Assembly (NCBI RefSeq): GCF_036507355.1
Contig: NZ_AP027879.1
DNA from: Escherichia coli
GTDB taxonomy: Bacteria > Pseudomonadota > Gammaproteobacteria > Enterobacterales > Enterobacteriaceae
Direction: 5' to 3' (one strand)
DNA length: 47,389 bases
In this document: positions 1 to 47,389 of the stretch, piece by piece
Position numbering within the stretch: the first letter of the stretch is position 1
How the letters are laid out: every line of letters starts with the position of its first letter
The notes under the pieces: model-generated
What the model saw: only the letters and a program-made list of their open reading frames with translations
What the model was told of the DNA's origin: nothing
Databases searched by the model: none
Program-made: the position numbers and the translations under genes

Positions 1-66
1 CTATTAGCCACACTCGCAAGCCAAGCAGAGTCGGCTTAAATTCTATTGAGTGTTGTAACTACTAGC

Positions 67-705
67 TTAAATGGCGTTCAACTTCCTCGATTTTACAGCA
101 CTACTAATTGTCCCTCGACTACAGGCCATAATTTTCTGTACCTGACTCCAGGAACTACCGCTATCGAGCAACCGATTGATGGCATCGTATCGCTCCTTAT
201 TGGCCTGTCGCCCCTTATACCTTCCCTCTTTTTGAGCTTTACTAATCCCCTGTCTTTGACGTTCCCGGCGTTGTTCATAGTCACGACGTGCCACAGCAGC
301 CAGCATGTCGAGCAACATATCGTTAATTGCAGCAAACATGCGGCTATCAAAATCATGGCTTCCTGAAGCTATCCATGTTGTCGGAACGTTGATGGCCATC
401 ACTCGTATATCTTTCTGCCTAATCAATTTTTTCAAGCTGTTCCAGTCTTCGCCAGTCAGACGTGAGAGCCGATCTACATCCTCAATTAAGAGAATATCGT
501 TGTGCCGGCAGTCTTTGAGCAACCTGAATAATTCAGGCCGGTCAAGCCTCGAACCAGATTCATTCTCAATGTAGTAATTGCAAATGTTCAGCCCACGTTC
601 CTCGGCAAAACTATCAATCGCAGCCAGAGCGCGAGAAGCATCTTGTTCAGATGTAGAGGCGCGTAAATAAGCCCGGACAAAGCCTTTCGGTACAGTTTGA
701 GTCAC
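67..705 (-). CDS. Serine recombinase / multimer-resolution resolvase (ResD-like)
   Basis: 212-aa ORF with N-terminal catalytic motif YLRASTSEQ (active-site Ser) and resolvase-like C-terminus. Confidence 0.8.
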   Translation of the reverse strand: MTQTVPKGFVRAYLRASTSEQDASRALAAIDSFAEERGLNICNYYIENESGSRLDRPELFRLLKDCRHNDILLIEDVDRLSRLTGEDWNSLKKLIRQKDIRVMAINVPTTWIASGSHDFDSRMFAAINDMLLDMLAAVARRDYEQRRERQRQGISKAQKEGRYKGRQANKERYDAINRLLDSGSSWSQVQKIMACSRGTISSAVKSRKLNAI

Positions 706-844
706 AGTGTAGAACCAGTTCGATTTAGGTAGTTAAAGCATAACTATACAGTACCCGTTATGGGTGGTATTTAAAAGGCATACTCAAAAAGAACCAGAAA
801 ACAGACCTCCGACCATAAAGTGACAATGTCACACAGAAATTTAC

Positions 845-1072
845 AACATAAAGATGATGTAAAGACGGTCTCAGATTTACCACGTAAAGCCACTATAAAT
901 ACACACAAATCTTTACACAATAAAGATAACATAAATACAAGCTTATCTTTATTTGTGCTTTACATGGTAAATCATGTGTAATATAAAGACACTGTAAAGA
1001 CAAAATAATCTTTACGAACAACACACAATGTAAAGATAAGACAGTCTTTACATAATCTTTACGTCATAAAGA
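845..1072. repeat. Array of about 14 TCTTTAC/GTAAAGA hexamer-core repeats in both orientations upstream of parA; candidate centromere or operator
   Basis: Motif recurs every 10-25 bp across about 230 bp immediately 5' of the ParA start. Confidence 0.5.
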
Positions 1073-1085
1073 GAGGAATTCTGAA

Positions 1086-1748
1086 ATGGGTAAAATCTTG
1101 CTTGTCGTATCAGATAAGGGTGGTGTAGGCAAAAGCACCTACGTGGCTAACACAGGCTCAATGCTGGTCAATAAAGGTAAGTCGGTAATTATCCTCAAGA
1201 CAGATAAAAACCACGATCTGTTGAGCTGGAACGAAAAGCGGACAGATAACGGCTTACTCACTATCCCGGTTCACGCAGCTTACGGAAACGTCAGCAATGA
1301 AATTAAGCGACTTAGTAAGCTGTGTGAAGTCCTCATTGTCGATTGCCCCGGCCACGACAGCCAGGAGTTCCGTAGCGCCCTGACAGTATCAGATATCGTG
1401 GTAACACTGGTTAAGCCGTCCTCTGATTTCGAAAGCGAAACTCTGACCAGTGTTACAGAGAAAATCCGCACCGCTCAGAAAGCTAACGCAGCCCTGGAAC
1501 CGTGGGTGCTGTTCACCAGAATCAACTCAGCGAAACCCCGCCACAGAAAAGCGGCCATTGATCTGGATAAATTACTGCGTTCGGACAACATCTGGATTCA
1601 ACCTCTTAAAACCCGGATATCCGAGCTGGATGTGTATGAAAGCGCCTGTAATGAAGGGGCAGGGGTACATGACGTTAGCCGGGCATCAAGCCTTTCAACA
1701 GCGAAAGCACAGATTGAACTAGTGGCGCAGGAAATTGGAATTTTATAG
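1086..1748 (+). CDS. parA: ParA/ParF-family partition ATPase (small type Ib)
   Basis: 220 aa; deviant Walker A KGGVGKST near N-terminus. Confidence 0.85.
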   Translation: MGKILLVVSDKGGVGKSTYVANTGSMLVNKGKSVIILKTDKNHDLLSWNEKRTDNGLLTIPVHAAYGNVSNEIKRLSKLCEVLIVDCPGHDSQEFRSALTVSDIVVTLVKPSSDFESETLTSVTEKIRTAQKANAALEPWVLFTRINSAKPRHRKAAIDLDKLLRSDNIWIQPLKTRISELDVYESACNEGAGVHDVSRASSLSTAKAQIELVAQEIGIL

Positions 1749-1767
1749 TAATATCAATACCATCTAT

Positions 1768-1786
1768 AAATCTTTACATTGTAAAG
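1768..1786. promoter_or_regulatory. 19-bp palindrome ATCTTTACATTGTAAAGAT between parA and the RHH gene
   Basis: Perfect inverted repeat with the same TCTTTAC core as the upstream array. Confidence 0.35.
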
Positions 1787-1845
1787 ATAATATAAAGATA
1801 GTATGATATTTACTATTAATGCATACCGTACAAGGGGAAATTGTC

Positions 1846-2127
1846 ATGGCTTTAAAACTAAACCGTCCGAACATCGATGAATCTCAGCAACCAGCAACAA
1901 ACGCAGAAACCGCGCGTTTTATCTCCGGCGCTACCAGAGCGCCTGTAGTGGGTAAACCAAAGTTGATGAACTTCAGACTTTCAGCCCATTTTGAGGACAT
2001 ACTGGAAGCTGAAGCTATCAGAACAGGGCAGAGCAAAACAACCGTTCTCAAAGCGGCGCTGGCGATGTACAACAGCCAGGATGAAAACATAAAGAATCAC
2101 TGGTTGCTTGAGTCTGCAAAATTCTAA
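1846..2127 (+). CDS. Small ribbon-helix-helix protein, ParG-like partition or repressor protein
   Basis: About 93 aa from MALKLN (purine-rich stretch upstream); C-terminal KPKLMNFRLSAHFEDILEAEAIRTGQSKTTVLKAAL resembles an RHH fold; sits directly after parA. Confidence 0.55.
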   Translation: MALKLNRPNIDESQQPATNAETARFISGATRAPVVGKPKLMNFRLSAHFEDILEAEAIRTGQSKTTVLKAALAMYNSQDENIKNHWLLESAKF

Positions 2128-2151
2128 CCATAGAAGCATGGATGAAAATCT

Positions 2152-3129
2152 ATGAGATATTTAACCGAATTGATCTGTGACCTCTACAGGTTGACAGATC
2201 ACCATAAACTGACCACAGCAACGTTTAAAAATCTTGCTGATATTAAGTTATTTAAACCTACAGCAGATGCAGACACCATATTGCAGCTTGAAAATATATT
2301 TAGCGAATACTCACTGAGATATATTGACAAGGATCTGGCTGAAATTCTGAGCAACTTAATAACTACAGATAAGAAACACTCTCTGGACTTCGATTTTAAC
2401 AAAATACAATCTCTGACTGACTCGAAAAGTTTCGGTTGTGGATGGAGCAAGGTAATAAATGGTAGTTGGTTCAAAGATCTTTATTCTTGGGGAGAGGGGA
2501 TGTATCCTGCCGAAAATCTGAAAGCTGAAAATATTTTAGACTGGAAAGATAATATATGGCACATTGAGCATGAAGGTTTCCCCCCACGCCCCCCTATTAA
2601 TGTTAAATATTATTCTTGGTTTGACCGATATGTAGCTTCAAACAGTGGTGGCTCACATCATGCAGCAATGGTTGTATATCAATCAGTCAGAGACGGGTTA
2701 GAGTATAAAAGAGAAGCTGTTATTAAACAACTGAGTATAGACCCAGGCACTGTTGAAATACTTGATAAGAATTACTATTCATTCATATTCCAGATCAAAA
2801 CCCTTAATAAAGAAACTAGAATTTATACATCTGAATACGAGTTTACAGATGCTTTAAAAGACTTTGGACAAAACAGACATACCATACTTAAACCTGTTAA
2901 TTACGTTTCCAACATAAAATTAGTATTTATTCCAAAAGATGCATTAAAAACAAATAGCGAGACATTCCGCAACTGGTTTCATTCTGCAATTAGCTGCGGA
3001 AAAATAATATCACTCCCTGATTATCTGAAAAATCCAGCACATTATCATACACTTCATTACTCACATGAAGTAGACTCAATAACACTTGGCGACCCAAGCA
3101 GAAAATTTAAACTGAAAGGAGATTCTTAG
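2152..3129 (+). CDS. Hypothetical protein, 325 aa, AT-rich, no recognised family
   Basis: Long uninterrupted ORF; no motif I can assign. Confidence 0.6.
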   Translation: MRYLTELICDLYRLTDHHKLTTATFKNLADIKLFKPTADADTILQLENIFSEYSLRYIDKDLAEILSNLITTDKKHSLDFDFNKIQSLTDSKSFGCGWSKVINGSWFKDLYSWGEGMYPAENLKAENILDWKDNIWHIEHEGFPPRPPINVKYYSWFDRYVASNSGGSHHAAMVVYQSVRDGLEYKREAVIKQLSIDPGTVEILDKNYYSFIFQIKTLNKETRIYTSEYEFTDALKDFGQNRHTILKPVNYVSNIKLVFIPKDALKTNSETFRNWFHSAISCGKIISLPDYLKNPAHYHTLHYSHEVDSITLGDPSRKFKLKGDS

Positions 3130-3482
3130 CTTTTATATAAAAAATCAATGTTATCATTTGTCAGAAGATCAGCGAGGGTAATACATTCAAGAACCACAAT
3201 ATTTGTTCCTTCCAACAAACTGGCATCAAGTATCTTATCGAAGCTGATAATCATCATTGGCTTGCGTTGTGTTAAATCAAAGATTACCAATGGAAGTATT
3301 ACACTGTTAATTAATTCAAACTCTTTAAAGAAAGCATCAGTGCCATACTCACTGGCTGGAAAAAGAATCTCAATTAATCTCACACCATAAAAAACATGGT
3401 AGTTTTCTTTAAGGTTATCCTTTAAAATATTAACAGCCTTAGTATATTTTTCGTTAATAAACTCTCTCACCTGATATTCCAT
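3126..3482 (-). CDS. Hypothetical protein, about 119 aa, convergent with the 325-aa ORF
   Basis: Likely start MEYQVREF at 3482 preceded by GGAG; ORF track extends to 3551; stop codons of the two genes overlap in ttag at 3126-3129. Confidence 0.5.
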   Translation of the reverse strand: MEYQVREFINEKYTKAVNILKDNLKENYHVFYGVRLIEILFPASEYGTDAFFKEFELINSVILPLVIFDLTQRKPMMIISFDKILDASLLEGTNIVVLECITLADLLTNDNIDFLYKS

Positions 3483-3618
3483 AAAATTCTCCGACAAGAA
3501 CCGACTGTAGGTCACCGGGCAAACGTTGCAGAATGGCGTCAGAGACGTCATTTTGCGGCGTTTGCCCTATCCTGCATCGCAGTGAAAAGGCAGGGACTGG
3601 CATAACTGCTGAGTAGCA

Positions 3619-3882
3619 TCATTGCTGGCTTATCTCGCTACTGTTCTCGGTGCTTTCGTCCGCAGGTTCGGGAACAAGTAACTTGTGCCAAGGCATAGTT
3701 TTGTTGAGCAGCTCCATCAGAGGCTCAGCCAGCAGTCCCAAAATCCAGGTTGCCGTAATCACCGGTATAGTCAGATTTTGTGGCGTCCATAACTGGTGAT
3801 CGAGATGATACCAAGTGATGACACACAAAATACCACCCAGCCAGAATACAGCCCATTTAAACGCACCAAGAATGGCTAACAC
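3619..3882 (-). CDS. Small hydrophobic membrane protein; possibly the C-terminal part of a gene interrupted by an in-frame TGA
   Basis: 87-aa hydrophobic ORF with GTG start; an in-frame upstream ORF (ATG at 4065, MAKIYQFPQGEERAKF, 41 codons) ends at TGA 3942-3940. Confidence 0.45.
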   Translation of the reverse strand: MLAILGAFKWAVFWLGGILCVITWYHLDHQLWTPQNLTIPVITATWILGLLAEPLMELLNKTMPWHKLLVPEPADESTENSSEISQQ

Positions 3883-4104
3883 AAAAACAAAGATAAAATG
3901 TAAAACACTCGCGACAAGAAGACGAAGATAAAACCATCCTCAGCCAAGCCACTTAACAAAAGTGCTCCCTGTTTTCACTGCAAAACGTTTCTTACGCTCC
4001 CTGGCAATTTCTTTCCTGAATTTAGCACGTTCTTCCCCCTGAGGGAATTGATAGATTTTAGCCATGAGCTACCTCATTTCGATCTCAAAACGAAGTTTAT
4101 GCAA

Positions 4105-4941
4105 TTATCCTCTGAAACCGTATGGTATTCTGATATCTAAGCCCTCACTTTCTTTATCTATTTTATAAGAAAACCTTAGCTTTGATGCTCTTCTTGCGAC
4201 TCTCTCAACGATTTTAACTTCGAGATGATTAATCTCTGTATATTGATTTATTTTTTCAATATTTTTTTGCAGAAAAACCTTATTAAAATCCTTAAAATTC
4301 TGATAAAGGTAAACTTTTTCGCCATTATCTATTCTGAATAATTCAAGTTCATCCTTTAATACATCTACTTCAATGTCGAAAAATGTCTTTTTACCACTGC
4401 TGTATTGTTTCCTGATAAACTGATAAAGCATATTTGAATTTTGATCAGCGAGTCTTACAGACGATATCAAAACCTGAGTAGTGTAAGAATCCTTTAACAT
4501 CGTGATATATGGCTCAATGACATGTGAAAAAGCAATATCAATATATCCTTCACTTTCAACATAATCACAAAACGCAGTCAGGTTCATAAGCCTGACTGCA
4601 TCAGAAGGTAATTTACCTCTCTTCTTCGTATGTCCAGAGCTTTGATTGCCCTGAGGTGTGAGAAGTTGATTTCGAGGAATGCGAATAACACTGGCCTGAA
4701 GTTCTTCTGCCCCCTCTTTCAACTGCCGGTAAGCACCTGTTACATCAATATCAGCGATAAATGCATATTCCCGAGCCGTAATACGAAAGGTTGCCCCCTC
4801 AGATAACTCTTCACGTGAATCAATCTGCGCCATAGCCATAAACAAAATTCTTCTGGCAGACAAAGGCAACGATGAGAATGTGCTGTTAATTTCATTTCTG
4901 TGGCGAATTTTTGTTTTCTTTGTAACGCTCAGTAAGTTCAT
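4105..4941 (-). CDS. repB: Rep_3-family iteron-plasmid replication initiator
   Basis: 278 aa; family assigned from overall resemblance to iteron-plasmid initiators; iterons and DnaA boxes lie directly upstream. Confidence 0.85.
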   Translation of the reverse strand: MNLLSVTKKTKIRHRNEINSTFSSLPLSARRILFMAMAQIDSREELSEGATFRITAREYAFIADIDVTGAYRQLKEGAEELQASVIRIPRNQLLTPQGNQSSGHTKKRGKLPSDAVRLMNLTAFCDYVESEGYIDIAFSHVIEPYITMLKDSYTTQVLISSVRLADQNSNMLYQFIRKQYSSGKKTFFDIEVDVLKDELELFRIDNGEKVYLYQNFKDFNKVFLQKNIEKINQYTEINHLEVKIVERVARRASKLRFSYKIDKESEGLDIRIPYGFRG

Positions 4942-5193
4942 ACATTACCTGTGGTTTTTAAGTTCTGATGGTGAAATCATAACCACAAAGGCGGAAATAT
5001 GTAAAGTGGTTTATCCACCTTATGTATTTCCACCAAAACACGGATCACATGAAAGAATTTTTATCATTTATATTCAATATGATAGAAATGCGCAGGTATC
5101 CACCTTTTAACGTCATACGTTAAATTAGAGCACTATAAAGAACTAAAGAAATGAAGATACAAAGATACGAATATCTGAATAAAAACAGAAAAA

Positions 5194-5313
5194 TGCGTAC
5201 CCATCCACCTTTCAGTGCGTACCCATCCACCTTTCAGTGCGCAGCCATCCACCTTTCATGAAAATTACAGTGCGTACCCATCCACCTTTCAGTGCGTACC
5301 CATCCACCTTTCA
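5194..5313. repeat. Five 22-bp iterons (TGCGTACCCATCCACCTTTCAG) of the Rep_3 replicon
   Basis: Five near-identical direct repeats, two plus one plus two with an 11-bp spacer. Confidence 0.75.
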
Positions 5314-5484
5314 TTTTGAGGCGACAAAAAACAACACCTATCTTAATGAAATTATTGATAAAAAAGCTGGCACAATGTTTGCAGAATAAGTTAAAGTAAG
5401 TTAAAGATCTTAAAGTAGATCTACCGATCTACATTTAAGATCTTAAAAACAAGAAGTTTAATAAGCAAAAAAACACAAAAAATC

Positions 5485-5532
5485 TGTGGATAACTCTGCT
5501 CAAAACAAAAAATTCACAGCGCCTGTGGATAA
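5485..5532. promoter_or_regulatory. Two DnaA boxes (TGTGGATAA) beside an AT-rich stretch; part of oriV
   Basis: TTATCCACA consensus at 5485-5493 and 5524-5532; AT-rich region 5340-5480. Confidence 0.5.
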
Positions 5533-6174
5533 CTTTGCGTAAACCCGGAGGACAGATCACTCTGAACCAAGACAACCACACATAAAAACAATATGCTCAT
5601 TTTTTAACCACTGTGCGTAAGTGCCTAATGTAATCCCTGTGCTATTCCGCTTCCTCGCTCACTAACTCGCTACACTCGGTCGTTCGGCTGCGGCGAGCGG
5701 TGTCTCCTTTCTCAAAACCAGAAGAGTTCAGCTCATACGATCCGTTGATTGATCCTTTTTGGATCTTTCACTGAGAAGCCCTGAATCGCTTTCTGCCGCT
5801 TCGTTCGATACAACCATGGTGAAACCATGCGAAATCGAAAAAATCGCTCAGAATGCGATACAGCGCGTTTTAGAGGGTATTTACAAAACAGTCGTTGCCT
5901 TGAGGAAATTTTGATCAAGATTGAACTCCTATCCGGATCATGGCAACAGATCACAGCAACAAGGCCGCTAAAAAGCGTTGAGCGGCGTTAAAAACCGTTA
6001 AACCGTAGCTGACTACAACGAAACGGGAAAAAACGCTCAGAACGCGTTACAGAGCGTTTTAAGGCGATGTCGGAAAGAGCCATATCTCACCTGTTCTGAT
6101 GTTTTTCTCAACATAAGCACTTTTAAGAGTGCTTTTAAAGATGCTATTATGCCAATGAGACAAGCGGAGGGCTT

Positions 6175-6426
6175 ATGAGCTATCAAATTCTGACAACTAC
6201 AGCGGCCAGTATTACTGACCTGAAAAAAAATCCTATGGGAACCGTAGCTGAAGGTGAAGGGGACGCTGTTGCGATCCTGAACCGAAACGAACCGGCGTTC
6301 TATTGCGTTCCACCAAAACTTTACGCCTACTATCGGGAACTCGCTGAAGATGCTGAGTTAAACGCTGTTGCTGATGAGCGCATGAAAAACCCGGAAATTG
6401 TGAAGGTTAACCTGGATGACCTATGA
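6175..6426 (+). CDS. stbD: Phd/YefM-family antitoxin
   Basis: 83 aa; overlaps the downstream toxin gene in typical TA arrangement. Confidence 0.85.
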   Translation: MSYQILTTTAASITDLKKNPMGTVAEGEGDAVAILNRNEPAFYCVPPKLYAYYRELAEDAELNAVADERMKNPEIVKVNLDDL

Positions 6427-6697
6427 ACTGGCTTTTGACCGTAGAGCACTGAAGGAATGGCAGAAACTCGGCCACACCATCCGTGAACAATTCAAAAAGA
6501 AACTGGCAGAACGGCTGGAAAATCCACGCGTACCCGCAGCCCGGTTACATGGTCATGCTGATCGCTATAAAATCAAACTTCGTGCATCTGGCTACAGACT
6601 TGTATACCAAGTCATTGATGAGAAAGTCGTTTTACTCGTTATTGCCGTTGGAAGAAGGGAAAGCAGCGAAGTCTATCAGATCGCAGATTTGCGCTAA
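6416..6697 (+). CDS. stbE: RelE/ParE-family toxin
   Basis: 93 aa; 11-bp overlap with stbD. Confidence 0.85.
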   Translation: MTYELAFDRRALKEWQKLGHTIREQFKKKLAERLENPRVPAARLHGHADRYKIKLRASGYRLVYQVIDEKVVLLVIAVGRRESSEVYQIADLR

Positions 6698-6771
6698 GAT
6701 TAATCATCAAATGATTGGTGATGCTGCCAACTTACTGATTTAGTGTATGATGGTGTTTTTGAGGTGCTCCA

Positions 6772-7047
6772 GTGGCTTCTGTTTCTATCAGCTGTCCCTC
6801 CTGTTCAGCTACTGACGGGGTGGTGCGTAACGGCAAAAGCACCGCCGGACATCAGCGCTATCTCTGCTCTCACTGCCGTAAAACATGGCAACTGCAGTTC
6901 ACTTACACCGCTTCTCAACCCGGTACGCACCAGAAAATCATTGATATGGCCATGAATGGCGTTGGATGCCGGGCAACAGCCCGCATTATGGGCGTTGGCC
7001 TCAACACGATTTTACGTCACTTAAAAAACTCAGGCCGCAGTCGGTAA
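6772..7047 (+). CDS. insA: IS1 InsA
   Basis: 91-aa zinc-finger protein [16 protein letters not shown]. Confidence 0.85.
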
Positions 7048-7469
7048 CCTCGCGCATACAGCCGGGCAGTGACGTCATCGTCTGCGCGGAAATGGACGAA
7101 CAGTGGGGCTATGTCGGGGCTAAATCGCGCCAGCGCTGGCTGTTTTACGCGTATGACAGGCTCCGGAAGACGGTTGTTGCGCACGTATTCGGTGAACGCA
7201 CTATGGCGACGCTGGGGCGTCTTATGAGCCTGCTGTCACCCTTTGACGTGGTGATATGGATGACGGATGGCTGGCCGCTGTATGAATCCCGCCTGAAGGG
7301 AAAGCTGCACGTAATCAGCAAGCGATATACGCAGCGAATTGAGCGGCATAACCTGAATCTGAGGCAGCACCTGGCACGGCTGGGACGGAAGTCGCTGTCG
7401 TTCTCAAAATCGGTGGAGCTGCATGACAAAGTCATCGGGCATTATCTGAACATAAAACACTATCAGTAA
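6966..7469 (+). CDS. insB: IS1 InsB frame (expressed as InsAB by -1 frameshift)
   Basis: InsB-like translation in the -1 frame overlapping the insA 3' end. Confidence 0.8.
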
Positions 7470-7484
7470 GTTGGAGTCATTACC

Positions 7485-7787
7485 AACCAGTTCACCACCT
7501 ACTCGCTCCGCGATTGTGGCAGTCTTCGAAATCCCCGGACGATCCGCCTTTATGAAAGTCTTGCTCAATTCAAATCTTCAGGCTTATGGGTTACTACTCA
7601 TGCTTGGTTAAATGACCGTTTCGTCTTACCGGAATCCCAGCAGAAGAACTTGGCAGAGTTGAAACGATCTTTCCTTGATCCTGCACTCAAGCAGATAAAT
7701 GAGAAAACACCTTTACTTGCTAAGTATAGTATTGATGATTCAGGAAAATTTCTGTTCTCAATAATTGATAAGCAAAATCCCGTCTGA
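7485..7787 (+). pseudogene. repA: 3' remnant of a second replication initiator gene, 5'-truncated by IS1
   Basis: Open frame from the IS1 junction encoding a Rep-like C-terminus (WLNDRFVLPESQQKNLAELKRSF...) followed by 37-bp iterons. Confidence 0.5.
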
Positions 7788-7837
7788 CATAAATCAGCAC
7801 ACATGAGCCTGTCATTTGACAAATTTTTGTCATGAAG

Positions 7838-8370
7838 ATGGGCGGATTTCCACACAGCACCGGCGCCCGGTAAGGTGGGCGGATTTCCACACAGCACCGG
7901 CGCCCGGCAAGGTGGGCGGATTCCCACACGGCACCGGCGCGCGGCAAGGTGGGCGGATTCCCACACGGCACCGGCGCGCGGCAAGGTGGGCGGATTTCCA
8001 CACAGCACCGGCGCCCGGCAAGGTGGGCGGATTCCCACACGGCACCGGCGCGCGGCAAGGTGGGCGGATTCCCACACGGCACCGGCGCGCGGCAAGGTGG
8101 GCGGATTTCCACACAGCACCGGCGCCCGGCAAGGTGGGCGGATTCCCACACGGCACCGGCGCGCGGCAAGGTGGGCGGATTCCCACACGGCACCGGCGCG
8201 CGGCAAGGTGGGCGGATTTCCACACAGCACCGGCGCCCGGCAAGGTGGGCGGATTCCCACACGGCACCGGCGCGCGGCAAGGTGGGCGGATTCCCACACG
8301 GCACCGGCGCGCGGCAAGGTGGGCGGATTTCCACACGGCACCGGCGCCCGGCAAGGTGGGCCGATTCCCA
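7838..8370. repeat. About 14 tandem 37-bp iterons (GGGCGGATTYCCACACRGCACCGGCGCSCGGCAAGGT); IncN-like origin array
   Basis: Head-to-tail direct repeats with two alternating variants; no spacers. Confidence 0.75.
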
Positions 8371-8861
8371 TATCGACATGTATGTAGCTTGTGTTATCTG
8401 TGGATTGTGCAGCTCAGCGGGTCGCTGGTCGTATGGCGGAGTGTCCCCCGTAACCGGCCGCGTGCGGCCGCTAACGCGCAGTACGGCGCCGCGTCCCGCA
8501 GACGGGCCGCCGTTCCCGCGCGCAGCACTGCGCACCCCCGTGGGGGACGTACGGCAGCTGCGTGGCGGTGAGCGGGATTAGGGCTTTGCAGCTACCGTGT
8601 TAAGTTCCCTGGTGTCGCTGAAATAGTTGATGAACATCCCCCTAAGCGTCAGCAGCAAGCTGCCGCCGCTTAGGCCCCGGAAATCACGCCCTTTACGTCG
8701 TAAACGCCGTAAAGCCCGCTCACCGGGGTTAAAAGGGATTACTTTGACTTCTTCATTGCTGTTCGCGAGTTAAGGCTAATCAGGGCAGGGGGTAGGGTGG
8801 CAGAATTTATAGCCCGGCAACCGGCTACGCCGGGCTTTCGGCGCCATTTTACAACACAGAC

Positions 8862-9918
8862 GGCTTTGTTGAATAAATCGAACTTTTGCTGAGTTGAAGG
8901 ATCAGATCACGCATCTTCCCGACAACGCAGACCATTCCGTGGCAAAGCAAAAGTTCAAAATAACCAACTGGCCCACCTACAATAAAGCCCTCATCAACCG
9001 TGGCTCCATAACTTTCTGGCTGGATGATGAAGCTATTCAGGCCTGGTATGAGTCGGCAACGCCTTCATCACGGGGAAGACCTCAGCGCTATTCTGATCTC
9101 GCCATCACCACCGTTCTGGTCATTAAACGCGTGTTCAGGTTGACCCTGCGGGCTGCACAGGGTTTTATTGATTCCATTTTTACACTGATGAATGTTCCGT
9201 TGCGCTGCCCGGATTACACCAGTGTCAGCAAGCGCGCAAAGTCGGTTAATGTCAGTTTCAAAACGTTCACCCGGGGTGAAATCGCGCATCTGGTGATTGA
9301 TTCCACCGGGCTGAAGGTCTTTGGTGAAGGCGAATGGAAAGTCAAAAAGCATGGCCAGGAACGCCGTCGTATATGGCGAAAGTTGCATCTGGCAGTTGAC
9401 AGCAACACACATGAAATCATCTGTGCAAACCTGTCGCTGAACAATGTGACGGACTCAGAAGCCTTCCCGGGTCTTATCCGGCAGACTCACAGAAAAATCA
9501 GGGCAGCATCGGCAGACGGCGCTTACGACACCCAACTCTGTCACGATGAACTGCGGCGTAAGAAAATCAGCGCGCTTATCCCGCCCCGAAAAGGCGCGGG
9601 TTACTGGCCCGGTGAATATGCAGACCGTAACCGTGCTGTTGCGAATCAGCGGCTGACCGGGAGTAATGCGCGGTGGAAATGGACAACAGATTACAACCGT
9701 CGCTCGATAGCGGAAACGGCGATGTACCGGGTAAAACAGCTGTTCGGAGGTTCACTGACACTGCGTGACTACGATGGTCAGGTTGCAGAGGCTATGGCCC
9801 TGGTACGAGCGCTGAACAAAATGACGAAAGCAGGTATGCCTGAAAGCGTGCGTATTGCCTGAAAACACAACCCGCTACGGGGGAGACTTACCCGAAATCT
9901 GATTTATTCAACAAAGCC
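8862..9918 (+). mobile_element. IS903-group insertion sequence (IS5 family), complete, 1057 bp
   Basis: 18-bp terminal inverted repeats GGCTTTGTTGAATAAATC; length matches IS903. Confidence 0.85.
8939..9862 (+). CDS. tnpA: IS903 transposase, 307 aa
   Basis: GTG start at VAKQKFKITNW; DDE transposase of the IS5 family. Confidence 0.85.
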   Translation: MAKQKFKITNWPTYNKALINRGSITFWLDDEAIQAWYESATPSSRGRPQRYSDLAITTVLVIKRVFRLTLRAAQGFIDSIFTLMNVPLRCPDYTSVSKRAKSVNVSFKTFTRGEIAHLVIDSTGLKVFGEGEWKVKKHGQERRRIWRKLHLAVDSNTHEIICANLSLNNVTDSEAFPGLIRQTHRKIRAASADGAYDTQLCHDELRRKKISALIPPRKGAGYWPGEYADRNRAVANQRLTGSNARWKWTTDYNRRSIAETAMYRVKQLFGGSLTLRDYDGQVAEAMALVRALNKMTKAGMPESVRIA

Positions 9919-10001
9919 GCGCGGGGCTAACAGGTAAGATGAAATTAAGGTTTTACGAACACTGCCACTGTAATTAATTACCGCTACTTTCATAAATCAC
10001 C

Positions 10002-10388
10002 TCAGAATTTTTTGTTGAACTTCTTAGGGTCGAAATTCTCACCGATTTTCTTGAAGAATTCTTTATCAATAATGCCGGGACTCTCTGCTTTTTTACTTTC
10101 CTGCACTTCAGGCTCAGACGGTTGTGTATTGTGCAATACACTTTCCGCTGCACCCTTCGCGCTACTCTTATCATGCGTATTGTGCAATACATTTTTTCGG
10201 TTTTGCCGCGTTCTATACAGTGCCATCTCAAGCCCTTTGGCTGTTACCGAAAAGCTGTATTCGCTGTCGAGGATTTCAGCAATTTCATGCCGCGTTAGCC
10301 CTCTGTCCAGCCAGTTCTCGATTTCATTTAGGCGCAATCTGACAGCAGCCGATAAGTTGCGGGGTTTCAGATCTGCTGGTTTATTCAT
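10002..10388 (-). CDS. Hypothetical DNA-binding protein with predicted HTH, 128 aa
   Basis: N-terminal region LDRGLTRHEIAEILD; lysine-rich C-terminus; repeat array directly upstream. Confidence 0.5.
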   Translation of the reverse strand: MNKPADLKPRNLSAAVRLRLNEIENWLDRGLTRHEIAEILDSEYSFSVTAKGLEMALYRTRQNRKNVLHNTHDKSSAKGAAESVLHNTQPSEPEVQESKKAESPGIIDKEFFKKIGENFDPKKFNKKF

Positions 10389-10445
10389 AACCCCCTCCGT
10401 TGTATGAAAATGACTCTACAACACTCGTAAGAAGGGGTCAATCGA

Positions 10446-10610
10446 GTTTTGTAGTTTATCTGTAGTTTTATTGTAGTCTATTTGTAGTCTGTCACGTTTT
10501 TTGTAGTTTATTTGTAGTTTTATTGTAGTCTATTTGTAGTCTTACAACACTAAGGCAAAACGTTTTTTGTAGTTTATCTGTAGTTTATCTGTAGTTTTTG
10601 GTTGCTCAGA
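10446..10610. repeat. Array of about 11 direct repeats of an 11-bp unit (YTGTAGTYTWT)
   Basis: Contiguous repeats upstream of the HTH gene; 22-bp palindrome ATGGTCATGCAAGCATGACCAT follows at 10610-10631. Confidence 0.6.
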
Positions 10611-10936
10611 TGGTCATGCAAGCATGACCATCAAAGAATAGGACGCTTTTTAGCCAAATGCCCCTTAACCTACGGAGATCGCCCTACCAAAAAAAGATGA
10701 TTTTTTATCCCTTAACCTGCTATACACCTAACGCAGCGTGATAAATCACGCTATCGCACTGATTTAAAAGAAAAAAAACAAAATTTAGCCATGCTGCGGT
10801 ATTACCCAGGTATTACAAATCAAATCTAAATTACTGATTTAAATAACTTTTTATTTATTACTTTGGTAATACTATGATTTCACCGTATTAGACACCCTTT
10901 TTTCGTTTAAAAAATGCACAAATTGAGGACTGAATG

Positions 10937-11870
10937 GGCTTTGTTGAATAAATCGAACTTTTGCTGAGTTGAAGGATCAGATCACGCATCTTCCCGACAA
11001 CGCAGACCGTTCCGTGGCAAAGCAAAAGTTCAAAATAACCAACTGGCCCACCTACAATAAAGCCCTCATCAACCGTGGCTCCATAACTTTCTGGCTGGAT
11101 GATGAAGCTATTCAGGCCTGGTATGAGTCAGCAACACCTTCTTCACGAGGCAGACCTCAGCGCTATTCTGACCTTGCCATCACGACTGTGCTGGTCATTA
11201 AACGCGTATTCAGGCTGACCCTGCGCGCTGCGCAGGGCTTTATTGATTCCATTTTTTCTCTGATGAACGTTCCGCTACGCTGCCCGGATTACAGCTGTGT
11301 CAGCAGGCGGGCAAAGTCGGTTAACGTCAGTTTCAAAACGTTCACCCGGGGTGAAATCGCGCATCTGGTGATTGATTCCACCGGGCTGAAGGTCTTTGGT
11401 GAAGGCGAGTGGAAAGTCAAAAAGCATGGCCAGGAACGCCGTCGTATATGGCGAAAGTTGCATCTGGCAGTTGACAGCAACACACATGAAATCATCTGTG
11501 CAGACCTGTCGCTGAACAATGTGACGGACTCAGAAGCCTTCCCGGGTCTTATCCGGCAGACTCACAGAAAAATCAGGGCAGCATCGGCAGACGGCGCTTA
11601 CGACACCCGGCTCTGTCACGATGAACTGCGGCGTAAGAAAATCAGCGCGCTTATCCCTCCCCGAAAAGGTGCGGGTTACTGGCCCGGTGAATATGCAGAC
11701 CGTAACCGTGCAGTGGCTAATCAGCGAATGACCGGGAGTAATGCGCGGTGGAAATGGACAACAGATTACAACCGTCGCTCGATAGCGGAAACGGCGATGT
11801 ACCGGGTAAAACAGCTGTTCGGGGGTTCACTGACGCTGCGTGACTACGATGGTCAGGTTGCGGAGGCTAT
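10937..11870 (+). mobile_element. Second IS903-group copy, 3'-truncated, lacks right IR
   Basis: Left IR intact; homology ends near 11870 where the Tn5393-type IR begins; several aa differences from copy 1. Confidence 0.75.
11014..11870 (+). pseudogene. tnpA: IS903-group transposase, 3'-truncated
   Basis: Reading frame runs into Tn5393 IR sequence after aa about 286. Confidence 0.6.
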
Positions 11871-11950
11871 GGGGTCGTTTGCGGGAGAGGGCGAAATCCT
11901 ACGCTAAGGCTTTGGCCAGCGATATTCTCCGGTAAGATTGATGTGTTCCC
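11870..11950. repeat. Tn5393-type 81-bp terminal inverted repeat
   Basis: GGGGTCGTTTGCGGGA... immediately downstream of the strB stop; a second, slightly divergent copy at 28388-28468. Confidence 0.55.
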
Positions 11951-11976
11951 AGGGGATAGGAGAAGTCGCTTGATAT

Positions 11977-12688
11977 CTAGTATGACGTCTGTCGCACCTG
12001 CTTGATCGCGGCCGCGATAGCTAGATCGCGTTGCTCCTCTTCTCCATCCGCGTTCCAAGCTGCGGAAAGGCACCCATAAGCGTACGCCTGGTCGAGCAGG
12101 CGACGCGGATCGACGTCCAGCGCACGAGAGAATGCGTCCGCCATCTGTGCAATGCGTCTAGGATCGAGACAAAGGTCGTCTCTGTCAGCCGGATCGTAGA
12201 ACATATTGGCGGCGCCAAAGCCCACTTCACCGACCAGACCGACGGGATCTATCACCAGCCAGCCGCGACTGGAGAACATGATGTTTTCATGATGCAGATC
12301 GCCATGTAGCCCACGCAGTTCCGAGGCATTGCTCATCATTTGATCGGCTATAATCGCCGCGTGGACGTAGTCAGTTTGACAACCTGCGTTTTGATCATCG
12401 CGCGCCCGCTGAAACAAAGCTGCAAAGCGATCCCGGATCGGGAGAAGGGCAGAAGGCAGGGGTTCCTCAGATGCGGCATACAGCTTCGCCATTAGTTCCG
12501 CTGCAATTTCGGTCGCCTGGTAGTCGCCGTGCTCGGCAACGATGTGAGAGAGCATTCGCTCCCCGGCATATTCGAGCAACATCAGATTGTTCTCACGACC
12601 GAGCAACCGGACTGCTCCCCTCCCATTGCGCCATACCAGATAGTCGGCCCCGCGCAGTTCATCAGCAATGTCTTCTATAGGTTTCAAT
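11977..12688 (-). pseudogene. strB: aph(6)-Id (strB), 5'-truncated by IS26
   Basis: Matches the C-terminal 237 aa of the full StrB at 27526-28362; N-terminal codons derive from the IS26 end. Confidence 0.85.
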
Positions 12689-13508
12689 GGCACTGTTGCA
12701 AAGTTAGCGATGAGGCAGCCTTTTGTCTTATTCAAAGGCCTTACATTTCAAAAACTCTGCTTACCAGGCGCATTTCGCCCAGGGGATCACCATAATAAAA
12801 TGCTGAGGCCTGGCCTTTGCGTAGTGCACGCATCACCTCAATACCTTTGATGGTGGCGTAAGCCGTCTTCATGGATTTAAATCCCAGCGTGGCGTTGATT
12901 ATCCGTTTCAGTTTGCCATGATCGCATTCAATCACGTTGTTCCGGTACTTAATCTGTCGGTGTTCAACGTCAGACGGGCACCGGCCTTCGCGTTTGAGCA
13001 GAGCAAGCGCGCGACCATAGGCGGGCGCTTTATCCGTGTTGATGAATCGCGGGATCTGCCACTTCTTCACGTTGTTGAGGATTTTACCCAGAAACCGGTA
13101 TGCAGCTTTGCTGTTACGACGGGAGGAGAGATAAAAATCGACAGTGCGGCCCCGGCTGTCGACGGCCCGGTACAGATACGCCCAGCGGCCATTGACCTTC
13201 ACGTAGGTTTCATCCATGTGCCACGGGCAAAGATCGGAAGGGTTACGCCAGTACCAGCGCAGCCGTTTTTCCATTTCAGGCGCATAACGCTGAACCCAGC
13301 GGTAAATCGTGGAGTGATCGACATTCACTCCGCGTTCAGCCAGCATCTCCTGCAGCTCACGGTAACTGATGCCGTATTTGCAGTACCAGCGTACGGCCCA
13401 CAGAATGATGTCACGCTGAAAATGCCGGCCTTTGAATGGGTTCATGTGCAGCTCCATCAGCAAAAGGGGATGATAAGTTTATCACCACCGACTATTTGCA
13501 ACAGTGCC
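12689..13508 (-). mobile_element. IS26, complete, 820 bp (copy a)
   Basis: 14-bp terminal IRs GGCACTGTTGCAAA; Tnp26 ORF. Confidence 0.95.
12741..13445 (-). CDS. tnp26: IS26 transposase Tnp26, N at position 184
   Basis: [18 protein letters not shown]...; residue 184 is N ([10 protein letters not shown]). Confidence 0.95.
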   Translation of the reverse strand: MNPFKGRHFQRDIILWAVRWYCKYGISYRELQEMLAERGVNVDHSTIYRWVQRYAPEMEKRLRWYWRNPSDLCPWHMDETYVKVNGRWAYLYRAVDSRGRTVDFYLSSRRNSKAAYRFLGKILNNVKKWQIPRFINTDKAPAYGRALALLKREGRCPSDVEHRQIKYRNNVIECDHGKLKRIINATLGFKSMKTAYATIKGIEVMRALRKGQASAFYYGDPLGEMRLVSRVFEM

Positions 13509-13561
13509 CGCTCCAGATAGTCATCACCGATGAATCAGGCTCCAGTCGAACGGAGGAACTG

Positions 13562-14890
13562 ATGACAATCCAGAAATCAGGGGAGACCCGGAACGACATC
13601 GGATTATCGGTGTCAGAATCCAAGCTGTTGCTGAATACGGTCCAGCAGTCGGTGGTCCAGCTGCAGGCAGACGAATATACTCAACACCATATCCGGTGCC
13701 CTCACTGCCTTGCTGCGCGCAGAATCAAAGGCAAACAGAAAATACGGTACCGGACGCTGTTTGGCGTTATTCCGGTATCCGGGCTTCGGGTGTACCGGTG
13801 CCGTTGTGAAGAGAGTGATACAAAGACAGTCAGTTTGCTCAGCGACTGGGCCGGCGATTATTCTCACCCGGCACTGAAATATATTGAAACCCGCTGGGCC
13901 TCGATGATCTCCTATGAAATGACGACTCGTCTGCTGAAAGATATTCTGCCGGTGGGCCACAGCCTGAATGCCTCAACGGTGAGGAATCATTTATGCCAGG
14001 TGGCGCAGCGTCTTGACGCTGAGGCTGAAGCTCATTCAGGTTTTCTTTCCGGCTGCCCCCGCGACTGGGGGAACCTGCCCAGGCCAGGAAAACCGCTTGT
14101 GGTGGGTATAGATGGTGGTTATGTTCGCGATCGGGATGACAAAAAGCGTAATTTTGAAATTATTGCCGGGAAGTCTTTTTCCGTTGGTGCGCCTGCTGAC
14201 ACCCGCCGCTTCGGTTTTGTTCAGAAGGATGACTGTCATCCGGAACGCAGGCTCATGACCCACCTTTCAGCGCAGGGAATGCAGGCCAACCAGCAGATAT
14301 TTTTTCTGTCCGACGGCGCGGATAATCTCAGGGACCTCCAGTTCGGTATGTACCCTGAGTCAACGCATGTGCTGGACTGGTTTCATATCACCATGAGGCT
14401 GAAGGTGCTCATGCAATATGCCCGGGGACTGCTGGTATCAGATCCAGAGGCGGGGAGTAAAGTTCTGGCACTGCTGGAAAGCATTAAACGATATCTCTGG
14501 CATGGCAATGTTGTCGCTGCGCTGGAACATATTGATAATTGCGTTATGTATTGCGATGACCCTGAACTCAGCTATCCTAGCCTGAAATCCCTGCAAAAAC
14601 ATCTGGATGAAATGTATACCTACATCCGGAATAATAAGATGATGATCCCAAACTACGGCGAAATGCGTCGGTACGGAGAGCCGGTATCAACCGCGTTTGT
14701 GGAATCCACGATCAATGAAGTGATCGCCAGACGAATGGCCAAAAAGCAGCAGATGCAGTGGAGCAGAAAAGGGGCTCATTATTTGTTACAGACCCGGACC
14801 GCCGTTTTGAATAACGAACTGCAGGATAAATTTGTCTGCTGGTATCCGGGTTTTCAAAGTGACGGGAAGGGACCAGCGATGGCAGCATAG
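13562..14890 (+). CDS. Transposase with N-terminal zinc ribbon, about 443 aa; ISKra4-like (ISKpn19-like), family uncertain
   Basis: ATG after GGAGG just beyond the IS26 end; CPHC...CRC motif; qnrS1 neighbourhood. Confidence 0.5.
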   Translation: MTIQKSGETRNDIGLSVSESKLLLNTVQQSVVQLQADEYTQHHIRCPHCLAARRIKGKQKIRYRTLFGVIPVSGLRVYRCRCEESDTKTVSLLSDWAGDYSHPALKYIETRWASMISYEMTTRLLKDILPVGHSLNASTVRNHLCQVAQRLDAEAEAHSGFLSGCPRDWGNLPRPGKPLVVGIDGGYVRDRDDKKRNFEIIAGKSFSVGAPADTRRFGFVQKDDCHPERRLMTHLSAQGMQANQQIFFLSDGADNLRDLQFGMYPESTHVLDWFHITMRLKVLMQYARGLLVSDPEAGSKVLALLESIKRYLWHGNVVAALEHIDNCVMYCDDPELSYPSLKSLQKHLDEMYTYIRNNKMMIPNYGEMRRYGEPVSTAFVESTINEVIARRMAKKQQMQWSRKGAHYLLQTRTAVLNNELQDKFVCWYPGFQSDGKGPAMAA

Positions 14891-14913
14891 CTCACGCTGC
14901 CCCAATATTTTTT

Positions 14914-15351
14914 ATGCTCTCGGTCGTATGGAAGCTGGACCGCCTCGGTCGTGATCTTCGTCATCTCATTAATACAGTGCACGACCTGACCGCGAGGGGG
15001 ACCGGTCTGAAAGTGCTGACCGGTCACGGGGCGACTATCGACACAACAACGGCCGCTGGCAAGCTTGTCTTCGGTATCTTTGCCGCACTGGCGGAGTTTG
15101 AGCGCGAACTGATTGCTGAAAGAACGACTGCAGGTCTGGCATCAGCAAGAGCCCGTGGGCGGAACGGCGGCCGACCTTATAAAATGACGCCAGTCAAACT
15201 GCGACTGGCAATGGCATCAATGGGACAATCAGAAACAAAGGTCAGTACGCTATGCCAGGAACTTGGGATAACCCGGCAAACTTTGTACAGGCATATTTCC
15301 CCTGTTGGTCAACTGCGGGCGGACGGGATCAAGCTGCTCAACCGTGGATAA
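14914..15351 (+). pseudogene. tnpR: Serine resolvase (tnpR-like), 5'-truncated
   Basis: Frame begins mid-domain at LDRLGRD and lacks the catalytic Ser region; C-terminal HTH retained. Confidence 0.6.
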
Positions 15352-15408
15352 TTTGAACGGACGGAAAAATCTGGGGTTCCGGCGTAGTACCCCTATCACC
15401 TCCACATT

Positions 15409-15422
15409 TTTGCAACAGTGCC
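15409..15422. repeat. Solo 14-bp IS26/IS6-family terminal repeat (TTTGCAACAGTGCC)
   Basis: Exact match to the IS26 IR with no adjoining IS26 sequence. Confidence 0.4.
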
Positions 15423-15669
15423 TTATAAATGGCAGCCTTATGTTTACTTGCCAAGATGGGCTACCATATGATGTTTTATACTGAGCAATATTAATATTAT
15501 CTTTAATGGAAAAATTAAGCCCACTAAGTGACCCACTGCTATATGGCTCTATTGTGAAGACGCCTGAGGGTAAAAATTTATACATGGTTGTCCCTATGTC
15601 TATTATTGCAAGGTTGACAATATTATTCGTTTTATAAATTTGAGCGTTTAAAATCACACATCAAAGCAA

Positions 15670-16326
15670 TTAGTCAGGATAAACAACAATACCCAGTGCT
15701 TCGAGAATCAGTTCTTGCTGCCAGGCTGCAATTTTGATACCTGATGTATCGACTTTGCGGGGATCTAAACCGTCGAGTTCGGCGTGGCATAAATTGGCAC
15801 CCTGTAGGCTAAATTGCCCCCAGACATCTTCGGAAAAAACACCTCGACTTAAGTCTGACTCTTTCAGTGATGCACCCGCTAGGTTCGTTCCTATCCAGCG
15901 ATTTTCAAACAACTCACATTTTTCTAAACAAACCCTCTCCATATTGGCATAGGAAAGATTACATCCAGAAATAAATGCTGAGCAAAAGTACATACGATTA
16001 CTCACTTGATGGGCAAAGTTTGTTCGGGAAAAGTTGGCACCTTTTAAATCACACGCACGGAACTCTATACCGTAGCAATTGGCATTACTGAAGTTTGCCA
16101 TCGCAAGTTGGCATTGTTGGAAACTTGCATCACGAAGATCTGCGACATCAAAGTGGCAGCCTTCGATATCACCCTGTTCAATGAACTTGCAGTTGACGAA
16201 TGTCGTATCACGCAAGTTAGCACGTCGAAAGTCGCTGCGAATGAATGTGCAAGCGGTGAAGGTGAGATCACTTAAGTCTTTATGTGAAAAGTTGTGGTGC
16301 CGATATGTATGATTGTAGGTTTCCAT
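15670..16326 (-). CDS. qnrS1: Pentapeptide-repeat quinolone-resistance protein QnrS1
   Basis: 218 aa starting METYNHTYRHHNFSHKDL; pentapeptide repeats throughout. Confidence 0.95.
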   Translation of the reverse strand: METYNHTYRHHNFSHKDLSDLTFTACTFIRSDFRRANLRDTTFVNCKFIEQGDIEGCHFDVADLRDASFQQCQLAMANFSNANCYGIEFRACDLKGANFSRTNFAHQVSNRMYFCSAFISGCNLSYANMERVCLEKCELFENRWIGTNLAGASLKESDLSRGVFSEDVWGQFSLQGANLCHAELDGLDPRKVDTSGIKIAAWQQELILEALGIVVYPD

Positions 16327-16693
16327 GAGTACTCCTTGTTGAAAGGAGGGCTAGACTACCATTATACATATGCCAAGACATTAAAATAAAAGCCTGTTAC
16401 ATCAACACATTACAACCCCTCAATTTACCTGTTTTAAGTGGTCAAATTGGCGCGTAGAGCGCCTATCGCTCTTGCATTGGCACGCGGCCCTGTTGAAAAA
16501 AGTTATTCGCTTTAGATAGGGTTAGGAGAGCCGTGCTTCGCCGGTAAAAAATCGGACTATCCGACGCAGGGCGGACTCATCGGCGGAGAAGCAAACTTTG
16601 ACTATATCTCCCTACACTTGGAAGAGGGCTAGACTGGCCCCATAGATCACCAGACACTTCGACTCTCTTAAAATAAGAGGTAGTCTTGGAACT

Positions 16694-17089
16694 ATGTTTA
16701 ATACCAGTCAGAACGATAAGATGGTTGAAGTGTTATCAGGACCTGAGCGGCGTCGGCGTCGTACACCGCAGGAAAAAATTGCCATTATTCAGCAGACTAT
16801 GGAGCCCGGTATGACCGTGTCTCATGTCGCGCGCCTGCATGGCATCAATGCAAACCAGATATTCAAATGGCGCAAGCAATATTAAGACGGTTCACTGACG
16901 GCTGTTGCATCGGGCGAGGAAGTGGTGCCGGCCTCCGAACTCGCTGCCGCCAATAAGCAAATTCGCGAACTCCAGCGCCTTCTGGGCAAAAAGACGATGG
17001 AAGCCGAGATACTCAAAGAGGCCGTGGAGTTCGGCCGGGCAAAAAAATGGATTGCGCATGCGCCCTCGTTGCCTGGGAACGACGAATAA
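16694..17089 (+). pseudogene. IS2-like orfA containing an in-frame TAA at 16883-16885
   Basis: MFNTSQ...KWRKQY stop [12 protein letters not shown]...PGNDE; same frame continues for 67 codons after the stop. Confidence 0.5.
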
Positions 17090-17202
17090 GCGACGTTTGC
17101 AGAAGTCTTGGCGTGTCGCGTGCGCAGTTGAGCATTCGGGTTCACCGGCCATCTGACTGACAGGATCGCAGACGGCAGCCCCGTTCTGACGATACCACCG
17201 TA

Positions 17203-17745
17203 TTGTCCCGGATAAACATGGCGGTGGCTGACCTGCCGACGTATGGTTATCGCCGTGTGTGGGCGCTGCTGCGACGGGAGTCGGAGCGGGACGGCCTGCC
17301 TGTGGTTAATGCAAAGCGGGTGTATCGCATTATGAGAACGCATAATCTGCTTCTTGAACGTAAACCCGCTGATCCTTGCCGTAAGCGGGCCCATAAGGGG
17401 CGCGTAGCAGTAGCGGAAAGTAACCGGCGCTGGTGCTCAGATGGCTTTGAGTTCCGCTGTGATAATGGCGAAAAGCTGCGGGTGACCTTCGCGCAGGACT
17501 GCTGCGACAGGGAGATCATTGACTGGGCAGCGAGCACCGGAGGCTATGACAAAGAAACGGTGCAGGATGTCATGCTGGGTGCGGTGGAAAAACGCTTCGG
17601 AAGGCAGTTGCCAACAGTGCCGGCGTTCGCCCGGTTGCTGGGACTGGAGCCTTGTACGACAGCAGTGCGAAGCCCGGAAAGCAATGGCATAGCAGAAAGC
17701 TTCGTGATGACGATAAAACGGGACTACATCAGCATCAGGATTTTA
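17203..17745 (+). pseudogene. IS2-like orfB, 3'-truncated
   Basis: 183-aa catalytic-domain fragment ending where the Tn3 IR starts. Confidence 0.6.
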
Positions 17746-17783
17746 GGGGTCTGACGCTCAGTGGAACGAAAACTCACGTTAAG
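17746..17783. repeat. Tn3/Tn2 38-bp terminal inverted repeat
   Basis: GGGGTCTGACGCTCAGTGGAACGAAAACTCACGTTAAG. Confidence 0.85.
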
Positions 17784-19081
17784 CAACGTTTTCTGCCTCT
17801 GACGCCTCTTTTAATGGTCTCAGATGTCCTTTGGTCACCAGTTCTGCCAGCGTGAAGGAATAATGGCCGAGCATATTGATATGTCCGTGGCAAAGCGGGG
17901 AGAGGCGTGCGATATCTTCATCATTCAGTGTTTCACCCTGCGCCCGGAGATGATCCAGGGCTGCCTGCATATAAATAGTGTTCCATAACACGACGGCGTT
18001 AGTGACCAGCCCCAGTGTGCCCAGTTGATCTTCCTGACCGTCGGTATATCGTTTTCTTATCTCACCTTTTTGACCGTGACAGATGGCTCTGGCAACGGCA
18101 TGGCGACTTTCTCCCCGATTAAGCTGGGTCAGAATGCGCCGGCGGTAATCTTCATCATCAATATAATTAAGCAGATACAGCGTTTTGTTGATGCGCCCCA
18201 CTTCAATGATTGCCTGAGTCAGTCCGGAAGGACGTTCACTTTTCAGCAATGAACGGACCAGCACTGAAACCTGTACTTTGCCCAGCTTCAGGGAGCCAGC
18301 GGTCCGGATCATTTCGTCCCACTGAAGGACTATTTTTCGGGGATCTGATTGCCCTCTGGCAATATCATTCAGCACGCCATAGTCGGCATCATGGTCCATT
18401 CGCCAGAAAACCGAAGCACCGGCATCAGCCAGGCGTGGAGAAAACTGGTATCCCAGCAGCCAGAAAAGGCCAAAGACAAGTTCGCTGGCACCTGCTGTAT
18501 CGGTCATAATTTCGGTTGGATTCAGCCCGGTCTCCTGTTCCAGAAGACCTTCCAGCACAAAGATAGAGTCCCTCAGCGTCCCCGGTATAACGATGCCATG
18601 AAAGCCGGAATACTGATCGGACACAAAGTTGTACCAGGTGATCCCTCTGTTATTACCAAAGTATTTGCGGTTCGGTCCGGCATTGATTGTTCTGACTGGC
18701 GTAACAAAGCGCATTCCATCTGCAGATGCCACTTCTCCTCCACCCCATATCTGTGCCAGTGGCAGCGTTGCCTGAAAATCAACCAGTCTGGCATTAGCGC
18801 TGGTGATAGTTTCAGCCCGCAGATAGTTCGCTTTTGTCCAGTTCAGCCGGTGTCGGGTCAGTGCAGGAACATTTGATCTGATCAGTGGTTCCAGACCGAT
18901 ATTGCAGGCTTCAGCCATCAGCACGGCGCTGATGCTGACGGGCAGATCATCAACTCTGGCACTGGCTTCACTAGCATGGAAAAACTCATCAGCAAATCCG
19001 GTATGGGCGTTAATTTCGAGCAGCAACTCCGTTAAATCCACCGGAGGGAGTAGATCACTGATCATTTTGCTCAGTCGTTTC
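17779..19081 (-). pseudogene. tnpA: Tn3-family transposase TnpA (Tn2/Tn3), 5'-truncated by IS26
   Basis: 435-aa C-terminal portion ending inside the Tn3 IR; N-terminus replaced by IS26. Confidence 0.85.
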
Positions 19082-19901
19082 GGCACTGTTGCAAATAGTC
19101 GGTGGTGATAAACTTATCATCCCCTTTTGCTGATGGAGCTGCACATGAACCCATTCAAAGGCCGGCATTTTCAGCGTGACATCATTCTGTGGGCCGTACG
19201 CTGGTACTGCAAATACGGCATCAGTTACCGTGAGCTGCAGGAGATGCTGGCTGAACGCGGAGTGAATGTCGATCACTCCACGATTTACCGCTGGGTTCAG
19301 CGTTATGCGCCTGAAATGGAAAAACGGCTGCGCTGGTACTGGCGTAACCCTTCCGATCTTTGCCCGTGGCACATGGATGAAACCTACGTGAAGGTCAATG
19401 GCCGCTGGGCGTATCTGTACCGGGCCGTCGACAGCCGGGGCCGCACTGTCGATTTTTATCTCTCCTCCCGTCGTAACAGCAAAGCTGCATACCGGTTTCT
19501 GGGTAAAATCCTCAACAACGTGAAGAAGTGGCAGATCCCGCGATTCATCAACACGGATAAAGCGCCCGCCTATGGTCGCGCGCTTGCTCTGCTCAAACGC
19601 GAAGGCCGGTGCCCGTCTGACGTTGAACACCGACAGATTAAGTACCGGAACAACGTGATTGAATGCGATCATGGCAAACTGAAACGGATAATCAACGCCA
19701 CGCTGGGATTTAAATCCATGAAGACGGCTTACGCCACCATCAAAGGTATTGAGGTGATGCGTGCACTACGCAAAGGCCAGGCCTCAGCATTTTATTATGG
19801 TGATCCCCTGGGCGAAATGCGCCTGGTAAGCAGAGTTTTTGAAATGTAAGGCCTTTGAATAAGACAAAAGGCTGCCTCATCGCTAACTTTGCAACAGTGC
19901 C
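19082..19901 (+). mobile_element. IS26, complete (copy b)
   Basis: 14-bp IRs, 820 bp. Confidence 0.95.
19145..19849 (+). CDS. tnp26: IS26 transposase Tnp26, N at position 184
   Basis: Identical protein to copy a. Confidence 0.95.
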   Translation: MNPFKGRHFQRDIILWAVRWYCKYGISYRELQEMLAERGVNVDHSTIYRWVQRYAPEMEKRLRWYWRNPSDLCPWHMDETYVKVNGRWAYLYRAVDSRGRTVDFYLSSRRNSKAAYRFLGKILNNVKKWQIPRFINTDKAPAYGRALALLKREGRCPSDVEHRQIKYRNNVIECDHGKLKRIINATLGFKSMKTAYATIKGIEVMRALRKGQASAFYYGDPLGEMRLVSRVFEM

Positions 19902-20600
19902 GTTTATTCTTCCTATACGTGCCGCGTTCCAGGCGGCGACTATGAGGGCTATGTCGATGCCCATGTGCGCCGGCTGGAGGCGCTACGCCGGGCCGGTATC
20001 GTCGAGCGGATCGACGCCGACCAATGGCGCATCCCCGATGATCTGGTCAGCCGTGCCGCCGCCCATGACGCCGGCCGAGACAGTCAGGCCAGCGTTCGCG
20101 TCCTTTCCCCGGTCGATCTGAACAAACAGATCGGATCGGACGGCGCGACCTGGCTGGACCGGCGGCTGATCCACGGCGAGACGGCCGACCTTGCGCCAAC
20201 CGGCTTCGGGCAACAAGTCCGCGAAGCCATGGACCAGCGCCGCGAGCACCATATCGAACAGGGCGACGCCACCCGCAGCCGGGACAGCCGCGTCTTCTAC
20301 CGGCGCAACCTTCTCGCCATCCTGCGGGAGCGCGAGGTAGCCGGCGTCGGATCGGATATGGCTTTGAGTAAGGGCCTGCCGTTCCGCGCCGCCACGGACG
20401 GCGAGAGCGTCAGCGGCAAGTTTACCGGAACCGTGCATCTATCGAGCGGCAAGTTCGCCGTGGTCGAGAAATCCCATGAGTTCACCCTTGTCCCGTGGCG
20501 GCCGATCATCGACCGCCAACTCGGCCGCGAGGTTATGGGCATCGTGCAGGGCGGGTCGGTGTCGTGGCAGTTAGGGCGGCAGAGGGGGCTGGAACGCTGA
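19902..20600 (+). pseudogene. Relaxase-like (VirD2-type) C-terminal fragment, as seen upstream of floR
   Basis: Frame is open from the IS26 boundary; no intact start; GC-rich. Confidence 0.4.
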
Positions 20601-20816
20601 GTGCGCCCATGCCGCATTGCGAAGCAAAAGATAATCGGATAAAATGTAGCAATTCATATTCGTAAGCGTGGAGTAATCAGATGGGAAATTCCAAGTCAGC
20701 AGACAAGTAAGCCGCAACAACCAGTATTGTTGTTGCGGCGCTCTGTAAGGCTAGTCTCATCTGATTGCTGACGAGCAGACGTCGCCCGGTATTCCTTAAT
20801 CGAGGGTTGATTCGTC

Positions 20817-22031
20817 ATGACCACCACACGCCCCGCGTGGGCCTATACGCTGCCGGCAGCACTGCTGCTGATGGCTCCTTTCGACATCCTCGCTTCACTG
20901 GCGATGGATATTTATCTCCCTGTCGTTCCAGCGATGCCCGGCATCCTGAACACGACGCCCGCTATGATCCAACTCACGTTGAGCCTCTATATGGTGATGC
21001 TCGGCGTGGGCCAGGTGATTTTTGGTCCGCTCTCAGACAGAATCGGGCGACGGCCAATTCTACTTGCGGGCGCAACGGCTTTCGTCATTGCGTCTCTGGG
21101 AGCAGCTTGGTCTTCAACTGCACCGGCCTTTGTCGCTTTCCGTCTACTTCAAGCAGTGGGCGCGTCGGCCATGCTGGTGGCGACGTTCGCGACGGTTCGC
21201 GACGTTTATGCCAACCGTCCTGAGGGTGTCGTCATCTACGGCCTTTTCAGTTCGATTCTGGCGTTCGTGCCTGCGCTCGGCCCTATCGCCGGAGCATTGA
21301 TCGGCGAGTTCTTGGGATGGCAGGCGATATTCATTACTTTGGCTATACTGGCGATGCTCGCACTCCTAAATGCGGGTTTCAGGTGGCACGAAACCCGCCC
21401 TCTGGATCAAGTCAAGACGCGCCGATCTGTCTTGCCGATCTTCGCGAGTCCGGCTTTTTGGGTTTACACTGTCGGCTTTAGCGCCGGTATGGGCACCTAC
21501 TTCGTCTTCTTCTCGACGGCTACCCGTGTGCTCATAGGCCAAGCGGAATATTCCGAGATCGGATTCAGCTTTGCCTTCGCCACTGTCGCGCTTGTAATGA
21601 TCGTGACAGCCCGTTTCGCGAAGTCCTTTGTCGCCAGATGGGGCATCGCAGGATGCGTGGCGCGTGGGATGGCGTTGCTTGTTTGCGGAGCGGTCCTGTT
21701 GGGGATCGGCGAACTTTACGGCTCGCCGTCATTCCTCACCTTCATCCTACCGATGTGGGTTGTCGCGGTCGGTATTGTCTTCACGGTGTCCGTTACCGCG
21801 AACGGCGCTTTGGCAGAGTTCGACGACATCGCGGGATCAGCGGTCGCGTTCTACTTCTGCGTTCAAAGCCTGATAGTCAGCATTGTCGGGACATTGGCGG
21901 TGGCACTTTTAAACGGTGACACAGCGTGGCCCGTGATCTGTTACGCCACGGCGATGGCGGTACTGGTTTCGTTGGGGCTGGTGCTCCTTCGGCTCCGTGG
22001 GGCTGCCACCGAGAAGTCGCCAGTCGTCTAA
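20817..22031 (+). CDS. floR: Florfenicol/chloramphenicol MFS exporter FloR
   Basis: 404 aa starting MTTTRPAWAYTLPAALLLMAPFDIL; 12-TM MFS. Confidence 0.95.
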   Translation: MTTTRPAWAYTLPAALLLMAPFDILASLAMDIYLPVVPAMPGILNTTPAMIQLTLSLYMVMLGVGQVIFGPLSDRIGRRPILLAGATAFVIASLGAAWSSTAPAFVAFRLLQAVGASAMLVATFATVRDVYANRPEGVVIYGLFSSILAFVPALGPIAGALIGEFLGWQAIFITLAILAMLALLNAGFRWHETRPLDQVKTRRSVLPIFASPAFWVYTVGFSAGMGTYFVFFSTATRVLIGQAEYSEIGFSFAFATVALVMIVTARFAKSFVARWGIAGCVARGMALLVCGAVLLGIGELYGSPSFLTFILPMWVVAVGIVFTVSVTANGALAEFDDIAGSAVAFYFCVQSLIVSIVGTLAVALLNGDTAWPVICYATAMAVLVSLGLVLLRLRGAATEKSPVV

Positions 22032-22058
22032 CCGACGACTGGTAGCAGGCCCGCTCCG

Positions 22059-22364
22059 ATGCGGCGCACTAACCATCGAAACCTCGTGAATGTCGGTATC
22101 CTGTCTGGCAGGATACCGCTCATTTCCCTTGTTCAGTTCATCGCCGTCGCCGAGCATCTGAATTTTCGGCATGCGGCCAAGGCACTTGGTATCAGCCAGT
22201 CGAGCGTCAGCGCGCGTGTGAAAGCGCTGGAGGATAACCTTGGTGTCCTGCTATTTGAGCGCCATGCGCGGGGCGTTCGGCTAACAGACGCAGGCAGGCA
22301 CTTCATGGAGCGTGTCACGGCGGGTGTCGATCAACTCGATCACGCAGTGAAGACCGCGGAGTGA
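22059..22364 (+). pseudogene. lysR: LysR-family regulator, N-terminal HTH fragment
   Basis: 101 aa with HTH region only; effector domain missing. Confidence 0.6.
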
Positions 22365-22369
22365 CGGGC

Positions 22370-24193
22370 ACTGGCTGGCAATGTCTAGCAACGGCAGGCA
22401 TTTCGGCTGAGGGTAAAAGAACTTTCCGCTAAGCGATAGACTGTATGTAAACACAGTATTGCAAGGACGCGGAACATGCCTCATGTGGCGGCCAGGACGG
22501 CCAGCCGGGATCGGGATACTGGTCGTTACCAGAGCCACCGACCCGAGCAAACCCTTCTCTATCAGATCGTTGACGAGTATTACCCGGCATTCGCTGCGCT
22601 TATGGCAGAGCAGGGAAAGGAATTGCCGGGCTATGTGCAACGGGAATTTGAAGAATTTCTCCAATGCGGGCGGCTGGAGCATGGCTTTCTACGGGTTCGC
22701 TGCGAGTCTTGCCACGCCGAGCACCTGGTCGCTTTCAGCTGTAAGCGTCGCGGTTTCTGCCCGAGCTGTGGGGCGCGGCGGATGGCCGAAAGTGCCGCCT
22801 TGCTGGTTGATGAAGTACTGCCTGAACAACCCATGCGTCAGTGGGTGTTGAGCTTCCCGTTTCAGCTGCGTTTCCTGTTTGCCAGCCGGCCCGAGATCAT
22901 GGGGTGGGTGCTGGGCATCGTTTACCGCGTCATTGCCACGCACCTGGTCAAGAAAGCGGGCCATACCCACCAAGTGGCCAAGACGGGCGCGGTCACCCTG
23001 ATCCAGCGTTTTGGATCGGCGCTCAATCTGAATGTTCACTTCCACATGCTGTTTCTCGACGGTGTGTATGTCGAGCAATCCCACGGCTCAGCGCGTTTCC
23101 GCTGGGTCAAGGCGCCGACCAGCCCAGAGCTCACCCAGCTGACGCACACCATCGCCCACCGGGTGGGTCGCTATCTGGAACGGCAAGGCCTGCTGGAACG
23201 GGATGTCGAAAACAGCTATCTGGCCTCGGATGCGGTGGATGACGACCCGATGACACCCCTGCTGGGGCACTCGATCACTTACCGTATCGCTGTCGGTTCA
23301 CAGGCGGGGCGAAAGGTGTTCACTTTGCAAACTCTGCCGACCAGTGGTGATCCGTTCGGTGACGGGATTGGCAAGGTAGCCGGGTCCAGCCTGCACGCCG
23401 GCGTGGCGGCCAGGGCCGATGAACGCAAGAAGCTCGAACGGCTGTGCCGGTACATCAGCCGCCCGGCGGTATCCGAGAAGCGGCTGTCGTTAACACGAGG
23501 CGGCAACGTGCGCTACCAGCTCAAGACGCCGTACCGGGACGGCACCACGCACGTCATTTTCGAACCATTGGATTTCATTGCAAGGCTGGCCGCCCTGGTA
23601 CCGAAGCCCAGAGTCAACCTAACCCGCTTCCACGGGGTGTTCGCACCCAACAGTCGGCACCGGGCGTTGGTCACGCCGGCAAAACGGGGCAGGGGCAACA
23701 AGGTCAGGGTGGCTGATGAACCGGCAACACCAGCACAACGGCGAGCGTCGATGACATGGGCGCAACGGCTCAAGCGTGTTTTCAATATCGACATCGAGAC
23801 CTGCAGCGGCTGCGGCGGCGCCATGAAAGTCATCGCCTGCATTGAAGACCCTATAGTGATCAAGCAGATCCTTGATCACCTGAAGCACAAAGCCGAAACC
23901 AGCGGGACCAGGGCGTTACCCGAAAGCCGGGCGCCACCGGCTGAGCTGCTCCTGGGTCTGTTTGACTGACGAGCCTGAAGGCCAACGATACCAATCAAAA
24001 TGCTGCGTTCACAGCGCCGCGGCAGGGATCCGCCGTGCTGGTTGTCGGAAAAGGAGCCGCTAGTGGGAAAGAGGAGGGTAAATTTTCAGCGTTGCTGGCT
24101 CCCCGTCAGCCGGATTGGGTTGCATCGCAGGGGTGTCGAAAGAGTCAACTGCGGTCCAAAGCTGTTGGACTTGGGTGAAAAGGGCGTTTATTC
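22370..24193 (+). mobile_element. ISCR2 (IS91-like rolling-circle element); boundaries approximate
   Basis: Contains the ISCR2 transposase; right side ends at an IS26 fragment. Confidence 0.5.
22476..23969 (+). CDS. ISCR2 rolling-circle transposase
   Basis: 497 aa with HUH/zinc-binding motifs (CESCHAEHLVAFSCKRRGFCPSCGARRM). Confidence 0.9.
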   Translation: MPHVAARTASRDRDTGRYQSHRPEQTLLYQIVDEYYPAFAALMAEQGKELPGYVQREFEEFLQCGRLEHGFLRVRCESCHAEHLVAFSCKRRGFCPSCGARRMAESAALLVDEVLPEQPMRQWVLSFPFQLRFLFASRPEIMGWVLGIVYRVIATHLVKKAGHTHQVAKTGAVTLIQRFGSALNLNVHFHMLFLDGVYVEQSHGSARFRWVKAPTSPELTQLTHTIAHRVGRYLERQGLLERDVENSYLASDAVDDDPMTPLLGHSITYRIAVGSQAGRKVFTLQTLPTSGDPFGDGIGKVAGSSLHAGVAARADERKKLERLCRYISRPAVSEKRLSLTRGGNVRYQLKTPYRDGTTHVIFEPLDFIARLAALVPKPRVNLTRFHGVFAPNSRHRALVTPAKRGRGNKVRVADEPATPAQRRASMTWAQRLKRVFNIDIETCSGCGGAMKVIACIEDPIVIKQILDHLKHKAETSGTRALPESRAPPAELLLGLFD

Positions 24194-24447
24194 GGCACTG
24201 TTGCAAATAGTCGGTGGTGATAAACTTATCATCCCCTTTTGCTGATGGAGCTGCACATGAACCCATTCAAAGGCCGGCATTTTCAGCGTGACATCATTCT
24301 GTGGGCCGTACGCTGGTACTGCAAATACGGCATCAGTTACCGTGAGCTGCAGGAGATGCTGGCTGAACGCGGAGTGAATGTCGATCACTCCACGATTTAC
24401 CGCTGGGTTCAGCGTTATGCGCCTGAAATGGAAAAACGGCTGCGCTG
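24194..24447 (+). mobile_element. IS26 fragment (first about 254 bp including IRL and tnp 5' end)
   Basis: Identical to the IS26 left end; interrupted by inverted complete IS26 copy c. Confidence 0.8.
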
Positions 24448-24448
24448 G

Positions 24449-25268
24449 GGCACTGTTGCAAAGTTAGCGATGAGGCAGCCTTTTGTCTTATTCAAAGGCC
24501 TTACATTTCAAAAACTCTGCTTACCAGGCGCATTTCGCCCAGGGGATCACCATAATAAAATGCTGAGGCCTGGCCTTTGCGTAGTGCACGCATCACCTCA
24601 ATACCTTTGATGGTGGCGTAAGCCGTCTTCATGGATTTAAATCCCAGCGTGGCGTTGATTATCCGTTTCAGTTTGCCATGATCGCATTCAATCACGTTGT
24701 TCCGGTACTTAATCTGTCGGTGTTCAACGTCAGACGGGCACCGGCCTTCGCGTTTGAGCAGAGCAAGCGCGCGACCATAGGCGGGCGCTTTATCCGTGTT
24801 GATGAATCGTGGGATCTGCCACTTCTTCACGTTGTTGAGGATTTTACCCAGAAACCGGTATGCAGCTTTGCTGTTACGACGGGAGGAGAGATAAAAATCG
24901 ACAGTGCGGCCCCGGCTGTCGACGGCCCGGTACAGATACGCCCAGCGGCCATTGACCTTCACGTAGGTTTCATCCATGTGCCACGGGCAAAGATCGGAAG
25001 GGTTACGCCAGTACCAGCGCAGCCGTTTTTCCATTTCAGGCGCATAACGCTGAACCCAGCGGTAAATCGTGGAGTGATCGACATTCACTCCGCGTTCAGC
25101 CAGCATCTCCTGCAGCTCACGGTAACTGATGCCGTATTTGCAGTACCAGCGTACGGCCCACAGAATGATGTCACGCTGAAAATGCCGGCCTTTGAATGGG
25201 TTCATGTGCAGCTCCATCAGCAAAAGGGGATGATAAGTTTATCACCACCGACTATTTGCAACAGTGCC
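24449..25268 (-). mobile_element. IS26, complete (copy c)
   Basis: 14-bp IRs, 820 bp. Confidence 0.95.
24501..25205 (-). CDS. tnp26: IS26 transposase Tnp26, N at position 184
   Basis: Same protein as copies a and b. Confidence 0.95.
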
Positions 25269-25600
25269 CCGGTAACTATCAACTTGAGTCCAACCCGGAA
25301 AGACACGACAAAACGCCACTGGCAGCAGCCATTAGTAACAGGAGTGCACGAGAAGATAGATTAAGAGGTCTTGAAGTAGAGGCCTGACTGCGGCTACACT
25401 GAAAGAACAGTTTTGGTAATGGCGGTCTCGTGAACCCTGTTACCGGGTTAAGCAGTTCCCCAACTGACTTAACCTTCGAACAAACCGCCTCCCCAGGCGG
25501 TTTTTTCGTTTACAGAGCAAGAGATTACGATTCATTGAAAAGGATCTCAAGAAGATCCTTTGTAGATTACTATCAATTAATCTTCCGAACATGACACCAG
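25269..25600 (+). other. ColE1-type replicon remnant (RNAI/RNAII control region); origin proper deleted by IS26
   Basis: Colinear with the pBR322-type ori region from CGGTAACTATC..TTGAGTCCAACCCGG through AAAGGATCTCAAGAAGATCCTTTG. Confidence 0.5.
25407..25506 (+). ncRNA. RNAI-like antisense RNA of the ColE1-type remnant
   Basis: Position matches RNAI in ColE1-type origins; ends in hairpin plus T-run CCGCCTCCCCAGGCGGTTTTTT. Confidence 0.4.
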
Positions 25601-25846
25601 TCACTGTTGATTACGGTTAAACCGCTCCGTAACAGGTTTCCCTCGTATTGGTGACTTGCAGCACCAAAGAAGCAAAAAAGATAAATATATCTACTTATTG
25701 AGAGATGATATATTTATTTCCAAAATGCTACAGATACATCATCATGAAACGGATCACCGCAAACAGGTTACTCGCCTGGGGATTCCCTTTCGACCCGAGC
25801 ATCCGTATGATACTCATGCTCGATTATTATTATTATAGAAGCCCCC

Positions 25847-26662
25847 ATGAATAAATCGCTCATCATTTTCGGCATCGTCAACATAACCTCGGACAGTTTC
25901 TCCGATGGAGGCCGGTATCTGGCGCCAGACGCAGCCATTGCGCAGGCGCGTAAGCTGATGGCCGAGGGGGCAGATGTGATCGACCTCGGTCCGGCATCCA
26001 GCAATCCCGACGCCGCGCCTGTTTCGTCCGACACAGAAATCGCGCGTATCGCGCCGGTGCTGGACGCGCTCAAGGCAGATGGCATTCCCGTCTCGCTCGA
26101 CAGTTATCAACCCGCGACGCAAGCCTATGCCTTGTCGCGTGGTGTGGCCTATCTCAATGATATTCGCGGTTTTCCAGACGCTGCGTTCTATCCGCAATTG
26201 GCGAAATCATCTGCCAAACTCGTCGTTATGCATTCGGTGCAAGACGGGCAGGCAGATCGGCGCGAGGCACCCGCTGGCGACATCATGGATCACATTGCGG
26301 CGTTCTTTGACGCGCGCATCGCGGCGCTGACGGGTGCCGGTATCAAACGCAACCGCCTTGTCCTTGATCCCGGCATGGGGTTTTTTCTGGGGGCTGCTCC
26401 CGAAACCTCGCTCTCGGTGCTGGCGCGGTTCGATGAATTGCGGCTGCGCTTCGATTTGCCGGTGCTTCTGTCTGTTTCGCGCAAATCCTTTCTGCGCGCG
26501 CTCACAGGCCGTGGTCCGGGGGATGTCGGGGCCGCGACACTCGCTGCAGAGCTTGCCGCCGCCGCAGGTGGAGCTGACTTCATCCGCACACACGAGCCGC
26601 GCCCCTTGCGCGACGGGCTGGCGGTATTGGCGGCGCTGAAAGAAACCGCAAGAATTCGTTAA
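25847..26662 (+). CDS. sul2: Sulfonamide-resistant dihydropteroate synthase Sul2
   Basis: 271 aa starting MNKSLIIFGIVNITSDSFSDGG. Confidence 0.95.
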   Translation: MNKSLIIFGIVNITSDSFSDGGRYLAPDAAIAQARKLMAEGADVIDLGPASSNPDAAPVSSDTEIARIAPVLDALKADGIPVSLDSYQPATQAYALSRGVAYLNDIRGFPDAAFYPQLAKSSAKLVVMHSVQDGQADRREAPAGDIMDHIAAFFDARIAALTGAGIKRNRLVLDPGMGFFLGAAPETSLSVLARFDELRLRFDLPVLLSVSRKSFLRALTGRGPGDVGAATLAAELAAAAGGADFIRTHEPRPLRDGLAVLAALKETARIR

Positions 26663-26722
26663 CTGCACATTCGGGATATTTCTCTATATTCGCGCTTCAT
26701 CAGAAAACTGAAGGAACCTCCA

Positions 26723-27526
26723 TTGAATCGAACTAATATTTTTTTTGGTAAATCGCATTCTGACTGGTTGCCTGTCAGAGGCGGAGAATCTGGTGATTTT
26801 GTTTTTCGACGTGGTGACGGGCATGCCTTCGCGAAAATCGCACCTGCTTCCCGCCGCGGTGAGCTCGCTGGAGAGCGTGACCGCCTCATTTGGCTCAAAG
26901 GTCGAGGTGTGGCTTGCCCCGAGGTCATCAACTGGCAGGAGGAACAGGAGGGTGCATGCTTGGTGATAACGGCAATTCCGGGAGTACCGGCGGCTGATCT
27001 GTCTGGAGCGGATTTGCTCAAAGCGTGGCCGTCAATGGGGCAGCAACTTGGCGCTGTTCACAGCCTATCGGTTGATCAATGTCCGTTTGAGCGCAGGCTG
27101 TCGCGAATGTTCGGACGCGCCGTTGATGTGGTGTCCCGCAATGCCGTCAATCCCGACTTCTTACCGGACGAGGACAAGAGTACGCCGCAGCTCGATCTTT
27201 TGGCTCGTGTCGAACGAGAGCTACCGGTGCGGCTCGACCAAGAGCGCACCGATATGGTTGTTTGCCATGGTGATCCCTGCATGCCGAACTTCATGGTGGA
27301 CCCTAAAACTCTTCAATGCACGGGTCTGATCGACCTTGGGCGGCTCGGAACAGCAGATCGCTATGCCGATTTGGCACTCATGATTGCTAACGCCGAAGAG
27401 AACTGGGCAGCGCCAGATGAAGCAGAGCGCGCCTTCGCTGTCCTATTCAATGTATTGGGGATCGAAGCCCCCGACCGCGAACGCCTTGCCTTCTATCTGC
27501 GATTGGACCCTCTGACTTGGGGTTGA
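26723..27526 (+). CDS. strA: Aminoglycoside 3''-phosphotransferase APH(3'')-Ib
   Basis: 267 aa; classic sul2-strA-strB order. Confidence 0.95.
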   Translation: MNRTNIFFGKSHSDWLPVRGGESGDFVFRRGDGHAFAKIAPASRRGELAGERDRLIWLKGRGVACPEVINWQEEQEGACLVITAIPGVPAADLSGADLLKAWPSMGQQLGAVHSLSVDQCPFERRLSRMFGRAVDVVSRNAVNPDFLPDEDKSTPQLDLLARVERELPVRLDQERTDMVVCHGDPCMPNFMVDPKTLQCTGLIDLGRLGTADRYADLALMIANAEENWAAPDEAERAFAVLFNVLGIEAPDRERLAFYLRLDPLTWG

Positions 27527-28362
27527 TGTTCATGCCGCCTGTTTTTCCTGCTCATTGGCACGTTTCGCAACCTGTTCTCATTGCGGACACCTTTTCCAGC
27601 CTCGTTTGGAAAGTTTCATTGCCAGACGGGACTCCTGCAATCGTCAAGGGATTGAAACCTATAAAAGACATTGCTGATGAACTGCGCGGGGCCGACTATC
27701 TGGTATGGCGCAATGGGAGGGGAGCAGTCCGGTTGCTCGGTCGTGAGAACAATCTGATGTTGCTCGAATATGCCGGGGAGCGAATGCTCTCTCACATCGT
27801 TGCCGAGCACGGCGACTACCAGGCGACCGAAATTGCAGCGGAACTAATGGCGAAGCTGTATGCCGCATCTGAGGAACCCCTGCCTTCTGCCCTTCTCCCG
27901 ATCCGGGATCGCTTTGCAGCTTTGTTTCAGCGGGCGCGCGATGATCAAAACGCAGGTTGTCAAACTGACTACGTCCACGCGGCGATTATAGCCGATCAAA
28001 TGATGAGCAATGCCTCGGAACTGCGTGGGCTACATGGCGATCTGCATCATGAAAACATCATGTTCTCCAGTCGCGGCTGGCTGGTGATAGATCCCGTCGG
28101 TCTGGTCGGTGAAGTGGGCTTTGGCGCCGCCAATATGTTCTACGATCCGGCTGACAGAGACGACCTTTGTCTCGATCCTAGACGCATTGCACAGATGGCG
28201 GACGCATTCTCTCGTGCGCTGGACGTCGATCCGCGTCGCCTGCTCGACCAGGCGTACGCTTATGGGTGCCTTTCCGCAGCTTGGAACGCGGATGGAGAAG
28301 AGGAGCAACGCGATCTAGCTATCGCGGCCGCGATCAAGCAGGTGCGACAGACGTCATACTAG
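27526..28362 (+). CDS. strB: Aminoglycoside 6-phosphotransferase APH(6)-Id
   Basis: 278 aa from MFMPPVFPAHW; 1-bp overlap with the strA stop. Confidence 0.95.
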   Translation: MFMPPVFPAHWHVSQPVLIADTFSSLVWKVSLPDGTPAIVKGLKPIKDIADELRGADYLVWRNGRGAVRLLGRENNLMLLEYAGERMLSHIVAEHGDYQATEIAAELMAKLYAASEEPLPSALLPIRDRFAALFQRARDDQNAGCQTDYVHAAIIADQMMSNASELRGLHGDLHHENIMFSSRGWLVIDPVGLVGEVGFGAANMFYDPADRDDLCLDPRRIAQMADAFSRALDVDPRRLLDQAYAYGCLSAAWNADGEEEQRDLAIAAAIKQVRQTSY

Positions 28363-28387
28363 ATATCAAGCGACTTCTCCTATCCCC

Positions 28388-28468
28388 TGGGAACACATCA
28401 ATCTCACCGGAGAATATCGCTGGCCAAAGCCTTAGCGTAGGATTCCGCCCCTTCCCGCAAACGACCCC
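28388..28468. repeat. Tn5393-type 81-bp terminal inverted repeat downstream of strB
   Basis: Reverse complement begins GGGGTCGTTTGCGGGAAGGGG. Confidence 0.5.
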
Positions 28469-28717
28469 TTTCTGGCGCGTTTGCAGGGCCATAGACGGCC
28501 GCCAGCCCAGCGGCGAGGGCAACCAGCCCGGTGAGCGTCGGAAAGGCGCTGGAAGCCCCGTAGCGACGCGGAGAGGGGCGAGACAAGCCAAGGGCGCAGG
28601 CTCGATGCGCAGCACGACATAGCCGGTTCTCGCAAGGACGAGAATTTCCCTGCGGTGCCCCTCAAGTGTCAATGAAAGTTTCCAACGCGAGCCATTCGCG
28701 AGAGCCTTGAGTCCACG
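28469..28717. other. Short non-coding segment joining the strB/IR end to the tet module; origin uncertain (contains GCCCCTCAAGTGTCA)
   Basis: No ORF; ends exactly where tetR-upstream sequence begins without a Tn1721 IR. Confidence 0.3.
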
Positions 28718-29032
28718 CTAGATCTATCTCATCTGCGCAAGGCAGAACGTGAAGACGGCCGCCCTGGACCTCGCCCGCGAGCGCCAGGCGCACGAGGCCG
28801 GCGCGCGGACCCGCGCCACGGCCCACGAGCGGACGCCGCAGCAGGAGCGCCAGAAGGCCGCCAGAGAGGCCGAGCGCGGCCGTGAGGCTTGGACGCTAGG
28901 GCAGGGCATGAAAAAGCCCGTAGCGGGCTGCTACGGGCGTCTGACGCGGTGGAAAGGGGGAGGGGATGTTGTCTACATGGCTCTGCTGTAGTGAGTGGGT
29001 TGCGCTCCGGCAGCGGTCCTGAGCGGTCCTGA

Positions 29033-29683
29033 TCAATCGTCACCCTTTCTCGGTCCTTCAACGTTCCTGACAACGAGCCTCCTTTTCGCCAATCCATCGA
29101 CAATCACCGCGAGTCCCTGCTCGAACGCTGCGTCCGGACGGGCTTCGTCGAAGGCGTCTATCGCGGCCCGCAACAGCGGCGAGAGCGGAGCCTGTTCAAC
29201 GGTGCCGCCGCGCTCGCCGGCATCGCTGTCGCCGGCCTGCTCCTCAAGCACGGCCCCAACAGTGAAGTAGCTGATTGTCATCAGCGCATTGACGGCGTCC
29301 CCGGCCGAAAAACCCGCCTCGCAGAGGAAGCGAAGCTGCGCGTCGGCCGTTTCCATCTGCGGTGCGCCCGGTCGCGTGCCGGAATGGATGCGCGCGCCAT
29401 CGCGGTAGGCGAGCAGCGCCTGCCTGAAGCTGCGGGCATTCCCGATCAGAAATGAGCGCCAGTCGTCGTCGGCTCTCGGCACCGAATGCGTATGATTCTC
29501 CGCCAGCATGGCTTCGGCCAGTGCGTCGAGCAGCGCCCGCTTGTTCCTGAAGTGCCAGTAAAGCGCCGGCTGCTGAACCCCCAACCGTTCCGCCAGTTTG
29601 CGTGTCGTCAGACCGTCTACGCCGACCTCGTTCAACAGGTCCAGGGCGGCACGGATCACTGTATTCGGCTGCAACTTTGTCAT
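29033..29683 (-). CDS. tetR: Tetracycline repressor TetR, class A (variant copy)
   Basis: 216 aa from MTKLQPNTVIRAALDLL; differs from the second copy at two residues. Confidence 0.95.
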   Translation of the reverse strand: MTKLQPNTVIRAALDLLNEVGVDGLTTRKLAERLGVQQPALYWHFRNKRALLDALAEAMLAENHTHSVPRADDDWRSFLIGNARSFRQALLAYRDGARIHSGTRPGAPQMETADAQLRFLCEAGFSAGDAVNALMTISYFTVGAVLEEQAGDSDAGERGGTVEQAPLSPLLRAAIDAFDEARPDAAFEQGLAVIVDGLAKRRLVVRNVEGPRKGDD

Positions 29684-29692
29684 GCTTGACAC

Positions 29693-29788
29693 TTTATCAC
29701 TGATAAATATAATATGTCCACCAACTTATCAGTGATAAAGAATCCGCGCGTTCAATCGGACCAGCGGAGGCTGGTCCGGAGGCCAGAC
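29693..29788. promoter_or_regulatory. tetR/tetA divergent promoter region with tet operator palindromes
   Basis: ACTTTATCACTGATAAA and CTTATCAGTGATAAAG between the divergent genes. Confidence 0.7.
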
Positions 29789-30988
29789 GTGAAACCCAAC
29801 AGACCCCTGATCGTAATTCTGAGCACTGTCGCGCTCGACGCTGTCGGCATCGGCCTGATTATGCCGGTGCTGCCGGGCCTCCTGCGCGATCTGGTTCACT
29901 CGAACGACGTCGCCGCCCACTATGGCATTCTGCTGGCGCTGTATGCGTTGATGCAATTTGCCTGCGCACCTGTGCTGGGTGCGCTGTCGGATCGTTTCGG
30001 GCGGCGGCCGGTCTTGCTCGTCTCGCTGGCCGGCGCTGCTGTCGACTACGCCATCATGGCGACGGCGCCTTTCCTTTGGGTTCTCTATATCGGGCGGATC
30101 GTGGCCGGCATCACCGGGGCGACTGGGGCGGTAGCCGGCGCTTATATTGCCGATATCACTGATGGCGATGAGCGCGCGCGGCACTTCGGCTTCATGAGCG
30201 CCTGTTTCGGGTTCGGGATGGTCGCGGGACCTGTGCTCGGTGGGCTGATGGGCGGTTTCTCCCCCCACGCTCCGTTCTTCGCCGCGGCAGCCTTGAACGG
30301 CCTCAATTTCCTGACGGGCTGTTTCCTTTTGCCGGAGTCGCACAAAGGCGAACGCCGGCCGTTACGCCGGGAGGCTCTCAACCCGCTCGCTTCGTTCCGG
30401 TGGGCCCGGGGCATGACCGTCGTCGCCGCCCTGATGGCGGTCTTCTTCATCATGCAACTTGTCGGACAGGTGCCGGCCGCGCTTTGGGTCATTTTCGGCG
30501 AGGATCGCTTTCACTGGGACGCGACCACGATCGGCATTTCGCTTGCCGCATTTGGCATTCTGCATTCACTCGCCCAGGCAATGATCACCGGCCCTGTAGC
30601 CGCCCGGCTCGGCGAAAGGCGGGCACTCATGCTCGGAATGATTGCCGACGGCACAGGCTACATCCTGCTTGCCTTCGCGACACGGGGATGGATGGCGTTC
30701 CCGATCATGGTCCTGCTTGCTTCGGGTGGCATCGGAATGCCGGCGCTGCAAGCAATGTTGTCCAGGCAGGTGGATGAGGAACGTCAGGGGCAGCTGCAAG
30801 GCTCACTGGCGGCGCTCACCAGCCTGACCTCGATCGTCGGACCCCTCCTCTTCACGGCGATCTATGCGGCTTCTATAACAACGTGGAACGGGTGGGCATG
30901 GATTGCAGGCGCTGCCCTCTACTTGCTCTGCCTGCCGGCGCTGCGTCGCGGGCTTTGGAGCGGCGCAGGGCAACGAGCCGATCGCTGA
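29789..30988 (+). CDS. tetA: Tetracycline efflux MFS pump TetA, class A (variant copy)
   Basis: 399 aa from GTG at VKPNRPLIVILSTVALDAVGIG; three aa differences from the second copy. Confidence 0.95.
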   Translation: MKPNRPLIVILSTVALDAVGIGLIMPVLPGLLRDLVHSNDVAAHYGILLALYALMQFACAPVLGALSDRFGRRPVLLVSLAGAAVDYAIMATAPFLWVLYIGRIVAGITGATGAVAGAYIADITDGDERARHFGFMSACFGFGMVAGPVLGGLMGGFSPHAPFFAAAALNGLNFLTGCFLLPESHKGERRPLRREALNPLASFRWARGMTVVAALMAVFFIMQLVGQVPAALWVIFGEDRFHWDATTIGISLAAFGILHSLAQAMITGPVAARLGERRALMLGMIADGTGYILLAFATRGWMAFPIMVLLASGGIGMPALQAMLSRQVDEERQGQLQGSLAALTSLTSIVGPLLFTAIYAASITTWNGWAWIAGAALYLLCLPALRRGLWSGAGQRADR

Positions 30989-31359
30989 TAGAGGTTTATA
31001 GCGGCTTCGTTCCCTTCCGCAACCGTCAGCATGATCTGCTCCACATGCTCGCGGCCATAGTCTATCACCGCCCGCAGCAGCATACCGGCGACCCCTCGGC
31101 CTCGCTGTTCGGGCTCCACGAAAACGCCGGACAGATGCGCCTTGTGAGCGTCCTTGGGGCCGTCCTCCTGTTTGAAGACCGACAGCCCAATGATCTCGCC
31201 GTCGATGTAGGCGCCGAATGCCACGGCATCTCGCAACCGTTCAGCGAACGCCTCCATGGGCTTTTTCTCCTCGTGCTCGTAAACGGACCCGAACATCTCT
31301 GGAGCTTTCTTCAGGGCCGACAATCGGATCTCGCCGAAATGCCTGCCGTTGCTAGACAT
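30989..31359 (-). pseudogene. GNAT-family N-acetyltransferase, 3'-truncated at the tetA boundary
   Basis: First about 123 codons GNAT-like (QRGRGVAGMLLRAVIDYGRE); frame continues into antisense tetA. Confidence 0.5.
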
Positions 31360-31364
31360 TGCCA

Positions 31365-31847
31365 GCCAGTGCCCGTCACTCCCGTACTAACTGTCACGAA
31401 CCCCTGCAATAACTGTCACGCCCCCCTGCAATAACTGTCACGAACCCCTGCAATAACTGTCACGCCCCCAAACCTGCAAACCCAGCAGGGGCGGGGGCTG
31501 GCGGGGTGTTGGAAAAATCCATCCATGATTATCTAAGAATAATCCACTAGGCGCGGTTATCAGCGCCCTTGTGGGGCGCTGCTGCCCTTGCCCAATATGC
31601 CCGGCCAGAGGCCGGATAGCTGGTCTATTCGCTGCGCTAGGCTACACACCGCCCCACCGCTGCGCGGCAGGGGGAAAGGCGGGCAAAGCCCGCTAAACCC
31701 CACACCAAACCCCGCAGAAATACGCTGGAGCGCTTTTAGCCGCTTTAGCGGCCTTTCCCCCTACCCGAAGGGTGGGGGCGCGTGTGCAGCCCCGCAGGGC
31801 CTGTCTCGGTCGATCATTCAGCCCGGCTCATCCTTCTGGCGTGGCGG
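31365..31847. other. IncQ1 (RSF1010-type) oriV fragment with direct iterons, GC-rich and AT-rich segments
   Basis: Iterons CTGTCACGAACCCCTGCAATAA at about 31386-31470, then GC-rich block and AT-rich CCATCCATGATTATCTAAGAATAATCC; identification from recalled RSF1010 sequence. Confidence 0.55.
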
Positions 31848-32770
31848 ATGATAACGGCCAGCATGGCGTCCAGAACGTCCAATGCATCATCCAGCGCCAG
31901 CGTTTCCCATGCAAGGACAAAGGCAACCAGAACCGCCATCCTTTTCTGCGGTGACATCCTGGCAATATTGAACACCGAAGTCATACCAGCATAACGTGCG
32001 AGATTTTTCAGGCGCACAGCCGGGAGTGTACTCAGGTTTTCAGCATGCAGGCCAAAATCGTTCAGAGTTTTCCAGCGTTCAATTGCTTCATTAAACGCCG
32101 GACCACTGATGGTCACAGGGCCCTTTTTCAGTGATTCCAGTAAAGACAGGCGGCTGCAATCAGTTGGCCCCAGCAGCATCTCCAGCTGTGAACGCTGTTC
32201 GGCTGACGGTATCAGTGCCAGTTTGTTCCACAGGCGCAACGTCGCCTTTTCCCTTACCTCTGAAATCAACCGGGTCAGCGTAGTGGCTCCGGGGAGAATA
32301 ATACGATGTTGCATAAGCCACCCTGTCGCCAGATCGAAAAGCAGGCCAGGACGTTCGTTGCTTATCCAGCTCCGGGTATATAAAAGACGGGTAAGGCGAA
32401 ATGTCCAGGGCCAGGCAAATTCACGATACTGATAGTGCTGACGTATCAGCGCTGCATGCTCACGGCGGGTATTTTCCCTCTGACCGTATTCTGCAAGAAC
32501 GGTGATATCACGAATCCCGAGCTGTCTGGCGGTAAAATGCCGGACGCCGGAAGGAATATGATTCATATCGGTGAGGAAGGTGCCCAGAAAACGGACACAT
32601 CCAATTTGCAGGGCAATGCCCAGACGGTTGTGATCACCTCTGCTTTTTCCGATAAATTCCTTGTCTGCTTCATCAAGGTGAAAATATCGTGCCAGCTGAA
32701 GCTCATCCGGTTCACCGGTGAATCTGCCATAGCTTTCAGTCTGCTCAGTGGTCAGAAAGTCAACGGGCAT
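31848..32770 (-). pseudogene. tnpA: Tn2/Tn3 transposase TnpA, N-terminal about 307 codons only (3'-truncated)
   Basis: MPVDFLTTEQTESYGRFTGEPDELQLARYFHL...; frame runs into oriV-fragment sequence. Confidence 0.85.
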
Positions 32771-33491
<721 letters not shown>

Positions 33492-33603
33492 TACGCCTAT
33501 TTTTATAGGTTAATGTCATGATAATAATGGTTTCTTAGACGTCAGGTGGCACTTTTCGGGGAAATGTGCGCGGAACCCCTATTTGTTTATTTTTCTAAAT
33601 ACA

Positions 33604-33632
33604 TTCAAATATGTATCCGCTCATGAGACAAT
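33604..33632 (+). promoter_or_regulatory. blaTEM P3-type promoter (-35 TTCAAA, 17-bp spacer, -10 GACAAT)
   Basis: Hexamers located about 40 bp upstream of the blaTEM start. Confidence 0.5.
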
Positions 33633-33661
33633 AACCCTGGTAAATGCTTCAATAATATTGA

Positions 33662-34534
<873 letters not shown>

Positions 34535-34643
34535 CTGTCAGACCAAGTTTACTCATATATACTTTAGATTGATTTAAAACTTCATTTTTAATTTAAAAGG
34601 ATCTAGGTGAAGATCCTTTTTGATAATCTCATGACCAAAATCC

Positions 34644-34681
34644 CTTAACGTGAGTTTTCGTTCCACTGAGCGTCAGACCCC
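34644..34681. repeat. Tn3/Tn2 right 38-bp inverted repeat
   Basis: CTTAACGTGAGTTTTCGTTCCACTGAGCGTCAGACCCC. Confidence 0.85.
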
Positions 34682-34791
34682 TATGATTACCCTCTTAGTA
34701 ACAGTTCGAAAGATCCAGACCTAAGTCAAGTACGCCAACACAACTTCAGAGCAAGTATAGCATATTCATTTAGAAAGCTAAAAAAATAAAA

Positions 34792-35583
34792 CTAACCTAG
34801 GGCTTTGGATATTTTCAAGGCATCTGATAAAGACTTAACATCATGGGTGCGGAGATAATCTGCACCTTTTTTGTATGCATACATTTCTGCTGCAAGAGTT
34901 GGTGCTAAACGAGATTTCACATCGGTTCCAGTTATTTTACCTAAGAATGATTTCCGTGACACTGCAATCATTACTTGCAAATTAAAAGCTTCTTGAATTT
35001 CAGGGAAACGCTTCAAAACAAGAATAGATGTTTCTGGATTAGAGCCTAAAAAGAAGCCCATACCCGGATCAAGAATAATTCGTTCACGCTTTACACCAGC
35101 CTCAACTAAAGCAGCAATTCTTTCTTTAAAAAATTCCATCATGGAAGTAAAAACCTCTTCCGGATTCGTTTCAACTTTAGTAGCTGCACCAATTCGCTGA
35201 ACGGAGTGCATCAACACAAGTTTGCAATCTGACTTTGCCAAGCCTGAATAAATCTCAGGATAAGGAAAACCTTGAATATCATTAATAAAATCAACCTTTT
35301 GTTCTATGCAAAAACTCTGAACCTCAGGTTTAAATGTATCAACAGAAATAGAAATGCCTTTTTCTTTTAAAGCCTTAATGACAGGTTTGAGTCTTTTGAT
35401 TTCTTCCACAACGCCCACTTCAGTTGTATCAGGATTACTGGAAGCGGCTCCCAAATCAATCACATCTGCTCCATCTTCAACCAAATGCAGAGCATGCTCA
35501 ATTGCCTTATCTGTATCTAAATAAAGTCCTCCATCGGAAAAACTATCGGTGGTTATATTTACGATTCCAAAAATCTTGCTCAT
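34792..35583 (-). CDS. sul3: Sulfonamide-resistant dihydropteroate synthase Sul3
   Basis: 263 aa, AT-rich, MSKIFGIVNITTDSFSDGG; flanked by SDR gene, MFS fragment and IS26. Confidence 0.85.
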   Translation of the reverse strand: MSKIFGIVNITTDSFSDGGLYLDTDKAIEHALHLVEDGADVIDLGAASSNPDTTEVGVVEEIKRLKPVIKALKEKGISISVDTFKPEVQSFCIEQKVDFINDIQGFPYPEIYSGLAKSDCKLVLMHSVQRIGAATKVETNPEEVFTSMMEFFKERIAALVEAGVKRERIILDPGMGFFLGSNPETSILVLKRFPEIQEAFNLQVMIAVSRKSFLGKITGTDVKSRLAPTLAAEMYAYKKGADYLRTHDVKSLSDALKISKALG

Positions 35584-36051
35584 ATCATTTTGCTTTGATT
35601 ACAAAAGTAGCATTTATCTTAATTGACTAATTATCACTTACGCAAATTGACACATTTTCCCTATCTTTGCAGCCTAATTTTTTTGTTTTAATTCATTATG
35701 AAAACTGATAGGAACTGTCATTTCGAGTTTTTCGCGGTTTTGGGTCAAAATTCGGTTTTTTCCCCGAACTACGACTGTTTTCGCACCCCGAACAACTAAT
35801 CCAATCAGAATTTTCCGGCAACGCCGACTCCAAGAAGTGTAATTCCAGTCTATTTCTGCCGTCAACCCCTGATTCGCGTTAATGCGACAAAGCTCAAACA
35901 CATAACTCCCCCACGAAGCCATATAAACTCCGATTTCGAGGTGTTATCCTGTTCCGCATAAACTTCGTTTTTGGGTATTATACCTACACCAAAGCAAGAA
36001 GATTATGGGTCCAAACTTCATTTGTATATTTTGCAAACAAATATCTGCCTG

Positions 36052-36297
36052 TCATATCTGTCGGAGTGTGGTGATACTCCTTTGCATTAAAAATGCGCTG
36101 ATAAAAGGTAGTTCAGCAAAAGGCGAAACGCCAATAAATATATCTATAACCGGTTTCGCCCGTTGATTGGGTATCGCCGTGCTTCCGATATGTTCAATGG
36201 CTACGGCATGAGAACCGAAAAAATGGAGCAATTTTATTTTCTCTTCTTCAAAATTCTTTGTCCAATCCGGGTTATATTCCATAATTTCAATTTTCAT
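36052..36297 (-). pseudogene. GrpB-like (UPF0157) N-terminal fragment
   Basis: 81-aa ORF with GSTAIP motif; much shorter than full-length family members. Confidence 0.3.
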
Positions 36298-36334
36298 GAT
36301 AGTTTCGTCCTTGCCTCAAAAACCATGTTTGGTA

Positions 36335-37198
36335 TTATACTCCATATCTCTCCGGTGCAGGAATAGCCTTTTCTGATGCACGGCTAACAGCTTCCCATTC
36401 TTCCCAGGTAGCCATCCGTGCTTTTAAGGTATCCATCGCCAAATCGTATACCATGCTGCCAAGGATAAGCCTCAAAGGCGGATTATTGCTGGCTACTAAT
36501 TTCATAAGGGCTTCCGCTGCCAAGGAAGGATCACTATCGACCGAATCTTCGGAATACTGTTTCGCCAGCTCATCGCGCAGTGTACCGTATGAATCTAATG
36601 GATTGCTGTAACTCATCGAAGTGTATAAATCTGTCCAATATCCTCCTGGTTCCACCATAGTGAGTTTCACTCCGAAATGTTCCGCTTCTTTTGCTAAGGC
36701 TTCACTCATTCCTTCCAGCGCAAATTTACTTGCACTGTAAATACCAGACATCGGACCCGAGATAATAGCGCCAATGCTTGTAATCTGTATGATATGTCCA
36801 GAACGCTGCGACCTCAAATAGGGCATCACTGCCTGACAAACCCAAAGAGCTCCAAAAAAGTTTGTGTCCATTAGTTTCCGAGCATCGGATTCGTTTAGTT
36901 CTTCAATCATACCCATAGTCATGATACCCGCATTATTAACAACAATATCAAGCCTACCGAAATGTTTAACTGCTGTTTCAACCGTAGAAAAAACAGCCTC
37001 CCTATCTGTAACATCGAGGTTTAATGGCAGTAAGCTCTCTTGATATGTTTCTTCTAGCTTCGCCAAATTATCGATAGTCCTTGCAACTGCAACAACTTTA
37101 TCCCCGGCTTTCAAGGCGGCGCATGTAAAAGCATAGCCAAGCCCCTTGCTTGCTCCGGTAATAAACCATACTCTTTTATTTTCGCTATTAGGTATCAT
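36335..37198 (-). CDS. Short-chain dehydrogenase/reductase (SDR)
   Basis: 287 aa; TGASKGLG Rossmann motif and YSASK catalytic motif. Confidence 0.75.
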   Translation of the reverse strand: MIPNSENKRVWFITGASKGLGYAFTCAALKAGDKVVAVARTIDNLAKLEETYQESLLPLNLDVTDREAVFSTVETAVKHFGRLDIVVNNAGIMTMGMIEELNESDARKLMDTNFFGALWVCQAVMPYLRSQRSGHIIQITSIGAIISGPMSGIYSASKFALEGMSEALAKEAEHFGVKLTMVEPGGYWTDLYTSMSYSNPLDSYGTLRDELAKQYSEDSVDSDPSLAAEALMKLVASNNPPLRLILGSMVYDLAMDTLKARMATWEEWEAVSRASEKAIPAPERYGV

Positions 37199-37326
37199 AG
37201 ATATTCTCCTTTAGGCTATTATAGAAAGATTATTATAAGCGAAATTAATACCGTTAAACGCCATGAGCCCGACAATTTTGAGCACTTTGTTTTGTACTCC
37301 CAGAAGCTCACTACTACAAATTATCA

Positions 37327-37595
37327 TCAACCCGGTCCTTTTTTCAGTCCACTTGCGGTTTTCATTGTTACTTTGTCATAGCGTCGTGTCAGAATGCGGC
37401 AGAGAACAGCGTTTACTATCAACGCAACACCAGACCAGAAAAACCATGTATTAACACCTATAACCTCAACAACCGGACCTGCAACAAGTAAGCCTATCGG
37501 CATAGAAAGAGTCATGGCGGTCATCAAAAGGGAAAACACCTTGCCCATCATTTCAGGGGCAATGCTTTCTTGAACATAAGCCATAACAGGAACAT
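37327..37595 (-). pseudogene. mefB: MFS efflux pump C-terminal fragment (likely mef(B)), 5'-truncated by IS26
   Basis: Hydrophobic TM-like C-terminus; frame opens at the IS26 boundary. Confidence 0.45.
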
Positions 37596-38415
37596 GGCAC
37601 TGTTGCAAAGTTAGCGATGAGGCAGCCTTTTGTCTTATTCAAAGGCCTTACATTTCAAAAACTCTGCTTACCAGGCGCATTTCGCCCAGGGGATCACCAT
37701 AATAAAATGCTGAGGCCTGGCCTTTGCGTAGTGCACGCATCACCTCAATACCTTTGATGGTGGCGTAAGCCGTCTTCATGGATTTAAATCCCAGCGTGGC
37801 GCCGATTATCCGTTTCAGTTTGCCATGATCGCATTCAATCACGTTGTTCCGGTACTTAATCTGTCGGTGTTCAACGTCAGACGGGCACCGGCCTTCGCGT
37901 TTGAGCAGAGCAAGCGCGCGACCATAGGCGGGCGCTTTATCCGTGTTGATGAATCGCGGGATCTGCCACTTCTTCACGTTGTTGAGGATTTTACCCAGAA
38001 ACCGGTATGCAGCTTTGCTGTTACGACGGGAGGAGAGATAAAAATCGACAGTGCGGCCCCGGCTGTCGACGGCCCGGTACAGATACGCCCAGCGGCCATT
38101 GACCTTCACGTAGGTTTCATCCATGTGCCACGGGCAAAGATCGGAAGGGTTACGCCAGTACCAGCGCAGCCGTTTTTCCATTTCAGGCGCATAACGCTGA
38201 ACCCAGCGGTAAATCGTGGAGTGATCGACATTCACTCCGCGTTCAGCCAGCATCTCCTGCAGCTCACGGTAACTGATGCCGTATTTGCAGTACCAGCGTA
38301 CGGCCCACAGAATGATGTCACGCTGAAAATGCCGGCCTTTGAATGGGTTCATGTGCAGCTCCATCAGCAAAAGGGGATGATAAGTTTATCACCACCGACT
38401 ATTTGCAACAGTGCC
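37596..38415 (-). mobile_element. IS26, complete (copy d)
   Basis: 14-bp IRs, 820 bp. Confidence 0.95.
37648..38352 (-). CDS. tnp26: IS26 transposase Tnp26, G at position 184
   Basis: [10 protein letters not shown]. Confidence 0.95.
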   Translation of the reverse strand: MNPFKGRHFQRDIILWAVRWYCKYGISYRELQEMLAERGVNVDHSTIYRWVQRYAPEMEKRLRWYWRNPSDLCPWHMDETYVKVNGRWAYLYRAVDSRGRTVDFYLSSRRNSKAAYRFLGKILNNVKKWQIPRFINTDKAPAYGRALALLKREGRCPSDVEHRQIKYRNNVIECDHGKLKRIIGATLGFKSMKTAYATIKGIEVMRALRKGQASAFYYGDPLGEMRLVSRVFEM

Positions 38416-38598
38416 GTCCTGCGAATATGTGAGTTTTGACCTAATGAGCCACAAAAACTCATTTTCGCCCACGATAATTTTTCTACTTCCTTTCTTTGGA
38501 ATGCTCATTTCAATATTCACATAACGTCGCTATCAATCGCGGAAAAGGCGTAGTGCGCGAAGCGAACGAAGCTTTTTGCCGTCGATTGCATAGCTTTG
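38416..38598 (-). other. Region downstream of the dfrA cassette, expected to hold its attC; truncated by IS26
   Basis: Position between dfrA stop and IS26; attC not delimited. Confidence 0.3.
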
Positions 38599-39081
38599 TT
38601 AACCCTTTTTCCAAATTTGATAGCAATAGTTAATGTTTGAAGTAAAGTGTTGCTCAAAAACAACTTCGAAGGTATTTGGAATACTCGGGAAGAAAACATC
38701 CCCCTCTGGCTCGATGTCGATCGTCGATAAGTGGAGCGTAGAGGCCATGGGTAATGTTTCTCGGTAAATTTCTCCGCCACCAGACACTATAACGTGACCG
38801 GTGAATTCAGCTAGCCTGTCCATGGCCTCTTCGATTGACTGAAATACAACTACATTGTCATCATTTGATGTCCAACCTGAGCGGGTAACGACCGCGTATT
38901 TCCTATTGGGGAGTGCGCCCATAGATTCAAACGTCTTGCGACCCACCAGAAGCCACTGATTGTAGGTCAATGCTTTAAAAAGTAGCTGCTCCCCTTTCGC
39001 GGACCAGGGTATGTCTGGACCGCAACCAATCACGCCGTTTTTCGCTTTCGCAGCCATCAATGATACTTTCAAGGTTCTCAT
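38599..39081 (-). CDS. dfrA14: Trimethoprim-resistant dihydrofolate reductase DfrA (dfrA14/dfrA5 group)
   Basis: 160-aa ORF; type B DHFR; allele assignment from recalled sequence is tentative. Confidence 0.8.
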
Positions 39082-39227
39082 CCTGGGTTAACTTTGTTTT
39101 AGGGCGACTGCCCTGCTGCGTAACATCGTTGCTGCTCCATAACATCAAACATCGACCCACGGCGTAACGCGCTTGCTGCTTGGATGCCCGAGGCATAGAC
39201 TGTACAAAAAAACAGTCATAACAAGCC
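39082..39227. promoter_or_regulatory. attI1 recombination site region of a class 1 integron
   Basis: GCCCTAAAACAAAGTTAACC between intI1 start and the first cassette. Confidence 0.6.
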
Positions 39228-40233
39228 ATGAAAACCGCCACTGCGCCGTTACCACCGCTGCGTTCGGTCAAGGTTCTGGACCAGTTGCGTGAGCGCATAC
39301 GCTACTTGCATTACAGTTTACGAACCGAACAGGCTTATGTCCACTGGGTTCGTGCCTTCATCCGTTTCCACGGTGTGCGTCACCCGGCAACCTTGGGCAG
39401 CAGCGAAGTCGAGGCATTTCTGTCCTGGCTGGCGAACGAGCGCAAGGTTTCGGTCTCCACGCATCGTCAGGCATTGGCGGCCTTGCTGTTCTTCTACGGC
39501 AAGGTGCTGTGCACGGATCTGCCCTGGCTTCAGGAGATCGGAAGACCTCGGCCGTCGCGGCGCTTGCCGGTGGTGCTGACCCCGGATGAAGTGGTTCGCA
39601 TCCTCGGTTTTCTGGAAGGCGAGCATCGTTTGTTCGCCCAGCTTCTGTATGGAACGGGCATGCGGATCAGTGAGGGTTTGCAACTGCGGGTCAAGGATCT
39701 GGATTTCGATCACGGCACGATCATCGTGCGGGAGGGCAAGGGCTCCAAGGATCGGGCCTTGATGTTACCCGAGAGCTTGGCACCCAGCCTGCGCGAGCAG
39801 CTGTCGCGTGCACGGGCATGGTGGCTGAAGGACCAGGCCGAGGGCCGCAGCGGCGTTGCGCTTCCCGACGCCCTTGAGCGGAAGTATCCGCGCGCCGGGC
39901 ATTCCTGGCCGTGGTTCTGGGTTTTTGCGCAGCACACGCATTCGACCGATCCACGGAGCGGTGTCGTGCGTCGCCATCACATGTATGACCAGACCTTTCA
40001 GCGCGCCTTCAAACGTGCCGTAGAACAAGCAGGCATCACGAAGCCCGCCACACCGCACACCCTCCGCCACTCGTTCGCGACGGCCTTGCTCCGCAGCGGT
40101 TACGACATTCGAACCGTGCAGGATCTGCTCGGCCATTCCGACGTCTCTACGACGATGATTTACACGCATGTGCTGAAAGTTGGCGGTGCCGGAGTGCGCT
40201 CACCGCTTGATGCGCTGCCGCCCCTCACTAGTG
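39228..40233 (+). CDS. intI1: Class 1 integron integrase IntI1, last two codons and stop replaced by IS26
   Basis: [27 protein letters not shown]...; native frame ends at LDALPPLTS where IS26 begins. Confidence 0.9.
39315..39343 (-). promoter_or_regulatory. Integron cassette promoter Pc, PcH1-type (-35 TGGACA, -10 TAAACT)
   Basis: Hexamers on the cassette strand inside the intI1 5' coding region, 17-bp spacing. Confidence 0.6.
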
Positions 40234-41053
40234 GGCACTGTTGCAAAGTTAGCGATGAGGCAGCCTTTTGTCTTATTCAAAGGCCTTACATTTCAAAAAC
40301 TCTGCTTACCAGGCGCATTTCGCCCAGGGGATCACCATAATAAAATGCTGAGGCCTGGCCTTTGCGTAGTGCACGCATCACCTCAATACCTTTGATGGTG
40401 GCGTAAGCCGTCTTCATGGATTTAAATCCCAGCGTGGCGCCGATTATCCGTTTCAGTTTGCCATGATCGCATTCAATCACGTTGTTCCGGTACTTAATCT
40501 GTCGGTGTTCAACGTCAGACGGGCACCGGCCTTCGCGTTTGAGCAGAGCAAGCGCGCGACCATAGGCGGGCGCTTTATCCGTGTTGATGAATCGCGGGAT
40601 CTGCCACTTCTTCACGTTGTTGAGGATTTTACCCAGAAACCGGTATGCAGCTTTGCTGTTACGACGGGAGGAGAGATAAAAATCGACAGTGCGGCCCCGG
40701 CTGTCGACGGCCCGGTACAGATACGCCCAGCGGCCATTGACCTTCACGTAGGTTTCATCCATGTGCCACGGGCAAAGATCGGAAGGGTTACGCCAGTACC
40801 AGCGCAGCCGTTTTTCCATTTCAGGCGCATAACGCTGAACCCAGCGGTAAATCGTGGAGTGATCGACATTCACTCCGCGTTCAGCCAGCATCTCCTGCAG
40901 CTCACGGTAACTGATGCCGTATTTGCAGTACCAGCGTACGGCCCACAGAATGATGTCACGCTGAAAATGCCGGCCTTTGAATGGGTTCATGTGCAGCTCC
41001 ATCAGCAAAAGGGGATGATAAGTTTATCACCACCGACTATTTGCAACAGTGCC
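40234..41053 (-). mobile_element. IS26, complete (copy e)
   Basis: 14-bp IRs, 820 bp. Confidence 0.95.
40286..40990 (-). CDS. tnp26: IS26 transposase Tnp26, G at position 184
   Basis: Same protein as copy d. Confidence 0.95.
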
Positions 41054-41869
41054 CCGTTCAGCACCCGCGTGGTGAATGTCGGCGTCCGCGATTCCACCTA
41101 TGTGCTCGACGGCCTGCTGTACCACGAGTCCGACCTGCGGATCGAGGAGCACTACACCGACACGGCCGGCTTCACCGATCACGTCTTTGCCCTGATGCAC
41201 CTGCTAGGCTTCCGCTTCGCGCCGCGCATCCGCGACCTCGGCGAAACCAAGCTGTACGTGCCGCAGGGCGTGCAAGCCTACCCGACGTTGCGCCCGCTGA
41301 TCGGCGGCACCCTGAACATCAAGCACGTGCGTGCCCACTGGGACGACATCCTGCGCCTGGCCAGCTCGATCAAGCAGGGCACCGTCACCGCCTCGCTGAT
41401 GCTGCGCAAGCTCGGCAGCTACCCGCGCCAGAACGGACTGGCCGTGGCCCTGCGCGAGCTGGGCCGGATCGAGCGCACGCTGTTCATCCTGGACTGGCTG
41501 CAAAGTGTTGAACTGCGCCGCCGCGTGCATGCCGGCCTGAACAAAGGTGAGGCGCGCAACTCGCTGGCCAGGGCGGTGTTCTTCAACCGCCTTGGGGAAA
41601 TCAGGGATCGGAGCTTCGAGCAGCAGCGCTACCGGGCCAGCGGCCTCAACCTGGTGACGGCGGCTATCGTGCTGTGGAACACGGTGTACCTGGAACGCGC
41701 CACCCAGGGGTTGGTCGAGGCCGGCAAGCCGGTGGACGGCGAGCTGCTGCAATTCCTGTCGCCGCTGGGCTGGGAGCACATCAACCTAACCGGCGATTAC
41801 GTCTGGCGGCAGAGCCGCAGACTGGAAGACGGGAAGTTTCGGCCCTTACGGATGCCCGGAAAACCTTAG
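41054..41869 (+). pseudogene. tnpA: Tn1721-type TnpA, 3' 271 codons only (5'-truncated by IS26)
   Basis: Identical to the C-terminal part of the fragment at 45595-47357; ends in the Tn1721 IR. Confidence 0.8.
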
Positions 41870-41902
41870 CGTACGATTTTTTCCGAATTCTGCGGGCTCC
41901 CC
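41865..41902. repeat. Tn1721 38-bp inverted repeat (internal IR preceding the tet module)
   Basis: Reverse complement GGGGAGCCCGCAGAATTCGGAAAAAATCGTACGCTAAG. Confidence 0.8.
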
Positions 41903-42200
41903 TATCTCATCTGCGCAAGGCAGAACGTGAAGACGGCCGCCCTGGACCTCGCCCGCGAGCGCCAGGCGCACGAGGCCGGCGCGCGGACCCGCGCCACGGC
42001 CCACGAGCGGACGCCGCAGCAGGAGCGCCAGAAGGCCGCCAGAGAGGCCGAGCGCGGCCGTGAGGCTTGGACGCTAGGGCAGGGCATGAAAAAGCCCGTA
42101 GCGGGCTGCTACGGGCGTCTGACGCGGTGGAAAGGGGGAGGGGATGTTGTCTACATGGCTCTGCTGTAGTGAGTGGGTTGCGCTCCGGCAGCGGTCCTGA

Positions 42201-42851
42201 TCAATCGTCACCCTTTCTCGGTCCTTCAACGTTCCTGACAACGAGCCTCCTTTTCGCCAATCCATCGACAATCACCGCGAGTCCCTGCTCGAACGCTGCG
42301 TCCGGATCGGCTTCGTCGAAGGCGTCTATCGCGGCCCGCAACAGCGGCGAGAGCGGAGCCTGTTCAACGGTGCCGCCGCGCTCGCCGGCATCGCTGTCGC
42401 CGGCCTGCTCCTCAAGCACGGCCCCAACAGTGAAGTAGCTGATTGTCATCAGCGCATTGACGGCGTCCCCGGCCGAAAAACCCGCCTCGCAGAGGAAGCG
42501 AAGCTGCGCGTCGGCCGTTTCCATCTGCGGTGCGCCCGGTCGCGTGCCGGCATGGATGCGCGCGCCATCGCGGTAGGCGAGCAGCGCCTGCCTGAAGCTG
42601 CGGGCATTCCCGATCAGAAATGAGCGCCAGTCGTCGTCGGCTCTCGGCACCGAATGCGTATGATTCTCCGCCAGCATGGCTTCGGCCAGTGCGTCGAGCA
42701 GCGCCCGCTTGTTCCTGAAGTGCCAGTAAAGCGCCGGCTGCTGAACCCCCAACCGTTCCGCCAGTTTGCGTGTCGTCAGACCGTCTACGCCGACCTCGTT
42801 CAACAGGTCCAGGGCGGCACGGATCACTGTATTCGGCTGCAACTTTGTCAT
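42201..42851 (-). CDS. tetR: Tetracycline repressor TetR, class A (Tn1721-type copy)
   Basis: 216 aa from MTKLQ. Confidence 0.95.
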   Translation of the reverse strand: MTKLQPNTVIRAALDLLNEVGVDGLTTRKLAERLGVQQPALYWHFRNKRALLDALAEAMLAENHTHSVPRADDDWRSFLIGNARSFRQALLAYRDGARIHAGTRPGAPQMETADAQLRFLCEAGFSAGDAVNALMTISYFTVGAVLEEQAGDSDAGERGGTVEQAPLSPLLRAAIDAFDEADPDAAFEQGLAVIVDGLAKRRLVVRNVEGPRKGDD

Positions 42852-42860
42852 GCTTGACAC

Positions 42861-42956
42861 TTTATCACTGATAAACATAATATGTCCACCAACTTATCAG
42901 TGATAAAGAATCCGCGCGTTCAATCGGACCAGCGGAGGCTGGTCCGGAGGCCAGAC
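42861..42956. promoter_or_regulatory. tetR/tetA divergent promoter and operators
   Basis: Same operator palindromes as in copy 1. Confidence 0.7.
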
Positions 42957-44156
42957 GTGAAACCCAACAGACCCCTGATCGTAATTCTGAGCACTGTCGC
43001 GCTCGACGCTGTCGGCATCGGCCTGATTATGCCGGTGCTGCCGGGCCTCCTGCGCGATCTGGTTCACTCGAACGACGTCACCGCCCACTATGGCATTCTG
43101 CTGGCGCTGTATGCGTTGATGCAATTTGCCTGCGCACCTGTGCTGGGCGCGCTGTCGGATCGTTTCGGGCGGCGGCCGGTCTTGCTCGTCTCGCTGGCCG
43201 GCGCTGCTGTCGACTACGCCATCATGGCGACGACGCCTTTCCTTTGGGTTCTCTATATCGGGCGGATCGTGGCCGGCATCACCGGGGCGACTGGGGCGGT
43301 AGCCGGCGCTTATATTGCCGATATCACTGATGGCGATGAGCGCGCGCGGCACTTCGGCTTCATGAGCGCCTGTTTCGGGTTCGGGATGGTCGCGGGACCT
43401 GTGCTCGGTGGGCTGATGGGCGGTTTCTCCCCCCACGCTCCGTTCTTCGCCGCGGCAGCCTTGAACGGCCTCAATTTCCTGACGGGCTGTTTCCTTTTGC
43501 CGGAGTCGCACAAAGGCGAACGCCGGCCGTTACGCCGGGAGGCTCTCAACCCGCTCGCTTCGTTCCGGTGGGCCCGGGGCATGACCGTCGTCGCCGCCCT
43601 GATGGCGGTCTTCTTCATCATGCAACTTGTCGGACAGGTGCCGGCCGCGCTTTGGGTCATTTTCGGCGAGGATCGCTTTCACTGGGACGCGACCACGATC
43701 GGCATTTCGCTTGCCGCATTTGGCATTCTGCATTCACTCGCCCAGGCAATGATCACCGGCCCTGTAGCCGCCCGGCTCGGCGAAAGGCGGGCACTCATGC
43801 TCGGAATGATTGCCGACGGCACAGGCTACATCCTGCTTGCCTTCGCGACACGGGGATGGATGGCGTTCCCGATCATGGTCCTGCTTGCTTCGGGTGGCAT
43901 CGGAATGCCGGCGCTGCAAGCAATGTTGTCCAGGCAGGTGGATGAGGAACGTCAGGGGCAGCTGCAAGGCTCACTGGCGGCGCTCACCAGCCTGACCTCG
44001 ATCGTCGGACCCCTCCTCTTCACGGCGATCTATGCGGCTTCTATAACAACGTGGAACGGGTGGGCATGGATTGCAAGCGCTGCCCTCTACTTGCTCTGCC
44101 TGCCGGCGCTGCGTCGCGGGCTTTGGAGCGGCGCAGGGCAACGAGCCGATCGCTGA
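42957..44156 (+). CDS. tetA: Tetracycline efflux MFS pump TetA, class A (Tn1721-type copy)
   Basis: 399 aa from GTG. Confidence 0.95.
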   Translation: MKPNRPLIVILSTVALDAVGIGLIMPVLPGLLRDLVHSNDVTAHYGILLALYALMQFACAPVLGALSDRFGRRPVLLVSLAGAAVDYAIMATTPFLWVLYIGRIVAGITGATGAVAGAYIADITDGDERARHFGFMSACFGFGMVAGPVLGGLMGGFSPHAPFFAAAALNGLNFLTGCFLLPESHKGERRPLRREALNPLASFRWARGMTVVAALMAVFFIMQLVGQVPAALWVIFGEDRFHWDATTIGISLAAFGILHSLAQAMITGPVAARLGERRALMLGMIADGTGYILLAFATRGWMAFPIMVLLASGGIGMPALQAMLSRQVDEERQGQLQGSLAALTSLTSIVGPLLFTAIYAASITTWNGWAWIASAALYLLCLPALRRGLWSGAGQRADR

Positions 44157-44187
44157 TCGTGGAAACGATAGGCCTATGCCATGCGGG

Positions 44188-45072
44188 TCAAGGCGACTTC
44201 CGGCAAGCTATACGCGCCCTAGGAGTGCGGTTGGAACGTTGGCCCAGCCAGATACTCCCGATCACGAGCAGGACGCCGATGATTTGAAGCGCACTCAGCG
44301 TCTGATCCAAGAACAACCATCCTAGCAACACGGCGGTCCCCGGGCTGAGAAAGCCCAGTAAGGAAACAACTGTAGGTTCGAGTCGCGAGATCCCCCGGAA
44401 CCAAAGGAAGTAGGTTAAACCCGCTCCGATCAGGCCGAGCCACGCCAGGCCGAGAACATTGGTTCCTGTAGGCATCGGGATTGGCGGATCAAACACTAAA
44501 GCTACTGGAACGAGCAGAAGTCCTCCGGCCGCCAGTTGCCAGGCGGTAAAGGTGAGCAGAGGCACGGGAGGTTGCCACTTGCGGGTCAGCACGGTTCCGA
44601 ACGCCATGGAAACCGCCCCCGCCAGGCCCGCTGCGACGCCGACAGGATCTAGCGCTGCGTTTGGTGTCAACACCAACAGCGCCACGCCCGCAGTTCCGCA
44701 AATAGCCCCCAGGACCGCCATCAATCGTATCGGGCTACCTAGCAGAGCGGCAGAGATGAACACGACCATCAGCGGCTGCACAGCGCCTACCGTCGCCGCG
44801 ACCCCGCCCGGCAGGCGGTAGACCGAAATAAACAACAAGCTCCAGAATAGCGAAATATTAAGTGCGCCGAGGATGAAGATGCGCATCCACCAGATTCCCG
44901 TTGGAATCTGTCGGACGATCATCACGAGCAATAAACCCGCCGGCAACGCCCGCAGCATCGCGACCGTCATCGGTGAGAAGTTCGGCAGGTATTGGGTGGT
45001 GACAATGTAGGTGCTGCCCCAAATGGCAGGTGCTATCGCTGTGAACAATAAATCGGGCGTGCGTAATGACAT
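44188..45072 (-). CDS. pecM: EamA/DMT-family transporter (PecM-like)
   Basis: 294-aa, 10-TM protein in the position pecM occupies downstream of tetA in Tn1721. Confidence 0.85.
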   Translation of the reverse strand: MSLRTPDLLFTAIAPAIWGSTYIVTTQYLPNFSPMTVAMLRALPAGLLLVMIVRQIPTGIWWMRIFILGALNISLFWSLLFISVYRLPGGVAATVGAVQPLMVVFISAALLGSPIRLMAVLGAICGTAGVALLVLTPNAALDPVGVAAGLAGAVSMAFGTVLTRKWQPPVPLLTFTAWQLAAGGLLLVPVALVFDPPIPMPTGTNVLGLAWLGLIGAGLTYFLWFRGISRLEPTVVSLLGFLSPGTAVLLGWLFLDQTLSALQIIGVLLVIGSIWLGQRSNRTPRARIACRKSP

Positions 45073-45209
45073 GCGATTACAAGACCTCCGCTACGGCGAT
45101 GGGTTTTTGAGAGTTGCAGGCGCCGCGATGACCGCACCCTGACTTGGACTGGCCCTGCCTCGCACCAATCCACCTGCGGCTATGGCCGCGATCATGCGAG
45201 GCCCGAAAA

Positions 45210-45480
45210 TTACACGACCTGTACACGTCCGCCGAACCCGGAACGCAACAGAGCTTCGTGGGCATCCCGATCCGGGTCGTAGCAGCAGTCCTGGACCAAA
45301 CGCACGTCGTAGTCCGCATCACTAGCCCAGGCGACGCTTGAAAGAACAACGCCGGTGGTGCTTATCCCGGCCATGACAAGCGTGCTTACGCCGCGCGTCC
45401 GAAGGTCGGCGTCGAGCGCCGTGCCATAAAAGACGCTGGCTCGCGGACATGCATAGAAAAGGTCGCCCCGTTCGATCGCA
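45210..45480 (-). pseudogene. Isochorismatase-family hydrolase C-terminal fragment
   Basis: Only the C-terminal part of the ORF is family-like (LVMAGISTTGVVLSS...DCCYDPDRDAHEALL). Confidence 0.3.
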
Positions 45481-45594
45481 AGCCCTTCGACGGGCAGACC
45501 GGTGCGAAATCGTCCGCTCGGGAGATACGGTGAGATTTGGCGATTCGTCGCCGGCGGCGCATGTTCATACTCTTCGCCGAGCGAAAAGTTGGGG

Positions 45595-47357
45595 AACAGC
45601 ACGGGCCGGCCGCGCAAGGCGTGCTGGCAGCCGTGCAGACCCTGCGTGAGATGAACGCCGACAACCTGCGCAAGGTGCCGGCCGATGCACCCACGGCCTT
45701 CATCAAGCCGCGCTGGAAGCCGCTGGTGATCACCCCGGAAGGCCTCGACCGGAAATTCTACGAAATCTGCGCCCTGTCCGAGCTGAAGAACGCCCTGCGC
45801 TCCGGCGACATCTGGGTCAAGGGCTCGCGGCAGTTCCGCGACTTCGACGACTACCTGCTGCCGGCCGAGAAGTTCGCCGCACTCAAGCGCGAGCAGGCCC
45901 TGCCCCTGGCGATCAACCCGAACAGCGACCAGTACCTGGAAGAGCGTTTGCAGCTGCTGGACGAGCAGTTGGCCACCGTCACCCGCCTGGCCAAGGACAA
46001 CGAGCTGCCCGATGCCATCCTCACCGAGTCAGGGCTGAAAATCACCCCGCTGGATGCGGCGGTGCCGGATCGGGCGCAGGCGCTGATCGACCAAACCAGC
46101 CAGTTACTGCCGCGCATCAAGATCACCGAACTGCTGATGGACGTGGACGACTGGACGGGCTTCAGCCGCCACTTCACCCACTTGAAGGACGGGGCCGAGG
46201 CCAAAGACAGGACGTTGCTGCTGTCCGCAATCCTCGGTGATGCGATCAACCTCGGGCTGACCAAGATGGCCGAGTCGAGCCCCGGCCTGACCTACGCCAA
46301 GCTGTCCTGGCTGCAAGCCTGGCACATCCGCGACGAAACCTATTCGGCGGCCTTGGCCGAGCTGGTCAACCACCAGTATCGCCACGCCTTTGCCGCCCAC
46401 TGGGGCGACGGCACGACCTCATCCTCCGATGGCCAGCGCTTCCGCGCGGGTGGCCGGGGCGAGAGCACCGGGCACGTCAACCCGAAGTACGGTAGCGAGC
46501 CGGGACGGCTGTTCTATACCCATATCTCCGACCAGTACGCGCCGTTCAGCACCCGCGTGGTGAATGTCGGCGTCCGCGATTCCACCTATGTGCTCGACGG
46601 CCTGCTGTACCACGAGTCCGACCTGCGGATCGAGGAGCACTACACCGACACGGCCGGCTTCACCGATCACGTCTTTGCCCTGATGCACCTGCTAGGCTTC
46701 CGCTTCGCGCCGCGCATCCGCGACCTCGGCGAAACCAAGCTGTACGTGCCGCAGGGCGTGCAAGCCTACCCGACGTTGCGCCCGCTGATCGGCGGCACCC
46801 TGAACATCAAGCACGTGCGTGCCCACTGGGACGACATCCTGCGCCTGGCCAGCTCGATCAAGCAGGGCACCGTCACCGCCTCGCTGATGCTGCGCAAGCT
46901 CGGCAGCTACCCGCGCCAGAACGGACTGGCCGTGGCCCTGCGCGAGCTGGGCCGGATCGAGCGCACGCTGTTCATCCTGGACTGGCTGCAAAGTGTTGAA
47001 CTGCGCCGCCGCGTGCATGCCGGCCTGAACAAAGGTGAGGCGCGCAACTCGCTGGCCAGGGCGGTGTTCTTCAACCGCCTTGGGGAAATCAGGGATCGGA
47101 GCTTCGAGCAGCAGCGCTACCGGGCCAGCGGCCTCAACCTGGTGACGGCGGCTATCGTGCTGTGGAACACGGTGTACCTGGAACGCGCCACCCAGGGGTT
47201 GGTCGAGGCCGGCAAGCCGGTGGACGGCGAGCTGCTGCAATTCCTGTCGCCGCTGGGCTGGGAGCACATCAACCTAACCGGCGATTACGTCTGGCGGCAG
47301 AGCCGCAGACTGGAAGACGGGAAGTTTCGGCCCTTACGGATGCCCGGAAAACCTTAG
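45595..47357 (+). pseudogene. tnpA: Tn1721-type TnpA, 3' portion (the tnpA' remnant of Tn1721)
   Basis: About 590 C-terminal codons of a Tn3-family transposase ending in the Tn1721 IR. Confidence 0.8.
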
Positions 47358-47389
47358 CGTACGATTTTTTCCGAATTCTGCGGGCTCCC
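47353..47389. repeat. Tn1721 right inverted repeat, cut one base short by the window end
   Basis: CTTAGCGTACGATTTTTTCCGAATTCTGCGGGCTCCC. Confidence 0.8.

Follow-up and report, generated by a model that had tools for sequence, protein, structure and literature searches.

A probable type Ib partition cassette of IncX1 plasmids with a predicted heptamer-array centromere and a conserved intergenic unit

We describe a locus in the backbone of an Escherichia coli IncX1 plasmid that is most likely a type Ib partition cassette, made up of a small Walker-type ParA ATPase, a ribbon-helix-helix (RHH) adaptor and an extended array of heptameric repeats. To the whole segrosome reading we assign a probability of about 0.85: dimers of the adaptor would coat an array of approximately 19 sites, which would serve both as centromere and as operator for a promoter within it, and a tail bearing R24 would activate ParA. 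Adaptor binding, autoregulation, stimulation of the ATPase, plasmid stabilization and the role of an additional, internal site are what we infer from the sequence comparisons and models presented below. What the analysis itself establishes is the anatomy of the locus, its spacing rule, the stronger conservation of heptamers relative to spacers, the co-variation of motif and protein and, at the level of a model, the RHH fold.

The whole stretch of DNA analyzed here (the window; 47,389 nucleotides of contig NZ_AP027879.1) is an IncX1 plasmid of the resistance type, and its region 700-2200 matches many IncX1 plasmids of E. coli and Salmonella at 100% identity. The genes are arranged in the order serine resolvase (on the minus strand), parA, the gene for a 93-aa adaptor, a DUF6685 gene, a ddp gene and the gene for a Rep3-type initiator. 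The relevant features are listed below, where the symbol > denotes RTAAAGA and the symbol < denotes its complement, as read on the top strand; all spacings given with this code are counted from start to start.

67-705, minus strand: serine resolvase gene, divergent from parA
838-1072, no strand: array in which 19 heptamers (RTAAAGA/TCTTTAY) occur in either orientation, delineated by motif counts and mapping; predicted centromere and operator of the par operon
959-987, plus strand: putative parA promoter of the sigma-70 type, located within the array (-35 TTTACA at 959-964, 17-nt spacer, -10 TATAAA at 982-987)
1086-1748, plus strand: parA, coding for a 220-aa Walker-type ATPase (RefSeq WP_000516402.1), with a GAGG Shine-Dalgarno sequence at 1073-1076
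1770-1788, no strand: ATCTTTACATTGTAAAGAT, a perfect palindrome of 19 bp (9+1+9) formed by two convergent heptamers, read directly from the sequence
1771-1813, no strand: intergenic site of four heptamers (< at 1771, > at 1781, > at 1792, < at 1807)
1779-1807, plus strand: weak and speculative candidate for an internal promoter of the adaptor gene (TTGTAA at 1779-1784, 17 nt, TATGAT at 1802-1807)
1846-2127, plus strand: gene for the 93-aa adaptor ('YafA'), a predicted centromere-binding protein modeled as an RHH dimer
2152-3129, plus strand: DUF6685 gene (Pfam DUF6685), 24 bp downstream of the adaptor gene and in the same orientation

The cassette does lie within 706-2127, the span given to it in the preliminary description, but the portion from 706 to about 837 falls outside the array; we assign it to the resolvase side because it is conserved there even in an IncX1 plasmid with a different par cassette (L008). 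At the other end, the DUF6685 gene is found in the IncX1, IncX5 and one of the IncX3 loci and is absent downstream of the adaptor gene in the other IncX3 locus (L004) and in IncX2, IncI2 and IncX4; it is probably an accessory gene rather than a core part of the partition module. A search of 600-2300 against Rfam returned no match.

Exact copies of TCTTTAC/GTAAAGA number 10 in the 47.4-kb window, as against 3.67 expected, and nine of the ten are confined to two clusters, with seven at 859-1062 and two at 1771-1787 (Poisson probability of nine exact copies in two clusters ~3e-21). When up to one mismatch is allowed, GTAAAGA occurs 14 times in 848-1072 (225 bp), in agreement with the roughly 14 copies in about 230 bp originally counted, and four more times at 1771-1813; the relaxed motif RTAAAKN yields 19 copies in 838-1072 (235 bp). 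The repeated unit is a heptamer, and the 'hexamer' in the title of the preliminary description has to be amended accordingly. The array has a G+C content of 28%; base composition offers no explanation for it, because 20,000 composition-matched shuffles produced a mean of 0.05 and a maximum of 2 exact copies as opposed to the seven present. A search of the rest of the 47-kb window for heptamer sites of a wider regulon yielded a single match, at 8690, that is at the level of chance.

The spacing between heptamers is set by their orientation and is nearly invariant across six loci pooled together: 10 bp for <> (n = 24), 11 bp for >> (n = 23) and 15 bp for >< (n = 25), with <11< also being part of the rule. 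From these orientation-dependent spacings follows a repeat unit of 36 bp, namely < N3 > N4 > N8, in which each < N3 > pair is a 17-bp palindrome. The locus holds six such pairs, where chance would give about one in the entire window, and the upstream array contains five degenerate copies of the TCTTTAC-N3-GTAAAGA pair. IncX3 and IncX5 have the promoter-like site of the array in the corresponding place, and IncX2 and IncI2 have near matches to it; these promoters are putative, being identified by their fit to the consensus, and a heptamer alone already looks like a -35 hexamer. The predicted repeat-array centromere upstream of the operon would overlap this site, as in type Ib systems.

ParA displays a deviant Walker A motif, KGGVGKS, from residue 11 and has no N-terminal HTH extension, as is typical of the type Ib size class (~200-220 aa), and it matches the Pfam families AAA_31, CbiA and MipZ. 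Its best match in the PDB, over its full length, is ParF of TP228 (E 1.2e-7), and with this as its closest solved relative the original identification of a partition module is upheld. It is equally distant from a ParF-type protein (28% identity, E 4e-13) and from ParA of pB171 (26% identity, E 6e-16, full-length alignment). With the NCBIfam model ParA_partition it scores 94.8 bits, under the cut-off of 180, as compared to 178.6 for the ParF of L008. In RefSeq the ATPase is labeled 'MipZ' or 'peptidyl-arginine deiminase' and the adaptor 'hypothetical'.

The adaptor consists of a disordered N-terminal tail with an invariant ETARFI motif (R24), a strand spanning K39-L45 and three helices. The modeled dimer, which relied on an artificial linker and on just 19 aligned sequences, has a predicted RHH fold, with intertwined strand-helix-helix monomers and an antiparallel beta-ribbon. 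Sequence searches of Pfam, NCBIfam and the PDB with the adaptor gave no match above threshold; Pfam RHH_1 turned up, below threshold, in 15 of 24 adaptor homologs (best E 1.6e-4), and a PDB sequence search with E values up to 10 recovered neither ParG nor omega. Foldseek matches of the adaptor monomer are individually non-significant (E ~1), with ParG at rank 5. In hhalign comparisons the adaptor profile has no detectable homology to ParG (probability 1.2%) and no similarity to ParB of pB171 (0.6%). The invariant motif in its tail parallels the arginine finger in the tail of ParG (PMC3130281).

We compared the locus with its homologs in IncX3 (L003, L004), IncX5 (L005), IncX2 (L006) and IncI2 (L007) plasmids. 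Each of them has this heptamer ahead of parA, and an equivalent site lies in the spacer between parA and the adaptor gene. In an alignment of IncX1 and IncX3, 92% of the heptamer columns are invariant versus 49% of those in the spacers (Fisher p = 4e-14), and the TAAA core is 100% invariant. More diverged homologs keep the layout while changing the motif, which is GTAAATAC in a Salmonella IncFII/FIC plasmid (L011; adaptor 45% identity), GTACATAC/GTATTTAC in an untyped Proteus plasmid (L010; adaptor 40% identity) and GTGACATAC/GTACATCA in IncX4 mcr-1 plasmids (adaptor 33% identity). In these three the intergenic spacer carries each plasmid's own upstream motif. The same architecture accompanies the parA-adaptor pair onto other, unrelated replicons, namely those of IncI2, IncFII/FIC, IncX4 and the untyped Proteus plasmid.

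The changes in the motif are mirrored in the adaptor. In Arc, the residues that read the bases are Q9, N11 and R13, and an analogous register would make L40, N42 and R44 the base-reading positions of the adaptor. The predicted DNA-reading strand is KLMNFRL in the RTAAAGA group, KVTNVRL in IncI2, and SRTYRL, PSTFRL and LASFRI in the IncFII/FIC, Proteus and IncX4 homologs, respectively. With residues placed by this analogy with Arc, and across the four specificity classes covered, the equivalent of N42 is N with RTAAAGA (IncX1, X2, X3, X5 and IncI2), T with both GTAAATAC (L011) and GTACATAC/GTATTTAC (L010), and S with GTGACATAC/GTACATCA (IncX4). Such a co-variation of residue and motif would be expected if the adaptor reads the DNA directly. 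The earlier proposal that the repeats are binding sites gains support from this apparent co-variation of the motif with the predicted DNA-reading strand, and from the conservation of the heptamers while the spacers drift.

The perfect 19-bp palindrome with the same core, which the preliminary description had placed between parA and the RHH gene, is indeed there, and is the sole match in the window to TCTTTAC-N3-GTAAAGA with zero mismatches. The intergenic site is more than a palindrome: it amounts to exactly one unit of the upstream array (< 10 > 11 > 15 <), and 1781-1812 aligns with the array units as part of repeat family D1. The same spacing string is seen in IncX1, X3 and X5, the 19-bp palindrome is conserved in IncX2, X3, X5 and IncI2, and an intergenic site was found in all nine family members examined. 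The candidate internal promoter is kept in IncX1, X3 and X5; a promoter scan did not detect it in IncX2, IncI2 and L011, and an operator reading of the internal unit is therefore not general. The unit is most likely either an operator tuning the expression of the adaptor relative to ParA or a small auxiliary centromere pairing with the main array, the latter role having its model in parC2 of pB171. As a further candidate role, it might be a roadblock that sets the ratio of ParA to adaptor.

The presence of a promoter-like site inside the array, along with the name 'CopG family transcriptional regulator' that databases give to the adaptor, might be taken to mean that the array is a transcriptional operator only, which mediates autoregulation by a CopG-like repressor, and that the true centromere lies elsewhere or does not exist. 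We regard this as improbable: 19 subsites over 235 bp are far in excess of the needs of an operator, the 47-kb window has no second cluster of the motif, and the adaptor possesses the conserved disordered tail typical of ParA adaptors. Moreover, operator boxes and centromere boxes are of one type in TP228, and either set functions as a centromere (PMC3130281). A marginally smaller chance may be given to the possibility that the intergenic palindrome functions as an RNA hairpin in the parA-adaptor transcript, with a part in processing, stability or downstream translation. The RNA of 1749-1850 does fold with a palindrome hairpin (MFE -19.6 kcal/mol, z = -2.48, 2 of 200 shuffles as good), and no terminator is predicted between parA and the adaptor gene; however, the stem is short and A/U-rich, and the site is a full array unit, of which two heptamers lie outside the hairpin at the same 10/11/15 spacing. 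What makes a role for the RNA unlikely is that the spacer switches to the plasmid's own upstream motif in IncX4, Proteus and L011, as would be expected of a DNA site for the cognate protein but not of a generic hairpin.

Two other explanations are, in our estimation, very improbable. The array sits between the resolvase gene and parA on a plasmid with an iteron-type Rep3 replicon, and its repeats could conceivably serve a neighbor, either as iterons of an R6K-like replicon or as res sites of the divergent serine resolvase. Against this, IncI2, IncFII/FIC and IncX4 plasmids, with other replicons and no adjacent serine resolvase, have the array next to the gene pair, the conserved resolvase-proximal block at 706-835 lies outside the array, and L008, which has the same resolvase together with a true ParFG cassette, has ACTC boxes and no heptamers. 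Iterons and res sites can be set aside because the array follows the gene pair across replicons and is missing in L008. We see just as little prospect for the cassette being a divergent member of the TP228 ParFG family in which parH has been replaced. Among PDB entries the ATPase matches ParF best, one database record calls the adaptor 'parG', and 'parFGH' has been used for pOLA52 in the IncX1 paper on pX1.0, which also points out that IncX plasmids differ in their par cassettes (PMC3097218). Yet the adaptor is no detectable relative of ParG by hhalign, the ATPase is as close to ParA of pB171 as to ParF, and the array is devoid of ACTC boxes; a survey from 2025 likewise separates this system (P07) from parFGH (P06) (PMC12317039), and in L008 it is the ParFG cassette that fills this slot of the IncX1 backbone. 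The description of the locus as resembling a 'parFG-type' system holds as a statement of resemblance only, given an adaptor without ParG homology and the ACTC boxes of the true IncX1 ParFG cassette.

The resemblance to TP228 ParFGH is nevertheless extensive. There, parH and the OF operator together consist of 20 ACTC boxes upstream of parFG, and an arginine finger is located in the tail of ParG (PMC3130281). Both systems combine a small Walker ATPase with an RHH adaptor that has a flexible N-terminal tail and a conserved arginine, and in both the operon is preceded by some 20 short subsites of either orientation, which are centromere and operator in TP228 (PMC3130281) and are predicted to be so here. 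They differ in that the subsite in the window is the 7-bp RTAAAGA at spacings of 10, 11 and 15 bp, whereas that of TP228 is the 4-bp ACTC with 4-bp AT-rich spacers; in addition, the adaptor of the window has an extra C-terminal helix and no detectable homology to ParG, and its cassette has a conserved extra unit between the two genes. With par2 of pB171 the cassette shares its type Ib character, an ATPase of 26% identity and the presence of more than one cis site (a main upstream site and a second one), and the pB171 adaptor is of similar size (91 aa, labeled RHH2; PMC12317039). However, a pB171-type locus (L013) has ATCACA/TTCATA hexamers both upstream and downstream, and its parA and parB overlap with no spacer site, the second site being downstream of parB. 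As a separate observation, the plasmid reached through BfpA in a search for EAF plasmids has a type Ia par locus only.

A third comparison is with omega of pSM19035, an RHH protein that reads 7-bp non-palindromic repeats, both direct and inverted, at several parS sites; there, activation of ParA depends on several repeats in a row, and activity requires at least four heptads without a gap (PMC9499535). In contrast to the contiguous heptads of omega, which belongs to a Firmicute host, the heptamers of the window are 3, 4 or 8 bp apart. The cassette would work like TP228 ParFGH and pB171 par2 while being a member of neither family. By the standard of those two systems its motif and second site are unusual, as had been remarked at the outset; within its own family the intergenic site is universal among the members examined.

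The gene pair itself has been catalogued before. In Data S1 of Effe et al. 2025 it is partition system 'P07', with the adaptor labeled CBP, RHH2 and parB; the P07 ParA is WP_000516402.1, and the P07 adaptor, WP_001185481.1, is the IncX3 variant (PMC12317039). WP_000516402.1 is also the accession annotated for parA in a 100%-identical IncX1 plasmid. That work is a catalogue of gene pairs with par sites outside its search, and its P07 entry describes no heptamer array, spacing rule or internal unit (PMC12317039). Among older studies, an IncX1 paper named the genes parA (yafB) and yafA ('conserved hypothetical') but regarded the resolvase as the partner (PMC3332091), and in an IncX6 paper ParB and parC could not be located (PMC5868456). 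Our literature search, which covered freely accessible papers, found no experimental study of an IncX or IncI2 centromere; within the same bounds, the centromere, the spacing rule and the internal unit appear to be undescribed.

Bringing these lines together, we envisage the following mechanism for the segrosome. Adaptor dimers would insert their two-stranded beta-ribbon into the major groove to read the RTAAAGA heptamers, and about 19 of them would cover the 235-bp array cooperatively to form the partition complex. This coating would also repress the operon, since the likely parA promoter lies inside the array. The disordered tail, with its ETARFI motif and R24, would touch nucleoid-bound ParA-ATP and boost ATP hydrolysis, which in turn would lead to plasmid positioning as in other ParA systems. 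The single unit at 1771-1813 may be regarded as a conserved fourth component. A bolder form of this proposal, which we offer tentatively and at somewhat less than even odds, is that the one-unit intergenic site is a required as well as a conserved fourth component, acting as an operator that sets the ratio or else as a second centromere that pairs or loops with the main array across parA, and that single changes of N42 to T or S re-program the specificity of the centromere. If this were true, separate par-incompatibility groups would exist among IncX1, X2, X3 and X5 plus IncI2 on the one hand, IncX4 on another, and some IncF and Proteus plasmids, and NDM-5 IncX3 and mcr-1 IncI2 plasmids would have one common par specificity.

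Finally, the cassette leaves the general understanding of type Ib partition unchanged. It is a system of an ordinary kind, yet it is found on thousands of clinically important plasmids: homologs of the adaptor occur on approximately 2,600 plasmids in PLSDB, the carriers including 46-kb IncX3 NDM-5, 33-kb IncX4 mcr-1 and ~60-kb IncI2 plasmids. Our analysis predicts that IncX1, X2, X3, X5 and IncI2 have one par specificity in common. The pairs of adaptors and motifs also provide a natural series for studying how RHH proteins read DNA, and a predicted centromere defined by its motif, spacing rule and coordinates is a target for work on plasmid stability, incompatibility and curing.

Both par genes of the window carry misleading names in public databases. 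'Division plane positioning ATPase MipZ' and 'peptidyl-arginine deiminase' are the labels given to ParA (1086-1748). For the adaptor, the 93-aa predicted RHH centromere-binding protein encoded at 1846-2127, RefSeq has 'hypothetical protein' and GenBank 'CopG family transcriptional regulator', while a single record calls it 'parG'. Three further features lie around these genes:

Window 706-800: conserved block adjoining the divergent serine resolvase gene, common to IncX1, X2, X3 and X5
Window 820-832: palindrome GTGACAaTGTCAC, kept in IncX3, X5, X2 and a ParFG-bearing IncX1 plasmid (L008, CP093105.1)
Window 2152-3129: DUF6685 gene, which in IncX1, IncX5 and a single IncX3 lineage is closely linked to the 3' side of the adaptor gene

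The conservation of the palindrome even in the ParFG-bearing plasmid assigns it, on comparative sequence grounds, to the resolvase/res side, outside the par module; it was also flagged by a terminator scan, on the minus strand. The 706-800 block, which is less well conserved in L008 than in IncX1, X2, X3 and X5, probably comprises the res site and the resolvase promoter. The preliminary description had included this block in the span of the partition module (706-2127); it is not part of the centromere. At the other end, the DUF6685 gene is in two pieces in IncX5 and is lacking from other carriers of the par cassette; it may be the third gene meant by the literature shorthand 'parFGH'.

Comparison with other loci drew on the following features:

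L008, 909-2139: ParF/ParG cassette followed by an RHH ORF, equivalent to window 1086-2127
L008, 1530-1545: ttACTCattcACTCat, a pair of ACTC boxes separated by 4 bp, between parF and parG of the true ParFG cassette
L011 (Salmonella IncFII/FIC plasmid, NZ_CP045463.1), 2086-2130: third small site with the plasmid's own motif (GTAAATAC ... ATTTAC), directly 3' of the adaptor gene
L013 (NZ_CP076692.1), 700-860 and 1790-1910: pB171-par2-type repeats, ATCACA/TTCATA

Because of the paired ACTC boxes, an internal adaptor site may occur in ParFG-type loci too, though a 4-bp motif could recur by chance. The third site of the Salmonella plasmid is positioned like parC2, the second cis site of pB171 par2, downstream of parB; the window has no counterpart of it, and its adaptor-DUF6685 spacer measures only 24 bp. 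The L013 repeats resemble WATCACW, the heptad of pSM19035 omega; the two type Ib systems are unrelated.

In L008, a second IncX1 backbone, the slot of the window par genes is occupied by a true ParF/ParG cassette, which is preceded by ACTC boxes. This ParFG cassette is present on 471 plasmids in PLSDB. The RHH ORF that comes after this cassette encodes 103 aa, of which residues 43-102 are 78% identical to residues 34-93 of the window adaptor, while its N-terminal tail is unrelated to that of the adaptor. This arrangement suggests that one cassette was exchanged for another, with an orphan or chimeric RHH gene remaining.

Follow-up and report, generated by a model that had tools for sequence, protein, structure and literature searches.

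Two catalogued genes with overlapping stop codons, ddp3 and a DUF6685-family gene, in the backbone of an IncX1 plasmid

Gene order and composition of the locus

The window considered here, meaning the whole stretch of 47,389 nucleotides of Escherichia coli DNA that was analysed, contains an IncX1 plasmid backbone, of which 4.2 kb match many E. coli/IncX1 plasmids with 100% identity. The partition genes lie at one side of the locus. The first, parA (1086..1748, + strand), encodes a ParF-type small partition ATPase (NCBIfam ParA_partition, E 4.8e-27) that carries the RefSeq label 'MipZ'. The second, yafA (1819..2127, + strand, as an ORF; RefSeq places its start at 1846), encodes a small protein with a CopG-family (RHH) annotation and without an NCBIfam match, labelled elsewhere as 'CopG family transcriptional regulator' or 'hypothetical' and called 'yafA' in pECTm80. 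IncX1 partitioning has been described as ParFG (PMC3097218), and YafA is presumed to be the ParG-like partner of ParA. An ORF of 325 codons (2152..3129, + strand), belonging to the DUF6685 family, begins 24 nt past the yafA stop. The three genes are probably co-transcribed, as a par operon parA-yafA-DUF6685 with parA as its first gene and the DUF6685 gene as its last.

Facing this operon is ddp3 (also known as taxD; DNA distortion polypeptide 3), which in its 118-aa RefSeq form occupies 3126..3482 on the minus strand. An extension of the ORF at its 5' end, through 3483..3551 (- strand) and to a total of 141 aa, falls within oriT-beta (3477..3586), the beta arm of the long inverted repeat of IncX plasmids, delimited by alignment with the arms of pOU1114. 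Beyond the repeat is a split bis gene (3619..4065, - strand), made up of a 41-aa N-terminal ORF (3940..4065) and an 87-aa C-terminal ORF (3619..3882), which in BLASTP comparisons correspond, respectively, to residues 1-38 (58% identity) and 63-144 (62% identity) of an intact 147-aa IncX3 protein. No CDS is given for the bis region in the PLSDB tables. The replication initiator gene, pir/repX (4105..4941, - strand), has a RepB/Rep_3-type annotation, and there are 22-bp iterons at 5086-5311. The order pir, bis, repeat, ddp3 is the same as in pOU1114 and IncX3. A search of positions 1-7000 with Rfam (E <= 0.1) found no RNA feature.

The preliminary description of this DNA, made from the letters alone, had placed a convergent pair of ORFs, one of 325 aa and the other of about 119 aa (3126..3551), between the partition genes and the replicon. 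The positions of both ORFs and their placement between parA and yafA on one side and the bis remnants, pir and the iterons on the other are borne out here. The small ORF comprises 141 aa when read from the first ATG and 118 aa when read from the ATG at 3482. The overlap of the stops is also as described. In the stretch GATTCTTAGC, the TAG of the plus-strand gene occupies 3127-3129 and TTA (TAA on the minus strand) occupies 3126-3128, so that the stop codons of the DUF6685 gene and ddp3 overlap as TTAG (3126-3129). The same 4-nt overlap is kept in pOU1114. Both ORFs are real genes: hundreds of plasmid records contain each of them with 100% identity, and each shows a dN/dS of 0.23 in comparison with pOU1114.

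The pair had also been described as much more AT-rich than its neighbors. With respect to some neighbors this is so: the GC content is 35.5% for the DUF6685 gene and 31.4% for ddp3, as compared to 48.4% for parA, 46.3% for yafA, about 46.5% for stbDE, and 52.6% for the window as a whole. The claim fails, however, for the replication gene. The GC content of pir is 36.1% (GC3 0.315), and since pir is equally AT-rich, AT-richness does not single out the gene pair from the replicon.

The small gene and the oriT-beta repeat

The preliminary description recognized no family motif in either ORF. In fact, the protein encoded by the smaller one matches the NCBIfam equivalog DDP3 (NF041452) along its full profile (positions 1-116 of 116) with a score of 169.7 bits (E 2.4e-50), exceeding the curated cutoff of 140 bits. 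The small ORF is ddp3/taxD, a known IncX transfer-accessory gene, and so the description of the two genes as having unknown function holds for the 325-aa protein, which is named only as DUF6685, but not for ddp3, a named core IncX gene that has been studied in R6K. As compared with the DDP3/TaxD of R6K (IncX2), the protein is of comparable length (118 aa), and its gene likewise follows pir-bis and adjoins the oriT repeat nearest the replicon; nothing of substance differs, and the gene in the window is the IncX1 allele. The gene has been treated as a transfer auxiliary gene adjoining the second oriT (PMC3332091; PMC3402527; PMC4222815), and the part of PMC3332091 that cites Flashner et al. (1996) and Nunez et al. 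(1997) reports that DDP3 in R6K acts with DDP1/TaxA and DDP2/TaxC, distorting or nicking DNA at the origin.

The relationship between ddp3 and the inverted repeat bears on where the protein begins. The two arms of the repeat in pOU1114 are 110 nt long and 98% complementary, and when the alpha and beta arms of pOU1114 are aligned with the window, the repeat common to all three ends with GGAGAATTTTATG. This sequence comprises a ribosome binding site and an ATG, used by ddp3 at the beta arm and by taxA/ddp1 at the alpha arm. From this layout, the true start of ddp3 is most likely the ATG at 3482, giving the protein of 118 aa, and 3483..3551, being part of the oriT-beta inverted repeat, is most likely untranslated. 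Within the arm, on the plus strand, is a nick-type motif, CCTATCCTG|CATCG (3566-3579), that matches once in the window. I take it to be nic, on the basis of the MOBP consensus YATCCTG|Y. There is no second copy of the nick motif or of the repeat anywhere in the window, and neither taxA nor taxC was seen in the stretch of backbone from 1 to 9 kb.

The preliminary description went on to suggest that a D...FDK pattern in the small protein might be a minimal nuclease-like core. The suggestion was right about the fold but wrong about the motif. DDP3 is, as modelled, a protein with a Vsr/DUF2726-type PD-(D/E)xK fold that is catalytically degenerate. It possesses the restriction-endonuclease-like alpha-beta-beta-beta-alpha-beta core, and the gene in the position of ddp3 in a Proteus IncX-like plasmid, whose product is 41% identical to DDP3, has the Pfam domain DUF2726 (PF10881). 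DDP3 itself scores below the Pfam threshold against PF10881 (E 0.098), and no link by sequence was found from DDP3 to solved structures. The D...FDK pattern is not a catalytic motif, its K being replaced in different members of the DDP3 family (K/Q/E/L/P), and the true PD-(D/E)xK catalytic positions are lost in DDP3 according to hhalign, which aligns the catalytic D101 of DUF2726 to the invariant P65 of DDP3 and E116 to Gly/Ser 81. Neither the catalytic acidic residues (D of RVD and E of VEYQG) nor the GH and K blocks are to be found. The DUF2726 invariants D101, E116, Q118, G121-H122, and K134 are not kept in DDP3, which is about 50 residues shorter than the DUF2726 set, without the N-terminal hydrophobic segment of that set.

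Since the Asp and Glu have been lost, the most likely role of DDP3 is that of an accessory which binds DNA without cleaving it. Its gene belongs to the 'mob2' module, taking its ribosome binding site and start codon from inside the oriT-beta arm just as taxA/ddp1 does at the alpha arm, and the protein would help the TaxA/TaxC relaxosome to distort and nick the repeat. That DDP3 is a nuclease-fold protein without catalytic residues amounts to a small annotation correction in a classic plasmid family. That ddp3 and taxA take their RBS and ATG from the oriT inverted repeat is another, useful for the assignment of start sites. Neither alters the view of how plasmids work.

The DUF6685 protein and its possible role

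The 325-aa protein, named in RefSeq as a DUF6685 family protein, matches Pfam DUF6685 (PF20390) with an E-value of 2.6e-7, over residues 153-265 only. The same Pfam family matches 33 of 37 aligned relatives at E <= 0.001, and a scan of the 37 members with Pfam found no other family; NCBIfam gave no match for the protein. (The label 'peptidyl-arginine deiminase', considered for the 325-aa protein because it appears in some GenBank records, actually belongs to a mislabelled parA.) There are 227 representatives of DUF6685 among 1.84 billion, and the 150 listed homologues are no longer than 340 aa or slightly longer and are without fused domains. DUF6685 is a catalogued family of conjugative plasmids and ICEs whose members are rare, single-domain, and cytoplasmic.

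Residues conserved across the superfamily are S91-K92-S93, G114, W156, and G167-S168-H169-H170, the last four each conserved in at least 90% of sequences, while R159 is invariant in a closer set of 35 sequences. The motif SKS ... W..R..NSGGSHH is kept down to about 17% identity. In comparison with Pfam DUF6685, the enterobacterial subfamily adds a conserved PTAD (36-39) and Y303-x-H305, neither conserved family-wide. The structure model of the protein is confident, and because of this, along with the dN/dS of 0.23 and the maintenance of the motif to such low identity, DUF6685 is a real and constrained protein. The best structural matches to the model are ACT/ferredoxin-like ligand-binding domains (IlvA, TyrR, MetN NIL, and the C-terminal domain of ArgR), which correspond only to a subdomain of 60-100 residues. 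No solved structural relative was found. A phmmer search of PDB sequences returned noise only, and none of the best 50 of the 140 Foldseek matches in AFDB50 is functionally annotated. A literature search found DUF6685 mentioned in no paper, and the R6K Sfx paper does not discuss the DUF6685/ddp3 region. Two other readings of the conserved residues were considered and rejected. Their order is wrong for the HIGH/KMSKS motifs, and also for the R-S-E motif of ADP-ribosyltransferases (R159, S91-K-S93, E139-x-E141), for which, moreover, E141 is not conserved family-wide and there is no match to an ART fold.

As a best guess, DUF6685 is probably a stand-alone enzyme or ligand-binding protein, encoded by what would be the last gene of the parA-yafA operon in a slot that holds other cargo in other IncX lineages. 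The Gly-rich GGSHH loop at the N-terminus of a helix, together with the SKS loop and the Arg, might form a phosphate or nucleotide-type binding site, an idea suggested by the conservation of the motif and by its placement, in the predicted structure, between a strand and a helix. The protein would then serve the maintenance or establishment of the conjugative element in its host rather than a partnership with DDP3.

What that service might be can be considered in light of the genes found near DUF6685. It is possible, though on the doubtful side, that the protein assists establishment or counters defence, being produced soon after entry into a new host and blunting restriction, CRISPR, other immunity, or the SOS response. 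Conjugative plasmids and ICEs are where the family occurs, and its matches to phage families (PHROG) are at the level of chance, none of them significant. Its neighbors in unrelated elements include genes typical of the establishment regions of plasmids and ICEs, for example orphan Mrr_N and N6_N4 methyltransferases (loci L017 and L020, the latter also with an AcrVA2-like protein), RadC (L018), H-NS homologues (L002, L003, and L022), umuDC (L009), and genes of an ICE T4SS (RAQPRD/DUF3262; L028). The gene is also AT-rich and patchy in its occurrence, and its dS is 0.26, as compared to 0.03-0.06 in the flanks. A more specific proposal is that DUF6685 is a new enzyme specific to conjugative plasmids and ICEs, whose SKS/R/GGSHH site acts on a substrate that contains phosphate, be it a nucleotide, a signalling molecule, or a nucleic acid, and which would thereby protect the element in a new host or help it to become established there. 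I consider this proposal unlikely as it stands.

A second possibility, raised in general terms by the preliminary description, is that the gene is plasmid cargo for single-gene defence against phage or plasmids, akin to abortive infection. A single gene of low GC in variable slots of mobile elements, adjoining at various loci NERD and SNIPE nucleases, an AAA_13 ATPase, a reverse transcriptase, and the end of a prophage, might well suggest such a role. However, neither protein of the window matches any PADLOC model (PADLOC-DB v2, no family at E <= 1), and among 10 diverse DUF6685 members there were just two matches, each isolated, marginal, and to an unrelated model (E 0.014 and 0.036). The family is rare, has no recognizable sensor, effector, or nuclease-like domain, and keeps to conjugative backbones rather than being spread over chromosomal defence islands; it is close to fixation in IncX1, with 400 of 405 records at >= 80% identity. 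A role in defence is on balance quite unlikely.

There is likewise a slim chance that DUF6685 is an accessory of the ParA/YafA partition or maintenance module of IncX1, for example a regulator or adaptor. The short distance and common orientation with respect to yafA, the probable co-transcription, and the retention of the gene in nearly all classical IncX1 plasmids are consistent with such a role, as are the distant homologue found downstream of a ParA-type gene in a metagenomic contig and the ParA/ParG genes within 7 kb of DUF6685 in Serratia plasmids. Against it, the parA-yafA pair of IncX3 does without DUF6685, where a component of a ParFG-type system would be conserved along with the ATPase and its small partner, and in Xenorhabdus and Proteus plasmids DUF6685 lies upstream of parA or kilobases from it. 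No ParA was called within 8 kb on either side of DUF6685 in the Pectobacterium and Cronobacter loci, and there are plasmids with a truncated copy of DUF6685 (three homologues, for example).

Independence of the two genes

If the two genes formed a unit, they should be found together in different replicons. They are not: there are 1967 plasmid records of DDP3 and 469 of DUF6685, and each gene is found alone. When only matches of at least 80% identity are counted, the numbers become 405 for DDP3 and 400 for DUF6685, a near equality that arises because the genes are co-inherited inside one lineage only. The preliminary description was correct in seeing a site for cargo, for the DUF6685 gene sits in a variable cargo slot between the par module and ddp3. 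The slot holds unrelated genes in IncX3 and other IncX lineages, and in IncX3 parA remains next to yafA in the absence of DUF6685. In IncX-like plasmids of Proteus and Xenorhabdus, DUF6685 is preceded by hns and an SGNH esterase gene and lies kilobases away from the homologue of ddp3, and only in these plasmids does an SGNH/GDSL esterase gene overlap the start of DUF6685. There is no ddp3 near DUF6685 in the Pectobacterium ICE, the Cronobacter chromosome, Serratia plasmids, or metagenomic ICE-like contigs. All-against-all clustering of ORFs from 12 loci revealed no recurrent partner of DUF6685 outside IncX except H-NS, at 3-4 loci; a scan of loci with a closer DUF6685 alignment yielded 5, too few for statistics.

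The members of a two-gene toxin-antitoxin or addiction system are expected to be co-oriented, co-transcribed, and co-occurring across replicons, and the present genes, which are convergent, are not. It is very improbable that ddp3 and the DUF6685 gene make up a functional module (toxin-antitoxin-like, or a nuclease plus its partner) with expression coupled by the overlap of their stops, for despite the overlap kept in pOU1114, the near-perfect co-occurrence in classical IncX1, and the shared AT-richness and similar dN/dS, there are about 1500 plasmids that have DDP3 without DUF6685 and many other elements with DUF6685 but not DDP3, the oriT repeat sets the place and expression of ddp3, as it does for taxA, DDP3 has lost its catalytic residues, and a convergent layout is not an operon. 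Their distribution largely refutes the two as a module.

I consider it likely, rather, that ddp3 and the DUF6685 gene are independent genes of the IncX1 backbone that have come to be juxtaposed, the one encoding a non-cleaving accessory and the other a stand-alone protein, and that they do not constitute a system.

In classical IncX1 plasmids, the two genes are almost always found together with overlapping stops. A functional or regulatory link specific to that lineage, such as interference through convergent transcription, may exist within it.

Both genes are already catalogued, and the finding is therefore an ordinary one, not a new two-gene system. With no pairing to ddp3, a misleading reading of the locus is removed, and the question is narrowed to one orphan protein, DUF6685, which stands alone, is well folded, and lends itself readily to deletion and testing. 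The plasmids concerned are of some consequence, as IncX1 plasmids carry qnrS, tet(X4), bla, and other resistance genes among livestock and people, and the exact DUF6685 protein of the window has been recorded on at least 1000 contigs. If the proposal of an enzyme that protects or establishes the element were true, DUF6685 would represent a new class of factors, associated with conjugation, that counter defence or modulate the host, and more than 1000 sequenced IncX1 resistance plasmids would carry it.

The convergent pair and its IncX1 surroundings

The 325-aa ORF (2152..3129, + strand) and the smaller convergent ORF (3126..3551, - strand; 141 aa from the first ATG, 118 aa from the ATG at 3482) meet, as the preliminary description had it, in overlapping stop codons, TTAG at 3126-3129 within GATTCTTAGC. 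Both are genuine genes, since they are 100% conserved across hundreds of plasmid records and each shows a dN/dS of 0.23 relative to pOU1114, a complete conjugative IncX1 plasmid whose gene order is identical to that found here. The order runs from a resolvase (67..705, - strand) through parA (1086..1748), yafA (1819..2127), the pair, the remnants of bis, and pir (4105..4941, - strand) to 22-bp iterons (5086-5311) and stbDE (6175..6697), and many E. coli plasmids typed IncX1, e.g., pCP53-38k, match the stretch 1000-5200 at 100% identity. The pair had been set apart as more AT-rich than its neighbors. This holds for GC contents of 35.5% (large ORF) and 31.4% (small ORF) as against 48.4% for parA, 46.3% for yafA, about 46.5% for stbDE and 52.6% for the whole window, but not for the rep gene pir, which at 36.1% is as AT-rich as both ORFs.

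Between pir and ddp3 lies bis (3619-4065, - strand) in two pieces: an ORF of 41 aa (3940..4065) corresponding to residues 1-38 of the IncX3 protein, which is intact at 147 aa, and an ORF of 87 aa (3619..3882) corresponding to its residues 63-144. The gene looks frameshifted or internally disrupted. No CDS is listed at this site in identical IncX1 plasmids, in PLSDB tables that leave out pseudogenes. Some GenBank/RefSeq records call the IncX parA ATPase (1086-1748 here; 7263-7922 in L014, a further plasmid locus) "peptidyl-arginine deiminase", and others call it "division plane positioning ATPase MipZ"; both labels are annotation artefacts, the product being a ParA/ParF-type partition ATPase. 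Beyond the pair's surroundings, a 37-bp tandem array (7835-8370; 14.5 copies, 94% matching, about 70% GC, unit AAGGTGGGCGGATTCCCACACGGCACCGGCGCGCGGC) directly follows an IS1 copy and produces spurious long ORFs in all frames. The resistance region (11871-41053) is built of repeats: five full-length copies of an element of about 820 bp, one inverted with respect to the other four, a partial copy of 255 bp and, apart from these, a pair of 818-bp repeats. Inspection of the backbone at 1-9 kb showed neither taxA nor taxC, and the IncX1 backbone may here belong to a cointegrate or be a truncated remnant incapable of self-transmission.

DDP3, a transfer protein with a nuclease fold and lost catalytic residues

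The small gene, thought at first to belong to no recognizable family, is ddp3/taxD: its product matches the NCBIfam equivalog DDP3 with 169.7 bits (cutoff 140), and RefSeq annotates it likewise. The primary work on the gene is reportedly that of Flashner et al. in 1996 and Nunez et al. in 1997. The IncX literature describes ddp3 (taxD) as a DNA-transfer auxiliary gene adjoining the second oriT and usually placed after pir and bis (PMC3332091; PMC3402527; PMC4222815).

pOU1114 contains a single long inverted repeat with arms of 110 nt, 98% complementary, the alpha arm (23789-23898) adjoining taxA/ddp1 and the beta arm (29347-29456) adjoining ddp3. Alignment of both arms with the window places the repeat at 3477-3586, ending in GGAGAATTTTATG, a ribosome binding site (RBS) plus ATG that serves ddp3 at the beta arm and taxA at the alpha arm. 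Because the repeat ends with an RBS and ATG common to both genes, the real start of ddp3 is predicted to be the ATG at 3482, giving a product of 118 aa; the 23 extra codons of the 141-aa ORF are inverted-repeat sequence. One IncX repeat thus supplies an identical start to two unrelated genes, and ddp3 and taxA/ddp1, both oriT-adjacent accessory genes, therefore have a common translation start and probably a common promoter as well.

The MOBP nick consensus is YATCCTG|Y. The repeat carries CCTATCCTG|CATCG (3566-3579, + strand), which occurs once in the window, fits the consensus, and is presumably nic; no second copy of motif or repeat was found in the window, which holds the beta arm only. If the motif is nic, the + strand would enter the recipient from 3575 rightwards, bis and pir first, ddp3 and the 325-aa gene last. 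With nick motifs so oriented in pOU1114, transfer from either oriT would run into the 5.4-kb segment that separates the arms (23900-29350). There pir points to oriT-beta, and stbDE and every small hypothetical gene to oriT-alpha, so that each set could be transcribed from the single strand coming in, no matter which oriT is used.

The AF2 model of DDP3 (15 homologues) has a pLDDT of 84.8. The best Pfam match to DDP3, sub-threshold at E 0.098, is DUF2726 (PF10881), which Steczkiewicz et al. (2012) list among PD-(D/E)XK families, with 1cw0, 3hrl and 3r3p under a "VSR, DUF559, DUF2726" group (PMC3424549). A Proteus IncX-like plasmid has at the ddp3 position a gene that carries DUF2726 and is 41% identical to DDP3, and in a Citrobacter IncX-like plasmid a second, bona fide DUF2726 gene comes after ddp3. 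When the DDP3 profile is aligned to that of 20 DUF2726 proteins (E 0.0012, 91 columns), the common blocks are VxL(G/S)EIL and INS. DDP3 has a fold of this PD-(D/E)XK type but has lost the catalytic residues: the invariant D101 and E116 of DUF2726 correspond to an invariant Pro65 and Gly/Ser81 in DDP3, and nothing in DDP3 corresponds to the GH and K blocks. The D...FDK pattern once suspected of being a nuclease-like core (D70...F82-D83-K84) does not lie at the catalytic positions, and K84 varies (K/Q/E/L/P) across homologues. Because of these replacements, absences and variability, the reading that suits DDP3 best is of a DNA-binding protein that derives from a nuclease and would no longer cleave. 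Such a protein fits an accessory role "distorting" origin and oriT DNA, and may bind the inverted repeat as a non-cleaving relaxosome accessory.

In pNY2385-KPC, an IncX-like plasmid (L016, 1514-2404), ddp3 is directly followed by a longer gene (172 aa, annotated DUF2726) that matches 64 PF10881-carrying homologues and has the conserved acidic residues intact. The two look like a paralogue pair, one copy of which may still be an active nuclease.

DUF6685, an orphan protein

The large gene is DUF6685, the name RefSeq gives its product, although Pfam PF20390 matches residues 153-265 only (E 2.6e-7). It is listed in pECTm80 as orf15, "conserved hypothetical" (PMC3332091), and a literature search for DUF6685 found no mention. 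At least 1000 contigs carry the exact protein. Its sequence clusters bear the source names "hypothetical" or "DUF6685", save for a stray "DUF2971" on one Proteus-subfamily UniRef cluster. Foldseek of the model against AFDB50 gave 140 matches at E <= 0.001, those listed coming from Vibrio, Pseudomonas, Legionella, Campylobacter, Neisseria, Acinetobacter and Xanthomonas, among others; no functional annotation appears in the best 50, in keeping with the first impression of a protein without assigned function. An exhaustive profile search of 1.84 billion proteins found 227 representatives. The 150 listed show no fused domains and are about 260-380 aa when full-length, the rest being fragments. No second Pfam family recurs among the members.

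Conserved down to about 17% identity are S91 (within S-K-S), G114, W156 and G167-S168-H169-H170; R159 and N134 are invariant in a closer set of 35 sequences. The GGSHH loop lies in the model between a strand (159-162) and a helix (168-181), a geometry that would be the usual one for an anion- or phosphate-binding site, and DUF6685 is probably an enzyme or ligand binder acting through an SKS/R/GGSHH site.

Identity to pOU1114 falls to 88.5-89.5% inside the gene (2400-3000), the flanks being at 96-100%, and the raised divergence is confined to the middle of the gene. Its dS, 0.26, is 4-8 times the values for parA (0.03) and pir (0.06), that of ddp3 being 0.12. The dip in identity and the raised dS point to allelic exchange or faster turnover with purifying selection kept, and the patch suggests that recombination within IncX1 replaced the allele.

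Distribution and readings of the locus

Among 72,556 plasmids searched by tblastn, 1967 records have DDP3 and 469 have DUF6685, the numbers at >=80% identity being 405 and 400, respectively; the pair is therefore co-inherited only within the classical IncX1 lineage. Each gene is found without the other, and the two are not a conserved unit. In the slot between par and ddp3, IncX3 has two small hypotheticals, pRHB04-C08_4 a hypothetical of 206 aa that follows ParA-ParG-CopG, pEC00704_6 membrane proteins along with hypotheticals, and a Salmonella plasmid IS100. With no ddp3 nearby, DUF6685 adjoins an H-NS gene in a Pectobacterium integrated element; in Serratia plasmids it is flanked by an Rpn-type gene and an AAA_13 ATPase, and in the Cronobacter chromosome by a reverse transcriptase and by umuDC, the latter beside a prophage end. 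Metagenomic contigs, likewise with no ddp3 close by, have it next to Mrr_N/N6_N4 methyltransferases, RadC, SNIPE/NERD nucleases, an AcrVA2-like gene, a large ParA, or RAQPRD/DUF3262 transfer genes of ICE type. Truncated copies occur on some plasmids (records H59, H64 and H65). In Proteus and Xenorhabdus IncX-like plasmids the order is topB, hns, SGNH esterase, DUF6685, with the ddp3 homologue kilobases off. When all ORFs around 12 loci were clustered, H-NS alone recurred as a partner outside IncX backbones. The SGNH/GDSL-type esterase gene (Pfam DUF459, E 8.5e-15; L003 7394-8026 in Proteus, L022 7400-7999 in Xenorhabdus), between hns and DUF6685 and overlapping the DUF6685 start, may be a lineage-specific partner.

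DUF6685 thus has an operon-tail position, orphan status and an independent distribution, and the locus most probably consists of two independent backbone genes, DUF6685 being without assigned function. It would be a stand-alone protein of conjugative elements, serving their maintenance or establishment. Of the specific roles, one in establishment or anti-defence is conceivable but rather unlikely. A role in defence, one of the kinds of cargo initially proposed, is doubtful: searches of PADLOC, PHROG and NCBIfam gave no match at useful E-values for the protein itself and only isolated marginal matches for 10 diverse members. Equally improbable is an accessory of par, which the gene follows here and which is followed by other genes in the plasmids with a different slot. 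A true ddp3-DUF6685 module, given the record counts, hardly merits consideration.

Both genes are already catalogued, as the DDP3 equivalog and Pfam DUF6685, the locus is identical in hundreds of deposited plasmids, and there is no new system here. The testable question that remains is DUF6685 itself, a well-folded, conserved orphan protein on a clinically important plasmid family.

Follow-up and report, generated by a model that had tools for sequence, protein, structure and literature searches.

Why does a small gene on an Escherichia coli plasmid carry a TGA codon within its frame, and does this codon reflect a mutation, a faulty sequence, a recoding signal or a boundary between two genes? 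The question arises in a stretch of 47,389 nucleotides of contig NZ_AP027879.1 (RefSeq assembly GCF_036507355.1), which was analyzed as a whole and is hereafter called the window. On the minus strand of the window, the ATG at 4065-4063 opens 41 codons (MAKIYQFPQGEERAKFRKEIARERKKRFAVKTGSTFVKWLG) that are ended by a TGA at 3942-3940, as seen in the strand read, its translation and the list of open reading frames (ORFs). The TGA is followed, in the same frame, by 19 sense codons and then by an 87-aa ORF with a GTG start (3882-3619); the whole frame, 4065-3619, comprises 148 codons and a terminal stop at 3621-3619. The first-pass annotation, made from the letters alone, had placed each of these elements correctly (ATG at 4065, 41 codons, TGA at 3942-3940, 19 codons, 87-aa ORF to 3619) and offered three options: that the stop arose by a recent nonsense mutation, that it is a sequencing error, or that the gene has two parts. 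By hand arithmetic, the probability that a 147-codon frame contains a single stop by chance is (61/64)^147, or about 9e-4, so the frame is not a chance feature, and comparison with homologues identifies it as a conserved gene.

The split gene and its neighborhood

The split gene lies directly downstream of an intact pir/repX gene of the same orientation (4105..4941, minus strand), which encodes a 278-aa initiator of the Rep_3/pi type annotated as replication initiation protein WP_001050931.1. A spacer of 39 nt separates the pir stop codon (TAA, 4107-4105) from the ATG and contains a Shine-Dalgarno sequence, GAGG, read from the sequence at 4072..4075 (minus strand), 6 nt 5' of the ATG. Upstream of pir, a candidate sigma-70-like promoter (TTTACA-18-TATGAT, 4976..5005, minus strand) was recognized by consensus match; because inspection of the spacer revealed no terminator-like site between the two genes, this promoter probably drives both together. 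A repeat search located the 22-bp gamma-origin iterons, with five copies at 5191-5311 and one at 5086-5107. On the other side, the downstream neighbor ddp3/taxD, which encodes DNA distortion polypeptide 3 (3126..3551, minus strand), fixes the locus as pir-bis-ddp3.

The split gene is bis, an auxiliary replication gene of IncX-type resistance plasmids, an identity supported by its position between pir and ddp3. The order pir-ORF-ddp3, on one strand, is common to the window, the IncX1, IncX3 and IncX5 plasmids and R6K. In IncX plasmids, bis has been described directly after pir/repX and ahead of ddp3 (PMC3402527), and in the IncX1 plasmid pECTm80, a 444-bp bis is located between ddp3 and repB (PMC3332091). 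The exact 148-aa sequence, once repaired at the stop, is present in UniRef as 'Auxiliary protein Bis' or 'Bis protein', and the protein is homologous, over its full length, both to the product of the R6K ORF and to entries that bear the name Bis. No second copy of bis and no second inverted-repeat arm were found within the window. Some annotations label Bis 'replication initiation protein'.

No Pfam or NCBIfam family covers Bis, all hits being sub-threshold (DUF2735 at residues 2-18, E 0.05, along with chance matches), and HMMER, run exhaustively against 1.8 billion cluster representatives, recovered 45 relatives only. The full-length relatives are 132-155 aa long and align from residue 1, and the most conserved part of the family is its start, MAKIYxFPxGxER, which is invariant from IncX1 to R6K. 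Codons 1-41 (3943..4065, minus strand), the translated remnant, contain this motif and encode a segment with 12 K/R against 4 D/E. With a net charge of +8, this segment agrees with the basic N-terminus that had been described in the first reading, and so does the downstream part with the hydrophobicity ascribed to it, the 19-residue Kyte-Doolittle mean reaching up to 2.76 after the stop. Codons 43-148 and the terminal stop (3619..3939, minus strand) encompass three helices that are predicted to be hydrophobic, followed by an acidic tail, and would remain untranslated except for rare readthrough.

The predictions describe Bis as a small, polytopic membrane protein that has three helices and begins with a basic segment. 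Hydropathy and the AlphaFold model of the intact protein, which is of moderate confidence (pLDDT 70.7, pTM 0.32), place helices at residues 11-68, 70-87 and 99-123, followed by the disordered acidic tail; the first of these is a basic N-terminal helix that continues into the first hydrophobic helix. The earlier description of a small membrane-protein gene is in line with these predictions, and left the gene itself, bis of the IncX replication module, unnamed. As for the 87-aa ORF, the frame is open as described, but GTG 3882 was rejected as the true start and is regarded as an artefact of ORF listing, because it falls within the first of the hydrophobic helices and lacks a ribosome-binding site.

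Origin of the in-frame stop

The nearest intact allele, on Salmonella plasmid CP074237.1, shows a single difference from the window in the 901 bp of pir-bis-ddp3, at base 3940 (G in place of A). The change from G to A at this base, on the minus strand, converts the ancestral TGG of Trp42 into the premature TGA (3940..3942), and in the DNA alignment, two intact IncX1 alleles carry TGG where the window has TGA. At the protein level, 10 of 11 homologues have Trp in the codon-42 column, the remaining one has Leu and R6K has Thr, so Trp42 is not invariant; nonetheless, the frame is always continuous, and the intact homologues, those from IncX1, X2/R6K, X3 and X5 as well as the more distant ones, are all single ORFs of 132-155 aa. 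The check for TGG at the position of the TGA, which had been proposed along with the three options, thus comes out in favor of a nonsense mutation.

The two parts of the frame also evolve alike. Nei-Gojobori estimates against an IncX1 variant (dS ~0.36) give a dN/dS of 0.075 in codons 1-41 and of 0.082 in codons 43-148; these similar, low values indicate that both parts are under purifying selection and make up one coding unit in the intact lineages. In search of a pi-binding cis element in or near bis that could explain the sequence conservation apart from coding, we scanned positions 3000-4950 and found no iteron or half-iteron at cut-offs of 7 mismatches per 22-mer, 2 per 12-nt core and 3 per 13-nt half-site.

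We are highly confident that the stop is a recent single-base nonsense mutation in bis (W42*) of the IncX1 backbone, inherited as one haplotype that marks a lineage. Among the options put forward earlier, it is the recent nonsense mutation that is upheld, given that the nearest intact allele differs at one base in 901 bp. In comparison with CP074237.1 and close plasmids, no additional mutation is found in bis after the stop, which fits a recent event and is no proof of relaxed selection. With a TGA at codon 42, against homologues with an uninterrupted ORF of about 132-155 codons, the window copy is a pseudogene allele rather than a functional member of the family. It falls into the RefSeq/PGAP category of a pseudogene by internal stop: the identical sequence in NZ_CP033093.1, a record that matches the window at 100% identity throughout the 3.9 kb of the comparison, is flagged there as pseudo, with an 'internal stop' (CDS 20737-21183). 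In GenBank MF554637, the two halves are annotated as two separate small hypothetical CDSs; the pseudogene annotation of RefSeq is right and the two-protein annotation is wrong.

The annotation of MF554637 would be expected if the allele had two functional products, that is, if the 41-aa peptide acted alone and/or the hydrophobic part were re-initiated, for example, at GTG 3882, in which case the split gene could go on providing Bis activity or provide a new one. Such an allele would retain, in its first product, the most conserved part of the Bis family, and the TGA allele does persist in many plasmids. Nevertheless, we consider this reading very improbable. Every homologue, down to 27% identity, is a single ORF, and the earlier option of a two-part gene is rejected on the same grounds. 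The first in-frame start after the stop is the GTG 19 codons on, in helix 1, which is preceded by a T-rich stretch without a Shine-Dalgarno sequence, and a nearby ATG at 3935-3933 is out of frame. Furthermore, a two-CDS annotation is the automatic output of gene callers that is expected at any nonsense allele.

A different possibility is that the real codon is TGG and that this assembly has introduced an artefactual TGA. The intact allele contains a GGGG run at the site (TGGGGA), and homopolymers are error-prone; the change, however, is a substitution and involves no indel. More importantly, the identical TGA allele is present in 133 PLSDB plasmids and in 101 replicons of RefSeq complete E. 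coli genomes, which come from different laboratories, hosts and countries. These counts were obtained with a 61-mer centered on codon 42, a query so short that any mismatch brings the identity below 99%. In PLSDB, the exact TGG version, with an otherwise identical context, was found in 339 plasmids, and the TGA allele accounts for about 17% of the plasmids with the region, its 133 records being counted among the 791 that match the TGG version of the 61-mer. The TGA allele resides on one common haplotype, and gene callers have reported both fragments from hundreds of independent contigs, the exact 41-aa fragment from at least 1000 public contigs and the 87-aa fragment from 636. An assembly artefact accordingly has a negligible probability, and the sequencing error suggested in the first-pass annotation is excluded.

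Finally, programmed recoding would make the full-length protein the normal product, with the UGA decoded as selenocysteine or passed by signal-stimulated readthrough. When the RNA around and after the UGA was folded, the only stable hairpin, at 3912-3945 (minus strand), spanned the stop and, at -13.3 kcal/mol, folded better than all 200 shuffles (z -3.1). Furthermore, no stop codon of E. coli is leakier than UGA, and its misreading by tRNA-Trp would restore the wild-type residue. However, the UGA is contained in the stem of the hairpin, whereas a bacterial SECIS-type stem-loop lies shortly downstream of the UGA, and no such downstream element is present here. A selenocysteine or recoding signal was rejected, given that the hairpin spans the stop and does so equally in TGG alleles. 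The homologues have TGG/Trp (or Leu/Thr) at this position, and never Cys or a conserved TGA, so that the UGA is neither conserved nor alternates with Cys. The stop is derived, occurs in one young haplotype and is called a pseudogene by PGAP. Taken together, these observations render recoding highly unlikely, and the nonsense mutation is the reading that we follow below.

The plasmid lineage of the TGA allele

All seven TGA plasmids examined are identical to the window over 3150-5700, save a partial iteron gap in one. Close TGG plasmids show a few further differences elsewhere in this region. Since the seven share one haplotype and the TGG plasmids differ elsewhere, this pattern indicates that the TGA allele had one origin and then spread in one plasmid haplotype. 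Some carriers have IncX1 as the sole replicon (plasmids of 33 and 45 kb), and others are hybrids with IncFIA/FIB, IncR and IncI-gamma/K1 replicons. Sources of the carriers include pigs, chickens, humans and water, for the most part in China, and the sublineage includes pNT1F25-tetX4 along with the IncF/IncR/IncI hybrids. The G-to-A change in codon 42 is a clean single-base marker of this IncX1 backbone sublineage. The frequency of the allele could mean that it is neutral, mildly beneficial or leaky, and not simply broken.

Two further observations concern the carriers. In NZ_CP126344.1, an IncR/IncX1 hybrid of the TGA lineage, part of the gamma-origin iteron array is missing (window 5240-5313). 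The longest contig with the split allele measures 5.68 Mb, and 1 of 481 E. coli matches is chromosomal, so this IncX1 module seems to have been integrated into a chromosome at least once.

The backbone of the window is, by its sequence, that of an IncX1 plasmid. Megablast with positions 3400-4300 retrieved 2113 plasmid records, mainly from Escherichia, Klebsiella and Salmonella and with many of them typed as IncX1, and the same region matches 985 replicons of complete E. coli genomes. The window also contains a DUF6685 gene, a small CopG-like gene, parA, a resolvase gene and a toxin-antitoxin pair (6175-6697) that consists of a relE/parE-type toxin and a plasmid-stabilisation protein; the corresponding pair of IncX plasmids has been named stbDE (PMC3402527). 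The remainder of the window is a mosaic resistance region with floR, tet(A), qnrS1, blaTEM-1, intI1, IS26 and others, the names of these resistance modules being taken from the matching records. In the plasmid databases searched, no single plasmid spans the whole window.

Four ORFs of equal length, 240 aa, with TTG starts are located on the minus strand at 12741-13463, 24501-25223, 37648-38370 and 40286-41008. They are probably copies of the IS26 transposase that flank resistance modules, and as such point to a mosaic built by IS26. Another Rep_3-type initiator, the second in the window, is represented at 7485-7787 (plus strand) by roughly its last 100 codons, which match Pfam Rep3_C (E 1.9e-7, above the cut-off) and are truncated on the 5' side beside an IS1-type element (ORFs 6772-7469). 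On the 3' side of this remnant, a GC-rich tandem array (7835-8370; 37 bp x 14.5) has long ORFs in all six frames. IncN pCU1-type origins presumably carry 37-bp iterons, and the segment 7485-8370 looks like the remnant of another iteron-type replicon; DNA similar to this region is present in at least 5000 plasmid records.

In some IncX1 plasmids, for example, NZ_AP027641.1 (860-2562), two tandem pir-type initiator genes precede an intact bis, and the two-pir arrangement recurs in five other plasmid matches (H7-H9, H37 and H38); a comparable repX/repX2 arrangement has been described (PMC3402527). In the Shigella plasmid NZ_CP020341.1, which is typed as IncX1 and IncX3, pir and the gamma-origin region differ from the window at hundreds of sites, whereas bis and ddp3 are nearly identical to those of the window. 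The switch falls within the pir-bis spacer (window 4069-4078), which suggests a recombination breakpoint there relative to the window.

Predicted consequences for replication and comparison with known systems

Translation from the ATG at 4065 would end after 41 residues. Codon 42 is the start of the hydrophobic part, and the stop removes all three predicted helices; the product would be a basic peptide (net +8) without the hydrophobic helices that form the conserved body of Bis. From the loss of this three-helix body, we infer that the TGA allele is null or strongly hypomorphic. Near-cognate reading of UGA by tRNA-Trp would yield small amounts of exactly wild-type Bis, and the 41-aa remnant might keep some activity, considering that it holds the most conserved motif of the family.

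In R6K, inactivation of bis is reported to abolish the activity of the beta-origin and not that of alpha or gamma, as cited in PMC6416368 from PMID 3013894. By analogy, the plasmid of the window would lose or weaken beta-origin firing, and replication would continue from the gamma-origin iterons with the pi protein, both of which are intact here. The plasmid is then likely to be devoid, or nearly devoid, of Bis and of beta-origin activity. The carriers with IncX1 as the only replicon fit replication without functional Bis. This natural knock-out in IncX1-only plasmids suggests that plasmids can be maintained in the field without Bis and, by inference, without the beta origin, which agrees with R6K genetics.

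It is also conceivable, if unlikely, that the TGA allele is a selected hypomorph, with trace amounts of wild-type Bis made by tRNA-Trp, or that the loss of Bis and beta firing, or the free 41-aa peptide, benefits a multidrug-resistance IncX1 lineage, with Bis itself being a polytopic membrane protein. Were the allele selected, the beneficiary would be an IncX1 lineage that is found in pigs, poultry, humans and water and is fused with IncF, IncR and IncI replicons; were Bis indeed polytopic, membrane involvement in the activation of the beta-origin would be implied.

The locus is already known as an ordinary pseudogene in RefSeq, and both the gene and the plasmid family are known as well. A literature search for a nonsense allele of bis returned nothing relevant. 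The allele frequency, and the prediction of Bis as a membrane protein that lacks a curated family, were not found stated in the papers searched; these are minor additions, of small importance for biology at large.

Among the known systems, R6K (IncX2) provides the functional reference. Its Bis is an auxiliary protein that is required, together with pi, for replication from the beta-origin (Mukhopadhyay, Filutowicz and Helinski 1986, PMID 3013894, as cited in PMC6416368 and PMC3402527). Expression coupled to that of pir is likewise known from R6K genetics (cited in PMC6416368). As in the window, bis of R6K (record NZ_LT827129.1; CDS after pir, 27527-27982) immediately follows pir, precedes ddp3 and shares their strand. 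The encoded protein has 151 aa compared to 148 aa in the window, and with the window stop read as Trp for the alignment, homology covers the full length (38% identity, E 3e-42; R6K 27527-27979), including the invariant N-terminal motif and the hydrophobic core. Unlike the window copy, with its stop at codon 42, the R6K gene is intact, and the residue aligned to Trp42 is Thr. Moreover, pir and bis are 3 nt apart in R6K, compared to 39 nt with a separate Shine-Dalgarno sequence in the window, so translational coupling may differ between the two.

Closer relatives occupy the same place in IncX3 and IncX5 plasmids, where the homologues have 147 aa and are, respectively, 58% and 56% identical to the window protein. 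The closest is the intact IncX1 Bis (UniRef D0QMK7; RefSeq WP_001074386.1, 'hypothetical protein'), which is identical save for codon 42 (TGG versus TGA) and belongs to the same backbone haplotype apart from a few SNPs; this intact allele is the commoner one, with 339 exact 61-mers in PLSDB against 133 for TGA. Bacterial selenoprotein genes resemble the split gene in that an in-frame UGA lies inside a conserved ORF; they differ from it in that here there is no downstream SECIS-type element and no Cys/Sec alternation, and the ancestral codon is that of Trp.

A parallel in outcome comes from the epidemic NDM-5 IncX3 plasmids, in which bis is disrupted by Tn5403 and the spread of which was judged unlikely to be impaired (PMC6416368). 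The disrupted gene belongs to another subgroup, that with the Bis 58% identical to the window protein, and represents an independent natural loss, by transposon insertion there and by a point nonsense mutation here.

Follow-up and report, generated by a model that had tools for sequence, protein, structure and literature searches.

The initiator module of an Escherichia coli multidrug-resistance plasmid is very probably a standard IncX1 replicon with a gamma-type origin

The replicons P1 oriR, F ori2 (RepE), pSC101 and pPS10 share a layout in which distal DnaA box(es), an AT-rich stretch and direct iterons accompany a rep gene whose operator is an inverted repeat. Rep_3 replicons usually have their operator arranged in this way, as an inverted repeat across the rep promoter, the AT-rich stretch of P1 oriR contains GATC sites, and the R6K gamma origin uses IHF. 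Within the IncX plasmids, the IncX1 plasmid pECTm80 has R6K-like alpha, beta and gamma origins and is 96% identical to the R485 origin region (PMC3332091), and a long inverted repeat is the site of oriT-beta and ori-beta (PMC3402527, PMC3332091). The initiator gene repX (pir) of IncX1 plasmids normally has five iterons upstream and is followed by bis and ddp3 (PMC3402527), in the gene order pir-bis-ddp3 (PMC3402527, PMC3332091). The pir gene of pOLA52 represents the IncX1 group in PMC3402527, where the stbDE locus of R485 is also named.

Against this background we analysed a stretch of E. coli DNA of 47,389 bases (the window; contig NZ_AP027879.1), in which we read the basic replicon of an IncX1 plasmid, that is, pir together with a gamma-type, iteron-controlled theta origin essentially identical to that of pOLA52, a reading to which we assign a probability of about 95% (Table 1). 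Judged by homology, the pir product is a full-length homologue of R6K pi: its top match among solved structures is R6K pi bound to an iteron (2NRA, E 6.3e-52, residues 3-265), the second best is pPS10 RepA (1HKQ, E 2e-07), and it is 40% identical to the pi protein of the IncX2 plasmid pEBG1, a relationship to R6K pi that is expected of an IncX-family initiator. Pfam matches to Rep3_N (PF01051, E 1.9e-19) and Rep3_C (PF21205, E 9e-06), both exceeding the curated cut-offs, give pir the two-winged-helix architecture of a Rep_3 theta-replicon initiator. The gene itself shows 0/837 nucleotide differences from pOLA52 pir, and the RefSeq protein WP_001050931.1 is common to pOLA52 and to plasmids with the identical replicon.

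Table 1. Features of the replicon and its flanks, with positions in the window
Feature	Position	Strand	Description
ddp3 (DNA distortion polypeptide 3)	3126-3482	minus	NCBIfam DDP3 equivalog, E 2.4e-50
Replicon-side copy of IncX long inverted repeat	3477-3586		identified by pOLA52 comparison
bis homologue	3619-4065	minus	downstream of pir; W42stop at base 3940
pir (repX)	4105-4941	minus	278-aa pi-type Rep_3 initiator, WH1 + WH2 domains
Predicted pir promoter	4976-5005	minus	-35 TTTACA 5005-5000, -10 TATGAT 4981-4976, 18-nt spacer
Inverted repeat of partial iterons	4990-5009 / 5015-5034 (4990-5034)		20-nt arms, 5-nt gap, 80% complementary
Sixth, degenerate iteron TGCGCAGGTATCCACCTTTTAA	5089-5110	plus	16/22 bases, 105 bp from iteron 1
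Iterons 1-3	5194-5259	plus	three contiguous 22-bp units
Spacer GAAAATTACAG	5260-5270		11 bp, half iteron length, splits array 3+2
Iterons 4-5	5271-5314	plus	0 and 1 mismatch to unit
AT-rich stretch	5315-5484		27% GC, presumed DNA-unwinding region
Palindromic four-GATC block AAGATCTTAAAGTAGATCTACCGATCTACATTTAAGATCTT	5403-5447		inside AT-rich stretch
DnaA box 1 TTATCCACA	5485-5493	minus	perfect; conserved in 6/6 aligned relatives
DnaA box 2 TTATCCACA	5524-5532	minus	perfect; in second copy of ~39-bp direct repeat
ssiA / n'-pas-like segment	5641-5717		homology to ColE1-type plasmids; beyond the coordinates of the first-pass annotation
stbD-stbE toxin-antitoxin pair	6175-6697	plus	flanks origin in IncX1 backbone

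Upstream of pir, an AGGT ribosome-binding site, recognized by reading the sequence, lies ~8 nt ahead of the ATG, and the predicted promoter, assigned by consensus match only, is the best sigma-70-like match in 3900-6200 (10/12 positions). Partial iterons are arranged over this promoter as an inverted repeat, the left arm of which covers the -35 element while the right arm contains a copy of the iteron core ATCCACCTT at 5013-5021. By analogy with other Rep_3 replicons, we presume that this repeat is the operator for autorepression by initiator dimers; it had not been listed in the first-pass annotation. DnaA boxes with one mismatch are about as frequent in the window as chance predicts, and the single copy that merits mention, TTATCCACC at 5011-5019, falls inside the presumed operator.

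The iteron unit TGCGTACCCATCCACCTTTCAG starts at 5194, 5216, 5238, 5271 and 5293, with 0, 0, 3, 0 and 1 mismatches, respectively, and was found in none of 100 shuffles. Start-to-start distances of 22, 22, 33 and 22 bp reflect the interposed spacer, which, being half an iteron in length, would leave the five units in helical phase and thereby keep all of them on one face of the helix; the spacer is retained in aligned IncX1 relatives. A sixth unit lies between the operator and the array in the same orientation as the other five, with a core match at 5098-5106, and is conserved in the aligned close IncX1 relatives, although a 72%-identical relative does not align there. Spacer and sixth unit are both additions to the earlier list of features. 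Seven copies of the core ATCCACCTT exist in the window, all of them within 5013-5310. Array and sixth unit thus stand beside the rep gene as the direct repeats of a Rep_3 replicon do, and five iterons is the number expected for the IncX1 subgroup, in which relatives with four or six also exist. Small open reading frames annotated across the iterons and origin in some records (e.g. MF554637) were treated as gene-caller artefacts.

Beyond the iterons, the AT-rich stretch contrasts in GC content with both the window (53%) and the backbone (41%), and, as in Rep_3 replicons generally, it and the DnaA boxes adjoin the iterons. The two perfect DnaA boxes, 39 bp apart, are the only ones in the 47,389 bases, where 0.23 would be expected, and each sits in one copy of the ~39-bp direct repeat (5468-5504 and 5507-5543). 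Within the AT-rich stretch, four GATC sites lie in 40 bp (5406-5442), the sole such cluster among the 247 GATC sites of the window; as single-stranded DNA this block, also absent from the earlier list, folds at -13.7 kcal/mol (z = -8.05 against shuffles). The strict IHF consensus WATCAANNNNTTR, the only form searched, has no match in the origin. Iterons, AT-rich stretch and DnaA boxes together lie far beyond chance. The first-pass annotation had described a Rep_3 initiator preceded by five 22-bp iterons, an AT-rich stretch and two DnaA boxes, and each of these elements is borne out.

Like R485 and pECTm80, pOLA52 serves as a reference for the IncX1 replicon. From ddp3 to stbE (3238-6717), the window is collinear with pOLA52 and gap-free at 98.65% identity, with the same order ddp3-bis-pir-origin-stbDE, the same five iterons in a 3+2 arrangement and the same two DnaA boxes; the promoter, the operator repeat, the sixth iteron and the AT-rich stretch carry no differences. 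Single bases differ in iteron 4 (5279) and between the DnaA boxes (5513), whereas 33 of the 47 mismatches fall in ddp3, which is 7.75% diverged. These figures bear on whether the repeats and boxes might be a decayed remnant incapable of initiation, like the one-iteron IncX replicon of pMO17/440_54. Decay of this sort does occur, as seen in a reported 77-bp deletion that leaves one iteron (PMC3402527) and in a Citrobacter braakii plasmid, not typed IncX1, that keeps four iterons while IS5 occupies the position of pir, but with pir and its promoter and operator unchanged here, and one difference each in the five iterons and between the boxes, we give such an explanation next to no credence.

The IncX1 replicon of the window is, moreover, already known, very common and standard for IncX1 resistance plasmids. 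Across 4000-5700 (1701 bp), the window is matched at 100% identity by at least 30 plasmid records among the matches listed, and 643 plasmid records cover at least 80% of this query, most of them from Escherichia, Salmonella and Klebsiella. According to replicon typing from MOB-suite/PLSDB, six of seven examined relatives with this replicon are IncX1, and five of those six, with sizes of 27-39 kb, carry it as their only replicon; pOLA52 itself is likewise typed IncX1, as are five plasmids with an identical replicon. The first-pass annotation had regarded sequence alone as insufficient for naming the incompatibility group, which was wrong: since pir is identical to that of pOLA52 and typing returns IncX1, the group is assignable.

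To compare the locus with an R6K-type origin, we used the IncX2 plasmid pEBG1, standing in for R6K (LT827129). In both plasmids pir, a promoter with partial iterons, the iteron array, an AT-rich stretch and a DnaA-box-like site follow in the same order, the 22-bp iterons share their orientation and have CGTAC at the same positions, and ddp3 and bis lie downstream of pir. The two differ in detail: pEBG1 has seven contiguous iterons, rather than five (3+2) and a degenerate sixth, which match the IncX1 unit at just 9/22 positions; a single imperfect distal box TTGTCCACA takes the place of two perfect tandem boxes; the GATC cluster of pEBG1 is on the pir-proximal side of its iterons and not in the AT-rich stretch; and its pi has 305 aa as against 278. 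P1 oriR, F ori2, pSC101 and pPS10 match the replicon in general layout, whereas their proteins are only distantly similar, their iterons of ~19-22 bp are unrelated, and they belong to other incompatibility groups.

Variation among closer relatives shows which parts of the origin tolerate change. Relatives differ by whole 22-bp iterons, from six in pPE15-27K to four in the C. braakii remnant. In pN17S323-2 (~90% identical) the 3+2 iterons are kept, and one copy of the ~39-bp repeat, together with DnaA box 2, is missing. The relative that is 72% identical overall has different iteron flanks GGCATAGCCATCCACCTTTCGC, while the core, both DnaA boxes and the GATC block are almost unchanged. From this pattern of conservation, the segment from 5403 to ~5500, comprising the GATC block and DnaA box 1, is, as far as alignment indicates, the most constrained part of the origin.

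On the other side of pir, the backbone runs in the IncX-family order, origin-pir-bis-ddp3, with a long inverted repeat at ddp3, which is RefSeq-annotated in plasmids with the identical replicon. The bis homologue aligns gap-free to a 148-aa open reading frame of pOLA52, but in the window it is interrupted by the W42stop, a change common to four other plasmids. In pOLA52 the long inverted repeat at 36246-36355 pairs with 30691-30800 at 94.5%. Here, by contrast, the pOLA52 backbone past stbE, with the alpha-side inverted repeat, ddp1, the relaxase and the type IV secretion genes, is missing, and no partner for the replicon-side copy was found in the window. Of the paired repeats that accompany a three-origin (alpha, beta, gamma) region, the replicon-side copy alone is therefore present, which lowers the standing of a complete IncX replication region and not that of an IncX1 gamma-type replicon. 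With no alpha-side repeat and a stop codon in bis, initiation probably relies on the gamma-type origin alone.

The origin is flanked on its distal side by stbDE, for which Pfam gives ParE_toxin (E 3e-14) and a weak Phd/YefM match under the curated cut-off, and which is annotated in relatives; just past stbE, IS1 interrupts the IncX1 backbone at 6717. Between the origin and stbDE, 110 bp beyond the DnaA boxes, is a segment resembling ssiA, a site that in ColE1 lies roughly 120-190 bp downstream of the origin. It is 87-97% identical over 58-77 nt to small plasmids, mostly of 2-10 kb (at least 5,000 matching records), and in one of these, L009, the corresponding segment sits between rop and RNAI, ~120-190 bp past the expected origin. 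In ColE1-type plasmids ssiA is where a PriA primosome assembles, the site becoming exposed during extension from the origin by polymerase I (PMC3167613). No exceptional hairpin was found in the segment on either strand (z = -0.4 and +0.7 against shuffles), so that the assignment draws on homology and position, and the segment is a possible PriA primosome loading site.

Whether this IncX1 module also drives replication of the DNA that carries it was assessed from the rest of the window. In 81 related plasmids the two ends of the window are joined, end to start, at 100% identity, and the window is therefore probably a whole circular plasmid, its circularity being taken from these relatives; its last bases are presumably the end of a Tn1721-type inverted repeat. 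Alternatively, the module could be carried as a passenger, or serve as a secondary replicon, in a larger plasmid (multi-replicon or cointegrate) whose replication is performed from outside the window. Identical IncX1 modules do occur in multi-replicon plasmids, such as pPIMMR (IncI-gamma/K1 + IncX1, 117 kb), and many plasmids matching the module measure 90-290 kb. The end-to-start junction argues against such an arrangement, however, as do the intactness of all module elements, identical to the reference, and the existence of pO189_X1 (33.5 kb), typed IncX1 only, with the same tet(A)-resolvase-parA-DUF6685-ddp3-pir-stbDE arrangement. Four further plasmids, of 27.1, 29.4, 37.3 and 38.8 kb, likewise have an identical pir and are typed for this replicon alone. 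We consider a passenger role quite improbable.

A search for competitors inside the window pointed the same way. No second initiator gene was found among the open reading frames of at least 110 aa, most of the larger of which were covered by NCBIfam/Pfam scans and the rest named by eye (IS1, IS26, strA/strB and tetR/tet(A), with IS1 and IS26 confirmed by BLAST against pOLA52); family matches were to transposases, resistance genes, a resolvase, ParA, DDP3 and a truncated RlxS relaxase. Rfam did detect a full-length ColE1-type RNAI at 25408-25509 (73.9 bits; gathering score 47), raising the alternative that a ColE1-type element at ~25270-25560, which would use an RNA primer and no initiator protein, is the working replicon. 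A ColE1 origin lies ~555 nt downstream of the RNAII start, whereas here an IS26 end at 25268 cuts RNAII ~245 nt in, removing the remaining primer and the origin, and neither a rop gene nor downstream origin sequence follows. We accordingly rejected this element as a second working replicon: on sequence comparison the RNAI/RNAII pair is a remnant cut by IS26, and the chance that it drives replication seems negligible. The earlier statement that the window holds only one intact initiator gene is correct, the ColE1-type RNAI/RNAII fragment being present but not intact, and its proposal of a probable primary replicon is supported by the pi homology, the collinearity with pOLA52 and the occurrence of this module as the sole replicon of 27-39 kb plasmids.

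If the IncX1 replicon works as R6K pi and other Rep_3 replicons do, initiator monomers would bind the five iterons on one helix face, and DnaA at the two distal boxes, acting with the initiator, would open the AT-rich, GATC-bearing stretch between boxes and iterons, where DnaB would then be loaded. The inverted partial iterons over the pir promoter would be the target of initiator dimers, which would thereby repress pir, and iteron-bound initiator on sister copies would pair ("handcuff"), thereby limiting copy number and causing IncX1 incompatibility. We infer binding, opening, autorepression and handcuffing by this analogy. A further and doubtful proposal is that the gamma-type origin uses Dam/SeqA-controlled opening at the GATC block and PriA loading at the ssiA-like segment, and that replication in this lineage, with no alpha side and a broken bis, would depend on all three. 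Such Dam/SeqA and PriA controls, if true, would fall outside the usual R6K description.

For replication biology, the IncX1 replicon described here adds nothing new; it is functional-looking and ordinary. The value of the IncX1 assignment is that it classifies a multidrug-resistance plasmid. The window carries qnrS1, floR, sul2, sul3, tet(A), blaTEM, a DfrA-type trimethoprim-resistance gene and APH(6) aminoglycoside-phosphotransferase fragments on ~40 kb of IS26- and transposon-rich DNA, leaving ~6.7 kb of IncX1 backbone with no transfer genes. This is consistent with membership in a widespread family of small IncX1 derivatives that are non-conjugative and occur mainly in E. coli, with many from pigs and poultry.

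The end of the window (47389) continues into its start (1) in 81 plasmids at 100% identity, and the window is probably an entire circular plasmid of 47,389 bp, composed of ~6.7 kb of IncX1 backbone and ~40 kb of resistance DNA rich in IS26 and transposons. Features of both parts are collected in the table below.

Features of the plasmid, with coordinates in the window
Feature	Position	Strand	Remarks
TAAAGA/TCTTTA-containing repeat arrays	835-1070 and 1768-1812		direct and inverted orientation, ~36 bp apart
DUF6685 protein gene	2152-3129	plus	325 aa; between partition genes and ddp3
IncX long inverted repeat, one copy	3477-3586		overlaps ddp3 start
bis homologue, split	3619-4065	minus	stop at 3940-3942; between pir and ddp3
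Palindromic block	5403-5447		four GATC sites; within AT-rich stretch
ColE1-like segment	5641-5717		shares 87-97% identity with part of small plasmids of ColE1 type
Stretch between IS1 and IS5-family element	7484-8855		long overlapping ORFs on both strands
RlxS-type relaxase, C-terminal fragment	19965-20600	plus	model positions 442-651 of 654
ColE1-type replicon remnant	25269-25560		RNAI complete at 25408-25509, plus strand

Within the IncX1 origin, the palindromic GATC block is almost unchanged in a relative with 72% overall identity and can form a hairpin (folding z = -8.05); it may serve as a Dam/SeqA control point or as an unwinding element. The IncX2 plasmid pEBG1 (L015) differs in that its cluster has three GATC sites (L015 42376-42396) and lies on the opposite side of its iterons. 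When three relatives (L010, L011 and L012) were aligned to window positions 4942-5560, close relatives were seen to vary in iteron count by entire 22-bp units, with six iterons in pPE15-27K and four in a Citrobacter braakii remnant that lacks pir; pN17S323-2 carries one DnaA box as against the two of the window.

In comparison with pOLA52, whose ORF is 148 aa long, bis downstream of pir is interrupted by the nonsense change W42stop (TGG to TGA), a stop common to four other plasmids (pCP53-38k, pPIMMR, Escherichia coli H2 plasmid A and pO189_X1); translation of the 87-aa C-terminal part could restart at GTG 3882. Further along the backbone, the TAAAGA/TCTTTA arrays sit either side of a parA-type ATPase gene (1086-1748) and come before a small CopG/ParG-like ORF (1846-2127), and they probably constitute a partition site and operator. 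Where the window has the DUF6685 gene, pOLA52 instead carries a different ParA-family gene.

Sequences of ColE1 type occur at two places. The counterpart of the shorter segment lies directly beyond the origin in small ColE1-type plasmids, a place that we take to be that of the ssiA (n'-pas) primosome site; the segment is common to IncX1 and some 33-kb plasmids, and its folding, when examined, yielded no exceptional hairpin. The longer remnant, which sul2 adjoins, has lost its origin, an IS26 end at 25268 truncating RNAII ~245 nt from its start. The RlxS-type fragment, left over from another mobile element, adjoins floR and an ISCR-family (IS91-like) element. The ORFs between IS1 and the IS5-family element gave no family match, and the corresponding stretch is unannotated in the near-identical plasmid pKFS-D29_2.

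According to the literature, the long inverted repeat copy at the start of ddp3 corresponds to the replicon-side oriT/ori-beta site (PMC3402527, PMC3332091). Its partner copy is absent from the window, as are all tax and pilX transfer genes, and the plasmid is therefore probably non-conjugative and not mobilizable on its own.

Follow-up and report, generated by a model that had tools for sequence, protein, structure and literature searches.

The two direct repeats that lie between the replication origin and the stbDE genes of the plasmid analyzed here (the window, a stretch of 47,389 nucleotides from Escherichia coli, contig NZ_AP027879.1) are, as established by sequence comparison, copies of one discrete cis-element of approximately 33 to 44 bp. 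The same comparison established that the right-hand edge of the IncX replication module carries this motif as a fixed feature, that the motif is independent of stbDE, and that its family spans unrelated plasmids and phages of Gammaproteobacteria. The duplication was found to be a 189-bp insertion/deletion polymorphism bounded by the motif, and the toxin-antitoxin (TA) cassettes, either stbDE or a RelE/ParE-type toxin plus antitoxin, to be joined to the IncX backbone exactly at the motif 3' end. Read jointly, these results would point to a portable, stbDE-independent cis-element located at module boundaries, sequence specific and prone to recombination, and not to a StbD/StbE operator; our confidence in this joint reading is evenly balanced.

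The window corresponds to an IncX1 plasmid. The 621 bp spanning the repeats were 100% identical to many IncX1 plasmids, including pPIMMR, which is typed as IncX1. From left to right, the order is pir, iterons, an A+T-rich stretch, DnaA boxes, ssi/PAS, the two repeats, stbDE, and IS1. Thus, pir (4105-4941, minus strand) encodes a Rep3-family initiator and is followed by the gamma-type oriV (5086-5532), which comprises 22-bp iterons (one at 5086 and five more at 5191-5311), the A+T-rich stretch, and the DnaA boxes TGTGGATAA at 5485-5493 and 5524-5532. Between these boxes and the repeats, and outside the latter, lies a ColE1-type ssi/PAS (5640-5717), a block with 90 to 97% identity over some 60 to 78 nt to ColE1-like and small qnrB19-type plasmids; this homology ends (about 5705-5717) before the repeats begin. 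To the right, stbD (6175-6426; 83 amino acids) and stbE (6416-6697; 93 amino acids, ParE_toxin family) are both encoded on the plus strand. The window also contains a resolvase gene at 67-705.

The preliminary description had pointed out two near-identical direct repeats between oriV and stbDE, and these are real: positions 5830-5872 and 6019-6061 share 36 of 43 bases (84%), whereas in 500 shuffled versions of 5560-6180 (first-order Markov) the best direct match over 43 nt had a mean of 23.9 and a maximum of 27. The reported strings are indeed present, but they start at 5845 and 6034, not at about 5857 and 6036, and the start-to-start spacing is 189 bp instead of the approximately 180 bp claimed. 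The internal dyad symmetry was also found, though it is imperfect; copy 2 contains the 9-bp inverted repeat AAAACGCTC/GAGCGTTTT, and the top-strand pairing AGAAYGC/GCGUUUU is possible in both copies. When 32 contexts, including both copies of the window itself, were used to build a covariance model, only two strong matches were obtained in the 47-kb window, both on the plus strand: copy 1 at 5837-5880 (56.1 bits), with an A-run at 5839-5844 and the core RAAY...TTTTA at 5851-5872, and copy 2 at 6026-6069 (50.7 bits), with its core at 6040-6061.

Two weaker relatives of the motif had escaped the preliminary description. One is a degenerate inverted copy on the minus strand at approximately 5770-5800, matched by the covariance model at 5774-5794 (11 bits, E value of 1.9) and seen also by alignment, whose equivalent in plasmid R485 scored 16.7 bits and whose left edge coincides with the place where the homology to pSEEH1578_02 starts. 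The other is an inverted partial copy of the right half of the motif at 5965-5980, which is 81% complementary to 5861-5876 and is held by a small hairpin, GCCGCT-N11-AGCGGC, at 5961-5989. Since these inverted copies alternate with the two direct ones, the locus shows a - + - + arrangement with a 189-bp period, which fits an old duplication of the 189-bp unit.

Approximately 1,400 to 1,800 PLSDB records match the repeat region, and the search of other plasmids for the repeat, as the preliminary description had suggested, revealed it in some 1,400 to 1,600 plasmid records, so that it is by no means missing from related plasmids. The motif was conserved across IncX1 and IncX4 plasmids and R485, although the arrangements differed. 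R485, typed as IncX1/IncX3 in PLSDB and reportedly the plasmid in which stbDE was first described, carries the same two copies followed by stbDE. In the IncX4 plasmids pESTMCR and pKC25-20925 there is a single copy without TA genes, and a gene for a J-domain protein comes next, while in p4_2_1.2 and p34, also IncX4, both copies are present along with the 189-bp unit, and a different TA pair, a RelE/ParE toxin plus antitoxin, lies behind them. For their part, pSEEH1578_02 (IncX4) and pZ1323CEC0007-3 (IncX1) carry a single chimeric copy directly before stbDE, which amounts to a 189-bp deletion. The chimera joins the body of copy 1 to the right flank of copy 2 in pZ1323CEC0007-3, and the left flank of copy 1 to a copy-2-type body in pSEEH1578_02; the crossover points are therefore different, at the 3' end in the former and on the 5' side in the latter. 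In the window, the unit that is present or absent among IncX plasmids corresponds to 5873-6061, from the right flank of copy 1 through copy 2, and a 176-bp variant of it was found in another locus (L023). The two direct copies coexist stably in approximately 1,000 plasmids.

Copy 1 constitutes the final element of the conserved IncX replication-side backbone (about 88% conserved in IncX4), and copy 2 lies directly to the left of the stbDE cassette. Homology breakpoints were observed at the motif 3' end, immediately after GCGTTTTA, in several independent joints. Relative to the TA-less IncX4 plasmids, the IncX4 TA inserts (approximately 1.2 kb) replace some 25 bp starting right after GCGTTTTA, and no repeat was found at their right joint. 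The motif 3' end is therefore, judging from the alignments, a recurrent homology breakpoint, and the motif is to be assigned to the IncX replication-side backbone and not to stbDE. The breakpoints might merely mark where selection on the backbone stops. This junction behavior was established for IncX only; in the lambdoid family, the module junction is located farther upstream of the motif. The other suggestion of the preliminary description, a remnant of a duplicated element, was partly correct, in that the copies bound a 189-bp indel unit among IncX plasmids, but they are not inert remnants; the element is conserved across IncX1, IncX4, R485, and many other mobile elements. The second copy would have been gained, and occasionally lost, via short-homology or hairpin-stimulated recombination at the motif, as suggested by the fact that the crossover points differ between alleles.

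Phd/YefM-type antitoxins of type II TA systems bind palindromes in their own promoters, and the repeats had been proposed to be operator sites for stbDE, that is, for autoregulation by StbD/StbDE. In agreement with this, they are located upstream of a Phd/YefM-RelE/ParE-type operon and show partial dyad symmetry. Unlike type II TA operators, however, they lie off the promoter, are unlinked to a cognate TA, and occur in elements that lack any TA. The best predicted stbDE promoter is a promoter-like site, TTAAGA-16-TATTAT, with a TG upstream, at 6123-6150. The end of copy 2 (6061-6069) lies approximately 62 nt 5' of the predicted -35 hexamer, which starts at 6123, and more than 50 nt upstream of the palindrome that overlaps the promoter (see below), while copy 1 is farther upstream still (250 nt). 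The motif lies some 96 to 130 nt upstream of the predicted stbDE start site, and neither copy overlaps or abuts the promoter as a TA operator would. Nor was the motif restricted to cognate TA genes: the same IncX backbone position carries it without downstream TA genes in pESTMCR and pKC25-20925 and before a different RelE/ParE-plus-antitoxin pair in p4_2_1.2 and p34, and it was found in more than 20 contexts unrelated to stbDE, phages among them. Besides, the stbDE-like pair of the small Klebsiella plasmid pC16KP0129-2 has no adjacent copy, the motif being found across rep from it, at a distance of about 1.4 kb. Because of this distribution and of the distance from the predicted promoter, the operator reading was dropped, and we regard it as scarcely credible. 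A likelier StbD/StbDE operator is the palindrome AAGCACT TTTAAG AGTGCTT at 6115-6134, which has perfect 7-bp arms, overlaps the predicted -35 hexamer, and according to the alignment is kept in stbDE-bearing plasmids; it is a feature separate from the repeats. The annotation of the repeats as a stbDE operator is attractive but most probably wrong, and they should not be handled as such in this plasmid. Constructs in which the repeats are trimmed may alter the edge of the replication module rather than TA regulation.

The motif family has the consensus AAAA-n7-RAAYGCGWTnnAGnGCGTTTTA, with a core of approximately 33 nt. Four exact-pattern scans of IMG/VR yielded 14, 30, 49, and 41 loci, which by clustering of their flanks fell into 22 to 29 unrelated contexts. 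Carriers included T5-like Demerecviridae, FelixO1-like Ounavirinae, jumbo phages, and a 222-kb Enterobacter plasmid. The motif was located between the replication genes and a DUF1064 gene in Klebsiella lambdoid prophages, between tail genes in Mu/P2-like 38-kb prophages, and between the genes for an O-like initiator and DnaB in an Arsenophonus element. In small MobQ plasmids, it lies within the 3' portion of mobQ or directly behind a mob gene, a few hundred base pairs from the iteron origin, and the E. coli yciI-tonB island harbors one good and two partial copies in alternating orientation, approximately 220 to 470 bp from small serine recombinase genes. BLAST searches with a 42-nt motif consensus, whose counts at an E value of ≤10 include partial matches, identified 779 phage records (1,204 places; at least 80% of the query covered in 177 records), 1,621 plasmid records (2,588 places; 1,453 records with that coverage), and 1,247 of 5,426 complete E. 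coli genomes (875 chromosomal and 1,449 plasmid places; 874 genomes with that coverage). By contrast, some 100,000 representative bacterial genomes yielded 9 loci only, mostly on plasmid or prophage contigs. The number of copies per genome ranged from 1 to 4. Since the motif is almost absent from representative chromosomes and frequent in plasmids and phages, its distribution is that of a mobile-element feature and not of a host regulon site.

[quoted passage not shown] In IME260 and other Demerecviridae it takes the corresponding position, next to LexA-like and DnaA boxes; association with DnaA boxes was limited to IncX1 and T5-like phages. The left terminal repeat of T5 contains the untranslated repeat regions IRA to IRD, palindromes, and DnaA boxes (Wang et al. 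2005 annotation, AY587007; Davison, bioRxiv 10.1101/866236). The motif is physically part of this region, and the annotated IRB (AGAAAGCGTTTTAGGCGGC...) resembles a shortened version of it; nevertheless, the motif is not singled out in the annotation of AY587007 or in the Davison analysis (bioRxiv 10.1101/866236). The T5 literature treats the T5 repeats as T5 specific, and the sharing of the motif with plasmids and other phage families is unnoted there.

With regard to the neighboring genes, the motif was co-oriented with the flanking open reading frames in 14 of approximately 24 informative families, and about 7 families were convergent or anti-oriented, with a minus-strand gene ending 0 to 60 nt away and followed by a T-run on that strand; these orientation calls, made with reading frames of at least 90 amino acids, are crude. 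In five contexts from four flank-unrelated families (T5, IME260, an Enterobacter plasmid and its jumbo-phage relative [L006/L058], and Phytobacter [L026]), a canonical terminator ends the upstream gene and the motif follows approximately 45 to 60 nt later. No convincing sigma-70 promoter was found in the motif.

The conservation of the motif was counted with one representative per family, and since the core positions were fixed by the search patterns, the apparent conservation is inflated. Positions free of any pattern were still conserved, including AAAA at -11 to -8 in 19 of 22 families, C at -4, T at -3, Y at -2, and A at -1, and the middle eight bases, which had been left free, kept WT..AG.. 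in 29 of 31 distinct sequences. The right flank is G rich, often ..GGGTAT. Two folds can be drawn: a top-strand hairpin with a 7-bp stem, AGAAYGC/GCGUUUU, and an 8-nt loop, GWUnnAGn, and a longer palindrome in which the A-run pairs with the T-run. Neither pairing nor covariation exceeded that of column-shuffled controls for either helix, and none of 18 pairs was compensatory among 12 IncX variants. At two variable stem positions, wobble G.U/U.G was preferred over Watson-Crick pairs (26/32 and 25/32), on account of which the top strand folds better than the bottom strand (mean of -14.3 versus -10.0 kcal/mol; p = 2e-4). In the window, the plus strand rendered -14.3 kcal/mol for copy 1 and -13.4 kcal/mol for copy 2 (z of -2.0 and -1.35, respectively), and the minus strand rendered -6.9 kcal/mol (z of +0.2) and -13.3 kcal/mol (z of -2.1). 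Rfam 15 gave no match at an E value of ≤1 in positions 4000-8000 of the window, nor over the motif in 7 other loci. The conservation of unfixed positions, the lack of covariation, and the wobble preference together argue for recognition of the sequence itself, possibly as a one-strand hairpin, over a generic stable stem.

A larger 110-nt hairpin that pairs the inverted copy with copy 1 (5766-5882; -36.6 kcal/mol, z of -3.7) was considered and rejected: RNAalifold with the 12 IncX variants favored local hairpins, there were no compensatory pairs, and no such hairpin arises in the unit that surrounds copy 2.

That the motif is an intrinsic terminator or insulator, whose A-tract, palindrome, and T-tract would halt leftward transcription from the cargo/TA side before oriV and end minus-strand phage genes, seems to us unlikely. 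Like bidirectional Rho-independent terminators, the motif combines an A-tract, a G+C-containing dyad, and a T-tract, is intergenic, and sometimes follows gene ends directly, as in the approximately 7 families with a minus-strand gene ending 0 to 60 nt to its right and then a T-run. Moreover, A4 upstream and T4 downstream of the quasi-palindrome are conserved without being forced, a program scan flagged a terminator-like structure in copy 1 on the minus strand (5859-5843, with T6 behind it), and copy 2 folds at -13.3 kcal/mol on that strand (see above). However, on the plus strand, the U-run belongs to the 3' arm of the stem, and A and purines come next. On the minus strand, T4 to T6 do follow the stem, but two of its pairs become A.C mismatches in most copies, and the fold is weak in copy 1 and weaker in L006 (-2.4 kcal/mol). 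In addition, the motif often stands just behind a genuine terminator, as in T5, IME260, L006/L058, and L026, and in locus L020 it lies 20 nt before the start of dnaB, inside an apparent operon. The conserved loop, kept across unrelated genomes, is also unusual for terminators. Altogether, a simple terminator model fits poorly. The strand-specific, G.T-tolerant hairpin makes an ssi/sso-like signal attractive, a top-strand DNA hairpin that would be exposed on the lagging-strand template or on single-stranded DNA as it enters the cell and recognized for priming, with a recombination hot spot as a by-product. Proximity to origins or replication genes is seen in IncX1/X4 (oriV, PAS), in small Rep-iteron plasmids, between the O-like and DnaB genes in Arsenophonus, after the replication genes in Klebsiella prophages, and beside DnaA boxes in T5-like phages. 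The plus strand would be the lagging-strand template for a rightward fork from oriV, the spacer DNA downstream of the terminators is probably untranscribed, and homology breakpoints occur at the motif. Nonetheless, the motif has no similarity to G4 oric or ColE1 PAS, and judging from the plasmid BLAST search it is absent from IncF-type plasmids with known G sites; it is also present in the tail operons of Mu/P2-like prophages, in FelixO1-like phages, and in other nonreplication contexts, and its link to DnaA boxes is confined to the two groups mentioned. We consider this explanation rather improbable.

The breakpoints located exactly after GCGTTTTA in several independent joints, and the direct repeats flanking a unit that some plasmids have lost precisely, would also be compatible with a site-specific recombination site (att/res/attC-like) at which a recombinase inserts or exchanges the 189-bp unit and the TA modules. 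The serine recombinase genes near the copies in the yciI-tonB island and the resolvase encoded in the window point in the same direction. Against it, no recombinase was apparent as common to the carriers, with none nearby in T5-like and FelixO1-like phages or small plasmids; two direct copies coexist stably in approximately 1,000 plasmids; the crossover points vary between the deletion alleles; no motif copy lies beside the resolvase gene of the window; and by eye, against consensus sequences, the motif did not fit the hix, res, dif/cer, attC, or Tn3-IR architectures. Such a site is therefore very unlikely in our judgment. A similarly small probability is given to a functionless relic, either of an old tandem duplication of the 189-bp unit or of a hitchhiking fragment of a mobQ-type 3' end (...AQNA(I/L)Q.VL...). 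The - + - + order with its 189-bp period fits the former. As for the latter, the motif lies in frame inside mobQ (EKTPQNALQDVL) in two small plasmids, and both IncX copies are open in the mobQ frame, with the Y positions at synonymous sites; yet that frame is interrupted by stop codons in the majority of phage copies (TAG AAT GCG TTT TAG), and a 1-nt indel breaks it in p4_2_1.2. Besides, without selection it is hard to explain why 33 nt are kept in more than 20 unrelated flanks and across IncX1/X4/R485.

Several known sites were also compared with the motif and rejected. The pi iteron/half-iteron family D1/D2 (TGCGTACCCATCCACCTTTCAG) excludes the repeats, with only an 8-mer resemblance by eye; G4 oric is unrelated in sequence, and no motif match was found in G4 with up to 3 mismatches; and for the ColE1/pBR322 n'-site, the homology ends before the repeats, and the motif covariance model found nothing in ColE1-like plasmids. 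Integron attC, Xer dif/cer, the Tn3-family 38-bp inverted repeat, and Hin-type hix, compared by eye, share short resemblances only (GCGTTTTAGG versus GCGTTAGGC), without the full architecture, for which we took the cores to be R''/R' GTTRRRY in attC, 11-6/8-11 arms in Xer sites, GGGG...TAAG in the Tn3 inverted repeat, and 12-2-12 in hix. Partial, nongeneral resemblances, all judged by eye with consensus sequences, were seen to Tus/Ter, psi, gix, the Tn402 inverted repeat, MuA sites, VCR, the KorB operator, and boxA/nut; to LexA, PurR, CRP-S, IHF, Fis, and direct repeats of the PhoP/PmrA/CpxR/OmpR type; and to sigma-54/32/E/28 promoters. The mimicry of a type I-F CRISPR repeat (shared CTTAGAA and a GTACAG-like loop), compared in the same way, was judged coincidental, the Cas6f stem being absent. 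Regarding coding capacity, inspected by eye, only the copies of IncX and mobQ are open in the AQNALQxVL frame, which contains stops in most phages, and the mini-ORF MR(Y/L/F)(R/S)AF has no Shine-Dalgarno sequence and is lost when Y is C.

Returning to a portable boundary element, the motif would act in cis by virtue of its primary sequence and not just of a stable stem, and is probably recognized, in the form of a top-strand hairpin or of a duplex site, by something that its hosts share. It may mark or insulate the border at which a completed transcription or replication unit gives way to the following module, and its 30-bp identity together with the hairpin would turn it into a hot spot for recombination by short homology or slippage, leading to the duplication and to cassette swaps. 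Some observations run against this explanation: gene orientation is mixed, with some 7 terminator-like families in which a minus-strand gene ends 0 to 60 nt away; the motif lies inside the mobQ reading frame in small MobQ plasmids; and the core positions were preset by the search patterns. More tentatively, and as a possibility that we deem less than probable, the motif may be an undescribed cis-signal for enterobacterial host machinery, a candidate minimal top-strand-hairpin site for priming or protein loading or a duplex site for a host factor, kept by mobile elements as unrelated as IncX plasmids (next to oriV), T5-like phages (next to the injection-stop/DnaA-box block), FelixO1-like and jumbo phages, and the replication modules of prophages, and doubling as a 30-bp linker for the exchange of modules between phages and plasmids.

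The presence of an approximately 33-nt sequence at an identity of at least 85% in IncX resistance plasmids (including mcr-1 IncX4), T5, and other phages suggests a shared cis-function or a recombination linker. In either case, the motif would help to explain the swapping of TA and cargo cassettes at a fixed point of the IncX backbone, and would provide a testable handle on a conserved, unannotated element beside the T5 injection-stop region. The repeats are unmentioned in the IncX plasmid literature examined, and no published description of the motif was found by sequence string in the literature. The element and its spread over plasmid and phage families appear to be new, whereas elements of its kind, palindromic linkers or boundary sequences conserved between the genes of mosaic mobile elements, are already known.

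Two further known systems resemble the motif in part. The ssoA single-strand origins in the pMV158, pE194, and pUB110 group of rolling-circle plasmids contain the conserved sequences RSB and CS-6, and RSB is a recombination hot spot. Like them, the motif is a short conserved sequence in a strand-specific hairpin, noncoding, near replication functions, shared by unrelated replicons, and probably a hot spot at which different plasmids recombine. The difference is that those replicons are Gram-positive rolling-circle plasmids, while the motif is carried by IncX theta plasmids and tailed phages; there is no sequence similarity, and many of its carriers (T5-like and FelixO1-like phages, prophage tail operons) have no obvious need for an sso. 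For their part, the PeSLs of T4-type phages, reportedly described by Arbiol and colleagues in 2010 as "mobile regulatory cassettes," are said to consist of an early promoter plus a stem-loop. As with PeSLs, the motif is a short conserved intergenic stem-loop that flanks exchangeable modules, with shuffling by short homology. Unlike PeSLs, which have an early promoter, belong to one phage group, and occur in many copies per genome, the motif has no convincing sigma-70 promoter and crosses the boundary between phages and plasmids.

The hairpin-forming motif was also found in 4-kb MobQ plasmids (positions 2098 to 2141 of L069 and 833 to 876 of L070), where it lies in frame within the 3' part of mobQ (…EKTPQNALQDVLD…). 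The mobQ frame is likewise open in both IncX copies (EKIAQNAIQRVLEG and GKNAQNALQSVLRR), and most of the phage copies of the motif contain stop codons in it. The island between yciI and tonB of the E. coli chromosomes L108 and L109 is an integrated element that encodes serine recombinases, both small and large; within it, a gene-free stretch of 870 bp holds one good and two partial copies of the motif, alternating in orientation and sharing the core GCGTTACAGAGC. Records assigned to unrelated taxa, namely, Lachnospiraceae metagenome-assembled genomes (L021 and L023) and short scaffolds of Herbiconiux daphne (L027 and L028), contained the motif on IncX-type (pir-oriV-stbDE) or phage-like contigs, most likely as a result of contamination or mis-binning; in L023 the copies are spaced 176 bp apart instead of 189 bp.

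In the T5-like phages (positions 2560 to 2840 of L046, Klebsiella phage IME260, and 5300 to 5400 of L111, T5), a near-perfect palindrome resembling a LexA box (ACTGTATAAACATACAGT) was observed within approximately 60 to 150 nt past the motif, together with DnaA boxes, and a more symmetrical "cousin" palindrome (TCTAAAACGCTCTAGAATCGATTCTAAGCGGTTTTAGA) lies some 290 nt downstream. The repeat annotated as IRB in T5 looks like a shortened version of the motif. The terminal repeat of IME260 also includes a noncoding, G+C-rich and apparently highly structured stretch (gggcggcaagacgaaacggaaac…gcccccgccc; positions 3040 to 3200 of L046), which might be an uncharacterised RNA.

Adjoining the IncX1 oriV, a single-strand initiation/primosome assembly site of the ColE1 type was recognised by sequence identity at positions 5640 to 5717 of the window. 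Approximately 60 to 78 nt of this block are 90 to 97% identical to ColE1-like plasmids, small plasmids of Yersinia pestis and 2- to 3-kb plasmids of the qnrB19 type, and the ColE1-type homology ends sharply at both edges. According to published work on the small pHW126-like plasmids pIGRK and pIGMS31, deletion of their palindromic ssi-like sequence led to higher copy number and multimerisation.

Some deposited annotations (hits H48 and H108) label the feature in the matched region "Primosomal protein 1," a likely source of confusion. This feature is presumably stbD, and the label probably stems from the reported similarity between StbD and DnaT rather than from the adjacent primosome assembly site.

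An IS1 element (left inverted repeat and insA/insB frames) begins at about position 6719, some 20 bp past the stbE stop codon, so that the natural 3' context of stbDE has been lost here; in plasmid R485, the backbone gene that comes next encodes a J-domain protein. In pSEEH1578_02 (L003, 1716 to 2612), stbDE is followed by a 351-bp antitoxin-like gene, which p4_2_1.2 (L005, 1938 to 2620) pairs with a RelE/ParE toxin. It seems that in pSEEH1578_02 the toxin of one toxin-antitoxin pair was replaced by another such pair, leaving an orphan antitoxin. A perfect palindrome of approximately 34 to 40 bp (GTTAATGCTAATGTATGCATACATTAGCATTAAC) closes the inserts of both plasmids.

Positions 67 to 2127 of the window constitute a partition/resolution block: a serine resolvase gene (67 to 705, minus strand), near which no copy of the motif was found, a ParA-type ATPase gene (1086 to 1748) and a small open reading frame (1819 to 2127) without a Pfam match that, judging by its position, would be ParG-like. 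Finally, at positions 7835 to 8370 of the window, a 37-bp unit (AAGGTGGGCGGATTCCCACACGGCACCGGCGCGCGGC) is repeated in tandem 14.5 times with 94% matches. The array resembles those of 37-bp iterons at IncN-type origins, so a fragment of a second replicon may be present in the plasmid.

Follow-up and report, generated by a model that had tools for sequence, protein, structure and literature searches.

The window analysed here, a stretch of 47,389 nucleotides from Escherichia coli (contig NZ_AP027879.1), very probably holds a non-functional relic of an IncN1 replicon, borne by an IncX1 multiresistance plasmid as passenger DNA. No feature of the sequence speaks against such a reading. The only intact rep gene in the window is that of IncX1 (4105-4941), and a search across the window for an intact IncN RepA, a 239-aa protein of the Rep_3 family, showed that none is encoded and returned a single RepA fragment. 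The module to which this fragment belongs is already known: in IncR plasmids it has been described as the 'N region' (PMC9412624, PMC11047700). All of the features described below lie on the plus strand.

The repA pseudogene (7485-7787) comprises the 3' 303 bp of an IncN1 repA. It translates in frame into 100 aa followed by a stop codon, confirming the preliminary description, in which an initiator gene had been reduced to this 3' end. The translated residues are 140-239 of the 239-aa IncN RepA, essentially its C-terminal winged-helix half; in the full-length protein Pfam places Rep3_N at residues 10-165 and Rep3_C at 178-228, and the protein matches the RepE structure 1rep with an E value of 1.5e-29. 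By tblastn, the remnant shares 99% amino acid identity with the repA of plasmids typed IncN / MOBF / MPF_T, and the repA 3' end is about 97-99% identical to that of IncN1 plasmids. The Rep C-terminus and the repeat unit had both been ascribed to IncN; comparison of the remnant and repeats with IncN replicons supports this and places them in IncN1, R46/pCU1 type, with 5 differences in 356 nt (98.6% identity) between the repA 3' end plus adjoining spacer and an IncN-typed plasmid, and 96.8% nucleotide identity to R46 over 593 bp. The remnant lacks a promoter, its first in-frame start codon is a TTG at 7650, and the same DNA in other plasmids carries the PGAP label 'incomplete; missing N-terminus'. 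With its promoter and codons 1-139 gone, the relic therefore cannot make RepA. Since no intact IncN RepA is encoded in the window, the 37-bp array that follows is an orphan.

A native IncN spacer of 47 bp (7788-7834), identical to that of an intact IncN plasmid and holding a short TGTCA..TGACA palindrome, separates the remnant from this orphan array of putatively RepA-binding 37-bp IncN repeats (7835-8370). Tandem Repeats Finder reports for it a period of 37, 14.5 copies, 94% matches and a score of 932, a periodicity far above chance; read in register, it consists of 14 full units (7835-8352) and a terminal partial unit. There are two main unit variants and a higher-order period of 111 bp (three units), self-identity rising from 94.8% at lag 37 to 98.5% at lag 111. 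One variant, ending in GCGCGCGGC, is present here, unlike in the IncN1 basic replicon, and is absent from all six of the arrays examined beside an intact repA. When the reverse-complemented 22-bp iterons from upstream of intact IncN repA are set against the first 18 bp of the units, the two agree at 15-18 of 18 positions, and this putative RepA-binding core is kept in all 15 units. For RepA binding to these 37-bp repeats, PMC9412624 cites Papp & Iyer 1995. As far as sequence can tell, the window array is a downstream auxiliary (control-type) array and not a set of origin iterons. The preliminary description had called the array intact, with about 14 units; as both of its flanks are native IncN DNA, with the 47-bp spacer to its left and, to its right, some 200 bp of post-array DNA at 92% identity, the word is fair with regard to the boundaries, and the count agrees with 14 full units and a partial one. 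Unit number varies widely, from 7 to 39 beside intact repA and from 2 to 25 in orphan arrays with the same flanks. The repeats give rise to spurious open reading frames of 250-270 aa across the array.

To the right of the array, IncN-derived DNA ends with the remnant of a CUP6-type conserved upstream repeat (8371-8580), which is 92% identical to the post-array DNA of two intact IncN plasmids (one of them CP154347), 87% to that of R46, and about 83% to three further R46 sites, CUP repeats being expected to recur in this way. PMC6052338 describes the arrangement repA - iteron I - CUP6 - resP. The next segment (~8571-8861) is not IncN and represents a fragment of an IncFII(K)/IncFIB(K)-type Klebsiella plasmid, with 95% identity to pKPN3 (NC_009649) at a site some 770 bp downstream from the IncFII repA of that plasmid, so that IncN DNA totals only about 1.1 kb, from 7485 to ~8580. 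The right boundary of the module is a 1057-bp element of the IS903 group, IS5 family (8862-9918), whose terminal repeats could be read and whose ORF at 8894-9862 encodes a 322-aa transposase; in three compared plasmids (two IncX1, one with IncR context) the annotation given is IS5 family transposase. A fragment with stbA and oriT-like DNA comes next. A single IncN donor for the stbA and repA fragments was considered and rejected: repA is 97-98% identical to IncN1 and stbA/oriT 80-89% identical to R46, and a common donor is therefore improbable. In a donor search for the stbA/oriT-like fragment the best-matching contexts were themselves mosaics, and the R388-type nick motif had no match in the oriT-like fragment.

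In intact IncN1 replicons (CP154347, R46), a DnaA-like box, about 100 bp of 74-86% AT and 4.8 copies of 22-bp iterons are found upstream of repA, and an origin-like architecture in the same position is also seen in the intact IncN replicons of two further plasmids. Deletion studies of pCU1 reportedly agree with an upstream origin. Taken together, the architecture and these studies lead us to infer that the region upstream of repA is the functional IncN origin. The preliminary description had likened the present region to an IncN origin in which 37-bp iterons follow repA; the array does follow IncN repA, but the origin-like architecture lies on the other side of the gene. None of the upstream elements (DnaA-like box, AT-rich stretch, 22-bp iterons) was found on either strand of the window. 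A scan of 7485-8900 for DnaA boxes with at most one mismatch yielded none, and the two perfect DnaA boxes of the window, at 5485 and 5524, are part of the IncX1 origin. Of the features of a functional IncN1 replicon, the downstream 37-bp array and the IncN1 identity are present here, and the intact repA and the upstream origin-like region are absent. The loss of the origin-like region, in addition to the repA promoter and codons 1-139, therefore most probably means loss of origin function, and the region would most probably be a relic without origin activity even if RepA were provided.

pCU1 is reported to have three clustered origins, oriB, oriS and oriV. One of these may lie in or beside the 37-bp array, and oriV is said to be tied to the iteron region; a literature search on the three origins returned nothing usable. 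One may therefore imagine that, given RepA in trans from an IncN plasmid, the fragment still fires as a conditional second origin, and retention of the putative core in 15 of 15 units would fit such an activity. However, the DnaA-like box, the AT-rich stretch and the five 22-bp iterons that precede repA in intact replicons are all missing, and the array and its right flank, besides their want of a DnaA box with one mismatch or less, contain only 16-36% AT, save for one 50-bp bin at 54%. We regard residual firing as very unlikely.

The left boundary of the module is a complete, IS1A-like IS1 of exactly 768 bp (6717-7484). In line with the preliminary description, which had noted it as complete, all hallmarks of the family (~768 bp, ~23-bp imperfect inverted repeats, insA/insB' frames, A6C frameshift site) are present: 19 of 23 positions agree between the terminal inverted repeats, insA occupies 6772-7047, the insB frame 6966-7469, and the A6C motif is at 7021. 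DNA identical to this IS1 is annotated as an IS1A-family transposase in two IncX1 plasmids. Ahead of it, and outside the relic, stbE (6416-6697; a 93-aa ORF for a RelE/ParE-family toxin, a label also given to identical DNA in two IncX1 plasmids) is the final IncX1 backbone gene; its stop codon ends at 6697, leaving a gap of 19 bp to IS1 rather than the 20 bp previously given. The 9 bp beside IS1 are caaatgatt on the left and aaccagttc on the right, and the search for an 8-9-bp target-site duplication at the flanks of 6717-7484 was thus negative. This points to a recombinant or deletion junction and not to a primary insertion.

The distribution of the two IS1 junctions points in the same direction. 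The right junction, between IS1 and repA, is identical in at least 679 PLSDB plasmids from Klebsiella, Escherichia, Enterobacter and others, on IncR, IncX1 and other backbones, and occurs in 157 of 5,426 complete E. coli genomes (2.9%); in five plasmids with IncR context it lies beside retA. The left junction, between stbE and IS1, is found in 136 plasmids, including three other IncX1 plasmids in which the DNA right of IS1 is unrelated, and one plasmid, p2_BE2-5, has both junction types. The right flank of IS1 is the same in the window and in four compared plasmids, of IncR-context and IncX1 type. IS1 is here best explained as a recombination joint that would connect the IncX1 backbone to an imported module.

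According to this model, truncation of repA by IS1 would have been a single old event in some other plasmid. The resulting module, IS1 - truncated repA - array - partial CUP6 - IncFII(K) scrap - IS903, would then have spread, mostly on IncR plasmids, and most likely entered the IncX1 backbone by homologous recombination between its own IS1 and an IS1 already located 19 bp after stbE, so that the fragment would have been dead on import. Array length probably shifts by unequal exchange, which may here have amplified a 111-bp block of three units. Because of the junction distribution and the missing target duplication, recombination between two IS1 copies is most likely the route, being the most parsimonious reading. 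The opposite scenario, implied by the earlier statement that IS1 truncates a second replicon, is that of a two-replicon IncX1 + IncN plasmid whose IncN replicon was inactivated on the spot by insertion of IS1. IS1 does directly adjoin the truncated repA, and multi-replicon plasmids with IncN are common (PMC6353027). As an event that took place here, however, the truncation is not supported: the same breakpoint occurs on unrelated backbones in those 679 or more plasmids, no target-site duplication flanks IS1, the IncN DNA of ~1.1 kb is bounded on its far side by the IncFII(K) scrap and IS903, and sister IncX1 plasmids show other neighbours to the right of the IS1 on the stbE side. We consider inactivation in place extremely unlikely.

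For a relic of this kind the sole conceivable activity would be passive. In P1 (incA) and F (incC), a second cluster of initiator-binding sites, sharing its core with the origin iterons, is located downstream of the rep gene; these control iterons are dispensable for initiation, lower the copy number and exert incompatibility in trans. By functional analogy, the IncN array may be compared to incA and incC, with the differences that its 37-bp unit joins an 18-bp core to a GC-rich spacer and that its array is far longer and of very variable length. It is therefore plausible, as had been proposed, that the orphan array titrates RepA supplied in trans and so causes incompatibility: RepA from an IncN1 plasmid in the same cell might be sequestered or handcuffed by its 15 putative RepA-binding cores, and we would then expect the copy number of that plasmid to fall, as with incA and incC. 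A literature search on orphan iterons and titration found nothing relevant. If the array does interfere in trans, a simple form of plasmid-plasmid competition would be shaping which resistance plasmids coexist.

Natural co-residence with an intact IncN replicon was seen in two strains among the matches listed, and both cases look like escape configurations. In strain ABWA45, a 57-kb IncN plasmid is found beside an orphan array that has collapsed to one full unit. Strain M159-1 carries a 24-unit orphan array, and its co-resident plasmid with the IncN replicon also has a second intact rep gene; M159-1 had been entertained as a counter-example to incompatibility and was dropped, as this second gene makes it uninformative in that respect.

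One may speculate further that the array has been retained as a selectable incompatibility determinant which, by binding RepA, would harm or exclude an incoming IncN1 plasmid or tune copy number. Several independent truncation types have lost repA and kept the array: the IS1 type, reaching 2.9% of complete E. coli genomes; types with the last ~20 bp of repA or none; and IS26-cut types (PMC6052338, PMC6288184). Orphan arrays have arisen more than once, through different truncations, and about 3% or more of complete E. coli genomes carry one. The collapsed array beside the IncN plasmid of ABWA45, the second rep gene on the M159-1 plasmid that faces a 24-unit orphan, and the established incompatibility in trans of P1 incA and F incC would all fit such a role. 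On the other hand, hitch-hiking with IS elements and resistance genes yields prevalence without selection, the copy number of orphans drifts between 2 and 25, and in pCE33-2, an IncN plasmid that is intact and conjugative, an additional orphan array of 11 units is tolerated in cis. Nor is co-residence depleted, with 2 strains against ~0.6 expected under independence among the matches listed, a tiny and non-random sample. Selective retention is, to our mind, unlikely, and its wider form, in which orphan arrays serve IncR, IncX1, IncF and IncHI2 resistance plasmids as selectively retained 'incompatibility decoys' against competing IncN plasmids, is distinctly unlikely. Were the decoys real, IncN plasmids would escape by gaining another replicon, or would share a host only with carriers of a collapsed array.

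The frequency of the module on IncR plasmids raises another idea, that the array binds the related IncR initiator and would provide extra control iterons to IncR carriers, being an irrelevant carry-over on IncX1. RepB of IncR is 57% identical to RepA of IncN over 234 aa, the layout is the same (22-bp repeats ahead of the rep gene, a 36-bp array after it), the iteron cores of the two groups share 13 of 18 positions in an alignment of consensus units, and PMC9412624 describes the module as 'linked to many IncR plasmids'. Yet IncN and IncR are distinct incompatibility groups, and the mismatches include core positions 4, 7 and 8, which are nearly invariant among IncN iterons (a single exception each at positions 1 and 9 of the core); moreover, the window has no IncR replicon. 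Cross-reaction with IncR seems exceedingly improbable.

The relic resembles the IncN1 basic replicon (pCU1 / R46 / pKM101) in the repA 3' end (98-99%), the 47-bp spacer, the downstream 37-bp unit and the CUP6-type DNA after the array, and differs from it in having no repA promoter, no codons 1-139, no upstream origin-like region and no resP. It also resembles the IncR 'N region' (pST1023, PMC9412624; pLSP plasmids, PMC11047700, the latter describing IncR plasmids with truncated IncN repA): the IS1/repA breakpoint is identical, the order IS1 - truncated repA - 37-bp array - small IncF-derived segment - IS903 is the same, and the stbA fragment follows, as in two compared plasmids with IncR context. 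Unlike the 'N region', which sits upstream of retA, the module is joined to IncX1 DNA 19 bp after stbE; IncR repB was sought in the window and not found, the left neighbour being IncX1 stbDE. Two further differences are the isoform of IS1 (IS1A-like here, IS1X3 there) and the length of the array (14.5 units against 24.3 in pST1023).

The chief value of the finding is for annotation and typing. Replicon typing based on fragments can miscall this plasmid as IncX1+IncN, where there is only a dead remnant of the latter, and the case shows how recombination involving IS1, IS903 and IS26 moves fragments among IncR, IncX1 and IncF resistance plasmids. Comparable segments, with the 5' part of repA cut off by an IS and the array kept within a resistance region, have been reported in F33:A-:B- and IncHI2 plasmids, as truncated repA - iteron I - CUP6 - resP (PMC6052338) and truncated repA - iterons - gshB (PMC6288184). 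Unlike the present module, these are independent products cut by IS26 at other positions, and they keep more of the downstream DNA (resP or gshB) and 5 or 28-31 units.

The IncN-derived segment of the window lies behind stbE, which ends at 6697, and a complete IS1 of exactly 768 bp (6717-7484). The terminal inverted repeats of this IS1 agree at 19 of 23 positions, and the element carries the insA (6772-7047) and insB (6966-7469) frames and the A6C frameshift motif at 7021. Directly 3' of IS1 comes the in-frame end of a repA gene (7485-7787; 100 codons and a stop), then a 47-bp spacer and an array of 37-bp repeats (7835-8370), for which Tandem Repeats Finder gives a period of 37, 14.5 copies, 94% matches and a score of 932. 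Read in register, the array has 14 full units followed by one terminal partial unit; the ORFs of 170-271 aa that cross it on both strands are spurious by-products of the repeat. The coordinates of IS1, the repA 3' end and the array, placed by the preliminary description within 6717-8380, hold, and database searches bear out the resemblance to IncN that it proposed. By tblastn, the 100 residues of the remnant align at 99% identity with the C-terminus of a 239-aa protein annotated as 'replication initiation protein', and the plasmids encoding that protein are typed IncN / MOBF / MPF_T, with the IncN neighbours ardK, mucAB and resP. The repA 3' end and spacer differ from one such IncN-typed plasmid at 5 of 356 nt, and comparison with the reference IncN1 plasmid R46 gives 96.8% identity across 593 bp of the stretch.

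The full-length IncN RepA belongs to the Rep_3 family of initiators (Pfam Rep3_N 10-165, Rep3_C 178-228) and matches F RepE (PDB 1rep, E = 1.5e-29), and the remnant corresponds roughly to its second winged-helix half. The remnant lacks a promoter and any in-frame ATG, GTG or TTG ahead of 7650, and is therefore a pseudogene; the NCBI pipeline labels identical DNA in other plasmids 'incomplete; missing N-terminus'. No further IncN or IncR initiator sequence occurs anywhere in the window, where the sole intact rep gene is that of IncX1 (4105-4941). The IncX1 replicon (4105-5532) looks complete and is the only intact one in the window, with a pi-like rep gene on the minus strand, 22-bp iterons at 5194-5313 and two perfect DnaA boxes at 5485 and 5524.

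The array had been read as an IncN origin, a reading that does not survive comparison with two intact IncN1 replicons, those of R46 and of CP154347 (L006). Both carry, some 85-300 bp ahead of repA, a DnaA-like box (ATATCCACA), an AT-rich stretch of about 100 bp (74-86% AT) and 22-bp repeats in 4.8 tandem copies. Such an arrangement is classical for iteron origins, and two further plasmids (L017, L019) also have the five 22-bp core repeats upstream of repA. Read as its reverse complement, the 22-bp unit agrees at 15-18 of 18 positions with the first 18 bp of the 37-bp unit, AAGGTGGGCGGATTCCCA. None of these upstream features is found in the window on either strand, and 7485-8900 contains no DnaA box at one mismatch or fewer. 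Since the origin layout lies upstream of repA, the 37-bp array is, as judged from its sequence, a putative second, downstream cluster of initiator sites and not the origin. The downstream clusters incA of P1 and incC of F control copy number and exert incompatibility while being dispensable for initiation, and a deletion study of pCU1 reportedly found the same of the 37-bp repeats; by analogy, the array in the window may resemble incA and incC in function. Because several clustered origins have reportedly been described in pCU1, the surviving IncN fragment may, though improbably, retain some residual origin function. It is not a functional IncN replicon, since it lacks both an intact repA and the upstream origin.

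The truncation by IS1 had been taken as an event in this plasmid, but the IS1/repA breakpoint is widespread. A 120-bp probe spanning the junction has full-length matches in PLSDB plasmids of Klebsiella, Escherichia, Enterobacter and others, at least 679 of them, and in 157 of 5,426 complete E. coli genomes, where it hits 162 records, a few of these chromosomal. The IS1 in the window is flanked by caaatgatt on the left and aaccagttc on the right and so lacks a target-site duplication. In five compared plasmids with an IncR backbone (L001, L003, L015, L018, L020) the breakpoint adjoins IncR retA-umuDC, IS1X3 being the usual isoform. The published 'N region' of IncR plasmids consists of IS1X3, an IncN repA remnant, 37-bp iterons, a small IncF-derived segment and IS903B (PMC9412624, PMC11047700), with 24.3 copies of the iteron in pST1023 (PMC9412624). 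The object in the window is a member of a published class of IncN1 replicon remnants, more specifically the IS1-type 'N region' module, attached here to IncX1 rather than IncR, and its practical relevance is mainly to annotation and replicon typing.

The stbE/IS1 junction occurs in 136 plasmids, and three that we examined have quite different DNA after IS1, or an IS1 that is itself cut after 91 bp. In p2_BE2-5, this IncX1 junction and the IncR retA-IS1X3-repA-remnant junction are found on one plasmid, and the closest relatives of the window (L002 and L004, typed IncX1 only) share its arrangement. In the simplest history, a single ancient IS1 event would have cut an IncN repA, the resulting module would then have spread among IncR plasmids, and it would have been joined to the IncX1 backbone by homologous recombination between IS1 copies. 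The complete IS1 of the window is a recombination joint rather than a fresh insertion.

On the right, the array is followed by about 200 bp (8371 to about 8580) that correspond to the post-array DNA of intact IncN plasmids (92% identity in L005 and L006, 87% in R46). The same stretch matches three other R46 sites at about 83%, as the IncN 'CUP' repeats do; the published IncN order is repA - iteron I - CUP6 - resP (PMC6052338). Between the CUP6 remnant and IS903 sits a 290-bp fragment (8571-8861) with 95% identity to DNA that, in the Klebsiella plasmid pKPN3, follows the IncFII(K) repA at a distance of about 770 bp. Because this fragment and then a 1057-bp IS903-group element (8862-9918) follow, the IncN-derived DNA extends over only about 1.1 kb. 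The flanks of the IS903-group element differ and lack a 9-bp target duplication; like IS1, this element is a recombination joint and not a simple insertion. Between it and another IS903 copy (10937-11872) lies a second IncN-family scrap of a different lineage (9919-10936), only 80-89% identical to R46 and found in no fewer than 1,129 plasmids. A stbA-like gene on the minus strand (10002-10388) is accompanied in it by 11-bp repeats in three clusters (10448-10597), which resemble StbA-binding sites, and by an oriT-region-like stretch (10614-10936). The scrap might let IncN-like helpers mobilise the plasmid; an R388-type nick motif has no match in the oriT-like stretch.

The units of the 37-bp array fall into two main variants, in the order C B A A B A A B A A B A A D E, and the array is 98.5% identical to itself when shifted by 111 bp, versus 94.8% when shifted by 37 bp. 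This higher-order period of three units points to amplification of a three-unit block by recent unequal exchange, and the array of the sister IncX1 plasmid L002 is exactly two such blocks apart from that of the window. Counting the terminal partial unit, orphan arrays sharing these flanks have 2, 9, 9, 15, 15, 15, 24 and 25 units, and arrays beside an intact repA have 7, 10, 21, 32, 34 and 39. A unit variant ending in GCGCGCGGC (7909-8315 in the window) is present in every IS1-type orphan array of more than two units and in none of the six arrays adjoining an intact IncN repA (L001-L004, L015 and L020 compared with L005-L007, L016, L017 and L019). It is a lineage marker, located outside the 18-bp putative RepA-binding core.

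Titration of RepA by the orphan array, as proposed in the preliminary description, is a reasonable suggestion by analogy. Orphans are common, as seen from IncN repA 3' sequences in 568 of 5,426 complete E. coli genomes and the ori and 5' repA region in 337; other truncation types keep about 20 bp of repA or none (query 282-350 and 303-350). The conjugative IncN plasmid pCE33-2 (NZ_CP149452.1) bears, besides its own 10-unit array, an orphan 11-unit array that adjoins IS26 with only the last 20 bp of repA ahead (arrays at 768-1137 and 31688-32094), and so additional sites in cis are tolerated. Two strains among the matches listed (60 for each of two E. coli searches, a non-random listing) harbour an IS1-type orphan on one plasmid and an intact IncN ori-repA on another. 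In ABWA45, a 57-kb IncN plasmid with 32 units co-resides with an orphan collapsed to one full and one terminal partial unit within native flanks. In M159-1, a 24-unit orphan accompanies a plasmid with a complete IncN ori-repA and a 39-unit array, which also carries a second intact rep gene with IncX-type neighbours. With two strains from a non-random listing, the pattern suggestively fits long orphan arrays harming IncN-dependent plasmids, and is a lead rather than evidence.

IncR is a relative of IncN, its RepB being 57% identical to IncN RepA, and its replicon (L008 5656-7024; L009 2398-4089) has an IncN-like layout, with 22-bp repeats upstream and a 36-bp array of 10.5-19.5 copies downstream. 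Aligned consensus units of the two agree at 13 of 18 positions of the iteron core. Cross-talk of IncR RepB with the IncN orphan array on IncR backbones is conceivable but unsupported, and is irrelevant to the window because the latter has no IncR replicon.

Positions 12689-47389 of the window form a large resistance region that contains five complete IS26 copies and one 255-bp fragment. The N-termini of its ORFs suggest what we take to be qnrS1, floR, sul2, strAB and blaTEM, and presumably also a sul3-like gene, a dfrA gene and a truncated intI1. An 818-bp repeat at 11871-12688 has an inverted copy at 27651-28468, and a 2.27-kb tetR-tet(A) segment is duplicated at 28724-30989 and 41902-44157, the copies being 99.2% identical.

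Follow-up and report, generated by a model that had tools for sequence, protein, structure and literature searches.

The 1018-bp segment at 9919-10936 of the window (the whole 47,389-nt stretch of Escherichia coli DNA that we analysed), which lies between two IS903-group elements, is, as judged by sequence comparison, a remnant of an IncN conjugative plasmid of the R46/pKM101/pCU1 family, and represents its traK–stbA intergenic region. It holds a complete oriT, an intact stbA, a StbA-type repeat array upstream of that gene and 25 codons of stbB. By analogy with related plasmids, its most likely role here would be that of a helper-dependent transfer origin combined with an autoregulated StbA/stbS stability site, and we regard this identity and this mechanism, taken jointly, as highly probable. 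The segment is a well-known IncN leftover, not a new locus, and its identification brings no new biology; it is ordinary because hundreds of resistance plasmids carry it. The segment and its two bracketing elements are made up of the following features:

8862..9918, plus strand: complete IS903-group element (copy 1), 1057 bp, whose right end cuts stbB after codon 25
9919..9993, minus strand: stbB 5′ stump (ATG 9993-9991), 25 codons left of the 238-codon gene for a ParA-like ATPase
10002..10388, minus strand: stbA, intact, 128 aa, NCBIfam StbA_2 equivalog
10413..10441, minus strand: stbA promoter-like site, −35 TTGACC, 17-nt spacer, −10 TAGAGT, a consensus match only
10449..10599, plus strand: eleven 11-bp-phased direct repeats with core TGTAGTYT, the presumed StbA binding array (stbS/stbDR equivalent)
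10609..10632, no strand: perfect palindrome, 11+2+11, with the array on one side and the nic region on the other
10719..10752, minus strand: oriT core, hairpin and then nic; the 80-bp core is 97.5% identical to R46
10770..10933, minus strand: relaxase-side half of oriT, AT-rich, the presumed accessory-protein (TraK) binding region
10934..10936, plus strand: ATG of the gene that occupies the place of traK, first in the relaxosome operon; aligned with R46 19991-19993
10937..11872, plus strand: IS903-group copy 2, 3′-truncated, homologous over the first 936 bp only

The identification rests on colinearity with IncN backbones. Positions 19991-21007 of R46 (reference sequence NC_003292) align with the whole segment, a stretch that begins with the traK start codon, continues with oriT and stbA and ends at the stbB start, and between the traK start codon and the stbA start the segment has no internal deletion relative to R46, L006 or L007. 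In R46, 19991-19993 is the start of the CDS at 19577-19993; in the window, everything after the corresponding ATG has been replaced by IS903 copy 2. The original neighbours of an IncN oriT are the relaxosome operon traK-traJ-traI on one side and the stb operon on the other, and complete IncN plasmids carry the very allele seen here: in the self-transmissible L007, the same stbA with the same TGTAG array directly upstream sits within a full traI-traJ-traK / oriT / stbABC arrangement. A search of 8500-12000 against Rfam returned no match. The original prediction had described two directly oriented IS903-group copies around a 1-kb segment with a 128-aa HTH gene, and this description holds (8862-9918 and 10937-11872, with the gene as the minus-strand ORF 10002-10388); the earlier reading had not recognised a known piece of IncN backbone in the segment, nor the complete oriT with its nic site and the 25-codon stbB stump.

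The homology search that had been suggested for the 128-aa protein named it as StbA: a profile search matched residues 7-128 to the StbA_2 equivalog NF041290 at 204 bits (cut-off 100 bits), a model that R46 StbA matches as well, and precomputed Pfam assignments give PF28167, which is newer than the Pfam-A library scanned, for all homologues. Residues ∼10-70 of the protein form a three-helix HTH domain, which is joined through a disordered linker containing two VLHNT units to short helices at the C-terminus; an N-terminal HTH of this kind with a poorly structured C-terminal part is a feature of the StbA family. Two other candidates were rejected, as Clr5 matched at chance level only in the Pfam-A scan (E 0.045) and a bS20 match in a PDB sequence search was spurious; the structure of R388 StbA was not found by Foldseek or sequence searches of the PDB. 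On one side stbA adjoins oriT and on the other the first 25 codons of stbB, the remainder of stbB and stbC having been deleted by IS903, and the stump shows 95-98% identity with the stbB start in R46 (20934-21007) and in the IncN plasmid pRHBSTW-00133_3. Palindromes of the form 8-2-8 are present inside stbA.

Upstream of stbA, the motif TGTAGTYT occurs 11 times, always on the plus strand and always within 10450-10597, in sets of 4+4+3 (10450-10490, 10502-10542 and 10568-10597) with exact 11-bp spacing inside each set, which agrees with the predicted run of about 11 direct repeats of YTGTAGTYTWT. The motif is found nowhere else in the 47-kb window (1.5 matches would be expected by chance), 0 of 100 shuffled sequences reached 11 copies, and TRF likewise assigned a period of 11 to the array. 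In the direction of stbA, the −35 of the promoter-like site immediately follows the array, and a further TGTAG box, inverted, overlaps the −10 of this site at 10416-10420. At the same position R46 has a different 11-bp repeat of the TACATCA type, next to a divergent StbA HTH domain; Coupland and co-workers are said to have described, in 1987, 13 direct 11-bp repeats in the R46 oriT. The guess that a protein with such repeats marks a partition or regulatory locus proved right, because the gene is stbA and the repeats match the StbA-binding stbDR/stbS centromere-operator of R388 in phasing and position. The palindrome that had been reported beside the array is also real: it consists of GATGGTCATGC-AA-GCATGACCATC with arms that are 100% complementary, its single-stranded fold has a z-score of −4.6, and it is 100% conserved in relatives with the same allele, with the core TCATGCTTGCATGA kept in R46. 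A palindrome of the form GTGTATTG-NN-CAATACAC is a candidate site for an IncN-encoded regulator.

The oriT has the features of an IncN (MOB_F11) transfer origin, with nic and its 5′ bases, the hairpin and the complete traK–stbA intergenic region all in place. The hairpin AGCGTGA-TTTA-TCACGCT at 10752-10735 lies just 5′ of the nic region, is predicted at −7.5 kcal/mol (z −2.8) and is kept in R46 except for one base. It is followed on the minus strand, at 10734-10719, by GCGTTAGGTGT/ATAGC, which is identical in R46 and contains the pKM101 nic sequence CGTTAGGTGT/ATAGC; the slash marks nic, between 10724 and 10723 of the minus strand, from which the transferred strand leaves 5′ to 3′ towards stbA. 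Positions 2-11 of GCGTTAGGTGT are the sequence of pKM101 oriT11, the oligonucleotide used for the TraI co-crystal, and the pCU1/pKM101 relaxase nicks the IncN nic sequence specifically in vitro. The relaxase-side half contains inverted GTAATACC-type motifs at 10799-10815 and 10856-10872 and the motif TAGTATTACCAAAGTAATAAA, identical in R46, and we infer that TraK binds in this half. The traK-proximal third is only 71% identical to R46, so recognition by the TraK of a given helper is uncertain. Neither a relaxase nor a T4SS gene was found in the 47-kb window.

From work on R388 and on pKM101/pCU1/R46 we infer how StbA binding, repression, partition and mobilisation would proceed here. The N-terminal HTH of StbA would bind the TGTAG repeats, whose 11-bp phasing places one box on every helical turn, and StbA on the array would repress its own adjoining promoter. 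The resulting complex would be centromere-like and could stabilise the carrier plasmid without a plasmid-encoded NTPase; this contribution to stability may be redundant, as the window also encodes a ParA-type partition ATPase and a toxin–antitoxin pair. The oriT would be inert on its own, with a co-resident IncN plasmid supplying TraK, the MOB_F relaxase TraI, the coupling protein and the T4SS, after which the helper's TraI would cut CGTTAGGTGT/ATAGC on the minus strand and the carrier would be mobilised with stbA entering the recipient first. Since StbA bound beside oriT in R388 blocks transfer unless StbB is present, the stbB-less copy here is probably transfer-locked, a lock that would be lifted once the helper also supplies StbB. 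The practical point is epidemiological: because the region combines an intact IncN oriT with no relaxase or mating-pore genes, a relaxase-less multiresistance region could be mobilised by, and move with, a co-resident broad-host-range IncN helper. Such carriers are typed 'mobilizable' by MOB-suite, and R46-family oriT on IncR plasmids has been noted before in the literature. For specialists, the questions are whether orphan StbA and its array stabilise the carrier and gate its mobilisation, and how the HTH half and array pass together from one IncN lineage to another.

A second IncN scrap lies to the left of copy 1, where 7482-8591 carries the 3′-end of repA and the 37-bp iterons (7835-8370), separated from copy 1 by a 270-bp piece of non-IncN origin (8592-8861); several IS26 copies are found in the same region. 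We rejected a simple replacement of the stbB–repA backbone by copy 1, as the repA scrap is oppositely oriented relative to stbA when compared with R46 and the 270-bp piece intervenes. Together, the repA/iteron scrap and the IS903 break points indicate that IS-mediated deletions and rearrangements reduced an IncN plasmid to the present region; the remnant was carried into IncR-type and later into other multiresistance plasmids. In PLSDB the segment is present in 1875 plasmids, 830 of them typed 'mobilizable', and the IS903–stbA/oriT–IS903 unit is present in at least 503 (counted as at least 80% of 8800-11950, a stretch that takes in the bracketed unit and a little sequence on each side). For the IncR carriers, the typing is mobilizable and no relaxase is given. 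An IncFIA/IncR plasmid has an independently truncated version, with 63 stbB codons, a piece of traK and an IS26 boundary, in which the same block has been kept.

That the unit is nearly identical in hundreds of plasmids could be due to the recent spread of one resistance region and not to functional selection. For this reading, in which the segment is correctly identified but functionally dead, IncN debris hitch-hiking in a successful resistance region, speak the other scraps around it (the repA 3′-end with iterons, a truncated IS903, a truncated strB and the IS26 copies), the loss of stbB, stbC and all relaxosome genes, the host region's own ATPase and toxin–antitoxin pair, and the high identity among carriers that may stem from recent common descent. 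Against it, stbA with its promoter and full array has been retained together with the nic core and hairpin, the two IS break points, one at the traK start codon and one at stbB codon 25, lie precisely beyond the limits of this functional block, the differently truncated IncFIA/IncR version retains the same block, and R388 StbA with its repeats stabilises without StbB; on balance we consider debris unlikely, though it is the strongest of the alternatives. The opposite proposal, that selection and not chance keeps stbA–array–oriT in hundreds of non-IncN resistance plasmids as a two-in-one module for segregation and a StbA-locked oriT, with an exchangeable HTH/array cassette, is offered tentatively, as we doubt it about as much. 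If it were true, segregation would be StbA-based and NTPase-free, the oriT would stay locked by StbA until an incoming IncN plasmid brought StbB, TraK and the relaxase, and the HTH half of StbA plus the array would form an exchangeable specificity cassette, bounded by the conserved nic core on one side and by the 8-2-8 palindromes of stbA on the other.

The IS903-group copies themselves bear on how the IncN remnant came to be bracketed. Copy 1 has the terminal inverted repeats GGCTTTGTTGAATAAATC and a transposase ORF at 8894-9862 (322 aa), and in identical plasmids is annotated 'IS5 family transposase'. Copy 2 lacks the last 121 bp, its outer inverted repeat included, and at the truncation is followed by a Tn5393-type terminal inverted repeat and then by a truncated strB; IncR relatives have this copy at full length, under the annotation IS903B. 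DNA identity between the two copies is 95.7% (40 mismatches in 936 bp) and their transposases differ at 8 residues within the first 301 aa, in accordance with the view that they differ at several residues and are not a recent duplication. The further statement that neither shows a 9-bp duplication stands for copy 1, whose flanks (AACACAGAC on the left, GCGCGGGGC on the right) show no 9-bp target duplication; for copy 2, with left flank GACTGAATG, no such comparison is possible, its right end having been lost. Nor is there a 9-bp target duplication around the whole unit in L004 and L005, where copy 2 is complete, as AACACAGAC on the left is matched on the right neither in L004 (ACGGTGTGG) nor in L005 (CGTAGGCAA). 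The left junction is constant in all listed relatives, which share a 62-bp left flank, while the right junction is variable.

These junctions leave the suggested composite-transposon-like arrangement unsupported. Such a transposon requires two IS copies with intact outer ends, and copy 2 breaks off at 11872. The view that the unit is an active IS903-based composite transposon, which took up the stbA segment and carries it from plasmid to plasmid in one piece, would be in keeping with the direct orientation of the two copies around the segment, with the completeness of both in some IncR plasmids and with the occurrence of the unit in many plasmid backbones; we nevertheless judge it very improbable, and the reading is largely refuted, by the missing outer 121 bp and inverted repeat of the window's copy 2, by the missing duplications at copy 1 and around the whole unit in L004/L005, by the constant left and variable right flanks, which point to one inherited region rearranged at the right-hand IS, and by the position of both inner junctions in stbB and traK, two genes of the IncN backbone, which is what insertions and deletions within such a plasmid would produce. 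The IS copies are the end-points of the deletion and rearrangement that cut down the IncN plasmid, not a vehicle that acquired the segment. That the array is an iteron-type origin of replication and the HTH protein its initiator or regulator (11-bp-phased direct repeats beside a small DNA-binding protein superficially resemble such a replicon) is refuted by homology and context and has next to no chance of being correct, since the protein is a StbA equivalog and no Rep protein, complete IncN plasmids have the array between oriT and stbA and far from the replicon, the true IncN iterons are the separate 37-bp repeats at 7835-8370, and a Rep initiator of the window itself is encoded at 4105-4941.

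Among known systems, the bracketed IncN remnant resembles IS903-based composite transposons such as Tn903 in having two IS903-group copies around a short segment. In Tn903 the IS903 copies are inverted, whereas here they are direct, one is truncated, and there are neither target duplications nor any sign of movement in one piece.

A closer counterpart of the surroundings is the IncR 'Region N', in which IncN scraps (a repA remnant and 37-bp iterons) lie beside IS903B and IS1 (PMC9412624). The window shows the same succession (IS1, repA remnant, iterons, IS903), with the stbA/oriT unit coming next. An R46-family oriT was found by oriTfinder on the transferable IncR plasmid pKPN945B (PMC11537061; review PMC12310702), and PMC11537061 puts forward helper mobilisation of this IncR plasmid only as a hypothesis. 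Unlike those plasmids, the replicon region of the window is not IncR and matches an IncX1-typed hybrid (DDP3 + Rep initiator), and stbA and its array are not described in the 'Region N' papers (PMC9412624, PMC11537061).

R388 (IncW) supplies the functional model for the StbA site. Its StbA, too, is small and consists of two domains, a three-helix HTH at the N-terminus and a disordered C-terminal part; it is encoded next to oriT on the leading side, and its 11-bp-period repeats overlap its own promoter region; the R388 stbA promoter is autoregulated, and the promoter-like site between array and stbA start in the window mirrors its position. R388 StbA binds two sets of five 9-bp repeats with 2-bp spacing, which are required for stability and transfer control; StbA and the repeats are sufficient for stabilisation without StbB, and deletion of stbB abolishes conjugation only when StbA is present. 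The two systems are nonetheless distant, as similarity between the StbA proteins falls below what phmmer can detect, with ∼25% identity in their HTH domains, the R388 box TTGCATCAT differs from the TGTAG type, the array is 5+5 in R388 versus 4+4+3 here, and the StbB and StbC partners have been lost here.

The closest relatives are R46, pKM101 and pCU1 (MOB_F11), which have the same order of traK start, oriT, stbA and stbB. Compared with R46, stbB is truncated here and both stbC and traKJI are missing, and the first 66 stbA codons have only 40% DNA identity (about one third at the protein level), with 44% in the array, where TACATCA-type boxes in R46 stand against the TGTAG type here. In contrast, the hairpin and nic core are 97.5%, the C-terminal half of stbA 87% at the DNA level and the stbB start 95% identical, and R46 too has an 11-bp-phased array upstream of a stbA that belongs to the same NCBIfam equivalog.

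The segment between the two IS903-group copies (1018 bp, 9919-10936) aligns with 19991-21007 of R46 (NC_003292), the IncN reference, and is present in 1875 PLSDB plasmids, where its ORF is annotated as stbA, 'plasmid stabilization protein StbA'. All the sequence features described in the original prediction (the IS903 pair, the 128-aa ORF, the array of 11 repeats and the palindrome) were found, and alignment to R46 places them in an IncN framework:

10934-10936, plus strand: ATG of the gene occupying the traK position, with IS903 copy 2 in place of all that follows
Between the traK ATG and stbA: the whole traK–stbA intergenic region, the IncN oriT
10609-10632: perfect palindrome, GATGGTCATGC-AA-GCATGACCATC
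10441-10436 (-35) and 10418-10413 (-10): stbA promoter-like site, between array and start codon
10002-10388, minus strand: stbA, entire (the 128-aa ORF)
9993-9919, minus strand: stbB stump of 25 codons, ending where IS903 copy 1 starts

A homology search of the 128-aa protein returned the NCBIfam equivalog StbA_2 at 204 bits (cut-off 100). The self-transmissible IncN plasmid pRHBSTW-00133_3 shares both the stbA allele and the TGTAG array with the window; there, oriT lies between the genes for a MobF relaxase, a coupling protein and TraK and the genes stbA, stbB and stbC. Because of this full IncN context, the allele is a genuine variant of the IncN backbone. At least 503 PLSDB records hold at least 80% of the stretch 8800-11950. 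In the IncFIA/IncR plasmid pFIA-191659 (NZ_CP080350.1, 5883-7221), an independently truncated version retains the stbA–array–oriT block together with a 63-codon stbB stump and part of traK, with IS26 as its boundary; its end-points are unlike those of the window, while the retained core is alike.

Upstream of stbA, TGTAGTYT occurs 11 times, all on one strand and all inside 10450-10597, with a spacing of exactly 11 bp within each of three sets (4, 4 and 3 copies), and it occurs nowhere else in the window (chance expectation, 1.5 matches). The StbA of the IncW plasmid R388 has its binding sites in its own promoter region: two sets of 9-bp repeats, five to a set, with 2-bp spacers. The resulting 11-bp period is common to both systems. 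The R388 repeats are needed for plasmid stability and for StbA control of conjugation, StbA being a repressor of its own and other promoters. Since the promoter-like site lies between array and start codon, with its -10 overlapping an inverted TGTAG box, the array is best read, by analogy with R388, as the counterpart of stbS/stbDR for this StbA allele. The expectation of a partition or regulatory protein with a repeat array is thereby borne out.

Identity to R46 is strongly uneven along the segment, as measured on the DNA:

10936-10770: traK-proximal oriT, 71%
10769-10690: hairpin and nic core, 97.5%
10608-10389: repeat array and promoter, 44%
10388-10191: stbA codons 1-66 (HTH domain), 40%
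10190-10002: stbA codons 67-128, 87%
10001-9919: stbB stump, 95%

The divergent block (10191-10608, against 20310-20700 of R46) is thus flanked by the nic core on one side and by the 3′ half of stbA with stbB on the other. At the same position as the TGTAG-type box of the window, R46 has an 11-bp box of TACATCA type, though a single NCBIfam family covers both StbA proteins. Because array and HTH half both diverge from R46 and the R46 box differs, the DNA-binding half of StbA co-varies with the array between IncN lineages in these alignments, as a protein and its target site would be expected to do. On the right, the limit of the divergent block coincides with the first of the 8-2-8 palindromes inside stbA.

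The stbA coding sequence holds two copies of this inverted repeat, GTGTATTG-NN-CAATACAC (10123-10144 and 10174-10195), which encodes VLHNT and is invariant between stbA alleles that otherwise diverge. The repeat is part of a 51-bp (17-codon) unit present in one to four copies among StbA homologues (111, 128, 143-145 and 150 aa). R46 has sites at 20735-20746, 20786-20797 and 30006-30017, and TATTGNNCAATA is found there 4 times, against 0.03 expected by chance. An extra exact copy in R46 lies ∼20 bp upstream of a SprT-like gene, a position that hints at an operator bound by some regulator.

The 80 bp surrounding the nic site (10690-10769) make up the core with 97.5% identity to R46. At nic the minus strand reads AGCGTGA-TTTA-TCACGCT-GCGTTAGGTGT/ATAGC, and a hairpin at 10752-10735 is predicted in single-stranded DNA (z-score -2.8). 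Positions 2-11 of the stretch 5′ of nic exactly match the pKM101 oriT11 sequence (the first base in the genome is G), and this match puts the nic of the minus strand between 10724 and 10723. In vitro, the relaxase of pCU1/pKM101 cleaves this sequence specifically; the accessory protein TraK presumably confers binding specificity. On the relaxase side of nic lie inverted GTAATACC-type motifs (10799-10815 and 10856-10872), which are candidate TraK sites; the motif TAGTATTACCAAAGTAATAAA is identical in R46 despite the 71% overall identity of that part of oriT.

The original prediction also took the IS903 pair to resemble a composite transposon, and this half of the interpretation finds no support, where the functional half stands; the oriT and the IncN origin had gone unrecognised. 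The elements concerned, with their surroundings, are:

7482-8591: another IncN remnant (the repA scrap), made up of the terminal ∼300 bp of repA plus iterons, 87-97% identical to R46 32157-32983
8592-8861: 270-bp non-IncN piece between iteron scrap and IS903 copy 1
8862-9918, plus strand: IS903-group copy 1, complete, 1057 bp, terminal repeats GGCTTTGTTGAATAAATC
8894-9862: transposase ORF of copy 1
10937-11872, same orientation: IS903-group copy 2, homologous to copy 1 over its first 936 bp only
12689-13509, 19079-19905, 24449-25268, 37596-38415, 40234-41054: five IS26 copies
29714-30988, 42882-44156: tetracycline-efflux-type gene (424 aa, two copies), 73% DNA identity to R46 tet(C)
39090-40233: intI1 fragment, 100% identical to R46, abutting IS26

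The IS903 copies do differ at several residues, as claimed (8 of the first 301; DNA identity 95.7%). Copy 1 indeed has no matching 9-bp duplication (flanks AACACAGAC and GCGCGGGGC); copy 2 has left flank GACTGAATG and lacks its right end, and beyond 11872 come a Tn5393-type terminal repeat and truncated strB. In two IncR plasmids with a complete copy 2, the 9 bp to its right (ACGGTGTGG and CGTAGGCAA) mismatch the 9 bp lying left of copy 1. Among the relatives listed, the left flank of the IS903 unit is the same in every one and the right flank differs. The missing outer end, the mismatched flanks and the fixed left against varying right flank speak against a composite transposon.

The repA scrap carries 14.5 copies of the 37-bp RepA iteron (7835-8370) and is reversed relative to stbA compared with R46. 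Long ORFs in all six frames at 7598-8581 are artefacts of this repeat, and 8389-8591 resembles three dispersed R46 leading-region repeats (23442-23658, 24783-24985 and 25993-26202; 83% identity). One paper gives the name 'region N' to an IncN repA remnant with iterons, IS903B and IS1 that many IncR plasmids carry (PMC9412624). The 270-bp piece occurs mostly in large Klebsiella plasmids, many of which match it at ∼95% identity, with no annotated features. The reversed scrap and the intervening piece point to a history of multiple deletions. In the simplest scenario, IS903 insertions, deletions and rearrangements pared down either an IncN plasmid or a cointegrate of IncN and IncR, and the remaining IncN patch was passed on, with reshuffling at the IS903 on the right.

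The replicon/maintenance region of the window (serine recombinase, ParA-type ATPase, DDP3, Rep initiator, RelE/StbE toxin) matches an IncX1-typed hybrid plasmid. The large resistance region of the window carries floR, sul2, strAB, a TEM beta-lactamase, sul3 and two tetracycline-efflux genes, the IS26 copies and duplicated modules being a typical IS26-built resistance mosaic. After IS903 copy 2, aph(6)-Id (strB) and the Tn5393-type repeat occupy 11873-12735, with the 5′ end of the gene replaced by IS26 at ∼12689; a separate sul2 - aph(3'')-Ib - aph(6)-I cluster, at 25847-28362, is complete.

Every component of the segment is a known, annotated element common in public plasmids. An R46-family oriT was reported in 2024 on a transferable IncR plasmid and put forward as a hypothesis to explain its transfer (PMC11537061; review PMC12310702). 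In MOB-suite typing, the IncR carriers come out as 'mobilizable' without a listed relaxase. Because the 47-kb window holds no relaxase or mating-pore genes, the oriT can act only with a helper; an IncN plasmid sharing the cell could serve to mobilise the carrier. In R388, stability does not depend on StbB, but conjugation does as long as StbA is there; by the same logic, StbA sitting beside oriT would impede mobilisation here unless the helper supplies StbB. StbA and its array may also add to segregational stability. Since transfer runs 5′ to 3′ from nic, array and stbA would enter the recipient first, a predicted order that agrees with the leading-side position of the stb genes in R388 and its relatives.
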